Shown here one piece after another: positions 1-64,000 of a stretch of DNA of 64,000 nucleotides. Below the pieces are notes generated by a model, which did not search any database, had not been told where the DNA came from, and worked only from the letters and a program-made list of their open reading frames with translations. This DNA is from Alphaproteobacteria bacterium. GTDB lineage: Bacteria; Pseudomonadota; Alphaproteobacteria; G965222575. Position numbers and translations under genes: made by a program. The stretch spans positions 320,001 to 384,000 of the forward strand of contig OZ244958.1 of assembly GCA_965222575.1 (NCBI GenBank), in the 5' to 3' direction. Numbering within the stretch: the first letter of the stretch is position 1; each line of letters begins with the position of its first letter.

Positions 1-247
1 CCACCCCCGGGTGAATGGCTTCTGCATGAGTAATCTGGGCCGCTGCAATCACAGCGGGAATGTTCAAATAACTCTCCAAAGGAGAATCCTTCCCTATGCA
101 AACACTTTCATCGGCTAGCAACACATGAGCAGAATTCTTATCCGTTACCGAATGCACAGCAATCGTTTGTAGCCCCATATCCTTACAAGTCCTCAAAATG
201 CGTAAGGCAAGCTCCCCCCTGTTTGCTATCAAAACTTTTTGAAACAC
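1..247 (-). CDS. accC: Acetyl-CoA carboxylase biotin carboxylase subunit, 5' part (runs off the window edge)
   Basis: The reverse strand from GTG at 247 reads [25 protein letters not shown]...; it directly follows accB. Confidence 0.93.
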
Positions 248-694
248 CTAATCCTCACTAATCACTGCTAACTGCTGGCCGAACTCTACCGGGTCTTCAT
301 TCTCAACATCAATACTAGTAATTTCCCCAGAAACTGGAGAAATAATAGGATTCATTGTCTTCATCACCTCAATAATAAACATGGTTTGCCCTTTTTTTAC
401 CTTTTTTCCCACTGTAATAAAAGACGGCGCCCCGGGCTTAGGCGACGTATAGACCGTCCCCACAATAGGACTTGTGACAGGGGTGCCATGACTAGATTCT
501 TCACTAGCGACACCCTTATCATCACTTGCACTCCTTGCCTGTGAGGACGTTTCCACCACCACTCCTCCTTCTTGCTTGCGACAAAGACGAATGCTAGCAT
601 CCCCCTCTTTCCACTCAATCTCTGTGAGATTATTATCATGCAAAGACTTTGCTAACAGCGCAATGATTTTTGTGTCAATATTAAGTTTCATCAC
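248..694 (-). CDS. accB: Biotin carboxyl carrier protein
   Basis: Biotinyl-lysine motif IIEVMKTMN; SPIVGTVY; VEFGQ. Confidence 0.95.
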   Translation of the reverse strand: MMKLNIDTKIIALLAKSLHDNNLTEIEWKEGDASIRLCRKQEGGVVVETSSQARSASDDKGVASEESSHGTPVTSPIVGTVYTSPKPGAPSFITVGKKVKKGQTMFIIEVMKTMNPIISPVSGEITSIDVENEDPVEFGQQLAVISED

Positions 695-702
695 TAAGCG
701 GA

Positions 703-1023
703 CTATTTTTTATAAGCCATATCACAATGTTTTTGACAATAAGGCTTATCTTTGAGGGTTTCAAGAGAGCAAAACCGAAAGGTTTTTTCTCCCGGAAAGC
801 CAATAGGCCATTGACAGAGGTCTTTCTTTTTTTGTACGGGGGGTTTGACAAGAGAAGAGGTCTTTTTAGGGGGGAGTTTTAGTCTATGAGCTTTCCCAAT
901 AACAGCATGTTTGGTGATGGAAGACCCTAAGAGTTTAGCAATATCAGTGCAATTTTTATCTGTTAACCAAAGGCTTTTTAGCTTAGCAATGGTTTCTTTT
1001 GTCCAAACCGTTTGTCTCACCAT
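703..1023 (-). CDS. gcrA: GcrA cell-cycle regulator
   Basis: W...I..LK.LW N-terminus, HAVIGKAHRLKL, and a CQWPIG...FC...PYC..H C-terminus. Confidence 0.9.
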   Translation of the reverse strand: MVRQTVWTKETIAKLKSLWLTDKNCTDIAKLLGSSITKHAVIGKAHRLKLPPKKTSSLVKPPVQKKKDLCQWPIGFPGEKTFRFCSLETLKDKPYCQKHCDMAYKK

Positions 1024-1166
1024 TGTCCCCTTAAACTCAAAAAAAATAGAGTATCAGTATATCAAAGAGAGGGAATCCTTTTCAATCTCTTTATCATCAG
1101 GATGATGCTTAAGGGCGAAAGTGCTGGTTGCAGGGGCTTCCCCTTGAGCGGAGAATAAGGCGCTTA

Positions 1167-2312
1167 TCATAAGGGGCGAAAGGCGCTCTGGTTTTGAGGA
1201 AGATGAGAAAGCAAGAATTCTCTCCCTCTTTTGACGCTTTTCTGCCCATTATAAGTGATAATATCCGCTGTGGCATAGGTGCTACTCCAAGTGTGCGGAA
1301 AATAAGAGCCCGTGCCAATGGTATTGACTGGAGCCTTGACAGACCCGAAGAGTTTGCACTTTTCTGTGGTAAAATTAGAACTTGCTGTAATTTTCACCTT
1401 TTCAAAGCCATGTTTATCCAAGGTTTCTCTGAGATGAAACAGTGCTGCCGCACTAACGCCTGTTCCTAAAAGATAGTGTAACTCGTGCGGTTCTCTGTAA
1501 TGTCTGATGGCTTCTGGTACACATCGTTCAATAACGCCATAAGAGCGTTCAGGGTCTAACCCTTGTACATATCGTCCCCCATGGGTATCAATGCGTACAG
1601 CAAGGTCTACAAGGCCTGAAAAATGTTGACAGACTCTTAACGTATCGTCTAGTTCCTTTCCAAAATAGTCTATCAGCACTGTTAAGGGGTCATGAGGAAA
1701 AGAGCGGTGGTATAATTGAGCGGCTTTGAGGGTATCTTTAGCATATCCTATGAGAGAGTGGGGCATAGTCCCAAGTCCTCTTTTCAGTCCAAAAAAAGGA
1801 GCCGTTAAATCTGTAGAGGTTCCAATAAATCCTTTTGCCCCCGCGGCTTGCGCCTTTTTACTGCCAACAAACGCCCCATAAGCCATAGCTATAGCCATAT
1901 CCTTGCCTGTACAGTGACGGCTGTCCATGGCCATAAAGGCAGCATAAGGACAAGAATGGGTCATGTGAAAAACAGTGTAGGCTATGACACAAGGAGGGCC
2001 GAGCTTCTGTAAACAGAGTGTTTCAACTTCCGATAAAACTTGTAAACTCCCTTTCAGCAATAACAGCACATTGCCGCCTCCTACAAAGTCTCCCTCTTGA
2101 TAGGGAGAAAATACGCTAATAGGCTTCTTTCTCAAGACTTTCACTTGTTTGAGGAAGTCTTCTATGAGCTTTGGTGCGTAAATCACCGGTTGGCGAATAA
2201 AAAAGGCATAGATCACTTCTACATCTCCATTTTCTTCCACAATACGAGCGGTTTTGGAGAAATACTTATCGGTTTCCTCCAAGAGTGTTTTTTCCGTCAG
2301 CGAATCGGTCAT
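1167..2312 (-). CDS. Nicotinate phosphoribosyltransferase-like protein
   Basis: TDKYF, GTMPHSLIG and VRIDTHG motifs of the NAPRTase/QPRTase fold. Confidence 0.75.
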   Translation of the reverse strand: MTDSLTEKTLLEETDKYFSKTARIVEENGDVEVIYAFFIRQPVIYAPKLIEDFLKQVKVLRKKPISVFSPYQEGDFVGGGNVLLLLKGSLQVLSEVETLCLQKLGPPCVIAYTVFHMTHSCPYAAFMAMDSRHCTGKDMAIAMAYGAFVGSKKAQAAGAKGFIGTSTDLTAPFFGLKRGLGTMPHSLIGYAKDTLKAAQLYHRSFPHDPLTVLIDYFGKELDDTLRVCQHFSGLVDLAVRIDTHGGRYVQGLDPERSYGVIERCVPEAIRHYREPHELHYLLGTGVSAAALFHLRETLDKHGFEKVKITASSNFTTEKCKLFGSVKAPVNTIGTGSYFPHTWSSTYATADIITYNGQKSVKRGREFLLSHLPQNQSAFRPL

Positions 2313-2806
2313 TTTCTCTCCATTGTTAAAAATTCAAAGACCAACTCCTTTTCTTTTTTCCTTTCTTGCTTCAGAATCGTCCAGTCTACAAGATTCAAAG
2401 GGGGAAATTTTGTGTCTCCCTGAAAATCTTTGAGAATACGCGTCATATAAAGACGTGTCACCAAAGGTAAGGTTTGTTCATAGAGCGTTTGTCCGCCGAT
2501 ACAAAAAAATTCCTCAACCCCGTGTTGCACACAATAGTCCTTTGCCGCTTGAAGTGCCTCTTCCAAAGAAGAGACATAAAAAACATGGGGAGCCTGTTTA
2601 GGCTCATGGGTTAGCACAATGTTGTAGCGATGAACCAAAGGCTTAGAGAAGGATTGAAAGGTTTTACGTCCCATAATCACAGGGTGATATAAGGTGATTT
2701 TTTTGAAGTGTTGCATATCTTCTTTGATACGCCATGGAAGAGACCCCCTTTGTCCAATGACATGATTTTGCGCCATTGCTACAATAATAGAAAAACGCAA
2801 GGACAT
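2309..2806 (-). CDS. folA: Dihydrofolate reductase
   Basis: IVAMAQNHVIG..LPW, VIMGRKTF, IGGQTLY, GDTKFP; likely ATG at 2806. Confidence 0.95.
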   Translation of the reverse strand: MSLRFSIIVAMAQNHVIGQRGSLPWRIKEDMQHFKKITLYHPVIMGRKTFQSFSKPLVHRYNIVLTHEPKQAPHVFYVSSLEEALQAAKDYCVQHGVEEFFCIGGQTLYEQTLPLVTRLYMTRILKDFQGDTKFPPLNLVDWTILKQERKKEKELVFEFLTMERK

Positions 2807-2813
2807 AACGAAA

Positions 2814-3605
2814 CTAAACGGCAATAGGAGCTTTTATGTGAGCATGGGGGTGATAGGAACACAAGAGTATATCCTGGACACGAAAGTCAAAAATGTTAGT
2901 AATATCTTGGTTGAGCTTTAGTGTGGGAAGAGGGCGCGGTAAGCGCTTCGACTGCGTCTTAGCTTGGTGTATATGGTTCAGATACAGATGCGTATCACCC
3001 GTTGAGATAATAAGCTCTCCCGGTCTTAACTTTGTGACTTGTGCAATCATCAGTGTTAAGAGGCTATAGGAGGCAATGTTGAAGGGTAAGCCTAGGAAGA
3101 CATCTACACTGCGTTGATAGAGGTGACAACTGAGAATTGCGTTGGTGACATTAAACTGAAAGAAGCAATGACAAGGAGGAAGGGACATTTTGTCTAGTTC
3201 TCCTACATTCCAAGCACTAACAATATGGCGTCTGGAGTTAGGATTGTGCTTTAAGGTTTCTATCACATGAGAAATCTGGTCAAAAGAGCCTCCTTTTTGG
3301 GTTTTCCATCTGCGCCATTGTGCACCGTAGATAGGCCCTAACTCTCCTTGTGCATCAGCCCAAGGGTCCCATATCGTCACATCATGCCTCTTGAGATACT
3401 CAATATTCGTCTCTCCGCGCAAAAACCATAAAAGCTCAGTAACAATGGACTTCATATGGAGCTTTTTGGTGGTGAGAAGAGGATAAGGAACCAAGGGGAC
3501 TCTCAGTTGGCACCCAAAGAGACTCAAGGCCTTAATCCCTGTTCTATTCTGCTTTTCTTCTCCTGTCTTCAGAATTGTGTCTAGCAACTCAAGATAGACG
3601 CGCAT
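2814..3605 (-). CDS. thyA: Thymidylate synthase
   Basis: ELLWFLRG, LPPCH, YQRSVDVFLGLPFNIASY. Confidence 0.97.
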   Translation of the reverse strand: MRVYLELLDTILKTGEEKQNRTGIKALSLFGCQLRVPLVPYPLLTTKKLHMKSIVTELLWFLRGETNIEYLKRHDVTIWDPWADAQGELGPIYGAQWRRWKTQKGGSFDQISHVIETLKHNPNSRRHIVSAWNVGELDKMSLPPCHCFFQFNVTNAILSCHLYQRSVDVFLGLPFNIASYSLLTLMIAQVTKLRPGELIISTGDTHLYLNHIHQAKTQSKRLPRPLPTLKLNQDITNIFDFRVQDILLCSYHPHAHIKAPIAV

Positions 3606-3627
3606 AACACACAAGTAAGGACAGCGG

Positions 3628-4176
3628 TTATTTTAATAAATTATTGCGCGACTCTGTTTCCTTAACAGATAATGAAAATCCTTTAAGAGAGAATTTAATT
3701 TCCAGAGGGCTTTCATTAAACCACTTCGTTTTCAACAACCCCTCACTTGAAGCAGCCCGAAAGGTCTTCAATAAATCATTGCTCAAAGACAATTCCACAA
3801 GACATCCCTGACCGGTACAGGTCTTAACGCTCAGTTTCGTGAACAAAACCCTTTTGTTGAGGGTCATTTGATAGCCTTCCGATAGCAAAGTCCCAAGAGG
3901 GGCGACAATATTCGCTGTGTATTTCCTCTTATCGGAATCGTAATCCACAACCATCACCATAATTTGCTGTTTATCCTCTGTATACACAGTATGAACAGCC
4001 TGACACTTCCAGATGCGTTTCGAATCTTCCGGGGCTTTGACACAAATGGTTTTCCAATTGCCATAGTTTAGCTCTATGGAATCGGAATCTAGCTCATTTG
4101 CTTGGGAGACATTGCCCCATAAAAAAGCGAAGCAGAAGAATAAAAAATAGATAAAAGAGTTCATAATTTTTCTCAC
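3628..4176 (-). CDS. Invasion-associated locus B (IalB) family exported protein
   Basis: Signal peptide, YGNWKTIC, PLGTLL..G, C...GC, FSLKGF. Confidence 0.8.
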   Translation of the reverse strand: MRKIMNSFIYFLFFCFAFLWGNVSQANELDSDSIELNYGNWKTICVKAPEDSKRIWKCQAVHTVYTEDKQQIMVMVVDYDSDKRKYTANIVAPLGTLLSEGYQMTLNKRVLFTKLSVKTCTGQGCLVELSLSNDLLKTFRAASSEGLLKTKWFNESPLEIKFSLKGFSLSVKETESRNNLLK

Positions 4177-4297
4177 CTATTACTTGATTATTTTCATGAA
4201 ACTCAATTGTAACGAACTACTGATTTAATGTAAAGGAAGTTTTGATTTTTGTTTGCGGTGTTTCTATAGTAGCGGCAAAGGGTGTAAGGAAACACAG

Positions 4298-5167
4298 ATG
4301 ATTATTGACGGCAAAGCTTATGCACAGGAGATTTGTGACTCCCTAAAAGCAGAGTGGCAAAAAATGCAAGTCGTTTCTCCTCCTCCGTGTCTAGGGGTTG
4401 TACAAGTGGGCAACAATCCTTCTTCTAGTCTTTACATTGAAAAGAAAAAAAAAACATGTGAATCCTTAGGCTTTCAGTGTCTTCATCGTCATTTTCCAGC
4501 AACTGTTCAACAGCACACACTGGAAAAAGAACTCAAGCATCTGAATAGCAACGACTCTGTTCATGGCATTATTGTTCAGTTGCCGCTGCCACCTCATATA
4601 GAGACTCAGTCTATTGTAGAAGCCATAGCCTCTCAAAAAGATGTAGATGGGTTCAGTGCTCAAAATGTTCAAAGACTCCGCACAGGGCAAGAAGGATTGT
4701 TCCCTTGTACGCCCCTTGGTTGTGTCACTCTTCTGAAGCGACTGCCTATTACTTTACAAGGCAAGCGCGCTCTTGTGATAGGGCGCTCTCAGGTGGTAGG
4801 TCGTCCTATGGCGGATATGCTGTTAAGGGAAAATTGCACCGTCACCATTGCCCACAGTCATACGCAAGACCTTCCTGCCTTGTGTAGGCAATCAGACATT
4901 GTCATCGCTGCCACAGGTCAAGCAGAAATGGTGAAAGGCAACTGGATTAAAAAAGACGCCGTTGTGTTAGATGTTGGCATCAACCGTATCATACGAGGAG
5001 GAAAACCTACAATTGTAGGCGATGTAGACTTCCCCGCAGCACTCAAACACACCCTAGCCATCACACCGGTACCCGGAGGAGTAGGCCCCATGACGGTCGC
5101 CATGTTAATGCGTAATGTCTGGAAGGCTTTCAACAGCCTAAAACAAAATCAGCGGACGCAACAATAA
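4298..5167 (+). CDS. folD: Bifunctional methylene-THF dehydrogenase/cyclohydrolase
   Basis: IIDGK, VQLPLP, KDVDG, PCTP.G, TPVPGGVGPMT. Confidence 0.96.
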   Translation: MIIDGKAYAQEICDSLKAEWQKMQVVSPPPCLGVVQVGNNPSSSLYIEKKKKTCESLGFQCLHRHFPATVQQHTLEKELKHLNSNDSVHGIIVQLPLPPHIETQSIVEAIASQKDVDGFSAQNVQRLRTGQEGLFPCTPLGCVTLLKRLPITLQGKRALVIGRSQVVGRPMADMLLRENCTVTIAHSHTQDLPALCRQSDIVIAATGQAEMVKGNWIKKDAVVLDVGINRIIRGGKPTIVGDVDFPAALKHTLAITPVPGGVGPMTVAMLMRNVWKAFNSLKQNQRTQQ

Positions 5168-5410
5168 AAGGCCTAATATGGCCACAAGAGGAGAAAGGTC
5201 TATGCCTCCCAGATTCGGTAAAAGGCGTCGCAACGGGTCTAAAAGAGGCGAGGTTAGCCGCGTTAATAAATCATAGAGAAAACAAAATCTCTGATTGGCA
5301 ACAGTCAAAATCTGTAAAACAAACAACCAGTGAAAGATGGTATAGCCAATAATACAATAAATATAAAGACGTATGAGGGCGTCAATGACAAGAGATAACA
5401 AAGAAATCAT
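5138..5410 (-). CDS. YggT family membrane protein
   Basis: LT.PLL.PLRRLLP.LGGIDLSPLV signature. Confidence 0.88.
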   Translation of the reverse strand: MISLLSLVIDALIRLYIYCIIGYTIFHWLFVLQILTVANQRFCFLYDLLTRLTSPLLDPLRRLLPNLGGIDLSPLVAILGLLLLRPLILF

Positions 5411-5506
5411 TAAAAAAAAACCTGAGACCTTAGAGAACGCTGCCGTGAAGAAGTTTATCAAATTTTCTTGTTTGAAACAAGATAGAGCGTTACACTAGCA
5501 GTAACG

Positions 5507-5845
5507 ATGACCTATGTTGTAACAGAAATCTGTATAAAGTGTAAGCACACTGATTGTGTGGAAGTGTGTCCTGTGGACTGTTTTATGGAGGGGGATAATA
5601 TGCTGGTGATTGACCCTGATGTCTGTATAGACTGCGGGGTTTGTGAGCCGGAATGTCCGGTGAATGCTATTTTACCTGACACGGAAGATGGGGCGGAGGA
5701 ATGGCTTGCGTTGAACAGGGAGTATGCTAGTCAATGGCCTGTTCTTACGCAAAAAAAAGACCCTTTACCGGAAGCAGTAAAGCATAAAGAGGAAACGGGA
5801 AAGTTTGACAAGTATTTTTCTCCTAATCCGGGCAAGAAAAAATAG
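5507..5845 (+). CDS. fdxA: 7Fe ferredoxin
   Basis: [24 protein letters not shown]...[12 protein letters not shown]. Confidence 0.93.
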
Positions 5846-5926
5846 GAAGGGCTTTAACAGCCTTTTTAACAGGGAAGCCCTACAATAGTGTGAAAAGATA
5901 TTACAGAGTAAAACAAGAGGCATATC

Positions 5927-6859
5927 TTGGCGCGGGTTGCGGTTATTGGAGCTGATAGCGGTCTTGGGATTCATCTGATAAGAACCCTTATCAAGTCCGG
6001 CTACAGAGTCCTAGCTCTTGGGGGAGGACATGGGACTTTAAGGTTTGTGAAATCCCCCAGCAGACCCGGACAGCTGTTCTCTGTGCCGGTATCGATTCTC
6101 TCTTTGCCAAAGGGCATTTTTTCCTCTACAGAAGCGGTGATTAGTCTTTTAGACGCCAAGATTTTAAGGGAGAGTTTTTATCTTAAGGCTGTGGAGCAGC
6201 TCACGAAAAGGGCGTGCGAAGAGGAGGTGAGGTGTCTTGTGGGACTCTCGAGTTTGTGTGAGGACGGGCAGCAATACAAGGATGTGTTAAAACCCGCTTT
6301 TTATCACAATTTTCAACAGGCAGAACCCCTTTATAGGGCCTGCAAACAGGCCATTATTGTTAGACCATCTCTTCTGTTTGGAGCACCACACTACCCCTTG
6401 GAATCCTTAGCTTCTGTTTACCGCTTTCTCCCCTGCACCCCAATCCTGCAAGGAAAATATCAACCCTTACACATTGGAGATATGGCCCAAGGTATTGTCA
6501 ACATCCTCACACAAAAGCCGTCTACTACTGACTTTGAAATGACAGGTCCTGAAACCTATACTTTTCGGGAACTCATGAAGATAATCGGACACTATACGCA
6601 ACGCCCCAACAAACCCCTGTTGCCCCTTCCGCTAAAAGTCCTGATAGGAATCTGTTGGTGCTTGAGAAAAACCCCACTGCCCTTTCCCCTAAGCCCTAAC
6701 GATATCATCGCCTTGACCATGAATCAGACAGCAAGAAAAACAGGAGGGTCTCTTAAGGACTTAGGCATCACACCAACTCCACTTGAGTGCTTTATCTCCT
6801 CGTGTTTCGGACGATTTCGCGCAACTTCTCCCCTAGATACCGATGCCATTATTCCATAA
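5927..6859 (+). CDS. Complex I NDUFA9-like NAD-dependent epimerase/dehydratase (divergent)
   Basis: N-terminal Rossmann GxxxxxG, IVRPSLLFG, QPLHIGD, GPETYTF. Confidence 0.7.
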   Translation: MARVAVIGADSGLGIHLIRTLIKSGYRVLALGGGHGTLRFVKSPSRPGQLFSVPVSILSLPKGIFSSTEAVISLLDAKILRESFYLKAVEQLTKRACEEEVRCLVGLSSLCEDGQQYKDVLKPAFYHNFQQAEPLYRACKQAIIVRPSLLFGAPHYPLESLASVYRFLPCTPILQGKYQPLHIGDMAQGIVNILTQKPSTTDFEMTGPETYTFRELMKIIGHYTQRPNKPLLPLPLKVLIGICWCLRKTPLPFPLSPNDIIALTMNQTARKTGGSLKDLGITPTPLECFISSCFGRFRATSPLDTDAIIP

Positions 6860-7618
6860 CGTCCATAGGATTAACCCACTCCCTAAAACCATGCGGTACA
6901 GCACAAAAGCTTTCATTGTAAAATGTTGAACATAACGCACAAAAACCCGTAAGCTTAAAAAAGACAGAACAGCTGAAAATCCCATAACAGGGAGTATCAG
7001 CAGTTTTTCTCCTTGGAGATTGTACAGATGATAGAAAGACAAAAGCGTCACAGCTCCTAAGGGGAGGATTCCAAGAAAAGCGGATATCTTAACAGCCTGT
7101 AGGCGCGAAAATCCTTTGAATCGCAAAGCGGTGATGCACACACCTGACCGAGAACTTCCGGGTATCAAGGCAAAAAGATGCCAAAGTCCTACAAAAAGAG
7201 CCGTTCTAAAAGTCAATTGATGAGCACCTACCCTCTCTTCTTGAGGCGCTTTGTCCGCTTTATAAAGAAAAAAGCCAAAGACAATACAACCCATCCCTAT
7301 AATGAGCGGTGCTTCAAGATGGTAAATGATCCCTGTGAAATGAAGGAAAAATCCTACAACTAAAAGAGGGAAAGACGCAAACAAGATAAAAATTATCAGC
7401 ACTCTAGGGACAACAGAAAAAGAAGCCCGCTCTCCCCAATAGTCTTTCGAGAAAAAGTACACAGCCGCTAAAAAAGTCCCACCATGAGCAGCAACACTCA
7501 TCAGATGTGCATTCTCCGCCTTTAGGAAAGAACTCACCAATAACAAGTGTGCAGAAGAGCTCACAGGAAGAAACTCTGTCACACTCTGAAGAACTGCTAA
7601 GAGAAAAGTGTCTATCAT
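6833..7618 (-). CDS. uppP: Undecaprenyl-diphosphate phosphatase
   Basis: TEFLPVSSSAH and LIPGSSRSG motifs; hydrophobic; likely start at 7618. Confidence 0.92.
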   Translation of the reverse strand: MIDTFLLAVLQSVTEFLPVSSSAHLLLVSSFLKAENAHLMSVAAHGGTFLAAVYFFSKDYWGERASFSVVPRVLIIFILFASFPLLVVGFFLHFTGIIYHLEAPLIIGMGCIVFGFFLYKADKAPQEERVGAHQLTFRTALFVGLWHLFALIPGSSRSGVCITALRFKGFSRLQAVKISAFLGILPLGAVTLLSFYHLYNLQGEKLLILPVMGFSAVLSFLSLRVFVRYVQHFTMKAFVLYRMVLGSGLILWTLWNNGIGI

Positions 7619-7685
7619 TTCAAACAATCTGTTATACCATAGAACTATACCAATAGAAGCATCAGCAGAGTAGCAAATTTCCCTG

Positions 7686-8159
7686 ATGAACAAAACTGTT
7701 ACAGAAAACAGAAAAGCAAAATTTCTCTACGCTATAGAGGAAACGCTAGAAGCTGGTCTTGTGCTGCAAGGATGGGAAGTCAAGTCCTTGCGGACAGGAG
7801 GAGGAGATATGACAGGGGCTTATATCGATGTACGAAAAGGCGAAGGATTCTTGATAGGCAGTACTGTCACAGCGTTGAAACAATCAAAAGGAAACCCTGA
7901 AAAATGCCACGAAACCCGTATCAGAAAACTGCTCTTAAAAGGGAGAGAACTCCGCAGGCTCTCCGGGAAAACACAAGAACAAAAATACGCTATCGTTCCC
8001 CTTAAACTGTATTTTAATCACAAAGGCATACTCAAACTTCTCATAGGAGTCGGAAAACGCAAACACTATGCCGATAGACGACAGGAAATCAAAAAACGCC
8101 AGTGGAATAGACAAAAACAAGCGCTAACAAAAAAAATCAAACAAACAGTCTCAAGGTGA
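7686..8159 (+). CDS. smpB: SsrA-binding protein
   Basis: NRKA...EAGLVLQGWEVKSLR, RKLLL, IVPLKLYF. Confidence 0.96.
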   Translation: MNKTVTENRKAKFLYAIEETLEAGLVLQGWEVKSLRTGGGDMTGAYIDVRKGEGFLIGSTVTALKQSKGNPEKCHETRIRKLLLKGRELRRLSGKTQEQKYAIVPLKLYFNHKGILKLLIGVGKRKHYADRRQEIKKRQWNRQKQALTKKIKQTVSR

Positions 8160-9108
8160 AAAATAGACCATAAATTCCCAAGAATAATGCGCCTATGAGA
8201 CGCGGGGGGCAAGACTTGAGCAAAAGAAGACCAAGAGAAGACGCAATGAGAAATATATAGATATCTCTATCAAGATTTTGATTCTTTGTAGCGATATCTC
8301 CTATAAAAAGCGCGCTTGCTAACACCAAAGACGGATTGATAATGTTGCTGCCTACAATGTTGCCAACCCCCAAAGCTATTTGTCCTTTTCTCATGGCGCT
8401 GAACGTCACAGCAAGCTCAGGCAGAGAAGTGCCTACAGCTATGATGAGAAGCCCTACTGTTGCGTGAGGAAGGTGAAAATAGGTCGCAAACCCAATACCG
8501 CCGGTTACAAACAGGTTGCTACCCCAATACATAATACCACCTGTTAGAAGCATCATCCCTAAAGCGCTAGGCACAACAAGATATGAGGCTTTTTTCATCA
8601 GTGGTCGAAAAAGAGGAGGAAAAGGCGGGGGCGGTTGAAGAGGGCTTTTTTTCCAACAATGGAGGAACGTTAAGAGAAACAACAAGACAAGGATTAGTCC
8701 TGCGTAGAAGACAAAAGCCTCTATGGTATAGAGTATCACAAACACCCCCACAATGACTGTAAGCCAAAGCAAGGAAGGATAAAGAGAAGGGAAGGACGGG
8801 GTTGTTTGGCGAAAGGGGTAGAGGAAGAAGCCTAAGCCAAGAATTAAAAAGGTGTTAGCGATATTGCTCCCGACAATATTCCCGAGAATGATACCGTCGC
8901 TTCCCTTAAGGCTTGCGGAGATGGTTGTGAACATTTCCGGGAGTGAGGTGGCAAAGGCTGTTGCCATTAAGGCAAGAAAAAAGGGAGAAATCCTTAGCAC
9001 ATAAGAGAGAAAAGTTGTCAATTGCACAAGCAGTTCCCCGGCAATGAACACAATTATAAGCCCTAGTACTAAAGGCAAACAAAAAGCCGTTATCATCATG
9101 AATCTCAT
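8137..9108 (-). CDS. Calcium/sodium antiporter (YrbG-like)
   Basis: Two alpha repeats, ATSLPE...GNIVGSNI and GTSLPE...GNIVGSNI. Confidence 0.9.
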   Translation of the reverse strand: MRFMMITAFCLPLVLGLIIVFIAGELLVQLTTFLSYVLRISPFFLALMATAFATSLPEMFTTISASLKGSDGIILGNIVGSNIANTFLILGLGFFLYPFRQTTPSFPSLYPSLLWLTVIVGVFVILYTIEAFVFYAGLILVLLFLLTFLHCWKKSPLQPPPPFPPLFRPLMKKASYLVVPSALGMMLLTGGIMYWGSNLFVTGGIGFATYFHLPHATVGLLIIAVGTSLPELAVTFSAMRKGQIALGVGNIVGSNIINPSLVLASALFIGDIATKNQNLDRDIYIFLIASSLGLLLLKSCPPRLIGALFLGIYGLFFTLRLFV

Positions 9109-9163
9109 GTTATACTGTCACCAGAAAAGTATAAAGGCATAAGTTAGAAGACCCCGGTATGCA

Positions 9164-9352
9164 ATGACGAAAAAGAGGGAACAGACAGTAACGGATGATG
9201 TTGTGTATTGTAGTGGGGACTGTACCTCAGCAAACGATGAAGCAACACAGACTCAAGGGAGTCACCCTAGAGTTTTTATCAAGATAGACCCTCAAACTGA
9301 GAAGGGGAAATGTCCTTATTGCGGCGCAGTATTTGTGAAGAAAAGCCCCTAG
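9164..9352 (+). CDS. zf-CHCC zinc-finger protein (NDUFS6-like)
   Basis: C.G....HPRVFI...CPYCG. Confidence 0.85.
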   Translation: MTKKREQTVTDDVVYCSGDCTSANDEATQTQGSHPRVFIKIDPQTEKGKCPYCGAVFVKKSP

Positions 9353-9355
9353 TTT

Positions 9356-11764
9356 TTAAGGAAGTAGTCCTTTGAACTGTAGAATAAGGGAGGTCATATC
9401 ATCAAAGGCAGGTGTTTTATCTGTAAACTTATCCAATGCATTTTGAAGGGTATTTAAGAGTGTTTGGCAAGAGCTTGCAGTTTGGTTCTTGAGGAACTCT
9501 TCCAAGCGTTCTTCTCCAAACTGGTGATTTTGACTATCCATTGCTTCTGTTATGCCGTCAGTGAAGAGGAATAATCTGCTTTCTTTTGGTAATATCACTG
9601 TTTTTTCTTGATAAGAAAAATCTGTAATCACTCCAACAGCTGTGCCTTGCGTACCGGGAAGTGGTGTGATGTGGTTAGGGGTGAGAAGATAGGGACAACA
9701 ATGTCCTGCGTTAACATAGGTCATTTTCCCGGTACGCAGGTCCAAAATCCCATAGAAAATTGTAATAAAAAAGTGTTTTTCATTGACATCACAAATCATC
9801 TTATTCACATGCGTCATGCATTGTCCGCAGGAAGGTTTATAGCATGCAATAGAACGCAAAAGAGTCCGCACAACAGCCATAAAAAGAGCTGCTACAATTC
9901 CTTTCCCGGAAACATCGCCAATCACAATAGCGAAGCGGTTTTTATCAATGAAGAAATAGTCATAAAAGTCTCCCCCTAAATCTTTAGCGGGAATCATAGA
10001 GGTTGCAATGGCTAAATTGTCTGCTTCAGGCGGTGTTTTAGGCAAAATAGAAGCTTGTACTTCTCTAGCATATAAAAGTTCTTCTTGTAAATTCAGAAAG
10101 TCTTGTTCGGCTTTAGAAGCTTTTTTGAGGGCTTTGAGTATTTTAGACAAGCGTTGATTTTGTTTCAGAATGTATCCAAAAGCCTTTTGCAAAGTTTCCA
10201 TCATGGATAAAAACTGGCTTTGCCCTCCTTTGGCTACGGAGGAGAATTCCCAGTCATAGGATTCTTTAAGGTGGTCTTGCATTTTGACGACATTTCTTTT
10301 AATAAGTTCTATTTGTTGCTTGTTTTGCTTTTCATAGCCATCGCACCGTTTTTTTAGTCCTGATAATCGGTAACTTAGGGTGTGAATATAGCGTTCAATT
10401 TTTCGTGCGGGCTTAAAGGGAATAGGGGAAGGTTCTTGTGCTTGTAGAACTTTTTTCAGGGAAGCTCGAATATGCTCCATGCCTCTTTTCCAGAAGGATA
10501 AGAGTGTTCTCATTTCAAAAAAGACGAGAAGAAGGAAAAGACTAAAGACCAGAATTTTTGAAACAATGCCCCAAAAGAGACTACCAATAGGAAAAACAGA
10601 AACAACATATAGCCCTAGAGGCCTGTGTTCTTTTTGAGGAATCACAGAGGAGTCCATTCTATCAAATAGAGAGGTATTGTTGGCTGGTGAAGACAAGTGA
10701 TTAAGTTCTTGAATGAAAAAAAAGGCCCCCGCGCGGTATTGCATAGAAAGCGACTGCTTTGGAGGTTTTAACTGCTGATAGTCCGGTAAGGAAAAGGTTG
10801 AAGAAATAAGGGAGGTCTGAAAAGTCCCTAGCCCGTCTATAATCACAAGGGGGGTGTAAATGTCTTCCTGTAGTTGATGCAGTAGCGTACTGAGGGCAAT
10901 GGCTAAGCCTTTTCCGGGAGTTTTTTCTATAAAAATCCAAAGAGCGGGTTTGCCATTAGGTAACACTTCTTTCACAAAGAAGCGTCCTCCTCCAAAGGGA
11001 ATGAGGACGCTATTTTCTTTAAGCGTCAACGGGATGAGGGCTGTGCGCAAAAGGCTATGGGTATCGTGCTGATGAGAAGACCCTTCTAAAAAAGCAAAGG
11101 CTTGATGAATGGTAAAGAGGACAAGTTTCCTGTCTGCTAAGGACAAGCTCTTCAGATACTGATTATGATGAGGCATCGTAGAGGTGATGAGCCAGCCAAA
11201 AAACATCAGAAAAATCAAAAAGAGAAGGAGCTGTTTTCCATACCACTCTCGTTTTCTATAGTGAGAGAAAGGCGGCCATATTTTGGCTAATTTGTTGAGG
11301 CTGTAGATGAGTTTATCCACGCGCATTCTGTTTACGGCATCGGGTTGACTGGAGCGTATGGCGTTAGCGTCTTCCTGACAAGCCTTATGGGTCAGATGCA
11401 ATTGATTAATTTGTTGTTGTAGAGACTTGCCTAAGCCAAATCCAGACTCTTCCCTGAACCCATGCTCCAAACGCACACCACTATTCAAACTTTTTTGCAC
11501 TCCTGCTAAAGGGAGAAAAAACCATCTCCTCACGAAAAAATAGACCGCACAGCCCGCTATGCCACTGCCCCCTAACAGCACGAGTATAGTCTTTCTCCCA
11601 CCACCACCACCTTCCTCTAAAAAGGCAGGAAATGATGGGACAAGCAGAGGTACCCCATACAAAACTGCCCACCCCAACAACAGACTCCCACAAACCCCCA
11701 AAAATACTAGCAACAGGTAAAGTCGGCTATAAGCCAATATGGAATGACGGGGGAAAAATGTCAT
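9356..11764 (-). CDS. Membrane-anchored PP2C/SpoIIE-family Ser phosphatase (RsbU/BtrU-like)
   Basis: C-terminal PAKDLGGDFYD, IGDVSGKG..AALFM, YVNAGH, LFTDGITEA, DDMT; several N-terminal TM segments. Confidence 0.9.
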   Translation of the reverse strand: MTFFPRHSILAYSRLYLLLVFLGVCGSLLLGWAVLYGVPLLVPSFPAFLEEGGGGGRKTILVLLGGSGIAGCAVYFFVRRWFFLPLAGVQKSLNSGVRLEHGFREESGFGLGKSLQQQINQLHLTHKACQEDANAIRSSQPDAVNRMRVDKLIYSLNKLAKIWPPFSHYRKREWYGKQLLLFLIFLMFFGWLITSTMPHHNQYLKSLSLADRKLVLFTIHQAFAFLEGSSHQHDTHSLLRTALIPLTLKENSVLIPFGGGRFFVKEVLPNGKPALWIFIEKTPGKGLAIALSTLLHQLQEDIYTPLVIIDGLGTFQTSLISSTFSLPDYQQLKPPKQSLSMQYRAGAFFFIQELNHLSSPANNTSLFDRMDSSVIPQKEHRPLGLYVVSVFPIGSLFWGIVSKILVFSLFLLLVFFEMRTLLSFWKRGMEHIRASLKKVLQAQEPSPIPFKPARKIERYIHTLSYRLSGLKKRCDGYEKQNKQQIELIKRNVVKMQDHLKESYDWEFSSVAKGGQSQFLSMMETLQKAFGYILKQNQRLSKILKALKKASKAEQDFLNLQEELLYAREVQASILPKTPPEADNLAIATSMIPAKDLGGDFYDYFFIDKNRFAIVIGDVSGKGIVAALFMAVVRTLLRSIACYKPSCGQCMTHVNKMICDVNEKHFFITIFYGILDLRTGKMTYVNAGHCCPYLLTPNHITPLPGTQGTAVGVITDFSYQEKTVILPKESRLFLFTDGITEAMDSQNHQFGEERLEEFLKNQTASSCQTLLNTLQNALDKFTDKTPAFDDMTSLILQFKGLLP

Positions 11765-12456
11765 GAATCTCCATAATTTTTTTCAATTTTCTTCAGGGAA
11801 TGACGAACAGTTCGTATCGCTTGTTTGGACTCCTTTAACTCCTCCATAAATCTTCCGGTACAGGAGAGTAAAAGTCCTTCTTTGATTGCACCCTTTTTGC
11901 CGCTTATCTTAGCAGCGACAGAAACGATATGCCGATGAATCGGAGTCGTCACAAGAAAGAGAAAAAGACTTAAAAAAAGACCTCCCACACCACCAGCCAC
12001 TCCCCACCATATCCCTATGATTTTCCACCTTTTCCAAAGATAATCCCAAAAAGAAAGAGGAGCAGTCAGTAAAACAAGAGAAAATTCTTCCTCAGGGTCC
12101 AAAGCTTGACTGATGATATGAAGGGAAGAATGCACGAACCTCTCCCTGTTGAAGTGATGACCTGTATGGAGCGGCGGGATTGATTGTAAAACAGTCCCTT
12201 GAGCGTTTATGACCAAAACAGCACGAAAAAACGGAACAGAAACAAGGGTTTGTTGAGCTGATGGTGAAAGAAAAAGCCTGTCCTCTAAGGAAAGCACCTC
12301 CTCCCAATCCACTGTAGCACACGCTTGCTCATAAGCCCTCTGGTACCCCTGATTTAGGTGATGATACTGAAGATAAAGCGAGACGATAATCATGCCTGCT
12401 AACAAAAGCCACAAGAAGCCGCACCAAAACCCTATGCAAAAACGCCGAAACCTCAT
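11761..12456 (-). CDS. Hypothetical membrane protein with two TM segments, coupled to the phosphatase gene
   Basis: Two hydrophobic segments flank a soluble loop; the stop overlaps the start of 9356..11764. Confidence 0.6.
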   Translation of the reverse strand: MRFRRFCIGFWCGFLWLLLAGMIIVSLYLQYHHLNQGYQRAYEQACATVDWEEVLSLEDRLFLSPSAQQTLVSVPFFRAVLVINAQGTVLQSIPPLHTGHHFNRERFVHSSLHIISQALDPEEEFSLVLLTAPLSFWDYLWKRWKIIGIWWGVAGGVGGLFLSLFLFLVTTPIHRHIVSVAAKISGKKGAIKEGLLLSCTGRFMEELKESKQAIRTVRHSLKKIEKNYGDS

Positions 12457-12638
12457 GACCTCACCACCTTTTAGCCCGTAAATGTCTTGCGTAAGACACC
12501 TCTTTATCAAAGAAGATTTTCTTTAAGAAAGGATTGTGATACGGCTCTTGGATTTTTGTTTATGGGCAGGTTTTACTGATTCTTAAAGCCTTGTTGTCAT
12601 ACTAGCACTCTCTCTTCTTAACAGATAAAAAAGGCATC

Positions 12639-13010
12639 ATGACATCCTCAGCACCCTCAAAAACGTTAGGAGAATTAGCCTTAATTGCTAGTTCTCTTGG
12701 TTGGAATCAGCAGGCTAATACAATTATAGAAGGATTAGAGATTGTATCAGAAGGCGTTTATCCTTTAATTGTAAAATCTGTGCATAAGCTTAATAGCGGT
12801 CAAGTGCAAGACGCTATTGACTTGCTTCAGAATCAGGCCTTAAAGCAAGATAGCGGCAATGTAGACGTGTTAGCCATTTTAGCATTAGCGTTCAAATTAA
12901 ATGGCTATGAGAAAAAAAGTCAGGAGATTGCAGAACAAATTCTTGCACAAGAAGAGAATGGTGACACCCAAGCGGGACAATTTGCTTCTGCTCTTTTGAA
13001 GGGCGATTAA
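12639..13010 (+). CDS. T3SS TPR-like small protein (YscG/EscG/SsaH-like needle chaperone)
   Basis: Short helical TPR-like protein (ELALIASSLG...A..I..GL) heading the sct operon, with an RBS. Confidence 0.55.
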   Translation: MTSSAPSKTLGELALIASSLGWNQQANTIIEGLEIVSEGVYPLIVKSVHKLNSGQVQDAIDLLQNQALKQDSGNVDVLAILALAFKLNGYEKKSQEIAEQILAQEENGDTQAGQFASALLKGD

Positions 13011-13037
13011 CGAAGAGGAAAAGAGGAGAAGAGTCTG

Positions 13038-13484
13038 GTGGATACACAAATCACGCAACAAATAAGCCAAAAGGTTCTTTCTGAAGCGCAACGCGAAGTA
13101 GCCAAGCAGCCACAAACTCAAGATGTAGAAACCTTCAAGCAAGCCATGCAAGAGGGGGGGGGGCAACAACAACAGACACAACAAACCTCAACAGTAGAAG
13201 GTACCCAGAGAGTTCAAGAAAAAGGGGAAATACAGCCGACAGAAGGCGTCAAAAATTCCGGAGAAAAAATTCTGGATAATCTCAGCAATATGAACAAATC
13301 TTTTAAGGAGAGCCTACAGAAAATTCATAACATTTTAGACAAAGATGGCATGCAAGTGATTTCTACGCGGGATATGATGAAAGTTCAAATGGAGCTTTAT
13401 ACCATGCAATTCAAACAAGAAATGACGAGCAAAATTGCAACAAAAAGCACGCAAAATCTTGATTCTCTACTTAAGAATCAGTAA
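13038..13484 (+). CDS. sctI: T3SS inner rod protein SctI (YscI/HrpB)
   Basis: DVETFKQAM, GEKILDNL and a C-terminal ..KIATKSTQNLDSLLKNQ typical of inner-rod subunits. Confidence 0.8.
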   Translation: MDTQITQQISQKVLSEAQREVAKQPQTQDVETFKQAMQEGGGQQQQTQQTSTVEGTQRVQEKGEIQPTEGVKNSGEKILDNLSNMNKSFKESLQKIHNILDKDGMQVISTRDMMKVQMELYTMQFKQEMTSKIATKSTQNLDSLLKNQ

Positions 13485-14080
13485 TGGAAGAATGGATTTA
13501 TATCTCTCCAGATACGAAAATTCTCAAGGCAGAAACCTATCAGGAATATATCACCTCAAAATCTATCCTAGACGAGGCGCACCAACAAGCGGACGAGATT
13601 TTATCGCAACAAAAACTTGCCTATGATATCGGCTACATACGCGGCGTAGAAAGGGCTAAGAGACAAGAAGCGCGTCAGTCCTTAAAGCGTATGTTAGAAG
13701 CACTTTGGACAGAAGCTTCTTTTTTCCATAACCAAAAAGCCCCCGCTACCGCTATGGCTAGTAAAGCGCTGGAAAAATTACTAGGCTCTATTGAAAACTC
13801 CGAGCGAATAGAACAAGAAGTCCAAGCCTCTCTTGAAGAAGTTCAAGGACGCTCCTTTTTAGAGCTACAGGTACACCAAAGCGTCCTTGAAAAGACCCAA
13901 GAAAAACTCCAAGCTCTCAATAAAACCCTTTGTGTTCCGTCATTTTTTTCAGTCACTGCTCATCACGGCATCGCTTATCCTAGCCGTTGTGCTATTCATT
14001 GTCGCTTTGCTTGCATAGAAGGGCTGCTAAGAGAGATGCTCAAGGACTTACAAACTCTTGTCAAGGAGCTTGGCTCTTAA
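13484..14080 (+). CDS. sctL: T3SS stator SctL (YscL/FliH-like), divergent
   Basis: KILKAETY...[13 protein letters not shown]...GY..G pattern; lies immediately before the ATPase. Confidence 0.7.
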
Positions 14081-14081
14081 A

Positions 14082-15404
14082 ATGCTCTCTAACCTGAACT
14101 ATATCAACGATGTGTTCAAGAGCGTCATTAGCGAGCTATCGCTGTTGCAGATTAGAGGCCGTGTTACGCAAGTCATTGGGACGATTATCAAAGCTTTTGT
14201 TCCTTCTGCTAAAGTGGGGGAGTTGTGTCTTCTTCAGAACAGAGACGAGGATTTTTCTATTACCGCTGAAGTGGTGGGGTTTGCGAAGGGTGCTGCGTTA
14301 TTGACGCCTATTGGGGAGATGCGAGGGGTTTCTACTGCAACGGAAGTGATTCCTACAGGCAAAACGCATCTCGTAGGAGTAGGCCCGGGCCTCTTAGGAC
14401 GCGTCCTAGATGGAATAGGCAATCCTTATGATAATAAAGGGGATTTGAAAGCAGAGACTTATTATCCTGTTTATCAAGAAGCTCCTGACCCTATGATACG
14501 GCGCATTATCAAAGACCCTTTGCCCTTAGGCCTACGGGTTATCGATGGGTTTTTGACCTTAGGAGAAGGACAGAGAATGGGGATTTTCGCGGCGGCTGGC
14601 GGGGGGAAAAGCACGCTTTTATCCTCTATTGTGAAAGGGGCTCAGGTGGATATTACGGTCGTGGCGTTAATCGGAGAAAGAGGAAGGGAAGTGAGAGAAT
14701 TTATAGAACATGACCTTGGAGAAGAGGGAATGAAAAAATCTGTTATTGTCTGTGCTACTTCAGATAAATCCTCTATGGAAAGAGCAAAAGCCGCTTATGT
14801 TGCAACGGCTATCAGTGAGTATTTCAGAGACCAAGGGGAGAAAGTTTTGTTGTTGATGGATTCTGTGACGCGCTTTGCTAGGGCGCAAAGAGAAATCGGA
14901 TTAGCCGCAGGAGAACCTCCCACTAGAAGAGGATTCCCCCCTTCTGTCTTTGCCATGTTGCCTAAGCTCATGGAAAGGGCTGGCAATAACGATAAAGGCT
15001 CTATCTCTGCTCTTTATACCATTCTGGTAGAAGGAGACGATATGACGGAACCGATTGCTGATGAAACGCGTTCTATTTTGGACGGCCATATTATTCTCTC
15101 ACGCAAACTTGCCTCTTCTAACCATTATCCCGCTATTGATGTGCTCGCTAGCACAAGCCGTACCATGAACAATGTGGTGGCTGATGAACAAAAGGCAAAC
15201 ACAGGAAAAATCAGAGAATTACTGGCAAAATACACCCAAGTGGAGCTGCTGCTGAAAATTGGCGAGTACAAATCCGGCGCGGACCAAGTCACAGACGAAG
15301 CCGTTGAGAAAATTGACGCTATTAACGCTTTCCTCAAACAAGGACTAGGGGAAATCTCCTCTTTCCCAGAAACGCTCAAACGCCTCACAGAACTAACAAA
15401 ATGA
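14082..15404 (+). CDS. sctN: T3SS ATPase SctN (YscN family)
   Basis: [65 protein letters not shown]. Confidence 0.97.
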
Positions 15405-15877
15405 CAGAAAATGTCTATAGCTCTTTATTGAGCCTTAAGAAATTTCAGGAAAAATCTAAAGAGGATAAAGTCCGCCGACAAAGAGATATCTTCAAACAAG
15501 AAGACATCATGGTAGGCAAACGTAGACATGAACTGAAAACCTATAACCTAGAACGCAAACAAAAAGAAAACAGCATGTATGACAATATTATGGAAAAATG
15601 TATCCCTCTTGACCAACTACAAGGAGTCAATCTCTCCATTACCTCCTTAAGAGAAGAGGAAAAACAGTACGAAAACCGCCTAACAGACTCTCTCTCTAAT
15701 AAGAAGAAAGCGGAAGTGGATTTAACGGTTGCTAAAAAAGAACACCATCTTGCTATCAAAAAAACACAAAAATTTGAGGAACTGAATACAGAAAACGACA
15801 CGCTCATCAAAAAAGAAAACCAACACAAAGAAGAAATGGAAATGGAAGAATTTTCTCCATCCTCCCCCTTATTGTAA
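15401..15877 (+). CDS. sctO: T3SS stalk SctO (YscO)
   Basis: Charged coiled coil ending KFEEL...EEMEMEEF; ATGA overlap with sctN. Confidence 0.8.
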
Positions 15878-15879
15878 CT

Positions 15880-17136
15880 ATGACTATCAAAACAGACTCT
15901 CCCCCTCCCTCCCCTTCCAGTGGGCACACCACGCCTGCGGGACCTAGACAAAATACCGCTAGTGTCCGCGACCAACAAGAAACTTTTCTTAAGTTTATGG
16001 AGAAAAAAGCCCCTCAAGAAAAAGGCACGCAACAGAAGCCTTTTGAACAGACTCATAAAAATACAGAACAATCTGCCTTCTCACTCTTTGGAAAAAAATC
16101 CTCCCACACACCCCAAAGACAAGACCTCCCACAAGCACCACTCTCAAAGTCCCCCCAAAATCTTCAACAAGCGGAAGTCTCAAAAGCTCCCCAAGACCTT
16201 CAACAAGCATCACTCTCAAAAGCTCCCCAATCTTCAACCTTCAACAAGCCTCTGTCTCAAAAGCTCCTCAAAATCTTCAACAAGCCTCTGTTCTCAAAAG
16301 CTCCCCAAAATCTTCAACAAGCTTCTGTTTCAAAAGCTCCCCAAGACCTTCAACAAGCCTCTGTCTCAAAAGCTCCCCAAAATCTTCAACAAGCCTCTGT
16401 TTCAAAAGCTCCCCAAGACCTTCAACAAGCCTCTGTCTCAAAAGCTCCCCAAAATCTTCAACAAGCTTCTGTTTCAAAAGCTCCCCAAGACCTTCAACAA
16501 GTGCCTGTTTCAAAAGCTCCTCAAGACCTTCAACAAGCCTCTGTTTCAAAAGCTCCTCAAAATCTTCAACAGACTCCTACTTCAACAGCCTCTTTGGAGG
16601 CACGTCAAGAGCAGCCGTCGCCTCTCAAGGCGTCGCCCCTCAGGGCTTCAAAGGCGGAAACCCTTTCTGCTACAGAGCGTGCTGTTGCCGATAAGGTGAT
16701 TCCAGAAAAAGCGGCTCTTGTGGGCATGGAGGCAACTGCTTTCGCAGAAAAAATAGCCATAGCGGACAAAAATGTGCCTGCTCCCTCTAGAATTGCGGAA
16801 ATCGCCAATAAAGTTGCCAAGCAAATACTGGTACAGGATGCCGCTTTTTCAAGTCAAAAACAGGTGACAATCAAAATTAGCGATAGTCTTCTTCCTCAAA
16901 CAGAGATTGTTGTTCAAAAAGTTGGAGGGACATTACAAATCGATATTCAAACGCTCTCCGATGCTGCTGGGAAACTTTTGTCTTCTCAACTCCCCTCTTT
17001 ACAACAACAGCTTCACAATCGCTTACAGGGGGATGTAGCGGTATCGCTGAATTATACCCCCGAAGACCAACAAACGGATCAGGATGGGCGCTCCAGACAG
17101 GAATATGTTGCACCTGAAGAGGAAAGTGAGCACTGA
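15880..17136 (+). CDS. sctP: T3SS needle-length ruler SctP (YscP) with internal tandem repeats
   Basis: C-terminal T3S4/FliK-like domain (QILV...VTIKISDSLLPQTEIVV...LQI; GRSRQEY); sits between sctO and sctQ. Confidence 0.82.
   Translation: MTIKTDSPPPSPSSGHTTPAGPRQNTASVRDQQETFLKFMEKKAPQEKGTQQKPFEQTHKNTEQSAFSLFGKKSSHTPQRQDLPQAPLSKSPQNLQQAEVSKAPQDLQQASLSKAPQSSTFNKPLSQKLLKIFNKPLFSKAPQNLQQASVSKAPQDLQQASVSKAPQNLQQASVSKAPQDLQQASVSKAPQNLQQASVSKAPQDLQQVPVSKAPQDLQQASVSKAPQNLQQTPTSTASLEARQEQPSPLKASPLRASKAETLSATERAVADKVIPEKAALVGMEATAFAEKIAIADKNVPAPSRIAEIANKVAKQILVQDAAFSSQKQVTIKISDSLLPQTEIVVQKVGGTLQIDIQTLSDAAGKLLSSQLPSLQQQLHNRLQGDVAVSLNYTPEDQQTDQDGRSRQEYVAPEEESEH
16122..16572 (+). repeat. About 12 tandem 36-bp units (QQASVSKAPQ[N/D]L) in sctP
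   Basis: Repeated caagc(c/t)tctgt(c/t)tcaaaagctccccaa(aat/gac)cttcaa. Confidence 0.95.
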
Positions 17137-17556
17137 AGATATATCAAAACTTATACAGCACAGGAAGTCATGCTCAACAATCACAGTGTGTCAAGGGAAA
17201 ACAAAGCGTCTCTCTTTTGCCGTTGGCGGTATTCCTTATACACGTCTTTTTTTAGAGGACATACCAGATGAAAATGAGTACTGAAATACTATCGGACACT
17301 TATACAGCACAGGAAGTCATACTCAACAATATCGTGTGTCAAGGGAAAACAGAGCGTCTCTCTTTTGCCGTTGGCGGTATTCCTTATACCCTGCTTTTAG
17401 AGGACATACCAGATGAAAATGAGTACTGAAATACTATCGGACACTTATACAGCACAGGAAGTCATACTCAACAATATCGTGTGTCAAGGGAAAACAGAGC
17501 GTCTCTCTTTTGCCGTTGGCGGTATTCCTTATACCCTGCTTTTAGAGGGCATACCA
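17120..17556 (+). repeat. Triplicated ~145-bp sctP/sctQ junction
   Basis: atgaaaatgagtactgaaatac... occurs at 17268 and 17413 (145 bp apart), with a degenerate first copy from about 17120. Confidence 0.92.
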
Positions 17557-18402
17557 AAAGAGAAACCCCAAGAGAGGGGATGTTGGTATTGCCTTCAAAC
17601 ACCAGCTTGGAAGCTGAATTGTTTTATCCCTGACCTTTTGTGTCGCTGTTTCATACAGGATACAGCCCAGATGAAAGAGGTAGATTTATTTCTAGCCGAT
17701 GAAGAGGTGGTGGATGTGTTGCTCAGGTGTGCTCTTGAGCCTCTTTTTTCCAAGATTACGCCTGTGTCTTTCGGGCGTGGTCGAGAAGAGAGTGAACAGG
17801 GTATTGATGTTGTTTGTACCCTCCAGCGTAAAAACCAACCTTTTGCTTGTTCTGTGCTTTTAGAGCTCCCTAGCAGTGCTCTTACCTTCTTCAAAGACCT
17901 CTCTCTTCAGACACAGGAGAAGGACATTGAAGATTTGTGTGTGTTTGAAACATTTTTGCTTCTTGGAGAGTGCACTTTAACGCCAGAAGAGTTAGGCATA
18001 CTTGAGAAAGGAGATATTGTCTTTTTAGACTCCCCTGTAAGAGGGCTACAAAAGGGAGAAAAATGCATCTCATGCGGGGAAGCGGACTACCTTGTCTTGG
18101 ATAAAAAGGGGAGCATACAACGTCTGTCAAAACCCAAAGAAGAAAATGCTTCTGTCATCAAGGCAACAGTGAGGGTGCAGATACCATTTCTCTCTTTATC
18201 CTTAAAGCAGCTAAAGGATGTGTTAGAACAAAAGCTCTTCTTACATAGCACCCCTAAAGAGCCGCAAAATGTCAAAGCTTATGTACAAGACAAGCTGTTA
18301 GCCGAGGGCATTTATTGCTCCATTATAGGAAAAGAGGCTGTACAGCTGACTAAGGTTTGTCTTGCGGCAGAAGCTCAAGCAACGAAAGAGAGCCTAAGCT
18401 AG
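17413..18402 (+). CDS. sctQ: T3SS cytoplasmic ring SctQ (YscQ), divergent
   Basis: SpoA-like LGECTLTPEELGILEKGDIV and a second degenerate SpoA-like C-terminus; follows sctP. Confidence 0.7.
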   Translation: MKMSTEILSDTYTAQEVILNNIVCQGKTERLSFAVGGIPYTLLLEGIPKEKPQERGCWYCLQTPAWKLNCFIPDLLCRCFIQDTAQMKEVDLFLADEEVVDVLLRCALEPLFSKITPVSFGRGREESEQGIDVVCTLQRKNQPFACSVLLELPSSALTFFKDLSLQTQEKDIEDLCVFETFLLLGECTLTPEELGILEKGDIVFLDSPVRGLQKGEKCISCGEADYLVLDKKGSIQRLSKPKEENASVIKATVRVQIPFLSLSLKQLKDVLEQKLFLHSTPKEPQNVKAYVQDKLLAEGIYCSIIGKEAVQLTKVCLAAEAQATKESLS

Positions 18403-19208
18403 TGGAGAGTAATGCTCTTAACCTTGAAGAGTTGATAGGCGCGTATGAAAAAGGCTTTTTATCTGTTATTCTGTGCTTTCCGCGTCTACACGCTACTTTC
18501 GCTCTTTTGCCTTTTATGAGCAAGCAGGTGATTCCGGGCATGGCGCGAAATGGGATGGTCTTATCCCTAGGGATACCCTTATATGCCCCTATGTACTCAG
18601 CATTAAACCTAGACATGATAACCCCTATGTTTGTGTTCGCTCTTATTCTCAAGGAGGTATTTGTAGGCTTGTGCATGGGCTTTTTGTTTGCCATTTCCAT
18701 TTGGGCTGTAGAAGCGGCAGGGTTTTTTATTGATAACCAACGGGGGGCGTCCATGGCGAGCTCCATGAACCCGCTCTCAGGGAGTACAACATCTCCTTTA
18801 GGCATTTTATTTATTCAAGTGCTAGCAGCGTTTATCTTTGTATCCGGGATTTTCTTATTGTTTTTGCAAGCGATTTATGAAAGCTATCATGTCTGGCCGG
18901 TTTTATCCTTCGTGCCTAACTTGAATCAACCCTTAGAGGGATTTTTTCTCTCTCAGTTAGACAAACTCATGTCCCTAGCTGTCATTTTAGCGGGACCATT
19001 AATTTTATCTATGTTCTTAAGTGAGATGGGGCTAGCGTTCGTCAATAGGTTTGCACCTCAATTGCAGGTGTTTTTCCTTGCTATGCCTATTAAAAGCGGG
19101 GTCGGCATTTTTATTCTCATCATCTACATGCCTTTCCTTGTGCAGTATGTCATCGACAATTTCACGGACTTTGAAGGGATTTTCTCAGATTTCCTCAAGC
19201 TATTATAA
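18402..19208 (+). CDS. sctT: T3SS export apparatus SctT
   Basis: KEVFVG, AGFFIDNQRGA, RFAPQLQVFFLAMPIKS; GTG start at 18402. Confidence 0.95.
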   Translation: MESNALNLEELIGAYEKGFLSVILCFPRLHATFALLPFMSKQVIPGMARNGMVLSLGIPLYAPMYSALNLDMITPMFVFALILKEVFVGLCMGFLFAISIWAVEAAGFFIDNQRGASMASSMNPLSGSTTSPLGILFIQVLAAFIFVSGIFLLFLQAIYESYHVWPVLSFVPNLNQPLEGFFLSQLDKLMSLAVILAGPLILSMFLSEMGLAFVNRFAPQLQVFFLAMPIKSGVGIFILIIYMPFLVQYVIDNFTDFEGIFSDFLKLL

Positions 19209-19218
19209 CCCGTTCCTC

Positions 19219-20286
19219 ATGAGTGAAAAAACAGAACCCCCTACGGATAAGAAGATAAGAGACTCCCGAAAAAAGGGGCAAGTCGCAAACAGCAAAGAGT
19301 TAGTGTCGGCTTTCATGCTCACTGTTATACTGATGTATTTTTGGGTTACCTCGGACTTTTTGCTCACTCATTTTACAAAACTCATTTCACTGCCCGCCGA
19401 TTTTTACGAGCTCCCCTTTCGTGATGCGCTACCGGGCGTCTTCAAAGCCTTGTTTAAGCATGTTTTTCTTATCCTCCTCCCTGTCATAGGCCTGACTCTC
19501 ATAGGCGGTATTTTTATCAATTTCGTACAAGTAGGCCCTCTTCTAGCTTTTCAAGGGCTCAAACCGGATTTGAAGAAACTCAATCCTGCCCAAGGTATGA
19601 AAAAAATCTTTGCCATGAAAAATCTCGTGGAGTTTATCAAATCCTCTGTGAAAATCTGCTTTTTAGGAACATTGATGTTCTTGCTGGTGAAAAATGCCAT
19701 TGCAGACCTCGTGATAGCCCCAGCCTTTGGCATTGGCAGCATTATAGACATAGGGGCTGACCAATTCAAAAAGGTCATTATCTACACGCTTTTAGCCTTC
19801 GCGCTGGTGGCGGCGTTTGATGTGTTCTATCAACGCATGCGCTATACAAAAGATTTAATGATGTCCAAAGATGAAATCAAGCGTGAGTACAAAGAACAAG
19901 AGGGCGACCCCCTTATCAAGAGTAAACGCAAACAATTCCACAGAGAAATGATAGAGGGAGGAGTAGAAAAAAAGGTGGCCTCTTCCTCTGCTGTGGTGAC
20001 TAATCCTACGCATTGCGCTGTTGCCATTACCTATAAAGCAGAAAAAACGCCTCTACCAGTGATTGTCGCTAAGGCAGAAGGAACAAGGGCTCAAAGAATC
20101 ATTGAAATTGCGAAAAAAGCTTCTGTGCCTATCATGCAAAATATTCCCCTTGCAAGAGGTCTTTATGAAGCAGCAGAGTGTGATCACTATATTCCTTCCG
20201 ATTTCATTGAGCCGGTGGCGGAAGTGTTGCAATGGGTTCAACAATTAAAATCCCAAACACCCTCCTCTGAGAACAGCACGCCGTAG
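19219..20286 (+). CDS. sctU: T3SS export switch SctU
   Basis: MSEKTEPPT.KK.RDSRKKGQV, KREYKEQEGDP and the NPTH autocleavage motif. Confidence 0.96.
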   Translation: MSEKTEPPTDKKIRDSRKKGQVANSKELVSAFMLTVILMYFWVTSDFLLTHFTKLISLPADFYELPFRDALPGVFKALFKHVFLILLPVIGLTLIGGIFINFVQVGPLLAFQGLKPDLKKLNPAQGMKKIFAMKNLVEFIKSSVKICFLGTLMFLLVKNAIADLVIAPAFGIGSIIDIGADQFKKVIIYTLLAFALVAAFDVFYQRMRYTKDLMMSKDEIKREYKEQEGDPLIKSKRKQFHREMIEGGVEKKVASSSAVVTNPTHCAVAITYKAEKTPLPVIVAKAEGTRAQRIIEIAKKASVPIMQNIPLARGLYEAAECDHYIPSDFIEPVAEVLQWVQQLKSQTPSSENSTP

Positions 20287-20365
20287 CATACAAGAAACAC
20301 AATTTTAAGCATTTAGAGATAGCCTATTGCCACGTAAAGGAAGTAAATCTATAGTGTAACTAGGT

Positions 20366-21763
20366 ATGCCTGCCATAAAACAGAATCCTGCTACTTTATT
20401 GGCGAGTACAGCGGTTGCTCAAAAGAATAATCAAAAAGAGGAGCAATTACTTGGCCGATCTGTTACTCTTTCGGCAAGTCGACAACAATTAAAAGAGAAT
20501 CCTGCTGCTTCGTTGGCGCATGCAGCGGTTAATCAAAAGAATAATGAAAAGCAATTACTTGACCGATCTGTTAGTCTTTCGGCAAGGCACCAACCCTCTA
20601 ATCAAGTCAACCCCTCGAAGAATCAAAGCCTAAATTCCTTAAAACCCTTGGGGCAAGATGTATTATTAGGGGAGAAAACCCCCTCATTTCTGCAGGGGAT
20701 TAATCAACATCTGTCTTTTAACGAAGTGGTGGCAACCTTTGTTGGGCCAGAGGTAATTGTTGACAATATGGAAGACCTCATCAAGACCTTGGAGGGGGCG
20801 AACAATGACTCTGTGACACATTGTACTCATCAACTGCTCTCTTCTTTGGAAAATGAACATGAGCAGTTGGAGCAACAAGCATGGAGTCTTGTTAGTGAAG
20901 AGGTTGCTGAAAAAGTACAACCAAGGACAGAACCCTTAAAAAGGGAAGAGGGCTTTGAGAAAAGCGATGTGTTGAAATTGTGGTCAGCGACATCAACGAC
21001 ATCAAATGCAGAGAAGCAATTTTACGACATGAAAGAAGAACTTGAGCAATTAAATTCCCATCTTCAACAAGAGGAGGAACATATATCATTTGCCCCTGCT
21101 CCTGTTAAAGCTTTACAGAGAAGTCAGGAGTATTTATCGCAAATACAACAAGATTCTAAGTCAAGAATCAAGTCTTTCAAAAAGCCGTTGCGACAACTAT
21201 CTCATCGTTTAAGTACTGAAATCCAAGACCGAAAAAGAAGTATAGAAAACGATCTCCCGTTATTAGAAAAGGAAGCAAGAAAAGCAAAGGAAGGAAAGAA
21301 AAGAAAAGCACCACAGGTGCGGCAATTGTCTGATTTATTAGAAAAGGTCAAGCAAAATAATATGAAAATTGTTTATGTGAAAGCGTTGGCTCAAGAAGGA
21401 AGCAAAACAGCTTCGAAAATAGCGAATCATTTAAGAGAAAACTTAGGCTCTATGCCTAAACCTACGCCACCTATGCCTACACCTGCGCCACCTATGCCTA
21501 AAGCTACGCCACCTACGCCTACACCTGCGCCACCTACGCCTACACCTGCGCCACCTATGCCTAAAGCTAAGCCACCTACGCCTACACCTGCGCCACCTAC
21601 GCCTACACCTGCGCCACCTACGCCTACACCTGCGCCACCTATGCCTACACCTGCGCCACCTATGCCTAAAGCTAAGCCACCTACGCCACCTACGCCTACA
21701 CCTACGCCACCTACGCCTAAAGCTAAGCCACCTACGCCTAGTAGATGGAGCATGGATATTTAG
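20366..21763 (+). CDS. Hypothetical protein with coiled coil and Pro-rich C-terminus; candidate T3SS effector
   Basis: 465-aa ORF right after sctU; duplicated N-terminal ~38-aa unit; PTPTPAP repeats. Confidence 0.7.
   Translation: MPAIKQNPATLLASTAVAQKNNQKEEQLLGRSVTLSASRQQLKENPAASLAHAAVNQKNNEKQLLDRSVSLSARHQPSNQVNPSKNQSLNSLKPLGQDVLLGEKTPSFLQGINQHLSFNEVVATFVGPEVIVDNMEDLIKTLEGANNDSVTHCTHQLLSSLENEHEQLEQQAWSLVSEEVAEKVQPRTEPLKREEGFEKSDVLKLWSATSTTSNAEKQFYDMKEELEQLNSHLQQEEEHISFAPAPVKALQRSQEYLSQIQQDSKSRIKSFKKPLRQLSHRLSTEIQDRKRSIENDLPLLEKEARKAKEGKKRKAPQVRQLSDLLEKVKQNNMKIVYVKALAQEGSKTASKIANHLRENLGSMPKPTPPMPTPAPPMPKATPPTPTPAPPTPTPAPPMPKAKPPTPTPAPPTPTPAPPTPTPAPPMPTPAPPMPKAKPPTPPTPTPTPPTPKAKPPTPSRWSMDI
21452..21740 (+). 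repeat. About 13 imperfect 21-bp units encoding Pro-rich heptads
   Basis: Variants of cctacgcctacacctgcgcca. Confidence 0.93.
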
Positions 21764-21776
21764 AGCTTTTGGGGAA

Positions 21777-21860
21777 GGCTGGAGGTCTCTGGCTGGAAGT
21801 CTCTGGCTGGAGGTCTCTGGCTGGAGGTCTCTGGCTGGAAGTCTCTGGCTGGAAGTCTCT
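21777..21860. repeat. 6 x 14-bp intergenic tandem repeat
   Basis: ggctgga(g/a)gtctct x6, contiguous. Confidence 0.95.
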
Positions 21861-21913
21861 TACTTCCTAAAAGAGATGTCCTTCTCGTAAAAAATCAGGA
21901 GGGCATGACAAAA

Positions 21914-22053
21914 GCCCCTAGAAAATTGTTGCTGCCCCTACAAAATTGTTGCTGCCCCTAGAAAATTGTTGCTGCCCCTACAAAATTGTTGCTGCCCCTA
22001 CAAAATTGTTGCTGCCCCTACAAAATTGTTGCTGCCCCTACAAAATTGTTGCT
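21914..22053. repeat. 7 x 20-bp intergenic tandem repeat
   Basis: gccccta(c/g)aaaattgttgct x7, contiguous, ending about 30 bp before radC. Confidence 0.95.
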
Positions 22054-22085
22054 GATGTTGTAGCAACCCTTTATACTGCCCTCAT

Positions 22086-22709
22086 ATGAAAACGTCTGAT
22101 TTCCATAGGCTGATGACTTTAGAGAAGGTTTTGTCAGTGGTACTACAAAAAGCTGGGTTTCGTATACCCGCTGAGTTGTCTTACTATAGCTTAACAGAAC
22201 TGCTTCACCTCACCCACACACAGCAGCTCCCTGAAAATGTCTTGCCCGAAGAAGCAGTCCAATTCCTTGCAGGCTTTTTCCACTTATCTGCTAGAATGCA
22301 AGACAATACCATCAAAAATCTTCATATTACCGCTTCAAAAGAAAAGCTCCTACAGCATTTTTATGTCCGTTTCTCTTGCCTCCACTTAGAAATCCTGTAC
22401 GCTTTTATTCTCAGTGCTGAAAAAGGGATACACACCTCTCTTCTGCTGGAAGCCGGCACCAAGAAAAAAATCAATCTCATCCCTAAAGACCTCCTCAATA
22501 AAATTCTCCCGCACTTTAGCCACTCCTCCATGTCTGTTCTGCTACTACACAATCATCCAAGTGGCATCGCCGACCCTTCTAAAGAAGATATTCTTTTCAC
22601 CAAACACATACAGAACTCTTTAATTTCGTTGAATATTCCTCTCTATGATCATTGGATTATTGGTCATAATACCTATTTTAGTTTCAAAAACCAGGGGCTT
22701 ATCCTCTGA
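22086..22709 (+). CDS. radC: RadC-like JAB/MPN domain protein
   Basis: HNHPSG..PS.ED...T...DHWIIG...YFSF. Confidence 0.88.
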   Translation: MKTSDFHRLMTLEKVLSVVLQKAGFRIPAELSYYSLTELLHLTHTQQLPENVLPEEAVQFLAGFFHLSARMQDNTIKNLHITASKEKLLQHFYVRFSCLHLEILYAFILSAEKGIHTSLLLEAGTKKKINLIPKDLLNKILPHFSHSSMSVLLLHNHPSGIADPSKEDILFTKHIQNSLISLNIPLYDHWIIGHNTYFSFKNQGLIL

Positions 22710-22724
22710 GCTCCCCGCATAACC

Positions 22725-24860
22725 TCATACTTGCAGGTCGGTAAAAATAGTACGGGCAAATTCCAGCGATTGCTCGAGAAGCGCTAAATATTGCTCTCTC
22801 CTTGCGTCGTTTTTTATTTCACTAGCATCCACTTCGAGTCCTATTGCATTTTCTATCCGTTGCAGTGTCTCTGAAACGGTACCCCTGTCGCTGATACCTA
22901 AGACCTCAAGGAATTTTTTTGGGGTTTCGATCTGGTGCCCCAAGTCCGCCCATATCCCTTGAATCTCCTGCCATTCTTCAAGATTGTTTCCTACTATCTG
23001 TTGCATCTGTCCTTCTAGGTCTAGTGCTTGTCTCCCAGCAGGCCCAACGGACTTAATATCTTCTAGGGGGGCATACATAGCAGTGATAAACTCCCGCGTT
23101 TTCTTGATAAGCGCTACATGTTGCTCTTTCTCTGCGTCCCCTCCCATGGTACTAGCATCCGTTCTTTCTGATTGTGCAATTCCCCCTTCTATCTGTTTCA
23201 TTATCTCTGCAGGGGTATCCCTGTCGTTGATACCTAAGACATCAAGGAAGTCTTGTGGGGTTTCGACCGCTAGCCCAAAGTCCTGATATCCCTCTTGAAT
23301 CTCCCGCCAGTCGTTAGGAAGAGCGTTCATTGTCTGTTGCACCCGTCCTTTTAGGTCTAGTCCTTGATTTTCTCCTACTATGTCTTGCATCTGTCCTTCT
23401 AGGTTTAGGTCTTGATTTTCTCTTACTGTCTGTTGCGTCTGTCCTTCTAGGTCTAGTTCTTGTCTCCTCATACGCTCAACGGGTCCAGTATCTTCTATGG
23501 GGACAAATGCACCAAGGACAAATTCCCGCAATTGCTTGATAAACGCTACATATTGCTCTTTCTTTTCGGCGTCTATGGCACTAGCATCCACATCTTGTTC
23601 CGATATCTCTTGTATCTGTGCCAGTATCTCTGGAACGGTATCCGTATTATCTTTGGTGATACCTAAGACATCAAGGATTTGTTTTGAGTTTTCGACCTCT
23701 ATCCCCAAGGCCTGAGCTTTCTCTTGAATCCCCTGCCATGCCTCAAAATTTCCTTTTACTGTCTGTTCTAGCCGTCCGGGTATGTTTGCTCCTAGTGCGT
23801 TGAACCAAGCCTTGCGAACGGAATCAATAATGCTGTCCCCTTTATCAGATGTTAAACTCTCTCTTAAATCAGATATAGCATAAAATTTCTGTACCAATTT
23901 TTCCTTATGTTTTTCAAAACTTAAGATATTCTTAAAGTCCTCTCCTCCAGAAAAATTGGAGAGACGGCTTAGCTTGTTTAGGTCTTGTGTTAAGGAGTTC
24001 ATCACACCTCCTAGTTTTTGTCGGCGGTCATTGAAAAAAGCTTGGGCCTGCTTGTAGCGCTTAGCAGAATCTCTAAACAATAGTCCTCCCGTTGCTCTAT
24101 TCCATTTTTGCTTTTTTTTCAGAGGTTGGTATTCCTCTTCCTGTAAATTGAGAGCCACTAGCTCGTCGCTTTTAGACTGAAGATTCTTACTGACAACTTT
24201 TAGCTGTTCTTGTACAAGACTCTCAAACTCTTTTGGTTCAGAGACGTTTGTAGCAGCCAACAAGGAGACATCAATTCCTTCTCGTTTCAAATTTTTGTTT
24301 ATCTCATCAAAGTGTACAAAAGCCCTGTCTAATCTTTCACCCATCTGCTCTAGTTCCGTATCACAGCGGTCTACAACCTCTGCTTTTGTCATTGTCTCTA
24401 ACTTTTGTATATAGGCATCAGGTAACTGATCCCCTATAAAAAATTGTTTCAACAGAGAGTGATTGATATGCTGGGCTTGTTCTCTAACACTGGAAGGGAC
24501 ATCAGGCCCCTTAAAGACCTCACCTGTCAAGCTTTCTTCTTCCCATTTCACAAAGCCTTTAACATCGTCAGACGTAATAAGCCCGTACTTATGGTTACAT
24601 TGAAGAAAGCTAGAAAAATCTCGCTCAATTTTTCTCTGGTCCTTGTGTCCCATGCCGCTTTCTGCTAAGTGCTGGGCAACAGCGTGCTTCACTTGTGCGT
24701 TAGAGTGCGAGACCTTTGCTTGTTCCCCTGGTGTCATCACATGCTTAATATCACGCTTTGCAATTCCCTCATGGAGCACAACAACCTTGCCGCTTGCCCC
24801 CTCTGTTCTCACCGGATAGTTACCCTGCGTGCTGAGAATGTCTCCTAAACCAATATTCAT
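22725..24860 (-). CDS. Hypothetical protein, paralogue A1, with 3 copies of a C-terminal module; candidate effector
   Basis: 711-aa ORF with the same start as 24973..26721 (MNIGLGDILSTQGN); repeated W..IQ.....LG..VE.....L.VLGI module. Confidence 0.75.
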   Translation of the reverse strand: MNIGLGDILSTQGNYPVRTEGASGKVVVLHEGIAKRDIKHVMTPGEQAKVSHSNAQVKHAVAQHLAESGMGHKDQRKIERDFSSFLQCNHKYGLITSDDVKGFVKWEEESLTGEVFKGPDVPSSVREQAQHINHSLLKQFFIGDQLPDAYIQKLETMTKAEVVDRCDTELEQMGERLDRAFVHFDEINKNLKREGIDVSLLAATNVSEPKEFESLVQEQLKVVSKNLQSKSDELVALNLQEEEYQPLKKKQKWNRATGGLLFRDSAKRYKQAQAFFNDRRQKLGGVMNSLTQDLNKLSRLSNFSGGEDFKNILSFEKHKEKLVQKFYAISDLRESLTSDKGDSIIDSVRKAWFNALGANIPGRLEQTVKGNFEAWQGIQEKAQALGIEVENSKQILDVLGITKDNTDTVPEILAQIQEISEQDVDASAIDAEKKEQYVAFIKQLREFVLGAFVPIEDTGPVERMRRQELDLEGQTQQTVRENQDLNLEGQMQDIVGENQGLDLKGRVQQTMNALPNDWREIQEGYQDFGLAVETPQDFLDVLGINDRDTPAEIMKQIEGGIAQSERTDASTMGGDAEKEQHVALIKKTREFITAMYAPLEDIKSVGPAGRQALDLEGQMQQIVGNNLEEWQEIQGIWADLGHQIETPKKFLEVLGISDRGTVSETLQRIENAIGLEVDASEIKNDARREQYLALLEQSLEFARTIFTDLQV

Positions 24861-24915
24861 GATAAAAATCCCTGTGCTGTTTTGTACTCTTTTTAGACCT
24901 TACAAAGAAAAAATT

Positions 24916-24974
24916 AAAAAAATCAATCTCATTCTAAAGAAGATATTCTTTTCACCAAACACATACAGAACTCT
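24916..24974 (+). pseudogene. Fused radC fragments (duplication scar)
   Basis: 24916-24932 matches radC 22464-22480 and 24932-24974 matches radC 22577-22619. Confidence 0.85.
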
Positions 24975-26721
24975 ATACAAGTAGTTTTGTAAAAGTATCA
25001 CGGGCAAATTCCATGGATTGCTTGAGAAGCGGTACATATTGATCTCTCCTTGAGTCTTTTATGGCACTAATATCCACTTGGCGTCCTATTACATCTTCTA
25101 TGCGTTGCAATATCTCTAGAACGGTATTCTTGTTGTTGACCCCTAAGACCTTAAGGAATTTTCGTGGGGTTTCGACCTGTTGCCCCAAGGCCGCCCATTT
25201 CTCTTGAATCCCCTTCCATTCATCAAGCTTTTCTCCTACTATGTCTTGCATCTGTCCTTCTAGGTTTAGGTCTTGATTTTCTCTTACTGTCTGTTGCGTC
25301 TGTCCTTCTAGGTCTAGTTCTTGTCTCCTCATACGCTCAACGGGCCCAGTATCTTCTATGGGGGCAAATGCCCCAAGGACAAATTCCTGCAATTGCTTGA
25401 TAAACGCTACATATTGCTCTTTCTTTTCGGCGGCTATGGCACTAGTATCCACATCTTGTTCCGATATCTCTTGTATCTGTGTTAGTATCTCTGAAACGGT
25501 ATTCTTATAATTTTTGGTGATACCTAAGACATTAAAGATTTGTTTTGAGGTTTCGACCTCTATCCCCAAGGCCTGAGCTTTCTCTTGAATCCCCTGCCAT
25601 GCCTCAAAATTTCCTTCTATTGTCCGTTCTAGCCGTCCGTATATGTTTGCTCCTAGTGTGCTGTCCCAAGCCTTGCGAACGGCAACAATAATGCTGTCCC
25701 CTTTATCAGATGCTAAACTCTCTCTTAAATCAGATATAGCATCAAAGCGCTGTAAAAAAATTTCCTTATTTTTTCCAAACCTTAAGATATCCTTCAAGTC
25801 CTTTCCTCCAGAAATCTCGGAGAGATGGCTTAGCTTGGTGAGTTCTGCTGTTAAGGCGCCCCCCACCTTTTGTAGTTTTTCTCGGCGGCCATGGAAAGAC
25901 GCTTTGACCTCCTTGTAGCGCTTAGCAGAATCTCTAAACAATAGTCCTCCCGTTGCGCTATTCAATTTTTTCCTTCTTTTCAGAGGTTGGTATTTCTCTT
26001 CCTGTGAATCGAGATCAAATAGCTCTTTGAGGTTAGACCCAATATTCTTATTGATAGTTTTTAGCTGTTCTTTTACAAGATTCTTAAACTCTTCTGGGTC
26101 AGAGACGTTTACAGCAGCCAACAAGTCAACATCAATTCCTTCTCGTTTCAAATTTTCGTTTATCCCATCAAAGTACTCAATAGCCTTATCTAATTCTTGA
26201 TGCATCTGCTCTAGTTCCGTATCACAGCGGTCTAAAATCCCTTCTTTTGTCACTGTCTTTAAATTTTGTGTATAGGTATCAGGTAACTGATCCCCTAGAA
26301 AAAAATCTTGCAACAGAGGCACCCCTATACGCTGGGCTTGTTCTCTGACACTGGAAGGGACATCAGGCCTATTAAAGACCTCCTTTATCAAGGCTTGTCC
26401 TTCCCATTTTACAAAGGCTTTAACATCTTCAGACGTAATAAACCCCTCCCTATTGTGATATTGAAGAAAGCCCGTAAAATCTCGCTCGACTTTTCTCTGG
26501 TCCTTGTGTCCCATGCCGCTTTCTGCTAAGTGCTGGGCAACAGCGTGCTTCACTTGTTCGTTAGAGCGCGAGACCTTTGCTTGTTGCTCTGGTGTCACAC
26601 ACTTAATATCACGCGCCCTTACAAATCCCTCACGGAACACAACAACCTTGCCGCTTTCCGCCTCTGCTCTCACCGGAAAGTTACCCTGCGTGCTGAGAAT
26701 ATCTCCTAAACCAATATTCAT
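24973..26721 (-). CDS. Hypothetical protein, paralogue A2, with 2 copies of the C-terminal module; candidate effector
   Basis: 582-aa ORF with long near-identical DNA stretches shared with 22725..24860. Confidence 0.75.
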   Translation of the reverse strand: MNIGLGDILSTQGNFPVRAEAESGKVVVFREGFVRARDIKCVTPEQQAKVSRSNEQVKHAVAQHLAESGMGHKDQRKVERDFTGFLQYHNREGFITSEDVKAFVKWEGQALIKEVFNRPDVPSSVREQAQRIGVPLLQDFFLGDQLPDTYTQNLKTVTKEGILDRCDTELEQMHQELDKAIEYFDGINENLKREGIDVDLLAAVNVSDPEEFKNLVKEQLKTINKNIGSNLKELFDLDSQEEKYQPLKRRKKLNSATGGLLFRDSAKRYKEVKASFHGRREKLQKVGGALTAELTKLSHLSEISGGKDLKDILRFGKNKEIFLQRFDAISDLRESLASDKGDSIIVAVRKAWDSTLGANIYGRLERTIEGNFEAWQGIQEKAQALGIEVETSKQIFNVLGITKNYKNTVSEILTQIQEISEQDVDTSAIAAEKKEQYVAFIKQLQEFVLGAFAPIEDTGPVERMRRQELDLEGQTQQTVRENQDLNLEGQMQDIVGEKLDEWKGIQEKWAALGQQVETPRKFLKVLGVNNKNTVLEILQRIEDVIGRQVDISAIKDSRRDQYVPLLKQSMEFARDTFTKLLV

Positions 26722-26959
26722 GATAAAAATCCCTGTGCTGTTTTGGTATCTTTATTAGACCTTACGCAGAAAAAATAAAAAAAATCCTACTTGCCCGTAT
26801 TAGACCTCTTATTTATTTTGAGTGAGCCGCTTTCGGTAGTACTTGGGATATTGTGGGGGTTTTGAGAGAGGGAAAAGTGGGTACTATACACTTTGTTAAG
26901 TGAAAAGTCTTACTCTTAGTCTTTGATATTAGTTAAGATGTTGGAGATAAATAGGGAAC

Positions 26960-28225
26960 ATGCCTTTTGGTAGGATTGATAAGTCTTCTCCCCCGCCTGA
27001 AGCGTCAGCGGTTGTTGGAGAGCAAGCTGTAGGGAAAAAGGGGGGAAAGGGAGCATTAGGCAAGCGTTCTGTGGAGCAAAAGGAGGGCTCCCCTATAGAG
27101 AGGGGAGAGGTGAGCAGCAAGGAAGGAGGAGGGATTTTTAAGAAGCTTAAGGAGAGGGTTGTAAGCAAGTTTAGCAGGAAGAGAGAGGTTTCTCCGGAGG
27201 CGGGGTTACCGAGGGGTACGAAGGGGGCTTCTGAGGGGCTTTCGCGGGAGAAAAGTGCTTTGGAAGCGCGGTTGCCGAGCGGCATGAAGCTTAAGGAGAT
27301 GGAGTCTATCTTAATCAAGTGCGGGGGCAACACGGATTTAAACTTGAAGCACTTGTCGGAAGGAGAGAAAATATTACGGGTGAAGGATGAGTTACAAGGG
27401 CTTGTTGCTGATAGGAGTAAAGAGTATGCGGAAGCGGCCGAAAAAGCGCCGATTAAGGAGGCGCATGTGAAGGCGATTGAACGTCTGCGTGTGCGGGCGG
27501 CGGAAATTGAACTGAAGATAAGAGGAGGAAAAATAGGCAATAAAGAGCAGATGAAACACAGTCAGGAAGTGCTTCATAAGGTAAGAGAACATTTACAACG
27601 CGAGGAGGAAGGGCTGTCTCGTTACGGCGATGTTGGCACGGAGCGTGACAAGATGAAGGCGTCTTTGGAGATGACGCGTTTTTCAAAATCAACGGGAGAG
27701 ATACGGGACTTCATCACGCAGTATCGGTATCATCTAGGCAGTCAGAAAGTGCTTCAGGCAGAGGGTATGCAGAAGGGTACTAGCCCAGAGCCTCTACAGG
27801 AGCGTTTTACGAAAGCCTGTCAAAAGCATCCAGAAGAATGGGCAGCAGTAAAGGAGAATTTAGAAGAGCAACGGGAGACTCGCCGGCGTGAGCAGCTGAT
27901 AAAGAAAGCTGGAACAGGCCGCGCCATGAAGTCCTACATGGCTTTTTCAAGAGGTTTTCCGGGCAATACAGACTTGGGAGCCGTTGCGTCGGCGAATGTT
28001 TTAGGAGAGAATTTTTGGTCCTCACACAAGCCTTTTAGTATGTCGGATGGGCAAGCTTTTGTAGAATTGCTTGGGGGGCGCATGGAGTCGCAAAGTCAAC
28101 AAGATATGCGCACAGATATCCTGTTTAGGGAGAGCAATCCTTTGGTTGAAGCTGGAAGTGCGGAGACGGATGCGGACCACGAATTGTGGCTTCAGTGTCG
28201 TGAGTTTGCCCACAGCTTTTTGTAG
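26960..28225 (+). CDS. Hypothetical protein; candidate T3SS effector
   Basis: 421-aa ORF with RBS; disordered S/P/G-rich N-terminus containing GALGKRSVEQ. Confidence 0.65.
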   Translation: MPFGRIDKSSPPPEASAVVGEQAVGKKGGKGALGKRSVEQKEGSPIERGEVSSKEGGGIFKKLKERVVSKFSRKREVSPEAGLPRGTKGASEGLSREKSALEARLPSGMKLKEMESILIKCGGNTDLNLKHLSEGEKILRVKDELQGLVADRSKEYAEAAEKAPIKEAHVKAIERLRVRAAEIELKIRGGKIGNKEQMKHSQEVLHKVREHLQREEEGLSRYGDVGTERDKMKASLEMTRFSKSTGEIRDFITQYRYHLGSQKVLQAEGMQKGTSPEPLQERFTKACQKHPEEWAAVKENLEEQRETRRREQLIKKAGTGRAMKSYMAFSRGFPGNTDLGAVASANVLGENFWSSHKPFSMSDGQAFVELLGGRMESQSQQDMRTDILFRESNPLVEAGSAETDADHELWLQCREFAHSFL

Positions 28226-28297
28226 TTCACACCTTGAAACGGGCTATTTTGTTGAGTATGATAGCCTAGAGACGAGCTTCGTAAAGAATGAGGTTGT

Positions 28298-29068
28298 ATG
28301 TCTACATTAGTAGGAATTTTCATAAGTTATCAAGGGCTATTCCCAGCAGCTCTGCTTCATGAAGCAGTAGACAAGGGAGATATCAGGGAGGTTCAAACAC
28401 TTTTAGAACGTGGTGTTGATATTGATGCCAAGAATGAGGAGGGCTGGGCAGCTCTCCATTTAGTGGTGTTGGGGGAGGATGTGAAGATGGCGCAGTTGTT
28501 GATAGAGCAGGGAGCTTCTCTTGAGATAGCCGCTACTAGTCATGGACAAACACCACTACATATGGCTGTGCTAAGAGGGCGTGAGGAGATGATGCGCTTG
28601 CTGATAGAAGCTGGCGTAGAGGTGGACAAGGGGGATGCCACAGGGTGTACTCCGTTGTATTATGGAGTGGATCAACCCCTAGGGGAAGGGTGGACTTCCA
28701 TCAGTGATTTGGTCACTTTACTGCAGGCAGGGGCTTCTATCAATGCGCAAAATCTAGGCGGTAACACCCCGCTTCACGGAGCAACCTATCAGGGGGATTT
28801 AGAAGTTGTTGCCTTTCTGATAAAAAATGGAGCCTCTGTGAGCATCAGGAACAAGAAAGGAGAGACTCCTCTCTATAACGCTGTGTATCAAGGAGATATC
28901 AACATGGTGAAAGCACTCATCAAGGCGGGGGCTAGGATTGATGTGAAGAACAAAGCAGGAATCACCCCCCTTGTGTTAGCACAAAAGCTACTGGCAAAAC
29001 GAACAATTGATTGGGAGAAAAAGCATTACCAAGACATGATACCGTTTTTAGAAGGCAACAAAGAATAG
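28298..29068 (+). CDS. Ankyrin-repeat protein (about 6 repeats)
   Basis: GWAALH, GQTPLH, GCTPLY, GNTPLH, GETPLY and GITPL repeats. Confidence 0.95.
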   Translation: MSTLVGIFISYQGLFPAALLHEAVDKGDIREVQTLLERGVDIDAKNEEGWAALHLVVLGEDVKMAQLLIEQGASLEIAATSHGQTPLHMAVLRGREEMMRLLIEAGVEVDKGDATGCTPLYYGVDQPLGEGWTSISDLVTLLQAGASINAQNLGGNTPLHGATYQGDLEVVAFLIKNGASVSIRNKKGETPLYNAVYQGDINMVKALIKAGARIDVKNKAGITPLVLAQKLLAKRTIDWEKKHYQDMIPFLEGNKE

Positions 29069-29141
29069 GGAGTTATCCCTTTTTTATCTTCTCACCGCTA
29101 TTTTATAGGGTATGTAATGTCTTCAAGCCGAGAGATTAGAG

Positions 29142-30164
29142 ATGCATTTTTCGTCCAAGATTTTTGACTCTAAAGGAAAAATCAATCAACCTGTTCAACT
29201 AGATGTTGCTAAGAATAGACTGGTTCTAAAAGGAGGCAGGTTCAAGAGATGGATACAGCGTATCAAAAGCCCTTTTGTGAAGAAATTGAAGAACATGAAT
29301 GAATATCAACAACAAGTCGTTGCCTTTTCTGTTTTTCGGGCGTTACAAGATTATAAGACGCAGTTTCCCCCCCCGCAAAGTTTAGAGGTTCAGAATCAGA
29401 ATAAAGCATTAGCCCCCCCGCCTGATACACTCAAAGCGCTTGCCAAAAGTGAGGGGTGGTTGCAAAATGGTGTACTAGAAGAAGGCATGCTCAAAGAAAC
29501 CATCACAAGAGGATTTACGCCCCAAGAGGTAACACTAAAGGAAGGGTTACAGCAACGGGTATTTCCAGATGCCATCTTTCACCATCAGGGGTTTGATAAT
29601 ATCAAGGAGGCACTTTTTGAGTCTCCGGAAGCCTTTTTAGATGGCGAGTTTCTCAAGAAAGCCTTTGATGTGATTAAGCATCCCGCAGACCAAGACAAAG
29701 TAAGGGCATACAATAAGGAATTAATCCGCCGCGTTTTTCCTTGTGAGAAATTCACAAGCATTCTAAAGTCCAGGAAATTAGATATTCACGAGGGGGTTTT
29801 TCAACAATGGGGTCTTGAAAAGAAATTACAGGATTTTGAAAAGCACCTAGAGAACACACTCCCAGAAGTCTGCCATAGCCCCCAAGAATACTCTTCCTAT
29901 AGAAAGTTTTTGCTCTCTGAGTACGAGGGATTTCTTGACGCCGCGCTAGGGAGTATGAAGAAGGCAGGATTGACACTTCCTAAGAGTGAAAAGCCCTTTG
30001 AAAACTCCAGCACCTTGCCGCCCATGACCACCCCTTTTCCTCTTAGAGGAAAGAATCAAAAGGGTGTCCCCTCGCCTTTTTTTGCCAAGCAGGCACAAGG
30101 AAATCCTGTAGCACTGGAAGAAATACCCCTCCTACCCCTAAGGAATTCAAGGCACAAAGGTTGA
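29142..30164 (+). CDS. Hypothetical protein; candidate effector
   Basis: 340-aa ORF with Pro-rich patches and no recognisable family. Confidence 0.6.
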   Translation: MHFSSKIFDSKGKINQPVQLDVAKNRLVLKGGRFKRWIQRIKSPFVKKLKNMNEYQQQVVAFSVFRALQDYKTQFPPPQSLEVQNQNKALAPPPDTLKALAKSEGWLQNGVLEEGMLKETITRGFTPQEVTLKEGLQQRVFPDAIFHHQGFDNIKEALFESPEAFLDGEFLKKAFDVIKHPADQDKVRAYNKELIRRVFPCEKFTSILKSRKLDIHEGVFQQWGLEKKLQDFEKHLENTLPEVCHSPQEYSSYRKFLLSEYEGFLDAALGSMKKAGLTLPKSEKPFENSSTLPPMTTPFPLRGKNQKGVPSPFFAKQAQGNPVALEEIPLLPLRNSRHKG

Positions 30165-30262
30165 CGAAAAATTCTGTAAATGAAAGGGTCTTGATAGGAA
30201 ATTTTACTTGATAAATTAAAAGATTTTTGTTAAACTTAAGAGCAATAATTGAGGGAATACTA

Positions 30263-33200
30263 ATGAGTCAGTGTAAAAGCTTGAAGAAAGGATTTTTTAT
30301 CTCACTTTGTGTGGCAGGGATTGGGGTAATGCTACAGGGTTGCGGCGGGGGTGGAGGCGGCGGAGGTGCAAGTGGGGGCGGAGGAGGCGGAGGGTCACCT
30401 TCACCACCTTCACCAACAGTGACCGAGGCTCAGGTCAACACTGTAGCGTCAACTGCTGCAACCGCAGTGGACGCTATTTTCAAGCTTAAGAAAGAAGTAA
30501 AGCCGTTCACTGAATCTATAGCTGTGACTTTAACCGATCCCGCTAGAGCCGCTCTCACTGCGGTGGAAGAAGCGAGAACGGCGGCAAAAGCCGCTCAAGC
30601 TAAGGCGCAGGAAGCGAAGAGTTTATTTGATGCAGACCCGACGCAAGCCAGTGTATTGGAGGCGATAAATGACGCAATAAGCTTAACATCTACCGCCCAA
30701 AAAGCCATTGAGAAAGCTGTTATTGCTCTTATTAACGTTGCTACACTAGCTCTCAAAGAAACAACTTTGACAACAGCAGCAAATGCAGTACTAGATAAGT
30801 ATTCGGAGCAAGCAACAACAGCAGTGGACAAAACGCTAACTGAATTGTTCAACACGGCAAAAGGAAAGGAAGAAGAGGCAGAGGAGAAAAAGCTTGATGC
30901 GTTAAGAGAACGGAATAATACGCAAAATGCGCTCACTGTCGCCGCCGCAAAGACCGCCAAAGGGAAGGCGAATAGAGCGTATGATGAAGCTCTAGATGCC
31001 GCCAATGCCGCTAAAGGTGCCGCCAATACCGCAAAACACCTCAAAACCTTCAATTCCGAAAAGGTCAAAGACATTCAAGACCTTGCCGATGAGGCTCTAC
31101 GTCATGCCAATAAGGCGAGCGAGTATGTCACTGAGGCTCTAAATGCCCTAAACACAAAAGGGCTTGAGGTGCTAGAGGAATATTTAGCAGCGGCACTGGA
31201 AGGAAGAAGGAAGGCTCTCGCCGCGTGGGAAGTGGTGAGAGATGCTCCCAATGATGATACTGCCGATTCTCTTGAAAGTTCCGCCGTTGACGCTGAAACT
31301 GCCGCCGCTGACGCTGACGCCGCTGCCAAAGCCGCTGACGCAAAATCCCTCGAAGAATTTGAGACTGCTGGACAGGTCCATGCCACTAAAGGAGCTGCCT
31401 CTGAGGCGAGAAGTTTTGCCCAGTCTGCTCGAAATGCCGTAACCAATCGAAGACAAAAAGAAACGCTAGATGGATATTTAAAAACGGCAGAGGACCAAAG
31501 AGACAAGGCACTGGAGCAAAAGGGGATTGCGGAAGACGAACGGGATTTGGCGCAAGCGGATGATGCTACTGCCGCTACTGCTCGAAGTGCCACCGTTGAG
31601 GCGAATACAGCCGCCGAAAAGGCGAATACAGCCGCCGGTAAGGCGAGAGATGCGGCTCGGGAAGCCACGAAAATCGACTCTGAAAGTCAGCAGGCGAAAG
31701 ACGCTTGGGCGGCGGCGGATTTTGCCACTGAATATGCAAATACAGCAGTAGAAGCTGTCAAAGCCGCCCAAATAGCTACTAATGCTGCCGTAGCAGCAAA
31801 GAATACAAATCTTTTGAGCTTAAAAAAAGTGGCAGAAGAGGGAAAAGCGGCCGCAGAAGCCGCGCTGGGTGAAGCGGAAACCGCACGGGATGCGGCGAAC
31901 GCTGCCACCACATACGCTACTAAGAAACCGCACGTCTCGGATGCGAGGGCGAAAGCCACAGAAGCTCGAGAGCTTGCTGCTCCCGCTGTTAAGGCTGGTC
32001 TTGATACAAGCGTATACACACAAAATACGCCGGCTGAGGCTGAGATAATTGTTGCTATTGTTTCGCTTGCTAATGCTGCTAATACTGCTGCTAATAATGC
32101 TAATACTGTTGCTAGTGACGCAGAAAGAACATTGGAGGCTAAAAAGACTTCCGAGCTAAATACCCATAAAACAACGGCACTGGCAGAAAGAGGCAAGGCA
32201 GAAAGGGCGAAAAATGACGCCTTAGGAGAGCAAGGGAAGGCGGACGCTGCTACCTTGTCCTCCGCCGCTCAAAAACCCGCCGCTGACGCTAAAACTGCTG
32301 CCTCTGACGCTAATACAGCCGCTTTAGCGGCGAGAGTGGCGTCTGATTTAGCCCAAGCCATCGACCCTGAAAGTCAGCAGGCCATTGATGCGGATACAGC
32401 GGCTGGATTGGCAGAGGGCTATGCTAGGGAAGCGAAAACCGCCTCTGGGCTTGCTGCTAGGGCTCTAAACTTTTTATTAACTAAAGACGCTAAAGACAAA
32501 GCAACACAATTGAAGAGATATTTAGCAACGGCACTGAAGCAAAAGGGGTTCGCGGAAGCCGCACAGGGTAGAGCGGAAGCCGCAAAAGAGGCGGCGGAAG
32601 CGCTTGATGCTACTGCCGCTACAGCGCGGGAACAAGCAGGCAAAGCGGCGGCGGAAATCCCTAAAGCGGAAGCTGCCGCTAGTTGGGCACATAAGGCTTC
32701 TGATGAAGCACAGAAACTCGCAGCCGTCAATGCTGGAGAGGCCGCAGATGCACTTACAGCGGCAAATGATGCAGATAAGGCGGTCGAAGCCACGAAAAAG
32801 GCAAGCACTGCCGCTCATAATGCCCTAAACACAAAAGGGACTGCGGAGCTAAGTACCCATAAAGCAACGGCACTGACGCAAAAGGGGTTGGCGGAAGCCG
32901 CACAGGGTAGAGCGGTAGCCGCAAAAGAGGCGGCGGAAGCGCTTGATGCTACTGCCGCTACAGCGCGGGAACAAGCAGGCAAAGCGGCGGCGGAAATCCC
33001 TATAGCGGAAGCTGCCGCTAGTTTGGCGCTTACGGCTTCTCATGCAGCACAGAAACTCAAAGACATTGATGCTGGAGAGGCCGCAGATGCACTTACAGCG
33101 TCAGCGGCAGCAGCGGCTGCGGTCAAAGCCACGAAAGAGGCAAGCACTGCCGCTAATACTGCCCTAAACACAAAAGGGACTGCGGAGCTAAATACCCATA

Positions 33201-34921
33201 AAGCAACGGCACTGGCGAAAAGGAATTTGGCGGAACAAGAGAAACAGGCGGCGATAGATGCTACCGATTCCGTTACTGCTGCCGATGCTGCCTCTAGGGC
33301 TAAGGCAGCCGCCGCTGCCGCTGCCACCGCTGCCACAGCCGCAGGCCTCCTCAGCGACTTTGATACTACTGGAAAGGTCGCTGACGCTCTAGGTTATGCC
33401 GATGCCGCTCAAGGTTATGCCGATGCCGCTCAAACTGCCGTAGACAATATAACACGGGAAGAAACGCTAGAGGGATTTTTAGCAGAGGCACTGAGGCAAA
33501 AGGGGTTGGCGGAAGACGAGCTAAATAAAGCAGAAAACGCACAAAGGTTGGCGGAAGCGGATGATGCTACTGCCGTTACAGTGCGGAAACAAGCAGGTGA
33601 AGCGAGGGGTTTCGCCGGTGACGCTACAACTGCTGCTGAAGCGGCGAGAAAGGCGTCTGATGACGCCATTGCCATTGACAAGAACAGTCAGAATACTAAG
33701 ACTCAAAAAACGACGGCGGCGGCTGATAGGGCAGAGGAATATGCTGATGAAGCAGGAGAAGTTGCTACTACTGTTGAGACTGCTGCTGCTGCCGCAGAAA
33801 AAGCTGTTGCTGATGCAGAAGCCGCGAAGAATCTACTGCTCAATGGCTATTTAATAGCGGCAAATAAAGGAAAAACGGACGCAGAAACCGCGGAGGGTGA
33901 AGCGAAAACCGCACGGGATGCGGCAAAGGATGCCACCAAAACACTTGCTGAGGCGAAAACGGAAGCAGGAAACGCGAGGGATGCTGCCACTAAGGCACAA
34001 AATGCTGCTACTCCCGCTCTTTCGGCTTCTCGTTTAGCTCTAGCCTACCTAGACCAGGGCAATACGAATACGCAGGAGCAGATTGATAAAATTCATGAGA
34101 TTGCTGCTGCTGCTACTGCTGCTGATACTGCTGCTAAGAATGCTAATACTGTTGCTAGTGAGGCAGAAAATGCAGTGGAGACTAGAGCGCTAGATACCCA
34201 TAAAGCAACGGCACTGGCAGAAAAAGAGAACGCAAGACTCGCTAAAGTTGCCGCCTTAGCAGAGCAAGTGAAGGCGGAAGCTGCTACCGATTCCGATACC
34301 GCTCAACAACCCGCCGATGACGCTATCGCAGCTCTCGGTAGGGCTGATACAGCCGCTTTAGCGGCGAGAAAGGCGTCTGATTTAGCCCAAGCCATCGACT
34401 CTAAAAGTCAGCAGGCCATTGATGCGGATACAGCGGCCACCAACGCCGAGGGATTTGCAGGTGAAGCGAAAACCGCCTCTGGGCTTGCTACTGCTGCTCT
34501 AAACTTTTTATTAAATAAAGAAGCAGGCACACAAGCAAAGCTATTGAAGGAATATTTAGCAACGGCACTGGAGCAAAAGGGGTTCGCGGAAGCCGCACAG
34601 GGTAGAGCGGAAGCCGCACGGGATAAGTTGGCGCAAGCGGATGATGCTACTGCCGCTACAGCGCGGGCTGAAGCAAAGAAAGCAGAGGCGGAAATCCTTG
34701 AGGCTGTAAAAGCCGCTAAAGCTGCGCGTGCCGCATCTAATGAAGCGCAGAAACTCAAATCCGTCAATGCTGGAGAGGCCGCAGATGCGGATACAGCGGC
34801 AGATGCTGCAGATACTGCGGTCACAGCCACTCAAGAGGCCTCTAGGCTTGCTACTGCCGCCATACAAAAGGCGGTGGATCGAGAAGAAGCAGCTATAGCC
34901 GCGGCGCTAGCTGATTTTTAG
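30263..34921 (+). CDS. Giant lipoprotein fragment 1: lipobox, poly-Gly linker and Ala-rich helical repeats
   Basis: RBS gaggg and ATG at 30263; signal ...IGVMLQG-C followed by GGGGGG; repeated L..YLATAL.QK modules; stops at a T5 run. Confidence 0.8.
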   Translation: MSQCKSLKKGFFISLCVAGIGVMLQGCGGGGGGGGASGGGGGGGSPSPPSPTVTEAQVNTVASTAATAVDAIFKLKKEVKPFTESIAVTLTDPARAALTAVEEARTAAKAAQAKAQEAKSLFDADPTQASVLEAINDAISLTSTAQKAIEKAVIALINVATLALKETTLTTAANAVLDKYSEQATTAVDKTLTELFNTAKGKEEEAEEKKLDALRERNNTQNALTVAAAKTAKGKANRAYDEALDAANAAKGAANTAKHLKTFNSEKVKDIQDLADEALRHANKASEYVTEALNALNTKGLEVLEEYLAAALEGRRKALAAWEVVRDAPNDDTADSLESSAVDAETAAADADAAAKAADAKSLEEFETAGQVHATKGAASEARSFAQSARNAVTNRRQKETLDGYLKTAEDQRDKALEQKGIAEDERDLAQADDATAATARSATVEANTAAEKANTAAGKARDAAREATKIDSESQQAKDAWAAADFATEYANTAVEAVKAAQIATNAAVAAKNTNLLSLKKVAEEGKAAAEAALGEAETARDAANAATTYATKKPHVSDARAKATEARELAAPAVKAGLDTSVYTQNTPAEAEIIVAIVSLANAANTAANNANTVASDAERTLEAKKTSELNTHKTTALAERGKAERAKNDALGEQGKADAATLSSAAQKPAADAKTAASDANTAALAARVASDLAQAIDPESQQAIDADTAAGLAEGYAREAKTASGLAARALNFLLTKDAKDKATQLKRYLATALKQKGFAEAAQGRAEAAKEAAEALDATAATAREQAGKAAAEIPKAEAAASWAHKASDEAQKLAAVNAGEAADALTAANDADKAVEATKKASTAAHNALNTKGTAELSTHKATALTQKGLAEAAQGRAVAAKEAAEALDATAATAREQAGKAAAEIPIAEAAASLALTASHAAQKLKDIDAGEAADALTASAAAAAAVKATKEASTAANTALNTKGTAELNTHKATALAKRNLAEQEKQAAIDATDSVTAADAASRAKAAAAAAATAATAAGLLSDFDTTGKVADALGYADAAQGYADAAQTAVDNITREETLEGFLAEALRQKGLAEDELNKAENAQRLAEADDATAVTVRKQAGEARGFAGDATTAAEAARKASDDAIAIDKNSQNTKTQKTTAAADRAEEYADEAGEVATTVETAAAAAEKAVADAEAAKNLLLNGYLIAANKGKTDAETAEGEAKTARDAAKDATKTLAEAKTEAGNARDAATKAQNAATPALSASRLALAYLDQGNTNTQEQIDKIHEIAAAATAADTAAKNANTVASEAENAVETRALDTHKATALAEKENARLAKVAALAEQVKAEAATDSDTAQQPADDAIAALGRADTAALAARKASDLAQAIDSKSQQAIDADTAATNAEGFAGEAKTASGLATAALNFLLNKEAGTQAKLLKEYLATALEQKGFAEAAQGRAEAARDKLAQADDATAATARAEAKKAEAEILEAVKAAKAARAASNEAQKLKSVNAGEAADADTAADAADTAVTATQEASRLATAAIQKAVDREEAAIAAALADF

Positions 34922-36385
34922 CAACGGTACAAGAGAAGGTAGCAGACGCAAGAGCTAAGGCAACGGAAGCAGACACTGCGCGGAAGGCAGCAGTAGCAGC
35001 TGTTACTGCTGGGGATATACCCAAAGCAAAGACTGAAGCAGGAAACGCGAGGACTGCTGCCACTGAGGCTGATCGCTTGGCTAGGTTGGCGGAAGCCGCA
35101 CATAAGGACGCAAAGCTCCTAAAATCAAAAGATGGGGCAACGCTTGAGGACATTAGAAAGTTAAAGAAGGCGGCAAGAAACGCAGCCGATACTGCTGCAG
35201 GCTATGCTCTTACTGCCGAAACAACAGCAAACAATGCAGAAACCGCTAAATTAAATTCACTTTTGGCTGATGGTAAATACACAACTAAAGGCGGCAAGAG
35301 ATGCTAAACGTGCTGTTGATAAAGCATGGACTGATGCACAAGGAACATCCGTTCACGCCACAGCCAAAGCCGCTCAAACTGATGCCAATGCTGCTTTTCA
35401 AGCTGCGAAAGATGCCGCATCTGCGGCGAATACGGCGTCTGGTGACGCACAAACACTCAACGACCAAGCCCCACAGGCGGTAGAGGCAAAGACTAAAGCT
35501 CAAGAGGTAGCAAATGTGCGGGATGAGATAGAAACGACAGCCGGTCTCGTTAGTGGTAGGGTCAACGATTTGGCAGGACAAACTGATGACGAAAAAGCGC
35601 TAAATGAATATTTAGAAACGGCACTTGCGGAACAGAAGAAGGCGGAAGACGCGCGGGATGACGCCACAGCGGCACGTTTAGAGACTCAAGCCGCTCAAAC
35701 AACTTTGGATGCTTTAAAGGCACAAACGGCTTTCGCCGAAATCATATTAGCGCAAGCGGCGGCGGAAGACGCCAAAAAAGCGGCGAACACGGCATATGAG
35801 GGTGCGAAAGCCCTCGACGAAAACGCACCGCAGACGACAGCCGCGTTGGCGGCGAAAGATGCCGCATATGCGGCGTGGCTTAAAGCGAACGCCGCTTACG
35901 ATACAGCAAACAAGGTGTATAAAAAACTTCAGGCTGGCGTTAAAAAAGCTGACAAAACAAAGGTAATAATAAGTGGTTGGGCCGCTGTTGCGAGAATACA
36001 GGCAAACAAAGCAATAGCGGCACAATTGATGGCGGAAGCGGCGCAAGAGGCGGCGGCAAAGGATGATGTTACTGCTGCTCAAGCCCGGGAACAAGCAGAG
36101 ATTGCGAGGGCTGCTGCAGAGGCTGCTAAAACTGCTGCTACGGCGGCGCGCACGGCGGCAAATACGGCGGACAGACTCAACAATGAAAATAGAAACGTTA
36201 ATGATTCAAAGGTCGCAGCTGCTCAAACTGCGGCTTCGGAGGCGGAAACAGCGCTCATTGCAGCAAATACGGCGGCGGCAGCAGCGAATCTAAGTGCAGT
36301 CGCTCTAGAAATCCCCGTGCGGGCAGGCAAACAACGCCCAGCTGGACTCAGACTACAACGACGCAAAAAACAAGAGGCAAGCTGA
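34921..36385 (+). pseudogene. Frameshifted middle fragments of the same Ala-rich protein
   Basis: Ala-rich frames are open over 34921-35307 and 35270-36385 and carry the same LNEYLETALAEQK module. Confidence 0.7.
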
Positions 36386-39300
36386 AAATGCCTTGGACGA
36401 AATCATAGACATTCTGTACGACATACAAACTACTCAAGACACCATAACAGCTACAGACATACAGACTAAGGCTGGGAACGCAAAACGCAAGGCTGGTACA
36501 ATCCGCGGTATAAGCAATGGCATAAACCATTATTTTCAGAAAGCAGAAGCTATAATAGACAATGAACGCAGAATGCCTGCCCCTTCGATACCTGATCCCC
36601 GTGGTGCAACAGAAACGAGAGATCCGGAGGTCCTCCACAGCCAAAACGTAAATACCGCCGAGTATATCATTGATTATGTGAATGACACGAAATGGCTAGC
36701 AAACAGAGCCGATATACTTGTTAATGAGATAGAAGCCATTGCCACTTACGCGGAAAATGCAGAGAAAGCATTTCCGGCGGGATTCACTAAGGATAAATTC
36801 ACTGTCTTCTCTTATGTGAAACCAAAATATAAAAGGAAAACGGGGAATGATGAGAGTTTCATTTACGTTTGGGGTCAGATATACTCGAACGAAGACTTTC
36901 CAGACATTAGTTACAACGTTTACCTTTGGGAGAATCTTAGAAAAAGAGGAGAACACACTGTTAAGGTGAAAACGTCTAAAATGATTTACTTAGGCTGGAG
37001 TAAGCCTTATCACCCGAAACCTGATTCTCATTGGGATAAAACAACCTGGTCTTCCCTAAGTAAGGATGAAGCGCAAGCCGTATACGATGAGCGCTATGAA
37101 AATGCTTTCCAACATATAGGCTATCGCTATAACGTAGAAATTTTTGATATGATTGGCGTAGCCCATGCCTATGCGCGCGGCATTACAGGCAAGGGAGTCG
37201 TGGTTGGCGTTTTAGATAGCCATTTTGTGGAAAAGTTAATGAAAGGGATGGTTGTCACCGATGATAGTTGGAATGACGTGAAGCTGCCATCTCTCGATAA
37301 AGACAGGGACTTTCATGGCACCATAGTCTCACGCATTATTGCTTCGGGAAAGACCCATTATAGCGGTAATACGGATGAAGATTTGGTGGCGAGTATGGTT
37401 GGGATATGGCCCCATGGCGTTGCTTATAACGCCAAAATTTTTCCTCTAGACACCAGTAGATATCATACAAGAGCAGTAGCAATTGGGAACTTTGGGGTGA
37501 CGACTTTGGAAAATGTTCCCATAGATGATATTCGAAAGGACGTCAATAGTGACTTCGCATTGTTTCACAAACACAAAAACGACATTGATATTGTGAATAT
37601 GAGTGTAGCGGATACTAAGAATCAGGAGAATAGTACATTGGAACAGCTCATTGAGTATTTCACCGATGAGGGAATCCTTGTGGTGAGTGCTCTTGGCAAT
37701 ACGAAGAGCACTAATCGAACACCGAGTACTCCTGCAGCAAGAGCTCATTTGCCAAAATTTAATGGACGATATATTGTTGTTGGCTCAGCGGATATAAGAG
37801 ATGCCTTTGTATGGCAAAAAGACCCCTCTTTAGAAGTAGAAAATTACGCGTTGCAGGTCGAGCGAGTCCATAGAACGAAATCAGCAGCCTCTTCTCGGTG
37901 GTGTCGCACTGCCAAAGACTTTTGCTTATTTGCACCTGTTGTCGTAGAGCCTCAAAGGATGGTGCATATTGCGGAAGTGGAGAGGACCAGGCGGAGCGGG
38001 CCGGATGCGGGTACTCCATCGTACTATGTAACCCCACGAAGCTCTTATGGGTTTTTCTCCAACCCGGGCCCGGGATTTGTTTGGCATCCACACACTGACG
38101 GAAGAAGTGTTGACCCAGACGGGTTTAAAAAATCATTAGATAGTGCTGGCGAGTATTATTATACTCATGCGGGCGGCTCTCTTGGCCAACTTGAAACGAA
38201 TAATCCCGCCCTTGGTACGTCTATGGCGACGCCAATGGTAGCTGGTGCTGCTGCGTTGCTGATGGAACGTTGGCCGAGTCTTGCACCAGAGGATATTGCC
38301 CAAGTCTTGCTTCAAACTGCCGATGATATAGGCGCACCGGGCGTTGATGAGGTTTTTGGGCATGGCTTACTGAATATCAGGCAGGCCTTAAGCTCTGTTG
38401 GTGTTGAGAAAGTAGCGGCTATTGGTAGCGTAAGCTCTAGCACTGCTAGCGCTGTGCCTATTACGCCAAAGCTTTCTTTCATTGTCCCATCGAGTTTAGG
38501 AGATGCTTTACACAATCAACCCTTAAGTATTACTGTACTGGATGACTTCAATAGGGATTTTTCTTATTCTCTTTACGGGGGCTTTTTAGGCTTTGCTCAG
38601 GTAAAATCCCTACAATTTTTTGTTCCTGCTGGGAAACAGGTAGCGACACGGCATACACTCTTTGGGGGACGGCTGAACTTGCATTTACAATATTGGCAAA
38701 CCCCCGGCTTAGATGTCCCGCTTCCGGATGAACTACAACAGATAATGGAGCAGAAATCTTCTGAAGAAGCGAAGCGCTCTTTGGGGCTTAGTTTCTCTTG
38801 GAGGGCTTCTGGGACTCTTTATCGTTTCGGTCTTGGCACAAAGGCAAAAGGAAAACCTTATATAGCAGGAGAAACTGTGTTAGGGCTTTATCATTCTATG
38901 CCACAAGAAACGCAGATAACGCCTAATTATTCCTTATCTGTCCAACGGTCAGTGAAGAATGTGGGGAATGTGACTCTTGGTCTCACCATGGCTAACAGGC
39001 AGTATGTTGAGCATTTTGACCAATCCTATTCACCGGGAGGGTATCGTCTTTATGTAGCGTACTCTCATTATCCTATTCAACTGGAGACGGGATATATTCA
39101 GGACTTCAGGAGTGTTGCAGGCATTACGGGACGGGAGTTATTAGATGTGGGACATGGGAAGACTTTGTATCTGAACTTGCAGACGTCTCTACATTTTCGT
39201 AGTGTCACTTTCTTGGGGAGTTATTATGTATCGCGGGCTGTGAGTGCGGAAGCAGACAGTGGTTGGTTTAAGAAACTAGAGGTGTTGAGCAGGAGTTTTG

Positions 39301-47956: not shown

Positions 47957-50008
47957 ATGTCATTTTTCAGAACGCTTTCCGCCCAGTTCTTTGAAGAGAG
48001 ATTCGTCTTCCCTCTTTGGTGCGTTGTCTTATTCGGCATAGGAATCTGTTGGTATTTTGCCCTCAAGGAAGAGCCTGTATTGTGGGTTTACGGGGTACTT
48101 TGGGGAGGAAGCGTGCTGTTATACGTGATAAAAAGAGTGCGTCTTTTAGGGATTTGTGCCTTAAGCTTCCTCACAGGCTTTACCATCTCAGCCATAAAAA
48201 CCCACAGTCTCAAACACCCAGTCCTATCAGAACCCCTCTATAACGTTTATGTAGAAGGGATAGTGACGAAAAAAGAACAACGAGAAAATTCTGTGCGCTT
48301 TACGCTTAAGCAAGCGCTGATTCACGGCACTAGTACAAAACGCACGAAGATAAGGCTTATTGTGCGCTCTCAATTGTCTCCTGAAGAGATAGCGGTAGGA
48401 AGCCACATCACAGCCCGCGCCCTCTGTTTTCCGCCGCCGGACAAGGTTTTAGCTGATGGATACGACTTTCACAGGGATTTTTGGTTCAAAGGCCTCACCG
48501 CCACCGCTATCGCTCTTTCCATTTTAGATATCTCTCCTAGGGTGCAAACCCTACAATCACGACTAGAAAATCTTCGACTCCGTCTCAGTCACTCCATCAC
48601 AAAGCACCTCAAGGGGAACACAGCATCCCTTGCTAAGGCGTTAATTTTAGGCATGAAAAAGGAAGTAAGCGAAGAAACAAAGGTTGCGTTTCGCCGCTCA
48701 GGATTAGCGCACATCTTAGCAATTTCCGGCATGCATATAGGCCTTTTGACAGCGGTTGTGTTTTTTCTCATGCGATATGCACTCTCTGCAATACCAGCAT
48801 TTTCTTTGCGGTTTAACACAAAACTCTGGGCAATTCTAGGCGGAGTCGCCACAGCATTTTTCTATCTCCTCTTATCAGGTGCCTCACTTCCAACGAAAAG
48901 GGCCTTCCTGCTGGTATCGGTCATACCGCTAGGCATCGCCTTATTTCGCCCCATCTCCACCTTACGTGCCCTAGGGCTTTGTGCCTTTATCCTGTTGTGT
49001 CTCTCTCCCCAAAGTCTTTTATCAGCGAGTTTCCAACTCTCCTTTGCCGCTGTCCTGTGTTTAATCGTAGGGTTCAAACAGCTAAGAGGACTGCATCAAA
49101 AGCTTGCATTTTTAGGAGGGATATCCTCTCCTGTTGTCTTTGTGTTGTCTCTTTTCCTCTCAACGCTCCTCGCCGTCATTCCCACAAGCCTCATCGCTTG
49201 GTATCACTTTCAGAATGTCTCTTTTATTTCTCTTTTTTGCAATCTTCTCGGGGTACCGCTCCTTACGTTTTGGATTATGCCTTGTATTGTGTTGTACTTA
49301 GGGCTTACGCCATTAGGCTTGGAGTTTTTACCGCTTTGGGGACTCTCTAAAGGTCTTGTGTTGTTAGAGCAGTTAGCGCTGTACGGGGCATCGATTCCTT
49401 ACGGCTGGGGGCATTTTCCGAAGCCTACCACATGGAGTTTTTGTTTAGTAATTGTATCGGGATTATGGTTTTTGCTGTGGCAGGGTCGGTGGCGGTTTTG
49501 GGGGGTGCCGTTTTTGTTAAGTGGCTTTCTTTTCATGGTTTTCCTTCCGAATTTAGCAGATATACAGGTATTAGGAGAAGCGAAGCTTGTAGGGATTACC
49601 GATGGAAGGGGTCAGTTTTTTGTCTCAAGAAGTAATACGGAGTCATTCGCCCGTTCTGCTTGGTTTAGGGTCTATGGTCAAGAAAAGGAGGCTTATTGGC
49701 CTGATGGAGGAGGAGGAGGAGGAGCGGGGTTTTTCTGTGATGGGGAGGGGTGTATACTGGAGAAGAAGGGGTATTTGGTGGGGTTTCCCAAGACGAAGAG
49801 GGCTGCTATGGAGGATTGTATGGTTGCTGATTTTGTGATTTTTTCTGGGAATCTGCCGCCCTTTTGCAAGGGGTTAGGAGGAGAGCGTTTGCGTGCGGGG
49901 CGTGCTCATAGTGTGTGGTTAAAGAAAGGGATAAAAGTGAAGAGTGCGGAAGGGAATCGGAATCGTCCGTGGCACAGAGCGGCATTGCTTACGGCATTAA
50001 GTCCTTGA
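47957..50008 (+). CDS. comEC: ComEC/Rec2 competence protein
   Basis: SGLAHILAISGMHIG, SFQLSFAAV; many TM segments. Confidence 0.92.
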   Translation: MSFFRTLSAQFFEERFVFPLWCVVLFGIGICWYFALKEEPVLWVYGVLWGGSVLLYVIKRVRLLGICALSFLTGFTISAIKTHSLKHPVLSEPLYNVYVEGIVTKKEQRENSVRFTLKQALIHGTSTKRTKIRLIVRSQLSPEEIAVGSHITARALCFPPPDKVLADGYDFHRDFWFKGLTATAIALSILDISPRVQTLQSRLENLRLRLSHSITKHLKGNTASLAKALILGMKKEVSEETKVAFRRSGLAHILAISGMHIGLLTAVVFFLMRYALSAIPAFSLRFNTKLWAILGGVATAFFYLLLSGASLPTKRAFLLVSVIPLGIALFRPISTLRALGLCAFILLCLSPQSLLSASFQLSFAAVLCLIVGFKQLRGLHQKLAFLGGISSPVVFVLSLFLSTLLAVIPTSLIAWYHFQNVSFISLFCNLLGVPLLTFWIMPCIVLYLGLTPLGLEFLPLWGLSKGLVLLEQLALYGASIPYGWGHFPKPTTWSFCLVIVSGLWFLLWQGRWRFWGVPFLLSGFLFMVFLPNLADIQVLGEAKLVGITDGRGQFFVSRSNTESFARSAWFRVYGQEKEAYWPDGGGGGGAGFFCDGEGCILEKKGYLVGFPKTKRAAMEDCMVADFVIFSGNLPPFCKGLGGERLRAGRAHSVWLKKGIKVKSAEGNRNRPWHRAALLTALSP

Positions 50009-52610
50009 GTTCATGCAAGATATCAAGGGCTTGTCTTGGAGAGCAATCATCAAGATTGCAGGACTTAAGGAGGCGTTCCACTTTTTTGACAAAGGAAGGG
50101 AGAGGCGTTGGCAAAGGGGGGTTGTACTGAGGGGTTTGCAACTGGAAGTCAGAGGAGGAGGAGAAGTGCTTTAACAGGGTTTGTGCGCGTTCAATAACAG
50201 GCTGGGGCAGGCCTGCTAATTTTGCCACATGAATGCCGTAAGACTTATGGGCGCACCCTAAAACGACTTTATACAAGAAGACAATGCTCCCCTCCCATTC
50301 TTTCACCTGCAGATGACAATTGATTAAGTGTTTCATGTCCTTTTCCAGAGCAGTAAGTTCATGATAATGCGTAGCAAAGAGGCAACGGCAATTGAGGCGC
50401 TGGTGAAGGTCTTCAAGCACAGCCCACGCAATAGCGAGGCCATCATAGGTAGCGGTACCGCGTCCTATTTCGTCTAGAATCACAAAGCTTCTTGCGTCGC
50501 AAACTTTTAAGATAGAAGCGATCTGAAGCATTTCCACCATGAAAGTGGAATGCCCTTTAGCGAGATTATCAGAGGCACCAACGCGCGAAAACAAGTGATG
50601 GACAACGCCGAAGCGGCACGCTTCGGCAGGCACAAAAGAGCCTATTTGAGCGAGAAGGATAATCAGAGCATTTTGTCTTAAAAAGGTGGATTTTCCGGCC
50701 ATATTAGGGCCTGTAATCAGTTGAATCCTTTTGTCATTTTCCAACACGCAATCATTCAGCACACAATCATCAGGCCCCTCCTGTTGGGGGGCGGGCAGAT
50801 GTTGCTTTCCCCATTTGACAAGGGGATGGTATCCTCCCTTGACATGAAAATCACAGGTCATATCCACAACGGGACGGATATAGCCTTCTTCACGAGCAAG
50901 GTGTGCTAGGGAGGCAACAACATCTAAGAAGGCCATGCCCTTTGAGGCTTCTAGGATAGGGTTCCCTAGGTCTAGAATGCCCTTGAGAAGCTCTTGGTAT
51001 AGTTCTGCCTCTAAAGAGGCGACGCGCCGTGCCGATTCCTGCATTTTCATTTCGGCTTCCATGAGTTCCTGCGTGATATACCGTACGGTATTGGTCATGG
51101 ATTGCTTTTGAATAAAGAGAGGATTTTTTTCCATAGCAAGGCTCTGTCGAGCAGACACTTCTATAAAAGTGCCTAAGACATGATTGTGTCGAACTTTCAA
51201 GGTTTTGATACCGGTGAGCTGTTTATAGGTTTGTTGAAAAGCGAAAACCTCTTGGCGGCGGGAGGTTTTGATATCTTTGAGTTCATCCAGTGAAGGGGAA
51301 AAGCCTTGTCGAATGAAGTCTCCTGCCTGTACAAGAGCGGGGAGAGGGGAGTTGAGGGCAGAGGTTAAGGTTTTCAATAGACCATTGAGTGCATCAAGGG
51401 CAAGAGGGTTGGGGGCAGTCTTCAATTCTTCTTTTCTGTGAAAAAGAGACTGTACTTGGAAGGCACTCCACAATCCTTCTTGTATCGTTCCCATATCGCA
51501 AGGCCCGCCGCGCCCTAGGGATAGGCGCGTTAAGGCTCTCTCCACATCAGGGAATTGGCTTTGGTAGGAGCGAAGGGTTTGTCTTAAGGCATCGTGTTGA
51601 AAGAAGAGGTCAACCCACCGCAATCGCTTATCAATGGCTTCAATGTCCACTAAGGGACAGAGAAGCCATTGATACAATAGTCGTCCGCCTGCACTGGTGA
51701 GGGTTTTGTCAACGACAGAAAAGAGGCTACCACGTTTTTCTCCGCTTAATGTGCGGAGAATCTCAAGATTTTCTCGTGTATCATTATCCATTATCAGCAT
51801 CTGAGAGTCCAGATGCGCAACAGGCACCCGCACAGGGGGCATGCCTCCTTGCGTATAAAGGATATAGGACAAAAGGGCTTTTAAGGCACGCAGGATGGTC
51901 TTCTCTCTTCCTTTATAGACAAGGGGAACATGCAAGTCATTGAGAAGGGGAAAATGTTTAGTCGTCTCTTCTTTGAGAGGGGTGATGACCCCTTTGTAGT
52001 CTTTGAGGAGGGAAGCGTATTGAGAAGGGATTAAGAGTTCCGTGGGGTTGAGCCAAGAGAGGGTATCCATAAGATTGTCAGTCTCTACAAGAGTGTATCG
52101 AAACAAGCCGGTGGTCATTTCTATCCAAGCGCAACTCGCCTGCTTCGAGGGGGTGGGGATGAGAGAGGCTAGGAAGTTAGGGACTTTAGGTTCTAGCAGT
52201 CCTTCTTCTGAGAGGGTACCGGGCGTTATCACGCGTGTGACGCCGCGGTGGACAAGCGGTTTTTTCCCCTTTTCCTCCGGGGATTCGAGTTGGTCACAAA
52301 TAGCAACTTTGAACTCTTGTTTTATGAGGTTTAACAGATAATTCTCTACGGCATGACACGGAATGCCACACATGGGAATGGGGCGGTCTTTGTATTTTCC
52401 GCGAGCGGTAAGGGTAATGTTCAACGCTTGTGCCGCTACAATGGCGTCTTCAAAGAAAAGCTCATAGAAATCCCCCATACGATAAAGCACGAGCATGCCC
52501 TGATACCGTTGTTTTATCTCCAGATACTGCTTTATCATAGGCGTCGCAGCCTCCAAAGACACCTCTTGAGAATGAAGAGGAGGAAGAGGGGGGGGGGCTT
52601 CTTTAGTCAT
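49989..52610 (-). CDS. mutS: DNA mismatch repair protein MutS
   Basis: TPMIKQY...GDFYELF, GPNMAGKST, STFMVEM, DEIGRGT. Confidence 0.97.
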   Translation of the reverse strand: MTKEAPPPLPPLHSQEVSLEAATPMIKQYLEIKQRYQGMLVLYRMGDFYELFFEDAIVAAQALNITLTARGKYKDRPIPMCGIPCHAVENYLLNLIKQEFKVAICDQLESPEEKGKKPLVHRGVTRVITPGTLSEEGLLEPKVPNFLASLIPTPSKQASCAWIEMTTGLFRYTLVETDNLMDTLSWLNPTELLIPSQYASLLKDYKGVITPLKEETTKHFPLLNDLHVPLVYKGREKTILRALKALLSYILYTQGGMPPVRVPVAHLDSQMLIMDNDTRENLEILRTLSGEKRGSLFSVVDKTLTSAGGRLLYQWLLCPLVDIEAIDKRLRWVDLFFQHDALRQTLRSYQSQFPDVERALTRLSLGRGGPCDMGTIQEGLWSAFQVQSLFHRKEELKTAPNPLALDALNGLLKTLTSALNSPLPALVQAGDFIRQGFSPSLDELKDIKTSRRQEVFAFQQTYKQLTGIKTLKVRHNHVLGTFIEVSARQSLAMEKNPLFIQKQSMTNTVRYITQELMEAEMKMQESARRVASLEAELYQELLKGILDLGNPILEASKGMAFLDVVASLAHLAREEGYIRPVVDMTCDFHVKGGYHPLVKWGKQHLPAPQQEGPDDCVLNDCVLENDKRIQLITGPNMAGKSTFLRQNALIILLAQIGSFVPAEACRFGVVHHLFSRVGASDNLAKGHSTFMVEMLQIASILKVCDARSFVILDEIGRGTATYDGLAIAWAVLEDLHQRLNCRCLFATHYHELTALEKDMKHLINCHLQVKEWEGSIVFLYKVVLGCAHKSYGIHVAKLAGLPQPVIERAQTLLKHFSSSSDFQLQTPQYNPPLPTPLPSFVKKVERLLKSCNLDDCSPRQALDILHELKDLMP

Positions 52611-54408
52611 CGGTGCTCATGACTTTCCAAAAGACATCTTTTGGCAGTTGAATCTTTGCTAATGAGCGCATTTTTGTTTTTCCAGCTTTTTGTTTTTTTA
52701 GCAATTTTTGCTTTCTTGTCACATCACCGCCATAACATTTAGCGGTGACATCCTTTCTCAAGGCTTTCAGGGTTTCACGGGCAATAATTTTGCCCCCGCA
52801 CGCCGCTTGTAAAACCACCTGTACCAATTGTCTCGGAATCAAGGTCTTCAATTTCGCACACAACCGCCGCCCCTCCAAAGCCGCCTTCTCCTTATGCAAC
52901 ACCACGCTTAAAGCGTCAACCTCAACCCCATTCATCAGAATACGCACAAAAGCAAGGTCTGTCTTGCGATACCCAATAGGCTTATAATCCAAACTCGCAT
53001 AGCCACGCGTCTTGCTCTTAAGCTCATCAGTAAAATCAAAAACCATTTCACTCAAAGGAAGTTCATAAAGCATCACAACACGTTCCCCAATATAGTCTAT
53101 TTTCAGTTGTTTTGCACGGCGCGTTTGACACAACGTCATCACCGAACCTATAAAATCCTGCGGAAGTATAAGAGACACTTTCACCCAAGGCTCATAGAAA
53201 GACTCAACAGAAGAAGGGTTAGGAAAATCAGCAGGGCTACAGATTTCTTTCTCTTGTTGGTTTCTAAACAGCGCACGATACACAACAGTGGGATACGTCA
53301 CCATCAACGGAAGGTGAAACTCCCTGTCCAGCCGCGTGCGAATAATATCCAAGTGTAAAAGCCCCAAAAATCCACACCGAAACCCATTGCCTAACGCCTT
53401 AGAAGACAAAGGCTCAAAGGAGAAACTCGCGTCATTTAACGCCAATTTGTGCAAGGCCTTTTTCAAAGCGTCCCACTTTGCAGTGTCCACCGGAAAAAAG
53501 CCACAAAACACAACAGGAGAAGAAGGCTTAAAGCCCGGGGCAGGCAACGCACGCCTTTGCTCCTCTGTCACCGTATCCCCAACCGCCGCATGGGTTATGG
53601 CCCTCACACCCGCAACAAAAAACCCTATCTCTCCAGCCTCTAAAGACTCAACAGAGGTCTTCAAAGGAGTAAAAACCCCCACCTTCTCAACAGTATAAAC
53701 CGCTCCCGTAGACAAAAAAACTATCCCCATGCCACGGCGTAACACCCCCTCCTTTACCCGCACCAACACCACAACCCCTAAATATACATCATACCAACAC
53801 GCAATAATCAAAGCACACAAAGCCCCACTCGTATCCCCAACAGGAGAAGGAATACGACGCACAATAGCCCCCAAAACCTCCTCTATTCCTTGCCCCAATT
53901 TAGCGGAAATCTTCAACGCCTGCTGCTCACCACTACCAACACACAACCCCAAACTCTCCTCAACCTCCCCCACAACCCGCTCATAAGAAGCCGCCGATAA
54001 ATCCATCTTATTCAATACCAAAATCAGTTCATGATTATGCTCCATGGCTGCGTAAGCATGAGAAAGCGTCTGAGCCTGAACACCCTGAGAGGCATCCACC
54101 AACAATAAAGACCCCTCACACGCTCCCAAAGACCGACTAACCTCATAGGAAAAATCTACATGTCCCGGCGTATCAATTAAATTCAGTACATACTCCACAC
54201 CGCCAAGAGAATAGGTGAGCCTCACCGTTTGCGCTTTGATTGTAATGCCCCTCTCCCGCTCTAAATCCATAGAATCCAACACCTGATTCACCATAGATCG
54301 ACTATCCAACCCCCCACAGCGCTCAATCATTCTATCCGCAAGAGTGGATTTTCCATGATCCACATGGGCAATAATGGCAAAATTTCGTATCCTATCAGAC
54401 GCCACCAC
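52603..54408 (-). CDS. lepA: Elongation factor 4
   Basis: IRNFAIIAHVDHGKSTLADR; KDVTAKCYGGD. Confidence 0.97.
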   Translation of the reverse strand: MVASDRIRNFAIIAHVDHGKSTLADRMIERCGGLDSRSMVNQVLDSMDLERERGITIKAQTVRLTYSLGGVEYVLNLIDTPGHVDFSYEVSRSLGACEGSLLLVDASQGVQAQTLSHAYAAMEHNHELILVLNKMDLSAASYERVVGEVEESLGLCVGSGEQQALKISAKLGQGIEEVLGAIVRRIPSPVGDTSGALCALIIACWYDVYLGVVVLVRVKEGVLRRGMGIVFLSTGAVYTVEKVGVFTPLKTSVESLEAGEIGFFVAGVRAITHAAVGDTVTEEQRRALPAPGFKPSSPVVFCGFFPVDTAKWDALKKALHKLALNDASFSFEPLSSKALGNGFRCGFLGLLHLDIIRTRLDREFHLPLMVTYPTVVYRALFRNQQEKEICSPADFPNPSSVESFYEPWVKVSLILPQDFIGSVMTLCQTRRAKQLKIDYIGERVVMLYELPLSEMVFDFTDELKSKTRGYASLDYKPIGYRKTDLAFVRILMNGVEVDALSVVLHKEKAALEGRRLCAKLKTLIPRQLVQVVLQAACGGKIIARETLKALRKDVTAKCYGGDVTRKQKLLKKQKAGKTKMRSLAKIQLPKDVFWKVMSTDD

Positions 54409-54569
54409 TACTTCCTCTCCTCAACCTCCCGCACCCACCCGCAAATAAAAAGCCGCACCATACCCTCCATAGAGTCCAACACCAAAATCCAATGTCCCGC
54501 ACGGAAGACTGGTAGTTGACAGAGAGAACCATTTCGAACACTTGACCCAGAGTATTTTGACTCTTCTGG

Positions 54570-56981
54570 TTATACACATTCTTTCTTCTCTTCCTCTTTT
54601 CTGAGAACACCGCCGTACAGCTTTTTGATGCGTTGGCATAACTGCTTGGAAAATCCTTCTATATCGTCTCCCGTCAAGGTACGTGCGGAAGATTGGTACT
54701 TGACAGACAGCGCCAAAGAATACTGACCACTTGACTTCAACATTTCGTTTTCATACACATCAAAGACAGAGACTTGTACCACAAAGGGAGAAAGCGTCTC
54801 TGTAGTTTTCACCACTTTTTCTACGGGAATATGTTTTGGCAAGAGGAAGGCAAAGTCGCGTTTGCTTGCCGGGAACGATGAGATTTTGGGGGGCGAAGGG
54901 GGGGAAGATTGCACAGGCAAGCGGTCAAGGCAAAGTTCAAAACAGCCGCCGCTAGGCCCTACTAATTCTTGGAGTCGCGGATGGAAAAGCCCAAAGACTC
55001 CCACCACATTGTTGTCCCCCTCAATCAAGAAAGCCCCTGCCCCGGGGTGAAGCCATGAAGGAAGTGAAGAGCGCCGAAAGCGAATATTTTGACATCCAAA
55101 GGCCTCTAGTACGGTCTCCACATCAGCTTTAATATCAAAGACATCCCCATGACGTGCCGTCTCATTCCAGATGCGCTCCTTGAAGAGACCACCTCTTAAG
55201 CCACTACAGAAAAGGACTTGCTCCTCCGCTTCCATCCCAAAATAGCCGCCCCCCACTTCAAAGATTCCAAAGCGTTCTTGTTGTCTGTCTCTGTTGTACA
55301 TCGCAACCTTCACCAGCGACGGAATAAGAGACCGACGCATGACAGATAAGTCTTCACTGATAGGATTCTCTACGACCACAGGTTCATTTTGCGGCATGAG
55401 CCATCCCTGATAAGTCTCATCCAGCGCCTTTGAGATAAAGGAATAGCTCACCACTTCATGCAGTCCGCGCACAGCGAGACAGCGGCGGATGTGCCTACTA
55501 GCCCCTTGTTTTGGCGTGAGAAAAGCACAAGAAGGCTCTTTGTGCGGCAGAGGGACTGCTAGCAAGTGCTCATAGCCCTGTATACGCGCAATATCTTCCA
55601 CAATATCTTCCTTCAAATGACAATGGGGACGAAAGGAAGGCGGGGTGACTTGCCAAATGGGTTTTTGTTCTTTTATCTGAAAGCCTAGTGCTTTCAAAAT
55701 CGTCTGTTGTGTTTTGTTAGCAATTTTTGTACCGAGGAGGCGGGCAGCTGTATTGGGGTCATAGGCAATAGGGGATAAAGAGGGAATCTGTCCCAAAGAG
55801 ACCACTTCAGTTGGTTTTCCGCCACACAGAGTCCTCACCATATGAACAGCTCTTTTAAGAGCTGTTGTGACAAAGGCGGGGTCGGTTGCACGTTCAAAGC
55901 GTGTGCGAGATTCTGTGATAATGGACAGGCTACGTCCTGTGCGTGCTATGGATTCCGGAAGAAAGTAAGCGGCTTCTATGAGCAGGTCTTTTGTATCAAG
56001 GTCACACTTAGTGGTAGCACCGCCTAAGACTCCTGCTAGACTGATAACTCCTGTGTCATCACAAATCAGACAAGCTCCTTCAGGACAGGTATAGCGCTCT
56101 TCATCAAGACCTAAAAATTGCTCCCCCCCAGAGGCAATTTTCAAGCGGAGATTCCCTTTGATTTTGTTGGCGTCAAAGGCATGTAGCGGTTGTCCTGTAT
56201 CCATCATGGTAAAATTCATACAATCCACAACGGAGGAAATGGAAGAAAGTCCTATGGTGCGTAAGCGATTTTTCAGCCACTGCGGGGAGGGGCTATTGGT
56301 CACGCCTTTTATGCCTTGAAGGCAAAAGAAATCGCAAGGCGGGGGCTTTTGGGAAGGGAAATCTGCTGTAACGCCTATAGTAGGAGCGGAAAAGGACGGC
56401 ACATCAAGGGGCTTAAGAGGGATTAAAGTCCCCAACCCAGCCGCAGCCAGTTCCCGTGCTATACCATGAATATTGAGACCATAAGGTCTATTGGGTGTCA
56501 CTTCTATGTCAATGATAACATCACTCTCTATGAAGTCCGCAAATGCCGCACCGGAAGAAGCCCCTTCAAGTTCCATAATGCCCTCTCCTTCCAAAGAGAG
56601 GCTTAATTCTTGCTCAGAGCACAGCATACCAAAGCACCGGACGCCGCGAATACGTGCCTCTCTTATAGGCATCTTATTCCCGGGCAGACAAGCTCCAACA
56701 GGGGCATAAACAGAGGTTAACCCCTCCACAACATTCCCCGCCCCACACACCACAGACACAATGTTTTCACCGCCAAGATGAACCTTGCAAATTTTCAATC
56801 TATCAGCAGCAGGGTGCGGGGAGACTTCGAGAATTTTCCCTATGAGAAAATGCCGATACAGCTCTTGTTCATACAGAATGCTCTCCACATCAAAGCCAAT
56901 ACGGCAAAGTGTTGCGGTGATTTTTTCCACATCATCTTCCCCCTCCAAATGCTGCTTGAGCCAACGAAGAGGGATTTTCAT
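54570..56981 (-). CDS. pheT: Phenylalanine--tRNA ligase beta subunit
   Basis: HPAADRL, VVCGA.N, TPNR, QPLHAFD, RFER, FDX-ACB C-terminus. Confidence 0.95.
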   Translation of the reverse strand: MKIPLRWLKQHLEGEDDVEKITATLCRIGFDVESILYEQELYRHFLIGKILEVSPHPAADRLKICKVHLGGENIVSVVCGAGNVVEGLTSVYAPVGACLPGNKMPIREARIRGVRCFGMLCSEQELSLSLEGEGIMELEGASSGAAFADFIESDVIIDIEVTPNRPYGLNIHGIARELAAAGLGTLIPLKPLDVPSFSAPTIGVTADFPSQKPPPCDFFCLQGIKGVTNSPSPQWLKNRLRTIGLSSISSVVDCMNFTMMDTGQPLHAFDANKIKGNLRLKIASGGEQFLGLDEERYTCPEGACLICDDTGVISLAGVLGGATTKCDLDTKDLLIEAAYFLPESIARTGRSLSIITESRTRFERATDPAFVTTALKRAVHMVRTLCGGKPTEVVSLGQIPSLSPIAYDPNTAARLLGTKIANKTQQTILKALGFQIKEQKPIWQVTPPSFRPHCHLKEDIVEDIARIQGYEHLLAVPLPHKEPSCAFLTPKQGASRHIRRCLAVRGLHEVVSYSFISKALDETYQGWLMPQNEPVVVENPISEDLSVMRRSLIPSLVKVAMYNRDRQQERFGIFEVGGGYFGMEAEEQVLFCSGLRGGLFKERIWNETARHGDVFDIKADVETVLEAFGCQNIRFRRSSLPSWLHPGAGAFLIEGDNNVVGVFGLFHPRLQELVGPSGGCFELCLDRLPVQSSPPSPPKISSFPASKRDFAFLLPKHIPVEKVVKTTETLSPFVVQVSVFDVYENEMLKSSGQYSLALSVKYQSSARTLTGDDIEGFSKQLCQRIKKLYGGVLRKEEEKKECV

Positions 56982-58093
56982 AGGGACCTCCAATAGGCAG
57001 AAAGAGCCGGAATATCCAGAGGAGAAAAGCCTGCCTGCTCACACCACCGACTATCTCCTTGAAACAGCGTCCTTAAGTCTTCAATGCCCCCTTTAAGAAG
57101 CGCTAACCTGTCTAGTCCCATGCCAAAAGCCATGCCCTGATAAGAACCATTCCCTAAGCCTACTGCCTCTAAAACACGGGGGTGTACCATGCCACAACCC
57201 AGAACCTCCATCCAGTGTTCACAACCGCCTATGGTAAGACAGCCCTCGTGCAGGCTATACCCCACATCAACTTCCGCAGAAGGCGTGGTAAAGGGGAAAA
57301 AGCTTGGTCTAAATCTCAAAGAGAGCGACTCCACCTGAAAAAAATCCTTCAGCACAGTGAGTAAGGTGTGTTTTAAGTGTCCCATATGAATCCCGTCCTC
57401 AACAATGAGTCCTTCTATCTGATGAAACATAGGCGTATGTGTTTGGTCGGTATCACTTCTGAAGGCACGCCCACAAGCTACAATACGGTGCGGAGGCACA
57501 TGAGTTTTCATCCAACGTATTTGTACAGGAGAGGTATGTGTACGCAAAAGCTTCCATTGGACAGAAGCTCCTTTTTGGCGCACATAGAAGGTATCCATCT
57601 CTTCTCTTGCCGGGTGAAAAGGAGAAAAATTCAAGGCACTGAAGTTATGATAGTCGTCTTCTATCTCCGGTCCCTCGGCTAAAGTAAACCCAAGCTTTTC
57701 AAAGCTTACAAATAACATCTCTGTCACTTGCGTAAGGGGGTGAAGAGACCCTTTCAGTCCATGTCGGGCAGGAAGAGACAAATCAATCTGTTCCTTCACC
57801 AGTTTTTCCTCTAAAACCTTTTCTTGGAGAGCGACTGTCTTCTCCTTTAAGGCAGAGACAAGGGATTGCCGAATACAATTGAGCAGCTGGCCATAGCGGT
57901 GTTTGTCCTGTTCTGTAAGTCCTTTTATCTCTTGAAACCACTCCCGCAGTTGAGAGCGTTTCCCAAAGGTCTTATATCGCAGGCTTTCACAGTCTTCAAG
58001 CGTTTTCGCTCCTTTTATCTGGCCTTTGATTTCTTGCTGAAACGCTTCCAAAATCTCGGTAGAAAAAGAAGGGGGCACAAGTTTACTTGACAC
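56978..58093 (-). CDS. pheS: Phenylalanine--tRNA ligase alpha subunit
   Basis: [34 protein letters not shown]. Confidence 0.97.
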
Positions 58094-58442
58094 CTTTTGT
58101 CACTTGTCCAATCAGCGCTAAAAAATCCTCCCCCTCCGATACAGCAATCTCAGACAACATTTTCCTGTTCAGTCTCAAGCCTTTTTGTTTCAACTCATAA
58201 ATAAAACGACAATAGGTCATCCCATGAAGACGGCACGCTGCATTAATCCTTTGTATCCACAGAGCGCGAAAAGTGCGCTTTTTCGCCTTCCTATCCCTAA
58301 ACGCATACTGCCTTGCCCGCTCCACCGCTTGATGCGCAATGCGAAAGGTATTCTTACGCCGACCATAATACCCCTTCGCTGCCTTAAGTACACGCTTATG
58401 GCGCTTATGCCGAACAACTCCCCTTTTCACACGCGTCATCAC
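58083..58442 (-). CDS. rplT: 50S ribosomal protein L20
   Basis: TRVKRGV...AKGYYG...LWIQRINAA. Confidence 0.97.
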
Positions 58443-58463
58443 ACTCCTCCTGTACTCAACAAA

Positions 58464-58664
58464 CTAAAACCGCGGTAAAAAATACTGCTTTATCACTTTT
58501 TCATCCACCTTAGAGACCAAAGTCCCACGGCGCAAGTTGCGATTCTGCTTACTGCTCTTCTTTATCATACCATGCCGCTTCCCACTCTGGGAACGCTTAA
58601 TCAGTCCACTAGCCGTATAAGAAAACCTCTTAGCCGCACTCTTTTTTGTCTTAAGTTTTGACAT
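58464..58664 (-). CDS. rpmI: 50S ribosomal protein L35
   Basis: KLKTKKSAAKRF..TASG. Confidence 0.95.
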   Translation of the reverse strand: MSKLKTKKSAAKRFSYTASGLIKRSQSGKRHGMIKKSSKQNRNLRRGTLVSKVDEKVIKQYFLPRF

Positions 58665-58835
58665 ACTGCACTACACCCCACCTCTTCCTTAATGCCTGCG
58701 CACCCACAATTTCCGATAAAAGACTCAAGCCTATAGCCTATCTTTCTCACCCAAAAGATTCAAGAGGTTTCCCAAGATTCTTCTCACCCCCCTTTTCCTT
58801 TACTGACACTGAAAAGAGCTTAAGAGACAAAAGGC

Positions 58836-64000: not shown

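Follow-up and report, generated by a model that had tools for sequence, protein, structure and literature searches.

Chlamydiae are obligately cell-associated bacteria with small genomes, and the apparatus genes of their type III secretion system (T3SS) are spread over several chromosomal loci amid housekeeping genes; one locus begins with J-K-L, and an RsbU/RsbV/RsbW-type partner switch is also present. In several systems a small separate SpoA polypeptide stands beside full-length or N-terminal SctQ, as in the HrcQA/HrcQB pair of Pseudomonas syringae and the internally translated SctQ-C of the Ysc and SPI-1 systems. In Bordetella, bscI to bscU form one block, according to a published account (PMC7498569).

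We analysed a stretch of 64,000 nucleotides (the window) from an alphaproteobacterial genome. Judged from sequence, it very likely carries one part of a non-flagellar Ysc-family T3SS injectisome that is complete and probably functional and has Bordetella Bsc-type features. The genes concerned are as follows.

9356..11764, minus strand: SpoIIE/PP2C serine phosphatase, BtrU/RsbU-like, 802 aa (Pfam SpoIIE 1.8e-46, residues 608-797)
11761..12510, minus strand: 249-aa protein, possible sensor partner (two hydrophobic stretches, read by eye)
12639..13010, plus strand: YscG-like TPR chaperone, a weak assignment (PF09477 7.9e-4, 19.9 bits, cut-off 32.1; TIGR02508 1.9e-5)
13038..13484, plus strand: SctI, inner rod (PF17001 T3SS_basalb_I 2.2e-12, 47.7 bits, above cut-off)
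13484..14080, plus strand: SctL paralogue, SctL_w, 198 aa (PF06188 HrpE/YscL 3.8e-5; NF005392 2.2e-16; TIGR02499 4.9e-13)
14058..15404, plus strand: SctN ATPase (NF005391 772.6 bits, cut-off 657; TIGR02546 648.8, cut-off 604.75; Pfam ATP-synt_ab 7.4e-89 and T3SS_ATPase_C 1.6e-22)
15401..15877, plus strand: SctO, central stalk (PF07321 YscO 2.4e-21)
15880..17136, plus strand: SctP, needle-length ruler (PF09483 HpaP 3.5e-9 at residues 306-389)
17118..17556, plus strand: tandem triplication of the sctQ start region (145 bp x 3.0, 93% matches)
17413..18402, plus strand: SctQ, SctQ_w, 329 aa, full-length C-ring/sorting-platform protein, extremely diverged (hhalign)
18357..19208, plus strand: SctT, export apparatus (TIGR01401 238.5 bits, cut-off 163; PF01311 Bac_export_1 3e-54)
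19219..20286, plus strand: SctU, export switch (TIGR01404 412.3 bits, cut-off 358; PF01312 Bac_export_2 1.7e-111)
20366..21763, plus strand: 465-aa protein, proline-rich repeat of the PTPAPP type in its C-terminal part (repeats at 21450-21740)

The order sctI-L-N-O-P-Q-T-U, which a preliminary description of this DNA had given for 12639-20286, was recovered from ORFs, Pfam and NCBIfam. Among the 81 related loci used for comparison, ORFs similar to the YscG-like gene occur in 17 (best 1.3e-10), and SctI and SctO have matches in 29 and 62, respectively. Both of the quoted YscN-type motifs are present in SctN, a 14-residue Walker A stretch at residue 175 and EPPTRRG at residue 286, with LLLMDS at residue 264. 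The gene is single-copy, the remaining matches in the genome being F1 ATPase-like with at most 30% identity. The sctN ORF begins with TTG 14058, but translation more likely starts at ATG 14082, immediately past the sctL stop; the true start of sctT within its ORF is uncertain. The sctU ORF opens at 19051 and the PF01312 match begins at ORF residue 59, with ATG 19219 the likely start and the autocleavage motif NPTH at ORF residue 318. SctP contains a 12-residue tandem repeat in about 12 copies (16142-16571; 36-bp unit x 11.8), and the short-read contigs of three runs end inside this array. The cluster lacks sctJ, sctK, sctR and sctS; this absence, the YscG-like head gene and the triplication went unmentioned in the preliminary description. 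The injectisome genes that it placed here are confirmed, but they amount to roughly a third of the apparatus, and the rest lies in five other loci.

Outside the window: SctW-SycN-SctX-SctY-SctV-SctD-SctF, gatekeeper, export and needle genes
Outside the window: SctJ-SctK-SctL-SctQ-SctR-SctS, with the second SctL and a SpoA-only SctQ
Outside the window: YscB-like-SctC-RsbW-STAS, secretin with partner-switching kinase and STAS protein
Outside the window: two LcrH-YopB-YopD-like, class II chaperones and translocator
Outside the window: YscE

The apparatus is spread over at least six chromosomal places, and the flanks of the six separate loci are sdhCDAB/lgt, accA/secA/sppA, groES-groEL, rluD-like/tRNA, uvrA and smpB/folD. 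SctV scored 769 bits, the needle protein SctF 56.7 bits and YscX 8.7e-16; SctD and SycN are present, and the gatekeeper SctW combines HrpJ and TyeA domains in a single 388-aa protein. The secretin SctC, with an SPI-1 N0 domain, has YscC as its best match (314 bits). Two LcrH/SycD proteins score above cut-off, and the YopB-like translocator belongs to the SseC family. YscY, before sctV, and YopD, a 297-aa protein behind the YopB-like translocator, are assigned by position only. The reading frames of the core genes C, D, F, I, J, K, L, N, O, P, Q, R, S, T, U, V and W are all unbroken and of normal length, although divergence puts SctQ_w, SctK, SctL_w and SctP under the curated cut-offs. A scan of the genome against itself found one copy per apparatus gene, SctL and SctQ paralogues excepted, and FHIPEP, FliP and YscJ/FliF were each found once.

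The preliminary assignment to the Ysc type holds. Sequence places the system among the non-flagellar Ysc-family injectisomes, on the strength of the SctN equivalog score, the identity ladder, the trees and the Ysc-specific accessory genes (YscX, SycN, TyeA domain, YscE, YscK and YscO). SctN is 72-65% identical to its best 80 species-representative matches, which come from Burkholderiales (including Bordetella and Achromobacter), Desulfovibrionaceae, Aeromonas, Photorhabdus and Vibrio. Its identity is 66.8% to YscN, 55.5% to HrcN, 50-55% to Sinorhizobium/Rhizobium T3SS ATPases that we labelled Rhc, about 44% to FliI and 43% to SpaL. In trees built from a reference set without Chlamydiales, SPI-2, Hrp1 and Myxococcales sequences, it clusters with neither FliI nor Rhc, being separated from FliI at 100/100 and from Ralstonia HrcN and Sinorhizobium Rhc at 96/94. 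Within the Ysc-like clade it stands in a polytomy and not inside the betaproteobacterial clade.

The host genome is a single contig of 1.216 Mb, 97.6% complete. Every named best match of its LepA is alphaproteobacterial, and in the LepA tree G039, a genome of the same class as the host, is sister to Algihabitans. The host is therefore alphaproteobacterial, as had been claimed, with a tiny and very divergent genome; no relative from its order was among the genomes compared. Its recJ is split into two frames, a sign of decay still under way. Because a Ysc-type injectisome occurs in such a genome, the bacterium is probably a cell-associated symbiont or parasite, which supports the symbiont-like character proposed in the preliminary description.

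The GC content of the window cluster (0.437) resembles that of its flanks (0.432 and 0.443), as described earlier, and the T3SS loci span 0.437-0.460, the genome value being 0.457. In 11 T3SS genes GC3 runs from 0.358 to 0.496, and none of them departs by more than about 1.7 SD from the mean (0.451, SD 0.055, 485 ORFs of at least 300 aa). Since GC and GC3 match the genome and the genes are dispersed among housekeeping genes, the proposed long residence is plausible. Horizontal acquisition is likewise plausible, because Ysc-type SctN was found in none of the 40 nearest class-mates and in 12 of 401 sampled ones, and monophyly of all alphaproteobacterial SctN was rejected (p-AU 0.0018).

The claim that SctL and SctQ are strongly diverged is true of the window copies, but at the second locus SctL is less diverged and the C-terminal domain of SctQ is conserved. 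SctL_w scores under the NCBIfam cut-offs for both NF005392 and TIGR02499 and matches the SctL of 56 of the 81 related loci (best 54.9 bits). The second copy scored higher than SctL_w with 76 of 77 SctL-like ORFs, and SctL_w has the longest branch of the SctL tree (2.63 vs 1.58 for the second copy); it is the faster-evolving of the two stator genes. When SctQ_w was aligned by hhalign with a 28-sequence SctQ alignment, residues 90-319 matched profile columns 60-317 of 323 (probability 95%, E 3.8e-8). It scored 20.5 bits (residues 132-218) against an SctQ HMM built in this analysis and 22.5 bits (1.1e-4) against Pfam FliMN_C, under the cut-off of 23.8. A phmmer search of 1.84 billion representatives found no relative of SctQ_w except its own 53-aa repeat peptide. 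The second copy, SctQ_c, is a stand-alone C-terminal SpoA domain, its residues 43-122 aligning only to SctQ profile columns 236-315, followed by a proline-rich repeat tail of about 210 residues that is found in none of the 28 aligned SctQ proteins. In the two upstream copies of the sctQ triplication, stop codons close short ORFs after 66 and 53 aa. In all three runs, read depth over a 154-bp contig (17374-17527) exceeds that of the adjoining contigs (66.1 vs 35.5/40.5; 114.6 vs 57.8/60.4; 14.9 vs 8.85/5.68).

Divergent from the T3SS operon, the phosphatase gene is probably a partner-switching regulator of the system, by analogy with the BtrU/W/V partner switchers of Bordetella (PMC7498569). 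The matching kinase and STAS genes adjoin sctC (404113-404903 of the host genome, G000). PP2C homologues lie inside T3SS loci in 6 of the 81 related loci (best 6.3e-54) and STAS homologues in 20. The 249-aa gene overlaps the phosphatase gene by 4 bases and its product is possibly the sensor partner; it had no Pfam or NCBIfam match and no homologue in the 81 loci. Downstream, the 465-aa protein, which matched no Pfam or NCBIfam family, is a speculative candidate for a secreted substrate. It has a weak paralogue at G000:1206098-1207108, and runs X1 and X2 hold two sequence versions of 20648-20855, with 19 differences in 208 bases.

A decaying relic, in which the leftovers of a once complete island are scattered, diverging and no longer assembling, is an unlikely explanation. 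The lack of phmmer relatives of SctQ_w, the long SctL_w branch, the dead-end mini-ORFs before sctQ and the split recJ would fit it, as would the fact that no needle-tip protein of the LcrV or Bsp22 type was recognised. However, uninterrupted core genes of normal length in a 1.2-Mb genome and retained catalytic and autocleavage motifs argue against decay, and one copy per apparatus gene fits each being needed. Searches of the genome for VirB4 and TssC, which mark two further injection systems, were negative. It is very unlikely that the genes are a recently gained island or foreign DNA that entered the assembly, even though the nearest SctN is betaproteobacterial and not alphaproteobacterial. 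The best SctN identity is only 72%, base composition is that of the genome, and each of the six loci is flanked by other genes. Furthermore, independent contigs of 18-20 kb from two runs begin in the housekeeping flank and reach position 16182 within the cluster, the stretch was recovered in three runs from two studies, and CheckM-type contamination is 0.06; the contig is not chimeric.

Some endosymbionts of insects and protists are reported to have turned a reduced flagellar export apparatus to secretion. Alphaproteobacterial endosymbionts with a reduced flagellar T3SS have been described (bioRxiv 10.1101/719211), the nearest class-mates have a FliI at 42-48% identity, and the genome has a CheA gene. 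Nevertheless, reuse of a reduced flagellar export apparatus for secretion is refuted and retains a vanishingly small probability. SctN, SctT and SctU each fit injectisome equivalogs better than the FliI, FliR and FlhB models, NF005391 exceeding every FliI model on SctN, and FliI is the outgroup in the tree. A secretin, a needle protein, YscX, SycN, a gatekeeper and translocators are present, and the rod/hook domain Flg_bb_rod was not found in the genome by a search that was positive in four flagellated control genomes.

In the favoured reading, a dispersed Ysc-family injectisome, the window segment would supply the inner rod, stator paralogue, ATPase, stalk, ruler, full-length SctQ, the SctT and SctU export-gate subunits and a YscG-like needle chaperone. 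The other five loci would supply the gatekeeper, SctX/Y, SctV, SctD and SctF; J, K, L, the SpoA-only Q, R and S; SctC; the chaperones and translocator; and YscE. The parts from six loci may assemble into a single apparatus for injecting effectors into eukaryotic host cells, governed, as in Bordetella, by the PP2C/kinase/STAS partner switch. The system would have arrived by ancient horizontal transfer, and its layout could derive from a duplicated I-to-U operon through complementary deletions.

The layout resembles that of chlamydiae in its dispersed loci, J-K-L start and Rsb-type partner switch, but the sequence family differs: on SctN, NF004578, which we take to be the chlamydial SctN model, gave 326.7 bits (cut-off 604) against 772.6 for NF005391. 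As with HrcQB and SctQ-C, a separate small protein corresponds to the SctQ C-terminal SpoA domain; here, however, its gene lies 700 kb from the full-length sctQ_w, which retains its own diverged SpoA2 region, and the small protein bears the repeat tail. With the Yersinia Ysc-Yop system (pYVe227) the present system shares, besides YscN and YscC similarity, the accessory set YopN/TyeA, SycN, YscX, the YscY position and LcrD, YscE, F and G, and YscK, L, O and P. In contrast, all the pYV genes form three operons in a stretch of about 25 kb, YopN and TyeA are encoded separately there and fused in SctW here, and LcrV, LcrG, LcrR, YscW and VirF were not recognised in this genome. Bordetella Bsc is alike in several respects: SctN reaches its best identities (70-72%) with Burkholderiales, the gatekeeper is a single polypeptide, as is listed for BopN (PMC7498569), two class II chaperones accompany the translocator genes, sctL is immediately 5' of sctN, SpoIIE phosphatase, serine kinase and STAS genes adjoin T3SS genes, and YscX-like and YscY-position genes precede sctV. 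It is unlike Bsc in that J-K and R-S sit elsewhere, the whole system occupies six loci, SctL is duplicated, SctQ is encoded by a full-length and a SpoA-only gene, no BtrS-like sigma factor was noticed, and the tree does not put the host SctN inside the betaproteobacterial clade. Because Ysc-type SctN also occurs in other sampled class-mates, the system is of a kind already known, and it is the layout that is unusual here.

All nine plus-strand open reading frames (ORFs) of window 12639-20286 are type III secretion system (T3SS) genes. The preliminary description had named an sctI-L-N-O-P-Q-T-U cluster here; the ORF boundaries are exactly as it gave them, and the SctN motifs it quoted are present. 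A Pfam search identified SctI, an HrpE/YscL-type protein, an ATPase with a T3SS-specific C-domain, YscO (2.4e-21), an HpaP/FliK-type ruler, a weak FliN-type C-terminus, SctT and SctU, the last carrying an NPTH site. SctN, SctT and SctU scored 772.6, 238.5 and 412.3 with the NCBIfam injectisome equivalogs, whose curated cut-offs are 657, 163 and 358, respectively. The first ORF encodes a weakly YscG-like TPR protein (match below cut-off), and a similar ORF occurs in 17 of 81 homologous T3SS loci of other genomes (related loci). The genes sctJ, sctK, sctR and sctS are missing from the window cluster. In Yersinia, by contrast, sctJ/sctK lie between I and L and sctR/sctS between Q and T, and a paper on Bordetella places them likewise (PMC7498569). 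The cluster leaves no space for remnants of these four genes, since sctI adjoins sctL and sctQ runs into sctT. When window 11500-22200 was scanned for promoters and terminators, 15 promoter-like sites turned up where 12.5 were expected, a result of no informative value.

The source genome (G000) is a single contig of 1,215,846 bases (97.6% complete, 0.06 contamination), of which the window represents bases 320001-384000. Searching the whole genome revealed five further T3SS loci.

T3SS genes outside the window, in genome coordinates
G000:240836-246725, minus strand: locus B, with SctW, SycN, YscX, an ORF of 120 aa at the YscY position, SctV, SctD and SctF; flanked by lgt and sdhC
G000:1036792-1040772: locus C, with SctJ, SctK, a second SctL, a second SctQ-like gene, SctR and SctS; flanked by sppA and accA/secA
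G000:402168-404903: locus D, with a CesT-type chaperone, SctC, an RsbW-type kinase plus a STAS protein; downstream of groES-groEL, at a distance of about 650 bp
G000:849047-852669: locus F, with two LcrH/SycD chaperones, a YopB-like protein, a 297-aa protein and a CesT-type chaperone
G000:852776-853177: HTH regulator gene, after locus F
G000:625468-625764: YscE-like gene, alone (4.3e-7)

The export gate and the ATPase complex are encoded by intact ORFs throughout, with T, U, N, L and O in the window and V, R and S at other loci. SctC matched YscC with 314 bits and SctF matched PF09392 with 56.7 bits, and the inner rings SctD and SctJ were found. Two class II chaperones exceed the TIGR02552 cut-off (126.1 and 114.4 bits against 104.8), and a translocator of the SseC/YopB family scored 61.7 bits; gene position points to a putative second translocator. 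The ORFs scanned around the T3SS loci included none with a needle-tip domain of the LcrV/LcrG or Bsp22 type. SctW combines HrpJ and TyeA in one 388-aa protein. The Ysc accessory proteins YscX (8.7e-16), SycN (1.3e-9), TyeA (6.6e-6) and YscK (9.4e-5; 22.4 bits, cut-off 22) were matched, and YscY was assigned by position; a family search with the 120-aa ORF gave no match. A phmmer search of the T3SS proteins against every ORF of G000 showed N, V, U, T, R, S, J and D to be single-copy.

The genome also encodes a second secretin (746 aa), which is only distantly YscC-like, at 57 bits compared with 314 for SctC. Its partner is probably the single GspE/PilB-type ATPase, and the set may represent a type II or type IV pilus system in reduced form.

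Second secretin and other genes (L008 and L009 are stretches of G000)
L008 8015-12102 = G000:621014-625101: second secretin and three unknown membrane-type ORFs (193, 157 and 298 aa)
G000:277771-278916: GspE/PilB-type ATPase, the only one in the genome
L009 13614-15746: CheA, in a genome without flagellar genes

G000 carries a real and complete Ysc-family injectisome, known here from its genes. SctN is 72-65% identical to the best 80 of 557 confirmed relatives from species-representative genomes, and these 80 belong to Burkholderiales (Bordetella, Achromobacter, Comamonadaceae), Desulfovibrionaceae, Aeromonas, Photorhabdus, Vibrio and Pseudomonas. Among plasmid sequences, the identity falls from YscN (66.8%) and AscN (66.4%) through a Mesorhizobium system (60%), Bradyrhizobium (57%), Ralstonia HrcN (55.5%) and the Sinorhizobium/Rhizobium T3SS ATPases (50-55%), which we take to be of the Rhc type, to FliI (about 44%) and SpaL (43%). 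Both SctN trees, a quick one of 93 rows and a careful one of 55 rows built without Chlamydiales, SPI-2, Hrp1 and Myxococcales sequences, placed G000 SctN within a clade of Yersinia YscN, a Bordetella group and a Desulfovibrionaceae group. Inside this Ysc-like clade, into which the long Shigella/Pantoea pair also falls with weak support (81/21), its position is a polytomy. Judged by its sequences, the injectisome belongs to the Ysc family, on the basis of the score above the NF005391 cut-off, the identity ladder and the tree. YscX/YscY, SycN, TyeA, YscE/YscG, YscK and YscO are regarded as specific to this family. The presence of YscX, SycN, TyeA, YscE, YscK and YscO agrees with the placement, as do several traits shared with the Bsc system of Bordetella, namely a fused gatekeeper, a pair of class II chaperones, sctL adjoining sctN, and a SpoIIE/kinase/STAS trio.

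The preliminary description had raised a grouping of SctN with FliI or Rhc as a concern, and the trees place both outside the Ysc-like clade, with FliI as outgroup (100/100) and with Ralstonia HrcN and Sinorhizobium Rhc splitting off below it (96/94). A rhizobial Rhc type is rejected by this position of Sinorhizobium SctN and by an identity of 50-55%, against 66-72% to Ysc-type proteins. A flagellar export apparatus is rejected as well, because the flagellar NCBIfam models remained under their own cut-offs on the same window proteins (FliI models at 589 against 629.8 and lower), and because the sole FHIPEP and the sole FliP both lie in an injectisome context. The flagellar rod/hook domain PF00460 was not found in G000, whereas the control matched in four genomes.

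The preliminary description had also called SctL and SctQ strongly diverged, which our searches bore out. The window and locus C copies of SctL did not detect each other with phmmer, and each detected SctL of related loci. Of 77 SctL-like ORFs from these loci, 76 scored higher with the locus C copy, and the best scores were 102 bits for that copy and 55 bits for the window copy. A tree with both paralogues has long branches and no well-supported grouping; it lacks the resolution to separate in-lineage duplication from two origins. For SctQ, we built a profile from 51 SctQ ORFs of related loci, with E-values referring to a set of 33 proteins. The window SctQ matched positions 103-191 (20.5 bits), and the locus C protein matched positions 236-316 only, the last SpoA domain (61 bits). 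With hhalign against an alignment of 28 SctQ sequences, residues 90-319 of the window SctQ fell on columns 60-317 (probability 95%, E 3.8e-8) and residues 43-122 of the locus C protein on columns 236-315 (97.8%, E 7.7e-13). By this coverage, the window SctQ is full-length but extremely diverged; phmmer over 1.84 billion representatives returned only its own repeat peptide. The locus C protein consists of just the C-terminal domain and a proline-rich repeat tail of about 210 residues, which is absent from all 28 aligned SctQ proteins.

SctQ-like gene of locus C
L007 (a stretch of G000) 8723-9724 = G000:1037722-1038723: about ten copies of a repeat of about 13-20 residues (GVTPPPTxGKPAAP...)

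Proline-rich tandem arrays recur across several T3SS-linked genes of G000. A complex prediction with residues 85-329 of the window SctQ and 35-125 of the locus C protein scored 0.00 with its controls not folded, so that it has no bearing either way.

Compared with the order I-J-K-L-N-O-P-Q-R-S-T-U, the window contains I, L, N, O, P, Q, T and U, and locus C contains J, K, L, the 3' part of Q, R and S; the two are complementary. The favoured, though not proven, explanation is that the whole sctI-to-sctU operon was duplicated and then underwent complementary gene loss. One copy would have retained I, L, N, O, P, Q, T and U, and the other J, K, L, the 3' (SpoA2) segment of Q, R and S. The 5'-truncated Q directly after L is the expected remnant of a deletion running from N into Q, which argues for this explanation. 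The cell would then have come to depend on both halves, with a sorting platform of two distinct stators and a separately encoded SctQ C-domain bearing the long proline-rich tail. Taken jointly, a duplication and loss layout frozen in this way, dependence on both halves, a two-stator platform with separate SctQ-C, and an independent, Chlamydia-like dispersal in an alphaproteobacterial lineage form a tentative reading, to which we give somewhat less than even weight.

A SpoIIE-type PP2C gene is divergent from the window operon, and kinase (HATPase_c_2, 3.6e-15) and STAS (1e-17) genes lie immediately 3' of sctC. Homologues of these partner-switching genes also occur inside related T3SS loci. By analogy with BtrU/BtrW/BtrV of Bordetella, this T3SS-linked set is of the Btr type and putatively regulates secretion.

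The stretch is contained in three sequencing runs from two studies. Contigs of 18 and 20 kb reach from within the housekeeping flank up to 16182, the start of the SctP repeats, and contigs break again at 145-bp repeats, where the repeat piece is deeper than the adjoining contigs.

Tandem repeat at sctQ
Window 17118-17556: 145-bp unit, 3.0 copies (93% matches), derived from sctQ (ribosome-binding and start region plus first 48 codons)

Since the unit length is not divisible by 3, both upstream copies lie out of frame and terminate in stops. The apparatus genes hold at least about 10 variants among the runs, too few for dN/dS. After sctU, a 465-aa unknown protein (window 20366-21763) contains a proline-rich array of 21-bp units at 21450-21740 and has two sequence versions at 20648-20855 within two of the runs (X1 and X2). 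In the spacer at 21777-22000 lie short tandem arrays of 14 bp and 20 bp. Downstream of the cluster are genes for ankyrin-repeat proteins and for many orphans: window 22725-45115, which may be an effector-rich region, contains large ORFs without a Pfam family (711, 582, 421, 340, 1564, 371, 407, 457 and 318 aa), an ankyrin-repeat protein (28298-29068) and a subtilase of 1081 aa. GC reaches 0.50-0.54 at window 30-36 kb, with strong AT skew. recJ (window 58836-60544) appears to be broken into two overlapping ORFs that lie in different frames, DHH at 59915-60544 and DHHA1 with RecJ_OB at 58836-59927, likely a frameshift or pseudogene.

The lepA check proposed earlier supports an alphaproteobacterial host. 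LepA has no relative above 59% identity among 5.8 billion proteins, and among the 120 matches listed, all named ones with a class-level name come from Alphaproteobacteria (Kiloniellales, Fodinicurvata, Algihabitans, Rhodovibrionaceae, Sneathiella, Minwuiales). RpoB shares 40-57% identity with 30 class-mates, and IalB and Alph_Pro_TM domains are present. The 40 nearest genomes compared, a tally that includes the unpublished G040, share only the class and represent 40 different families; thus no same-order relative is among them. A LepA tree grouped G000 with eight long-branch, T3SS-bearing genomes (SH-aLRT 92). This group dissolved in a LepA and RpoB tree (1970 columns), in which G000 stays unplaced, with a branch length of 2.1 changes per site; we therefore treated it as possible long-branch attraction and dropped it. 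VirB4 and TssC were not found in G000, and a search of G000 for the ATP/ADP translocase TLC gave no match but was uninformative, as its control matched nowhere either. Two giant ORFs of 14,108 (G000:776981-819307) and 4,196 residues (G000:429861-442451) jointly occupy about 4.5% of the chromosome. A 614-aa ORF (L008 4592-6436) whose N-terminal part is ribosomal protein S16 and whose C-terminal part is TrmD may be an rpsP-rimM-trmD fusion.

Across the 40 nearest class-mates, no SctN exceeds 48% identity at full length, and the five best of their matches group with Azospirillum FliI. G000 is not unique in its class, as the same SctN type occurs in other sampled Alphaproteobacteria: an SctN passing NF005391 was found in 11 of 400 evenly sampled class-mates besides G000, 10 of them with genomes of 1.4-2.6 Mb. 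These 11 likewise have rearranged clusters, e.g., J-K-L-N-C with R-S-T-U apart. In AU tests of groups named after the tree had been seen, with the compared loci L076 and L092, both inside alphaproteobacterial subclades, counted in, a single clade of all alphaproteobacterial SctN was rejected (p-AU 0.0018) and a clade of G000 and small-genome SctN was not (p-AU 0.16). GC and GC3 of all T3SS loci equal those of the genome, in line with the composition reported previously. Because the nearest class-mates have no such SctN, a single alphaproteobacterial clade is rejected and the composition matches the genome, horizontal origin followed by long residence, as proposed in the preliminary description, appears to be the best reading.

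A complete Ysc-type injectisome is now known from a very small, very divergent alphaproteobacterial genome. Among cell-associated Alphaproteobacteria, the Rickettsiales are known mainly for type IV systems. The Holosporales are known mainly for type VI systems, according to a review (PMC11909080). We found no paper on a Ysc-type injectisome in a reduced alphaproteobacterial endosymbiont within the limited set of papers and terms searched. Since the 11 other sampled species with this SctN type have mostly small genomes and rearranged clusters, T3SS-based host interaction may be a recurrent, under-described strategy of reduced Alphaproteobacteria. The complementary operon split, the two SctL proteins and the stand-alone SctQ C-domain offer a natural experiment on how far a sorting platform tolerates duplication and dispersal. 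If the joint reading is true, injectisome dispersal of the chlamydial kind would have arisen independently, in a lineage without a same-order relative among the genomes compared. The 11 other sampled species have one SctL each, whereas G000 has two, and notable features of its injectisome are these duplicated sorting-platform parts and a dispersed layout like that of Chlamydia.
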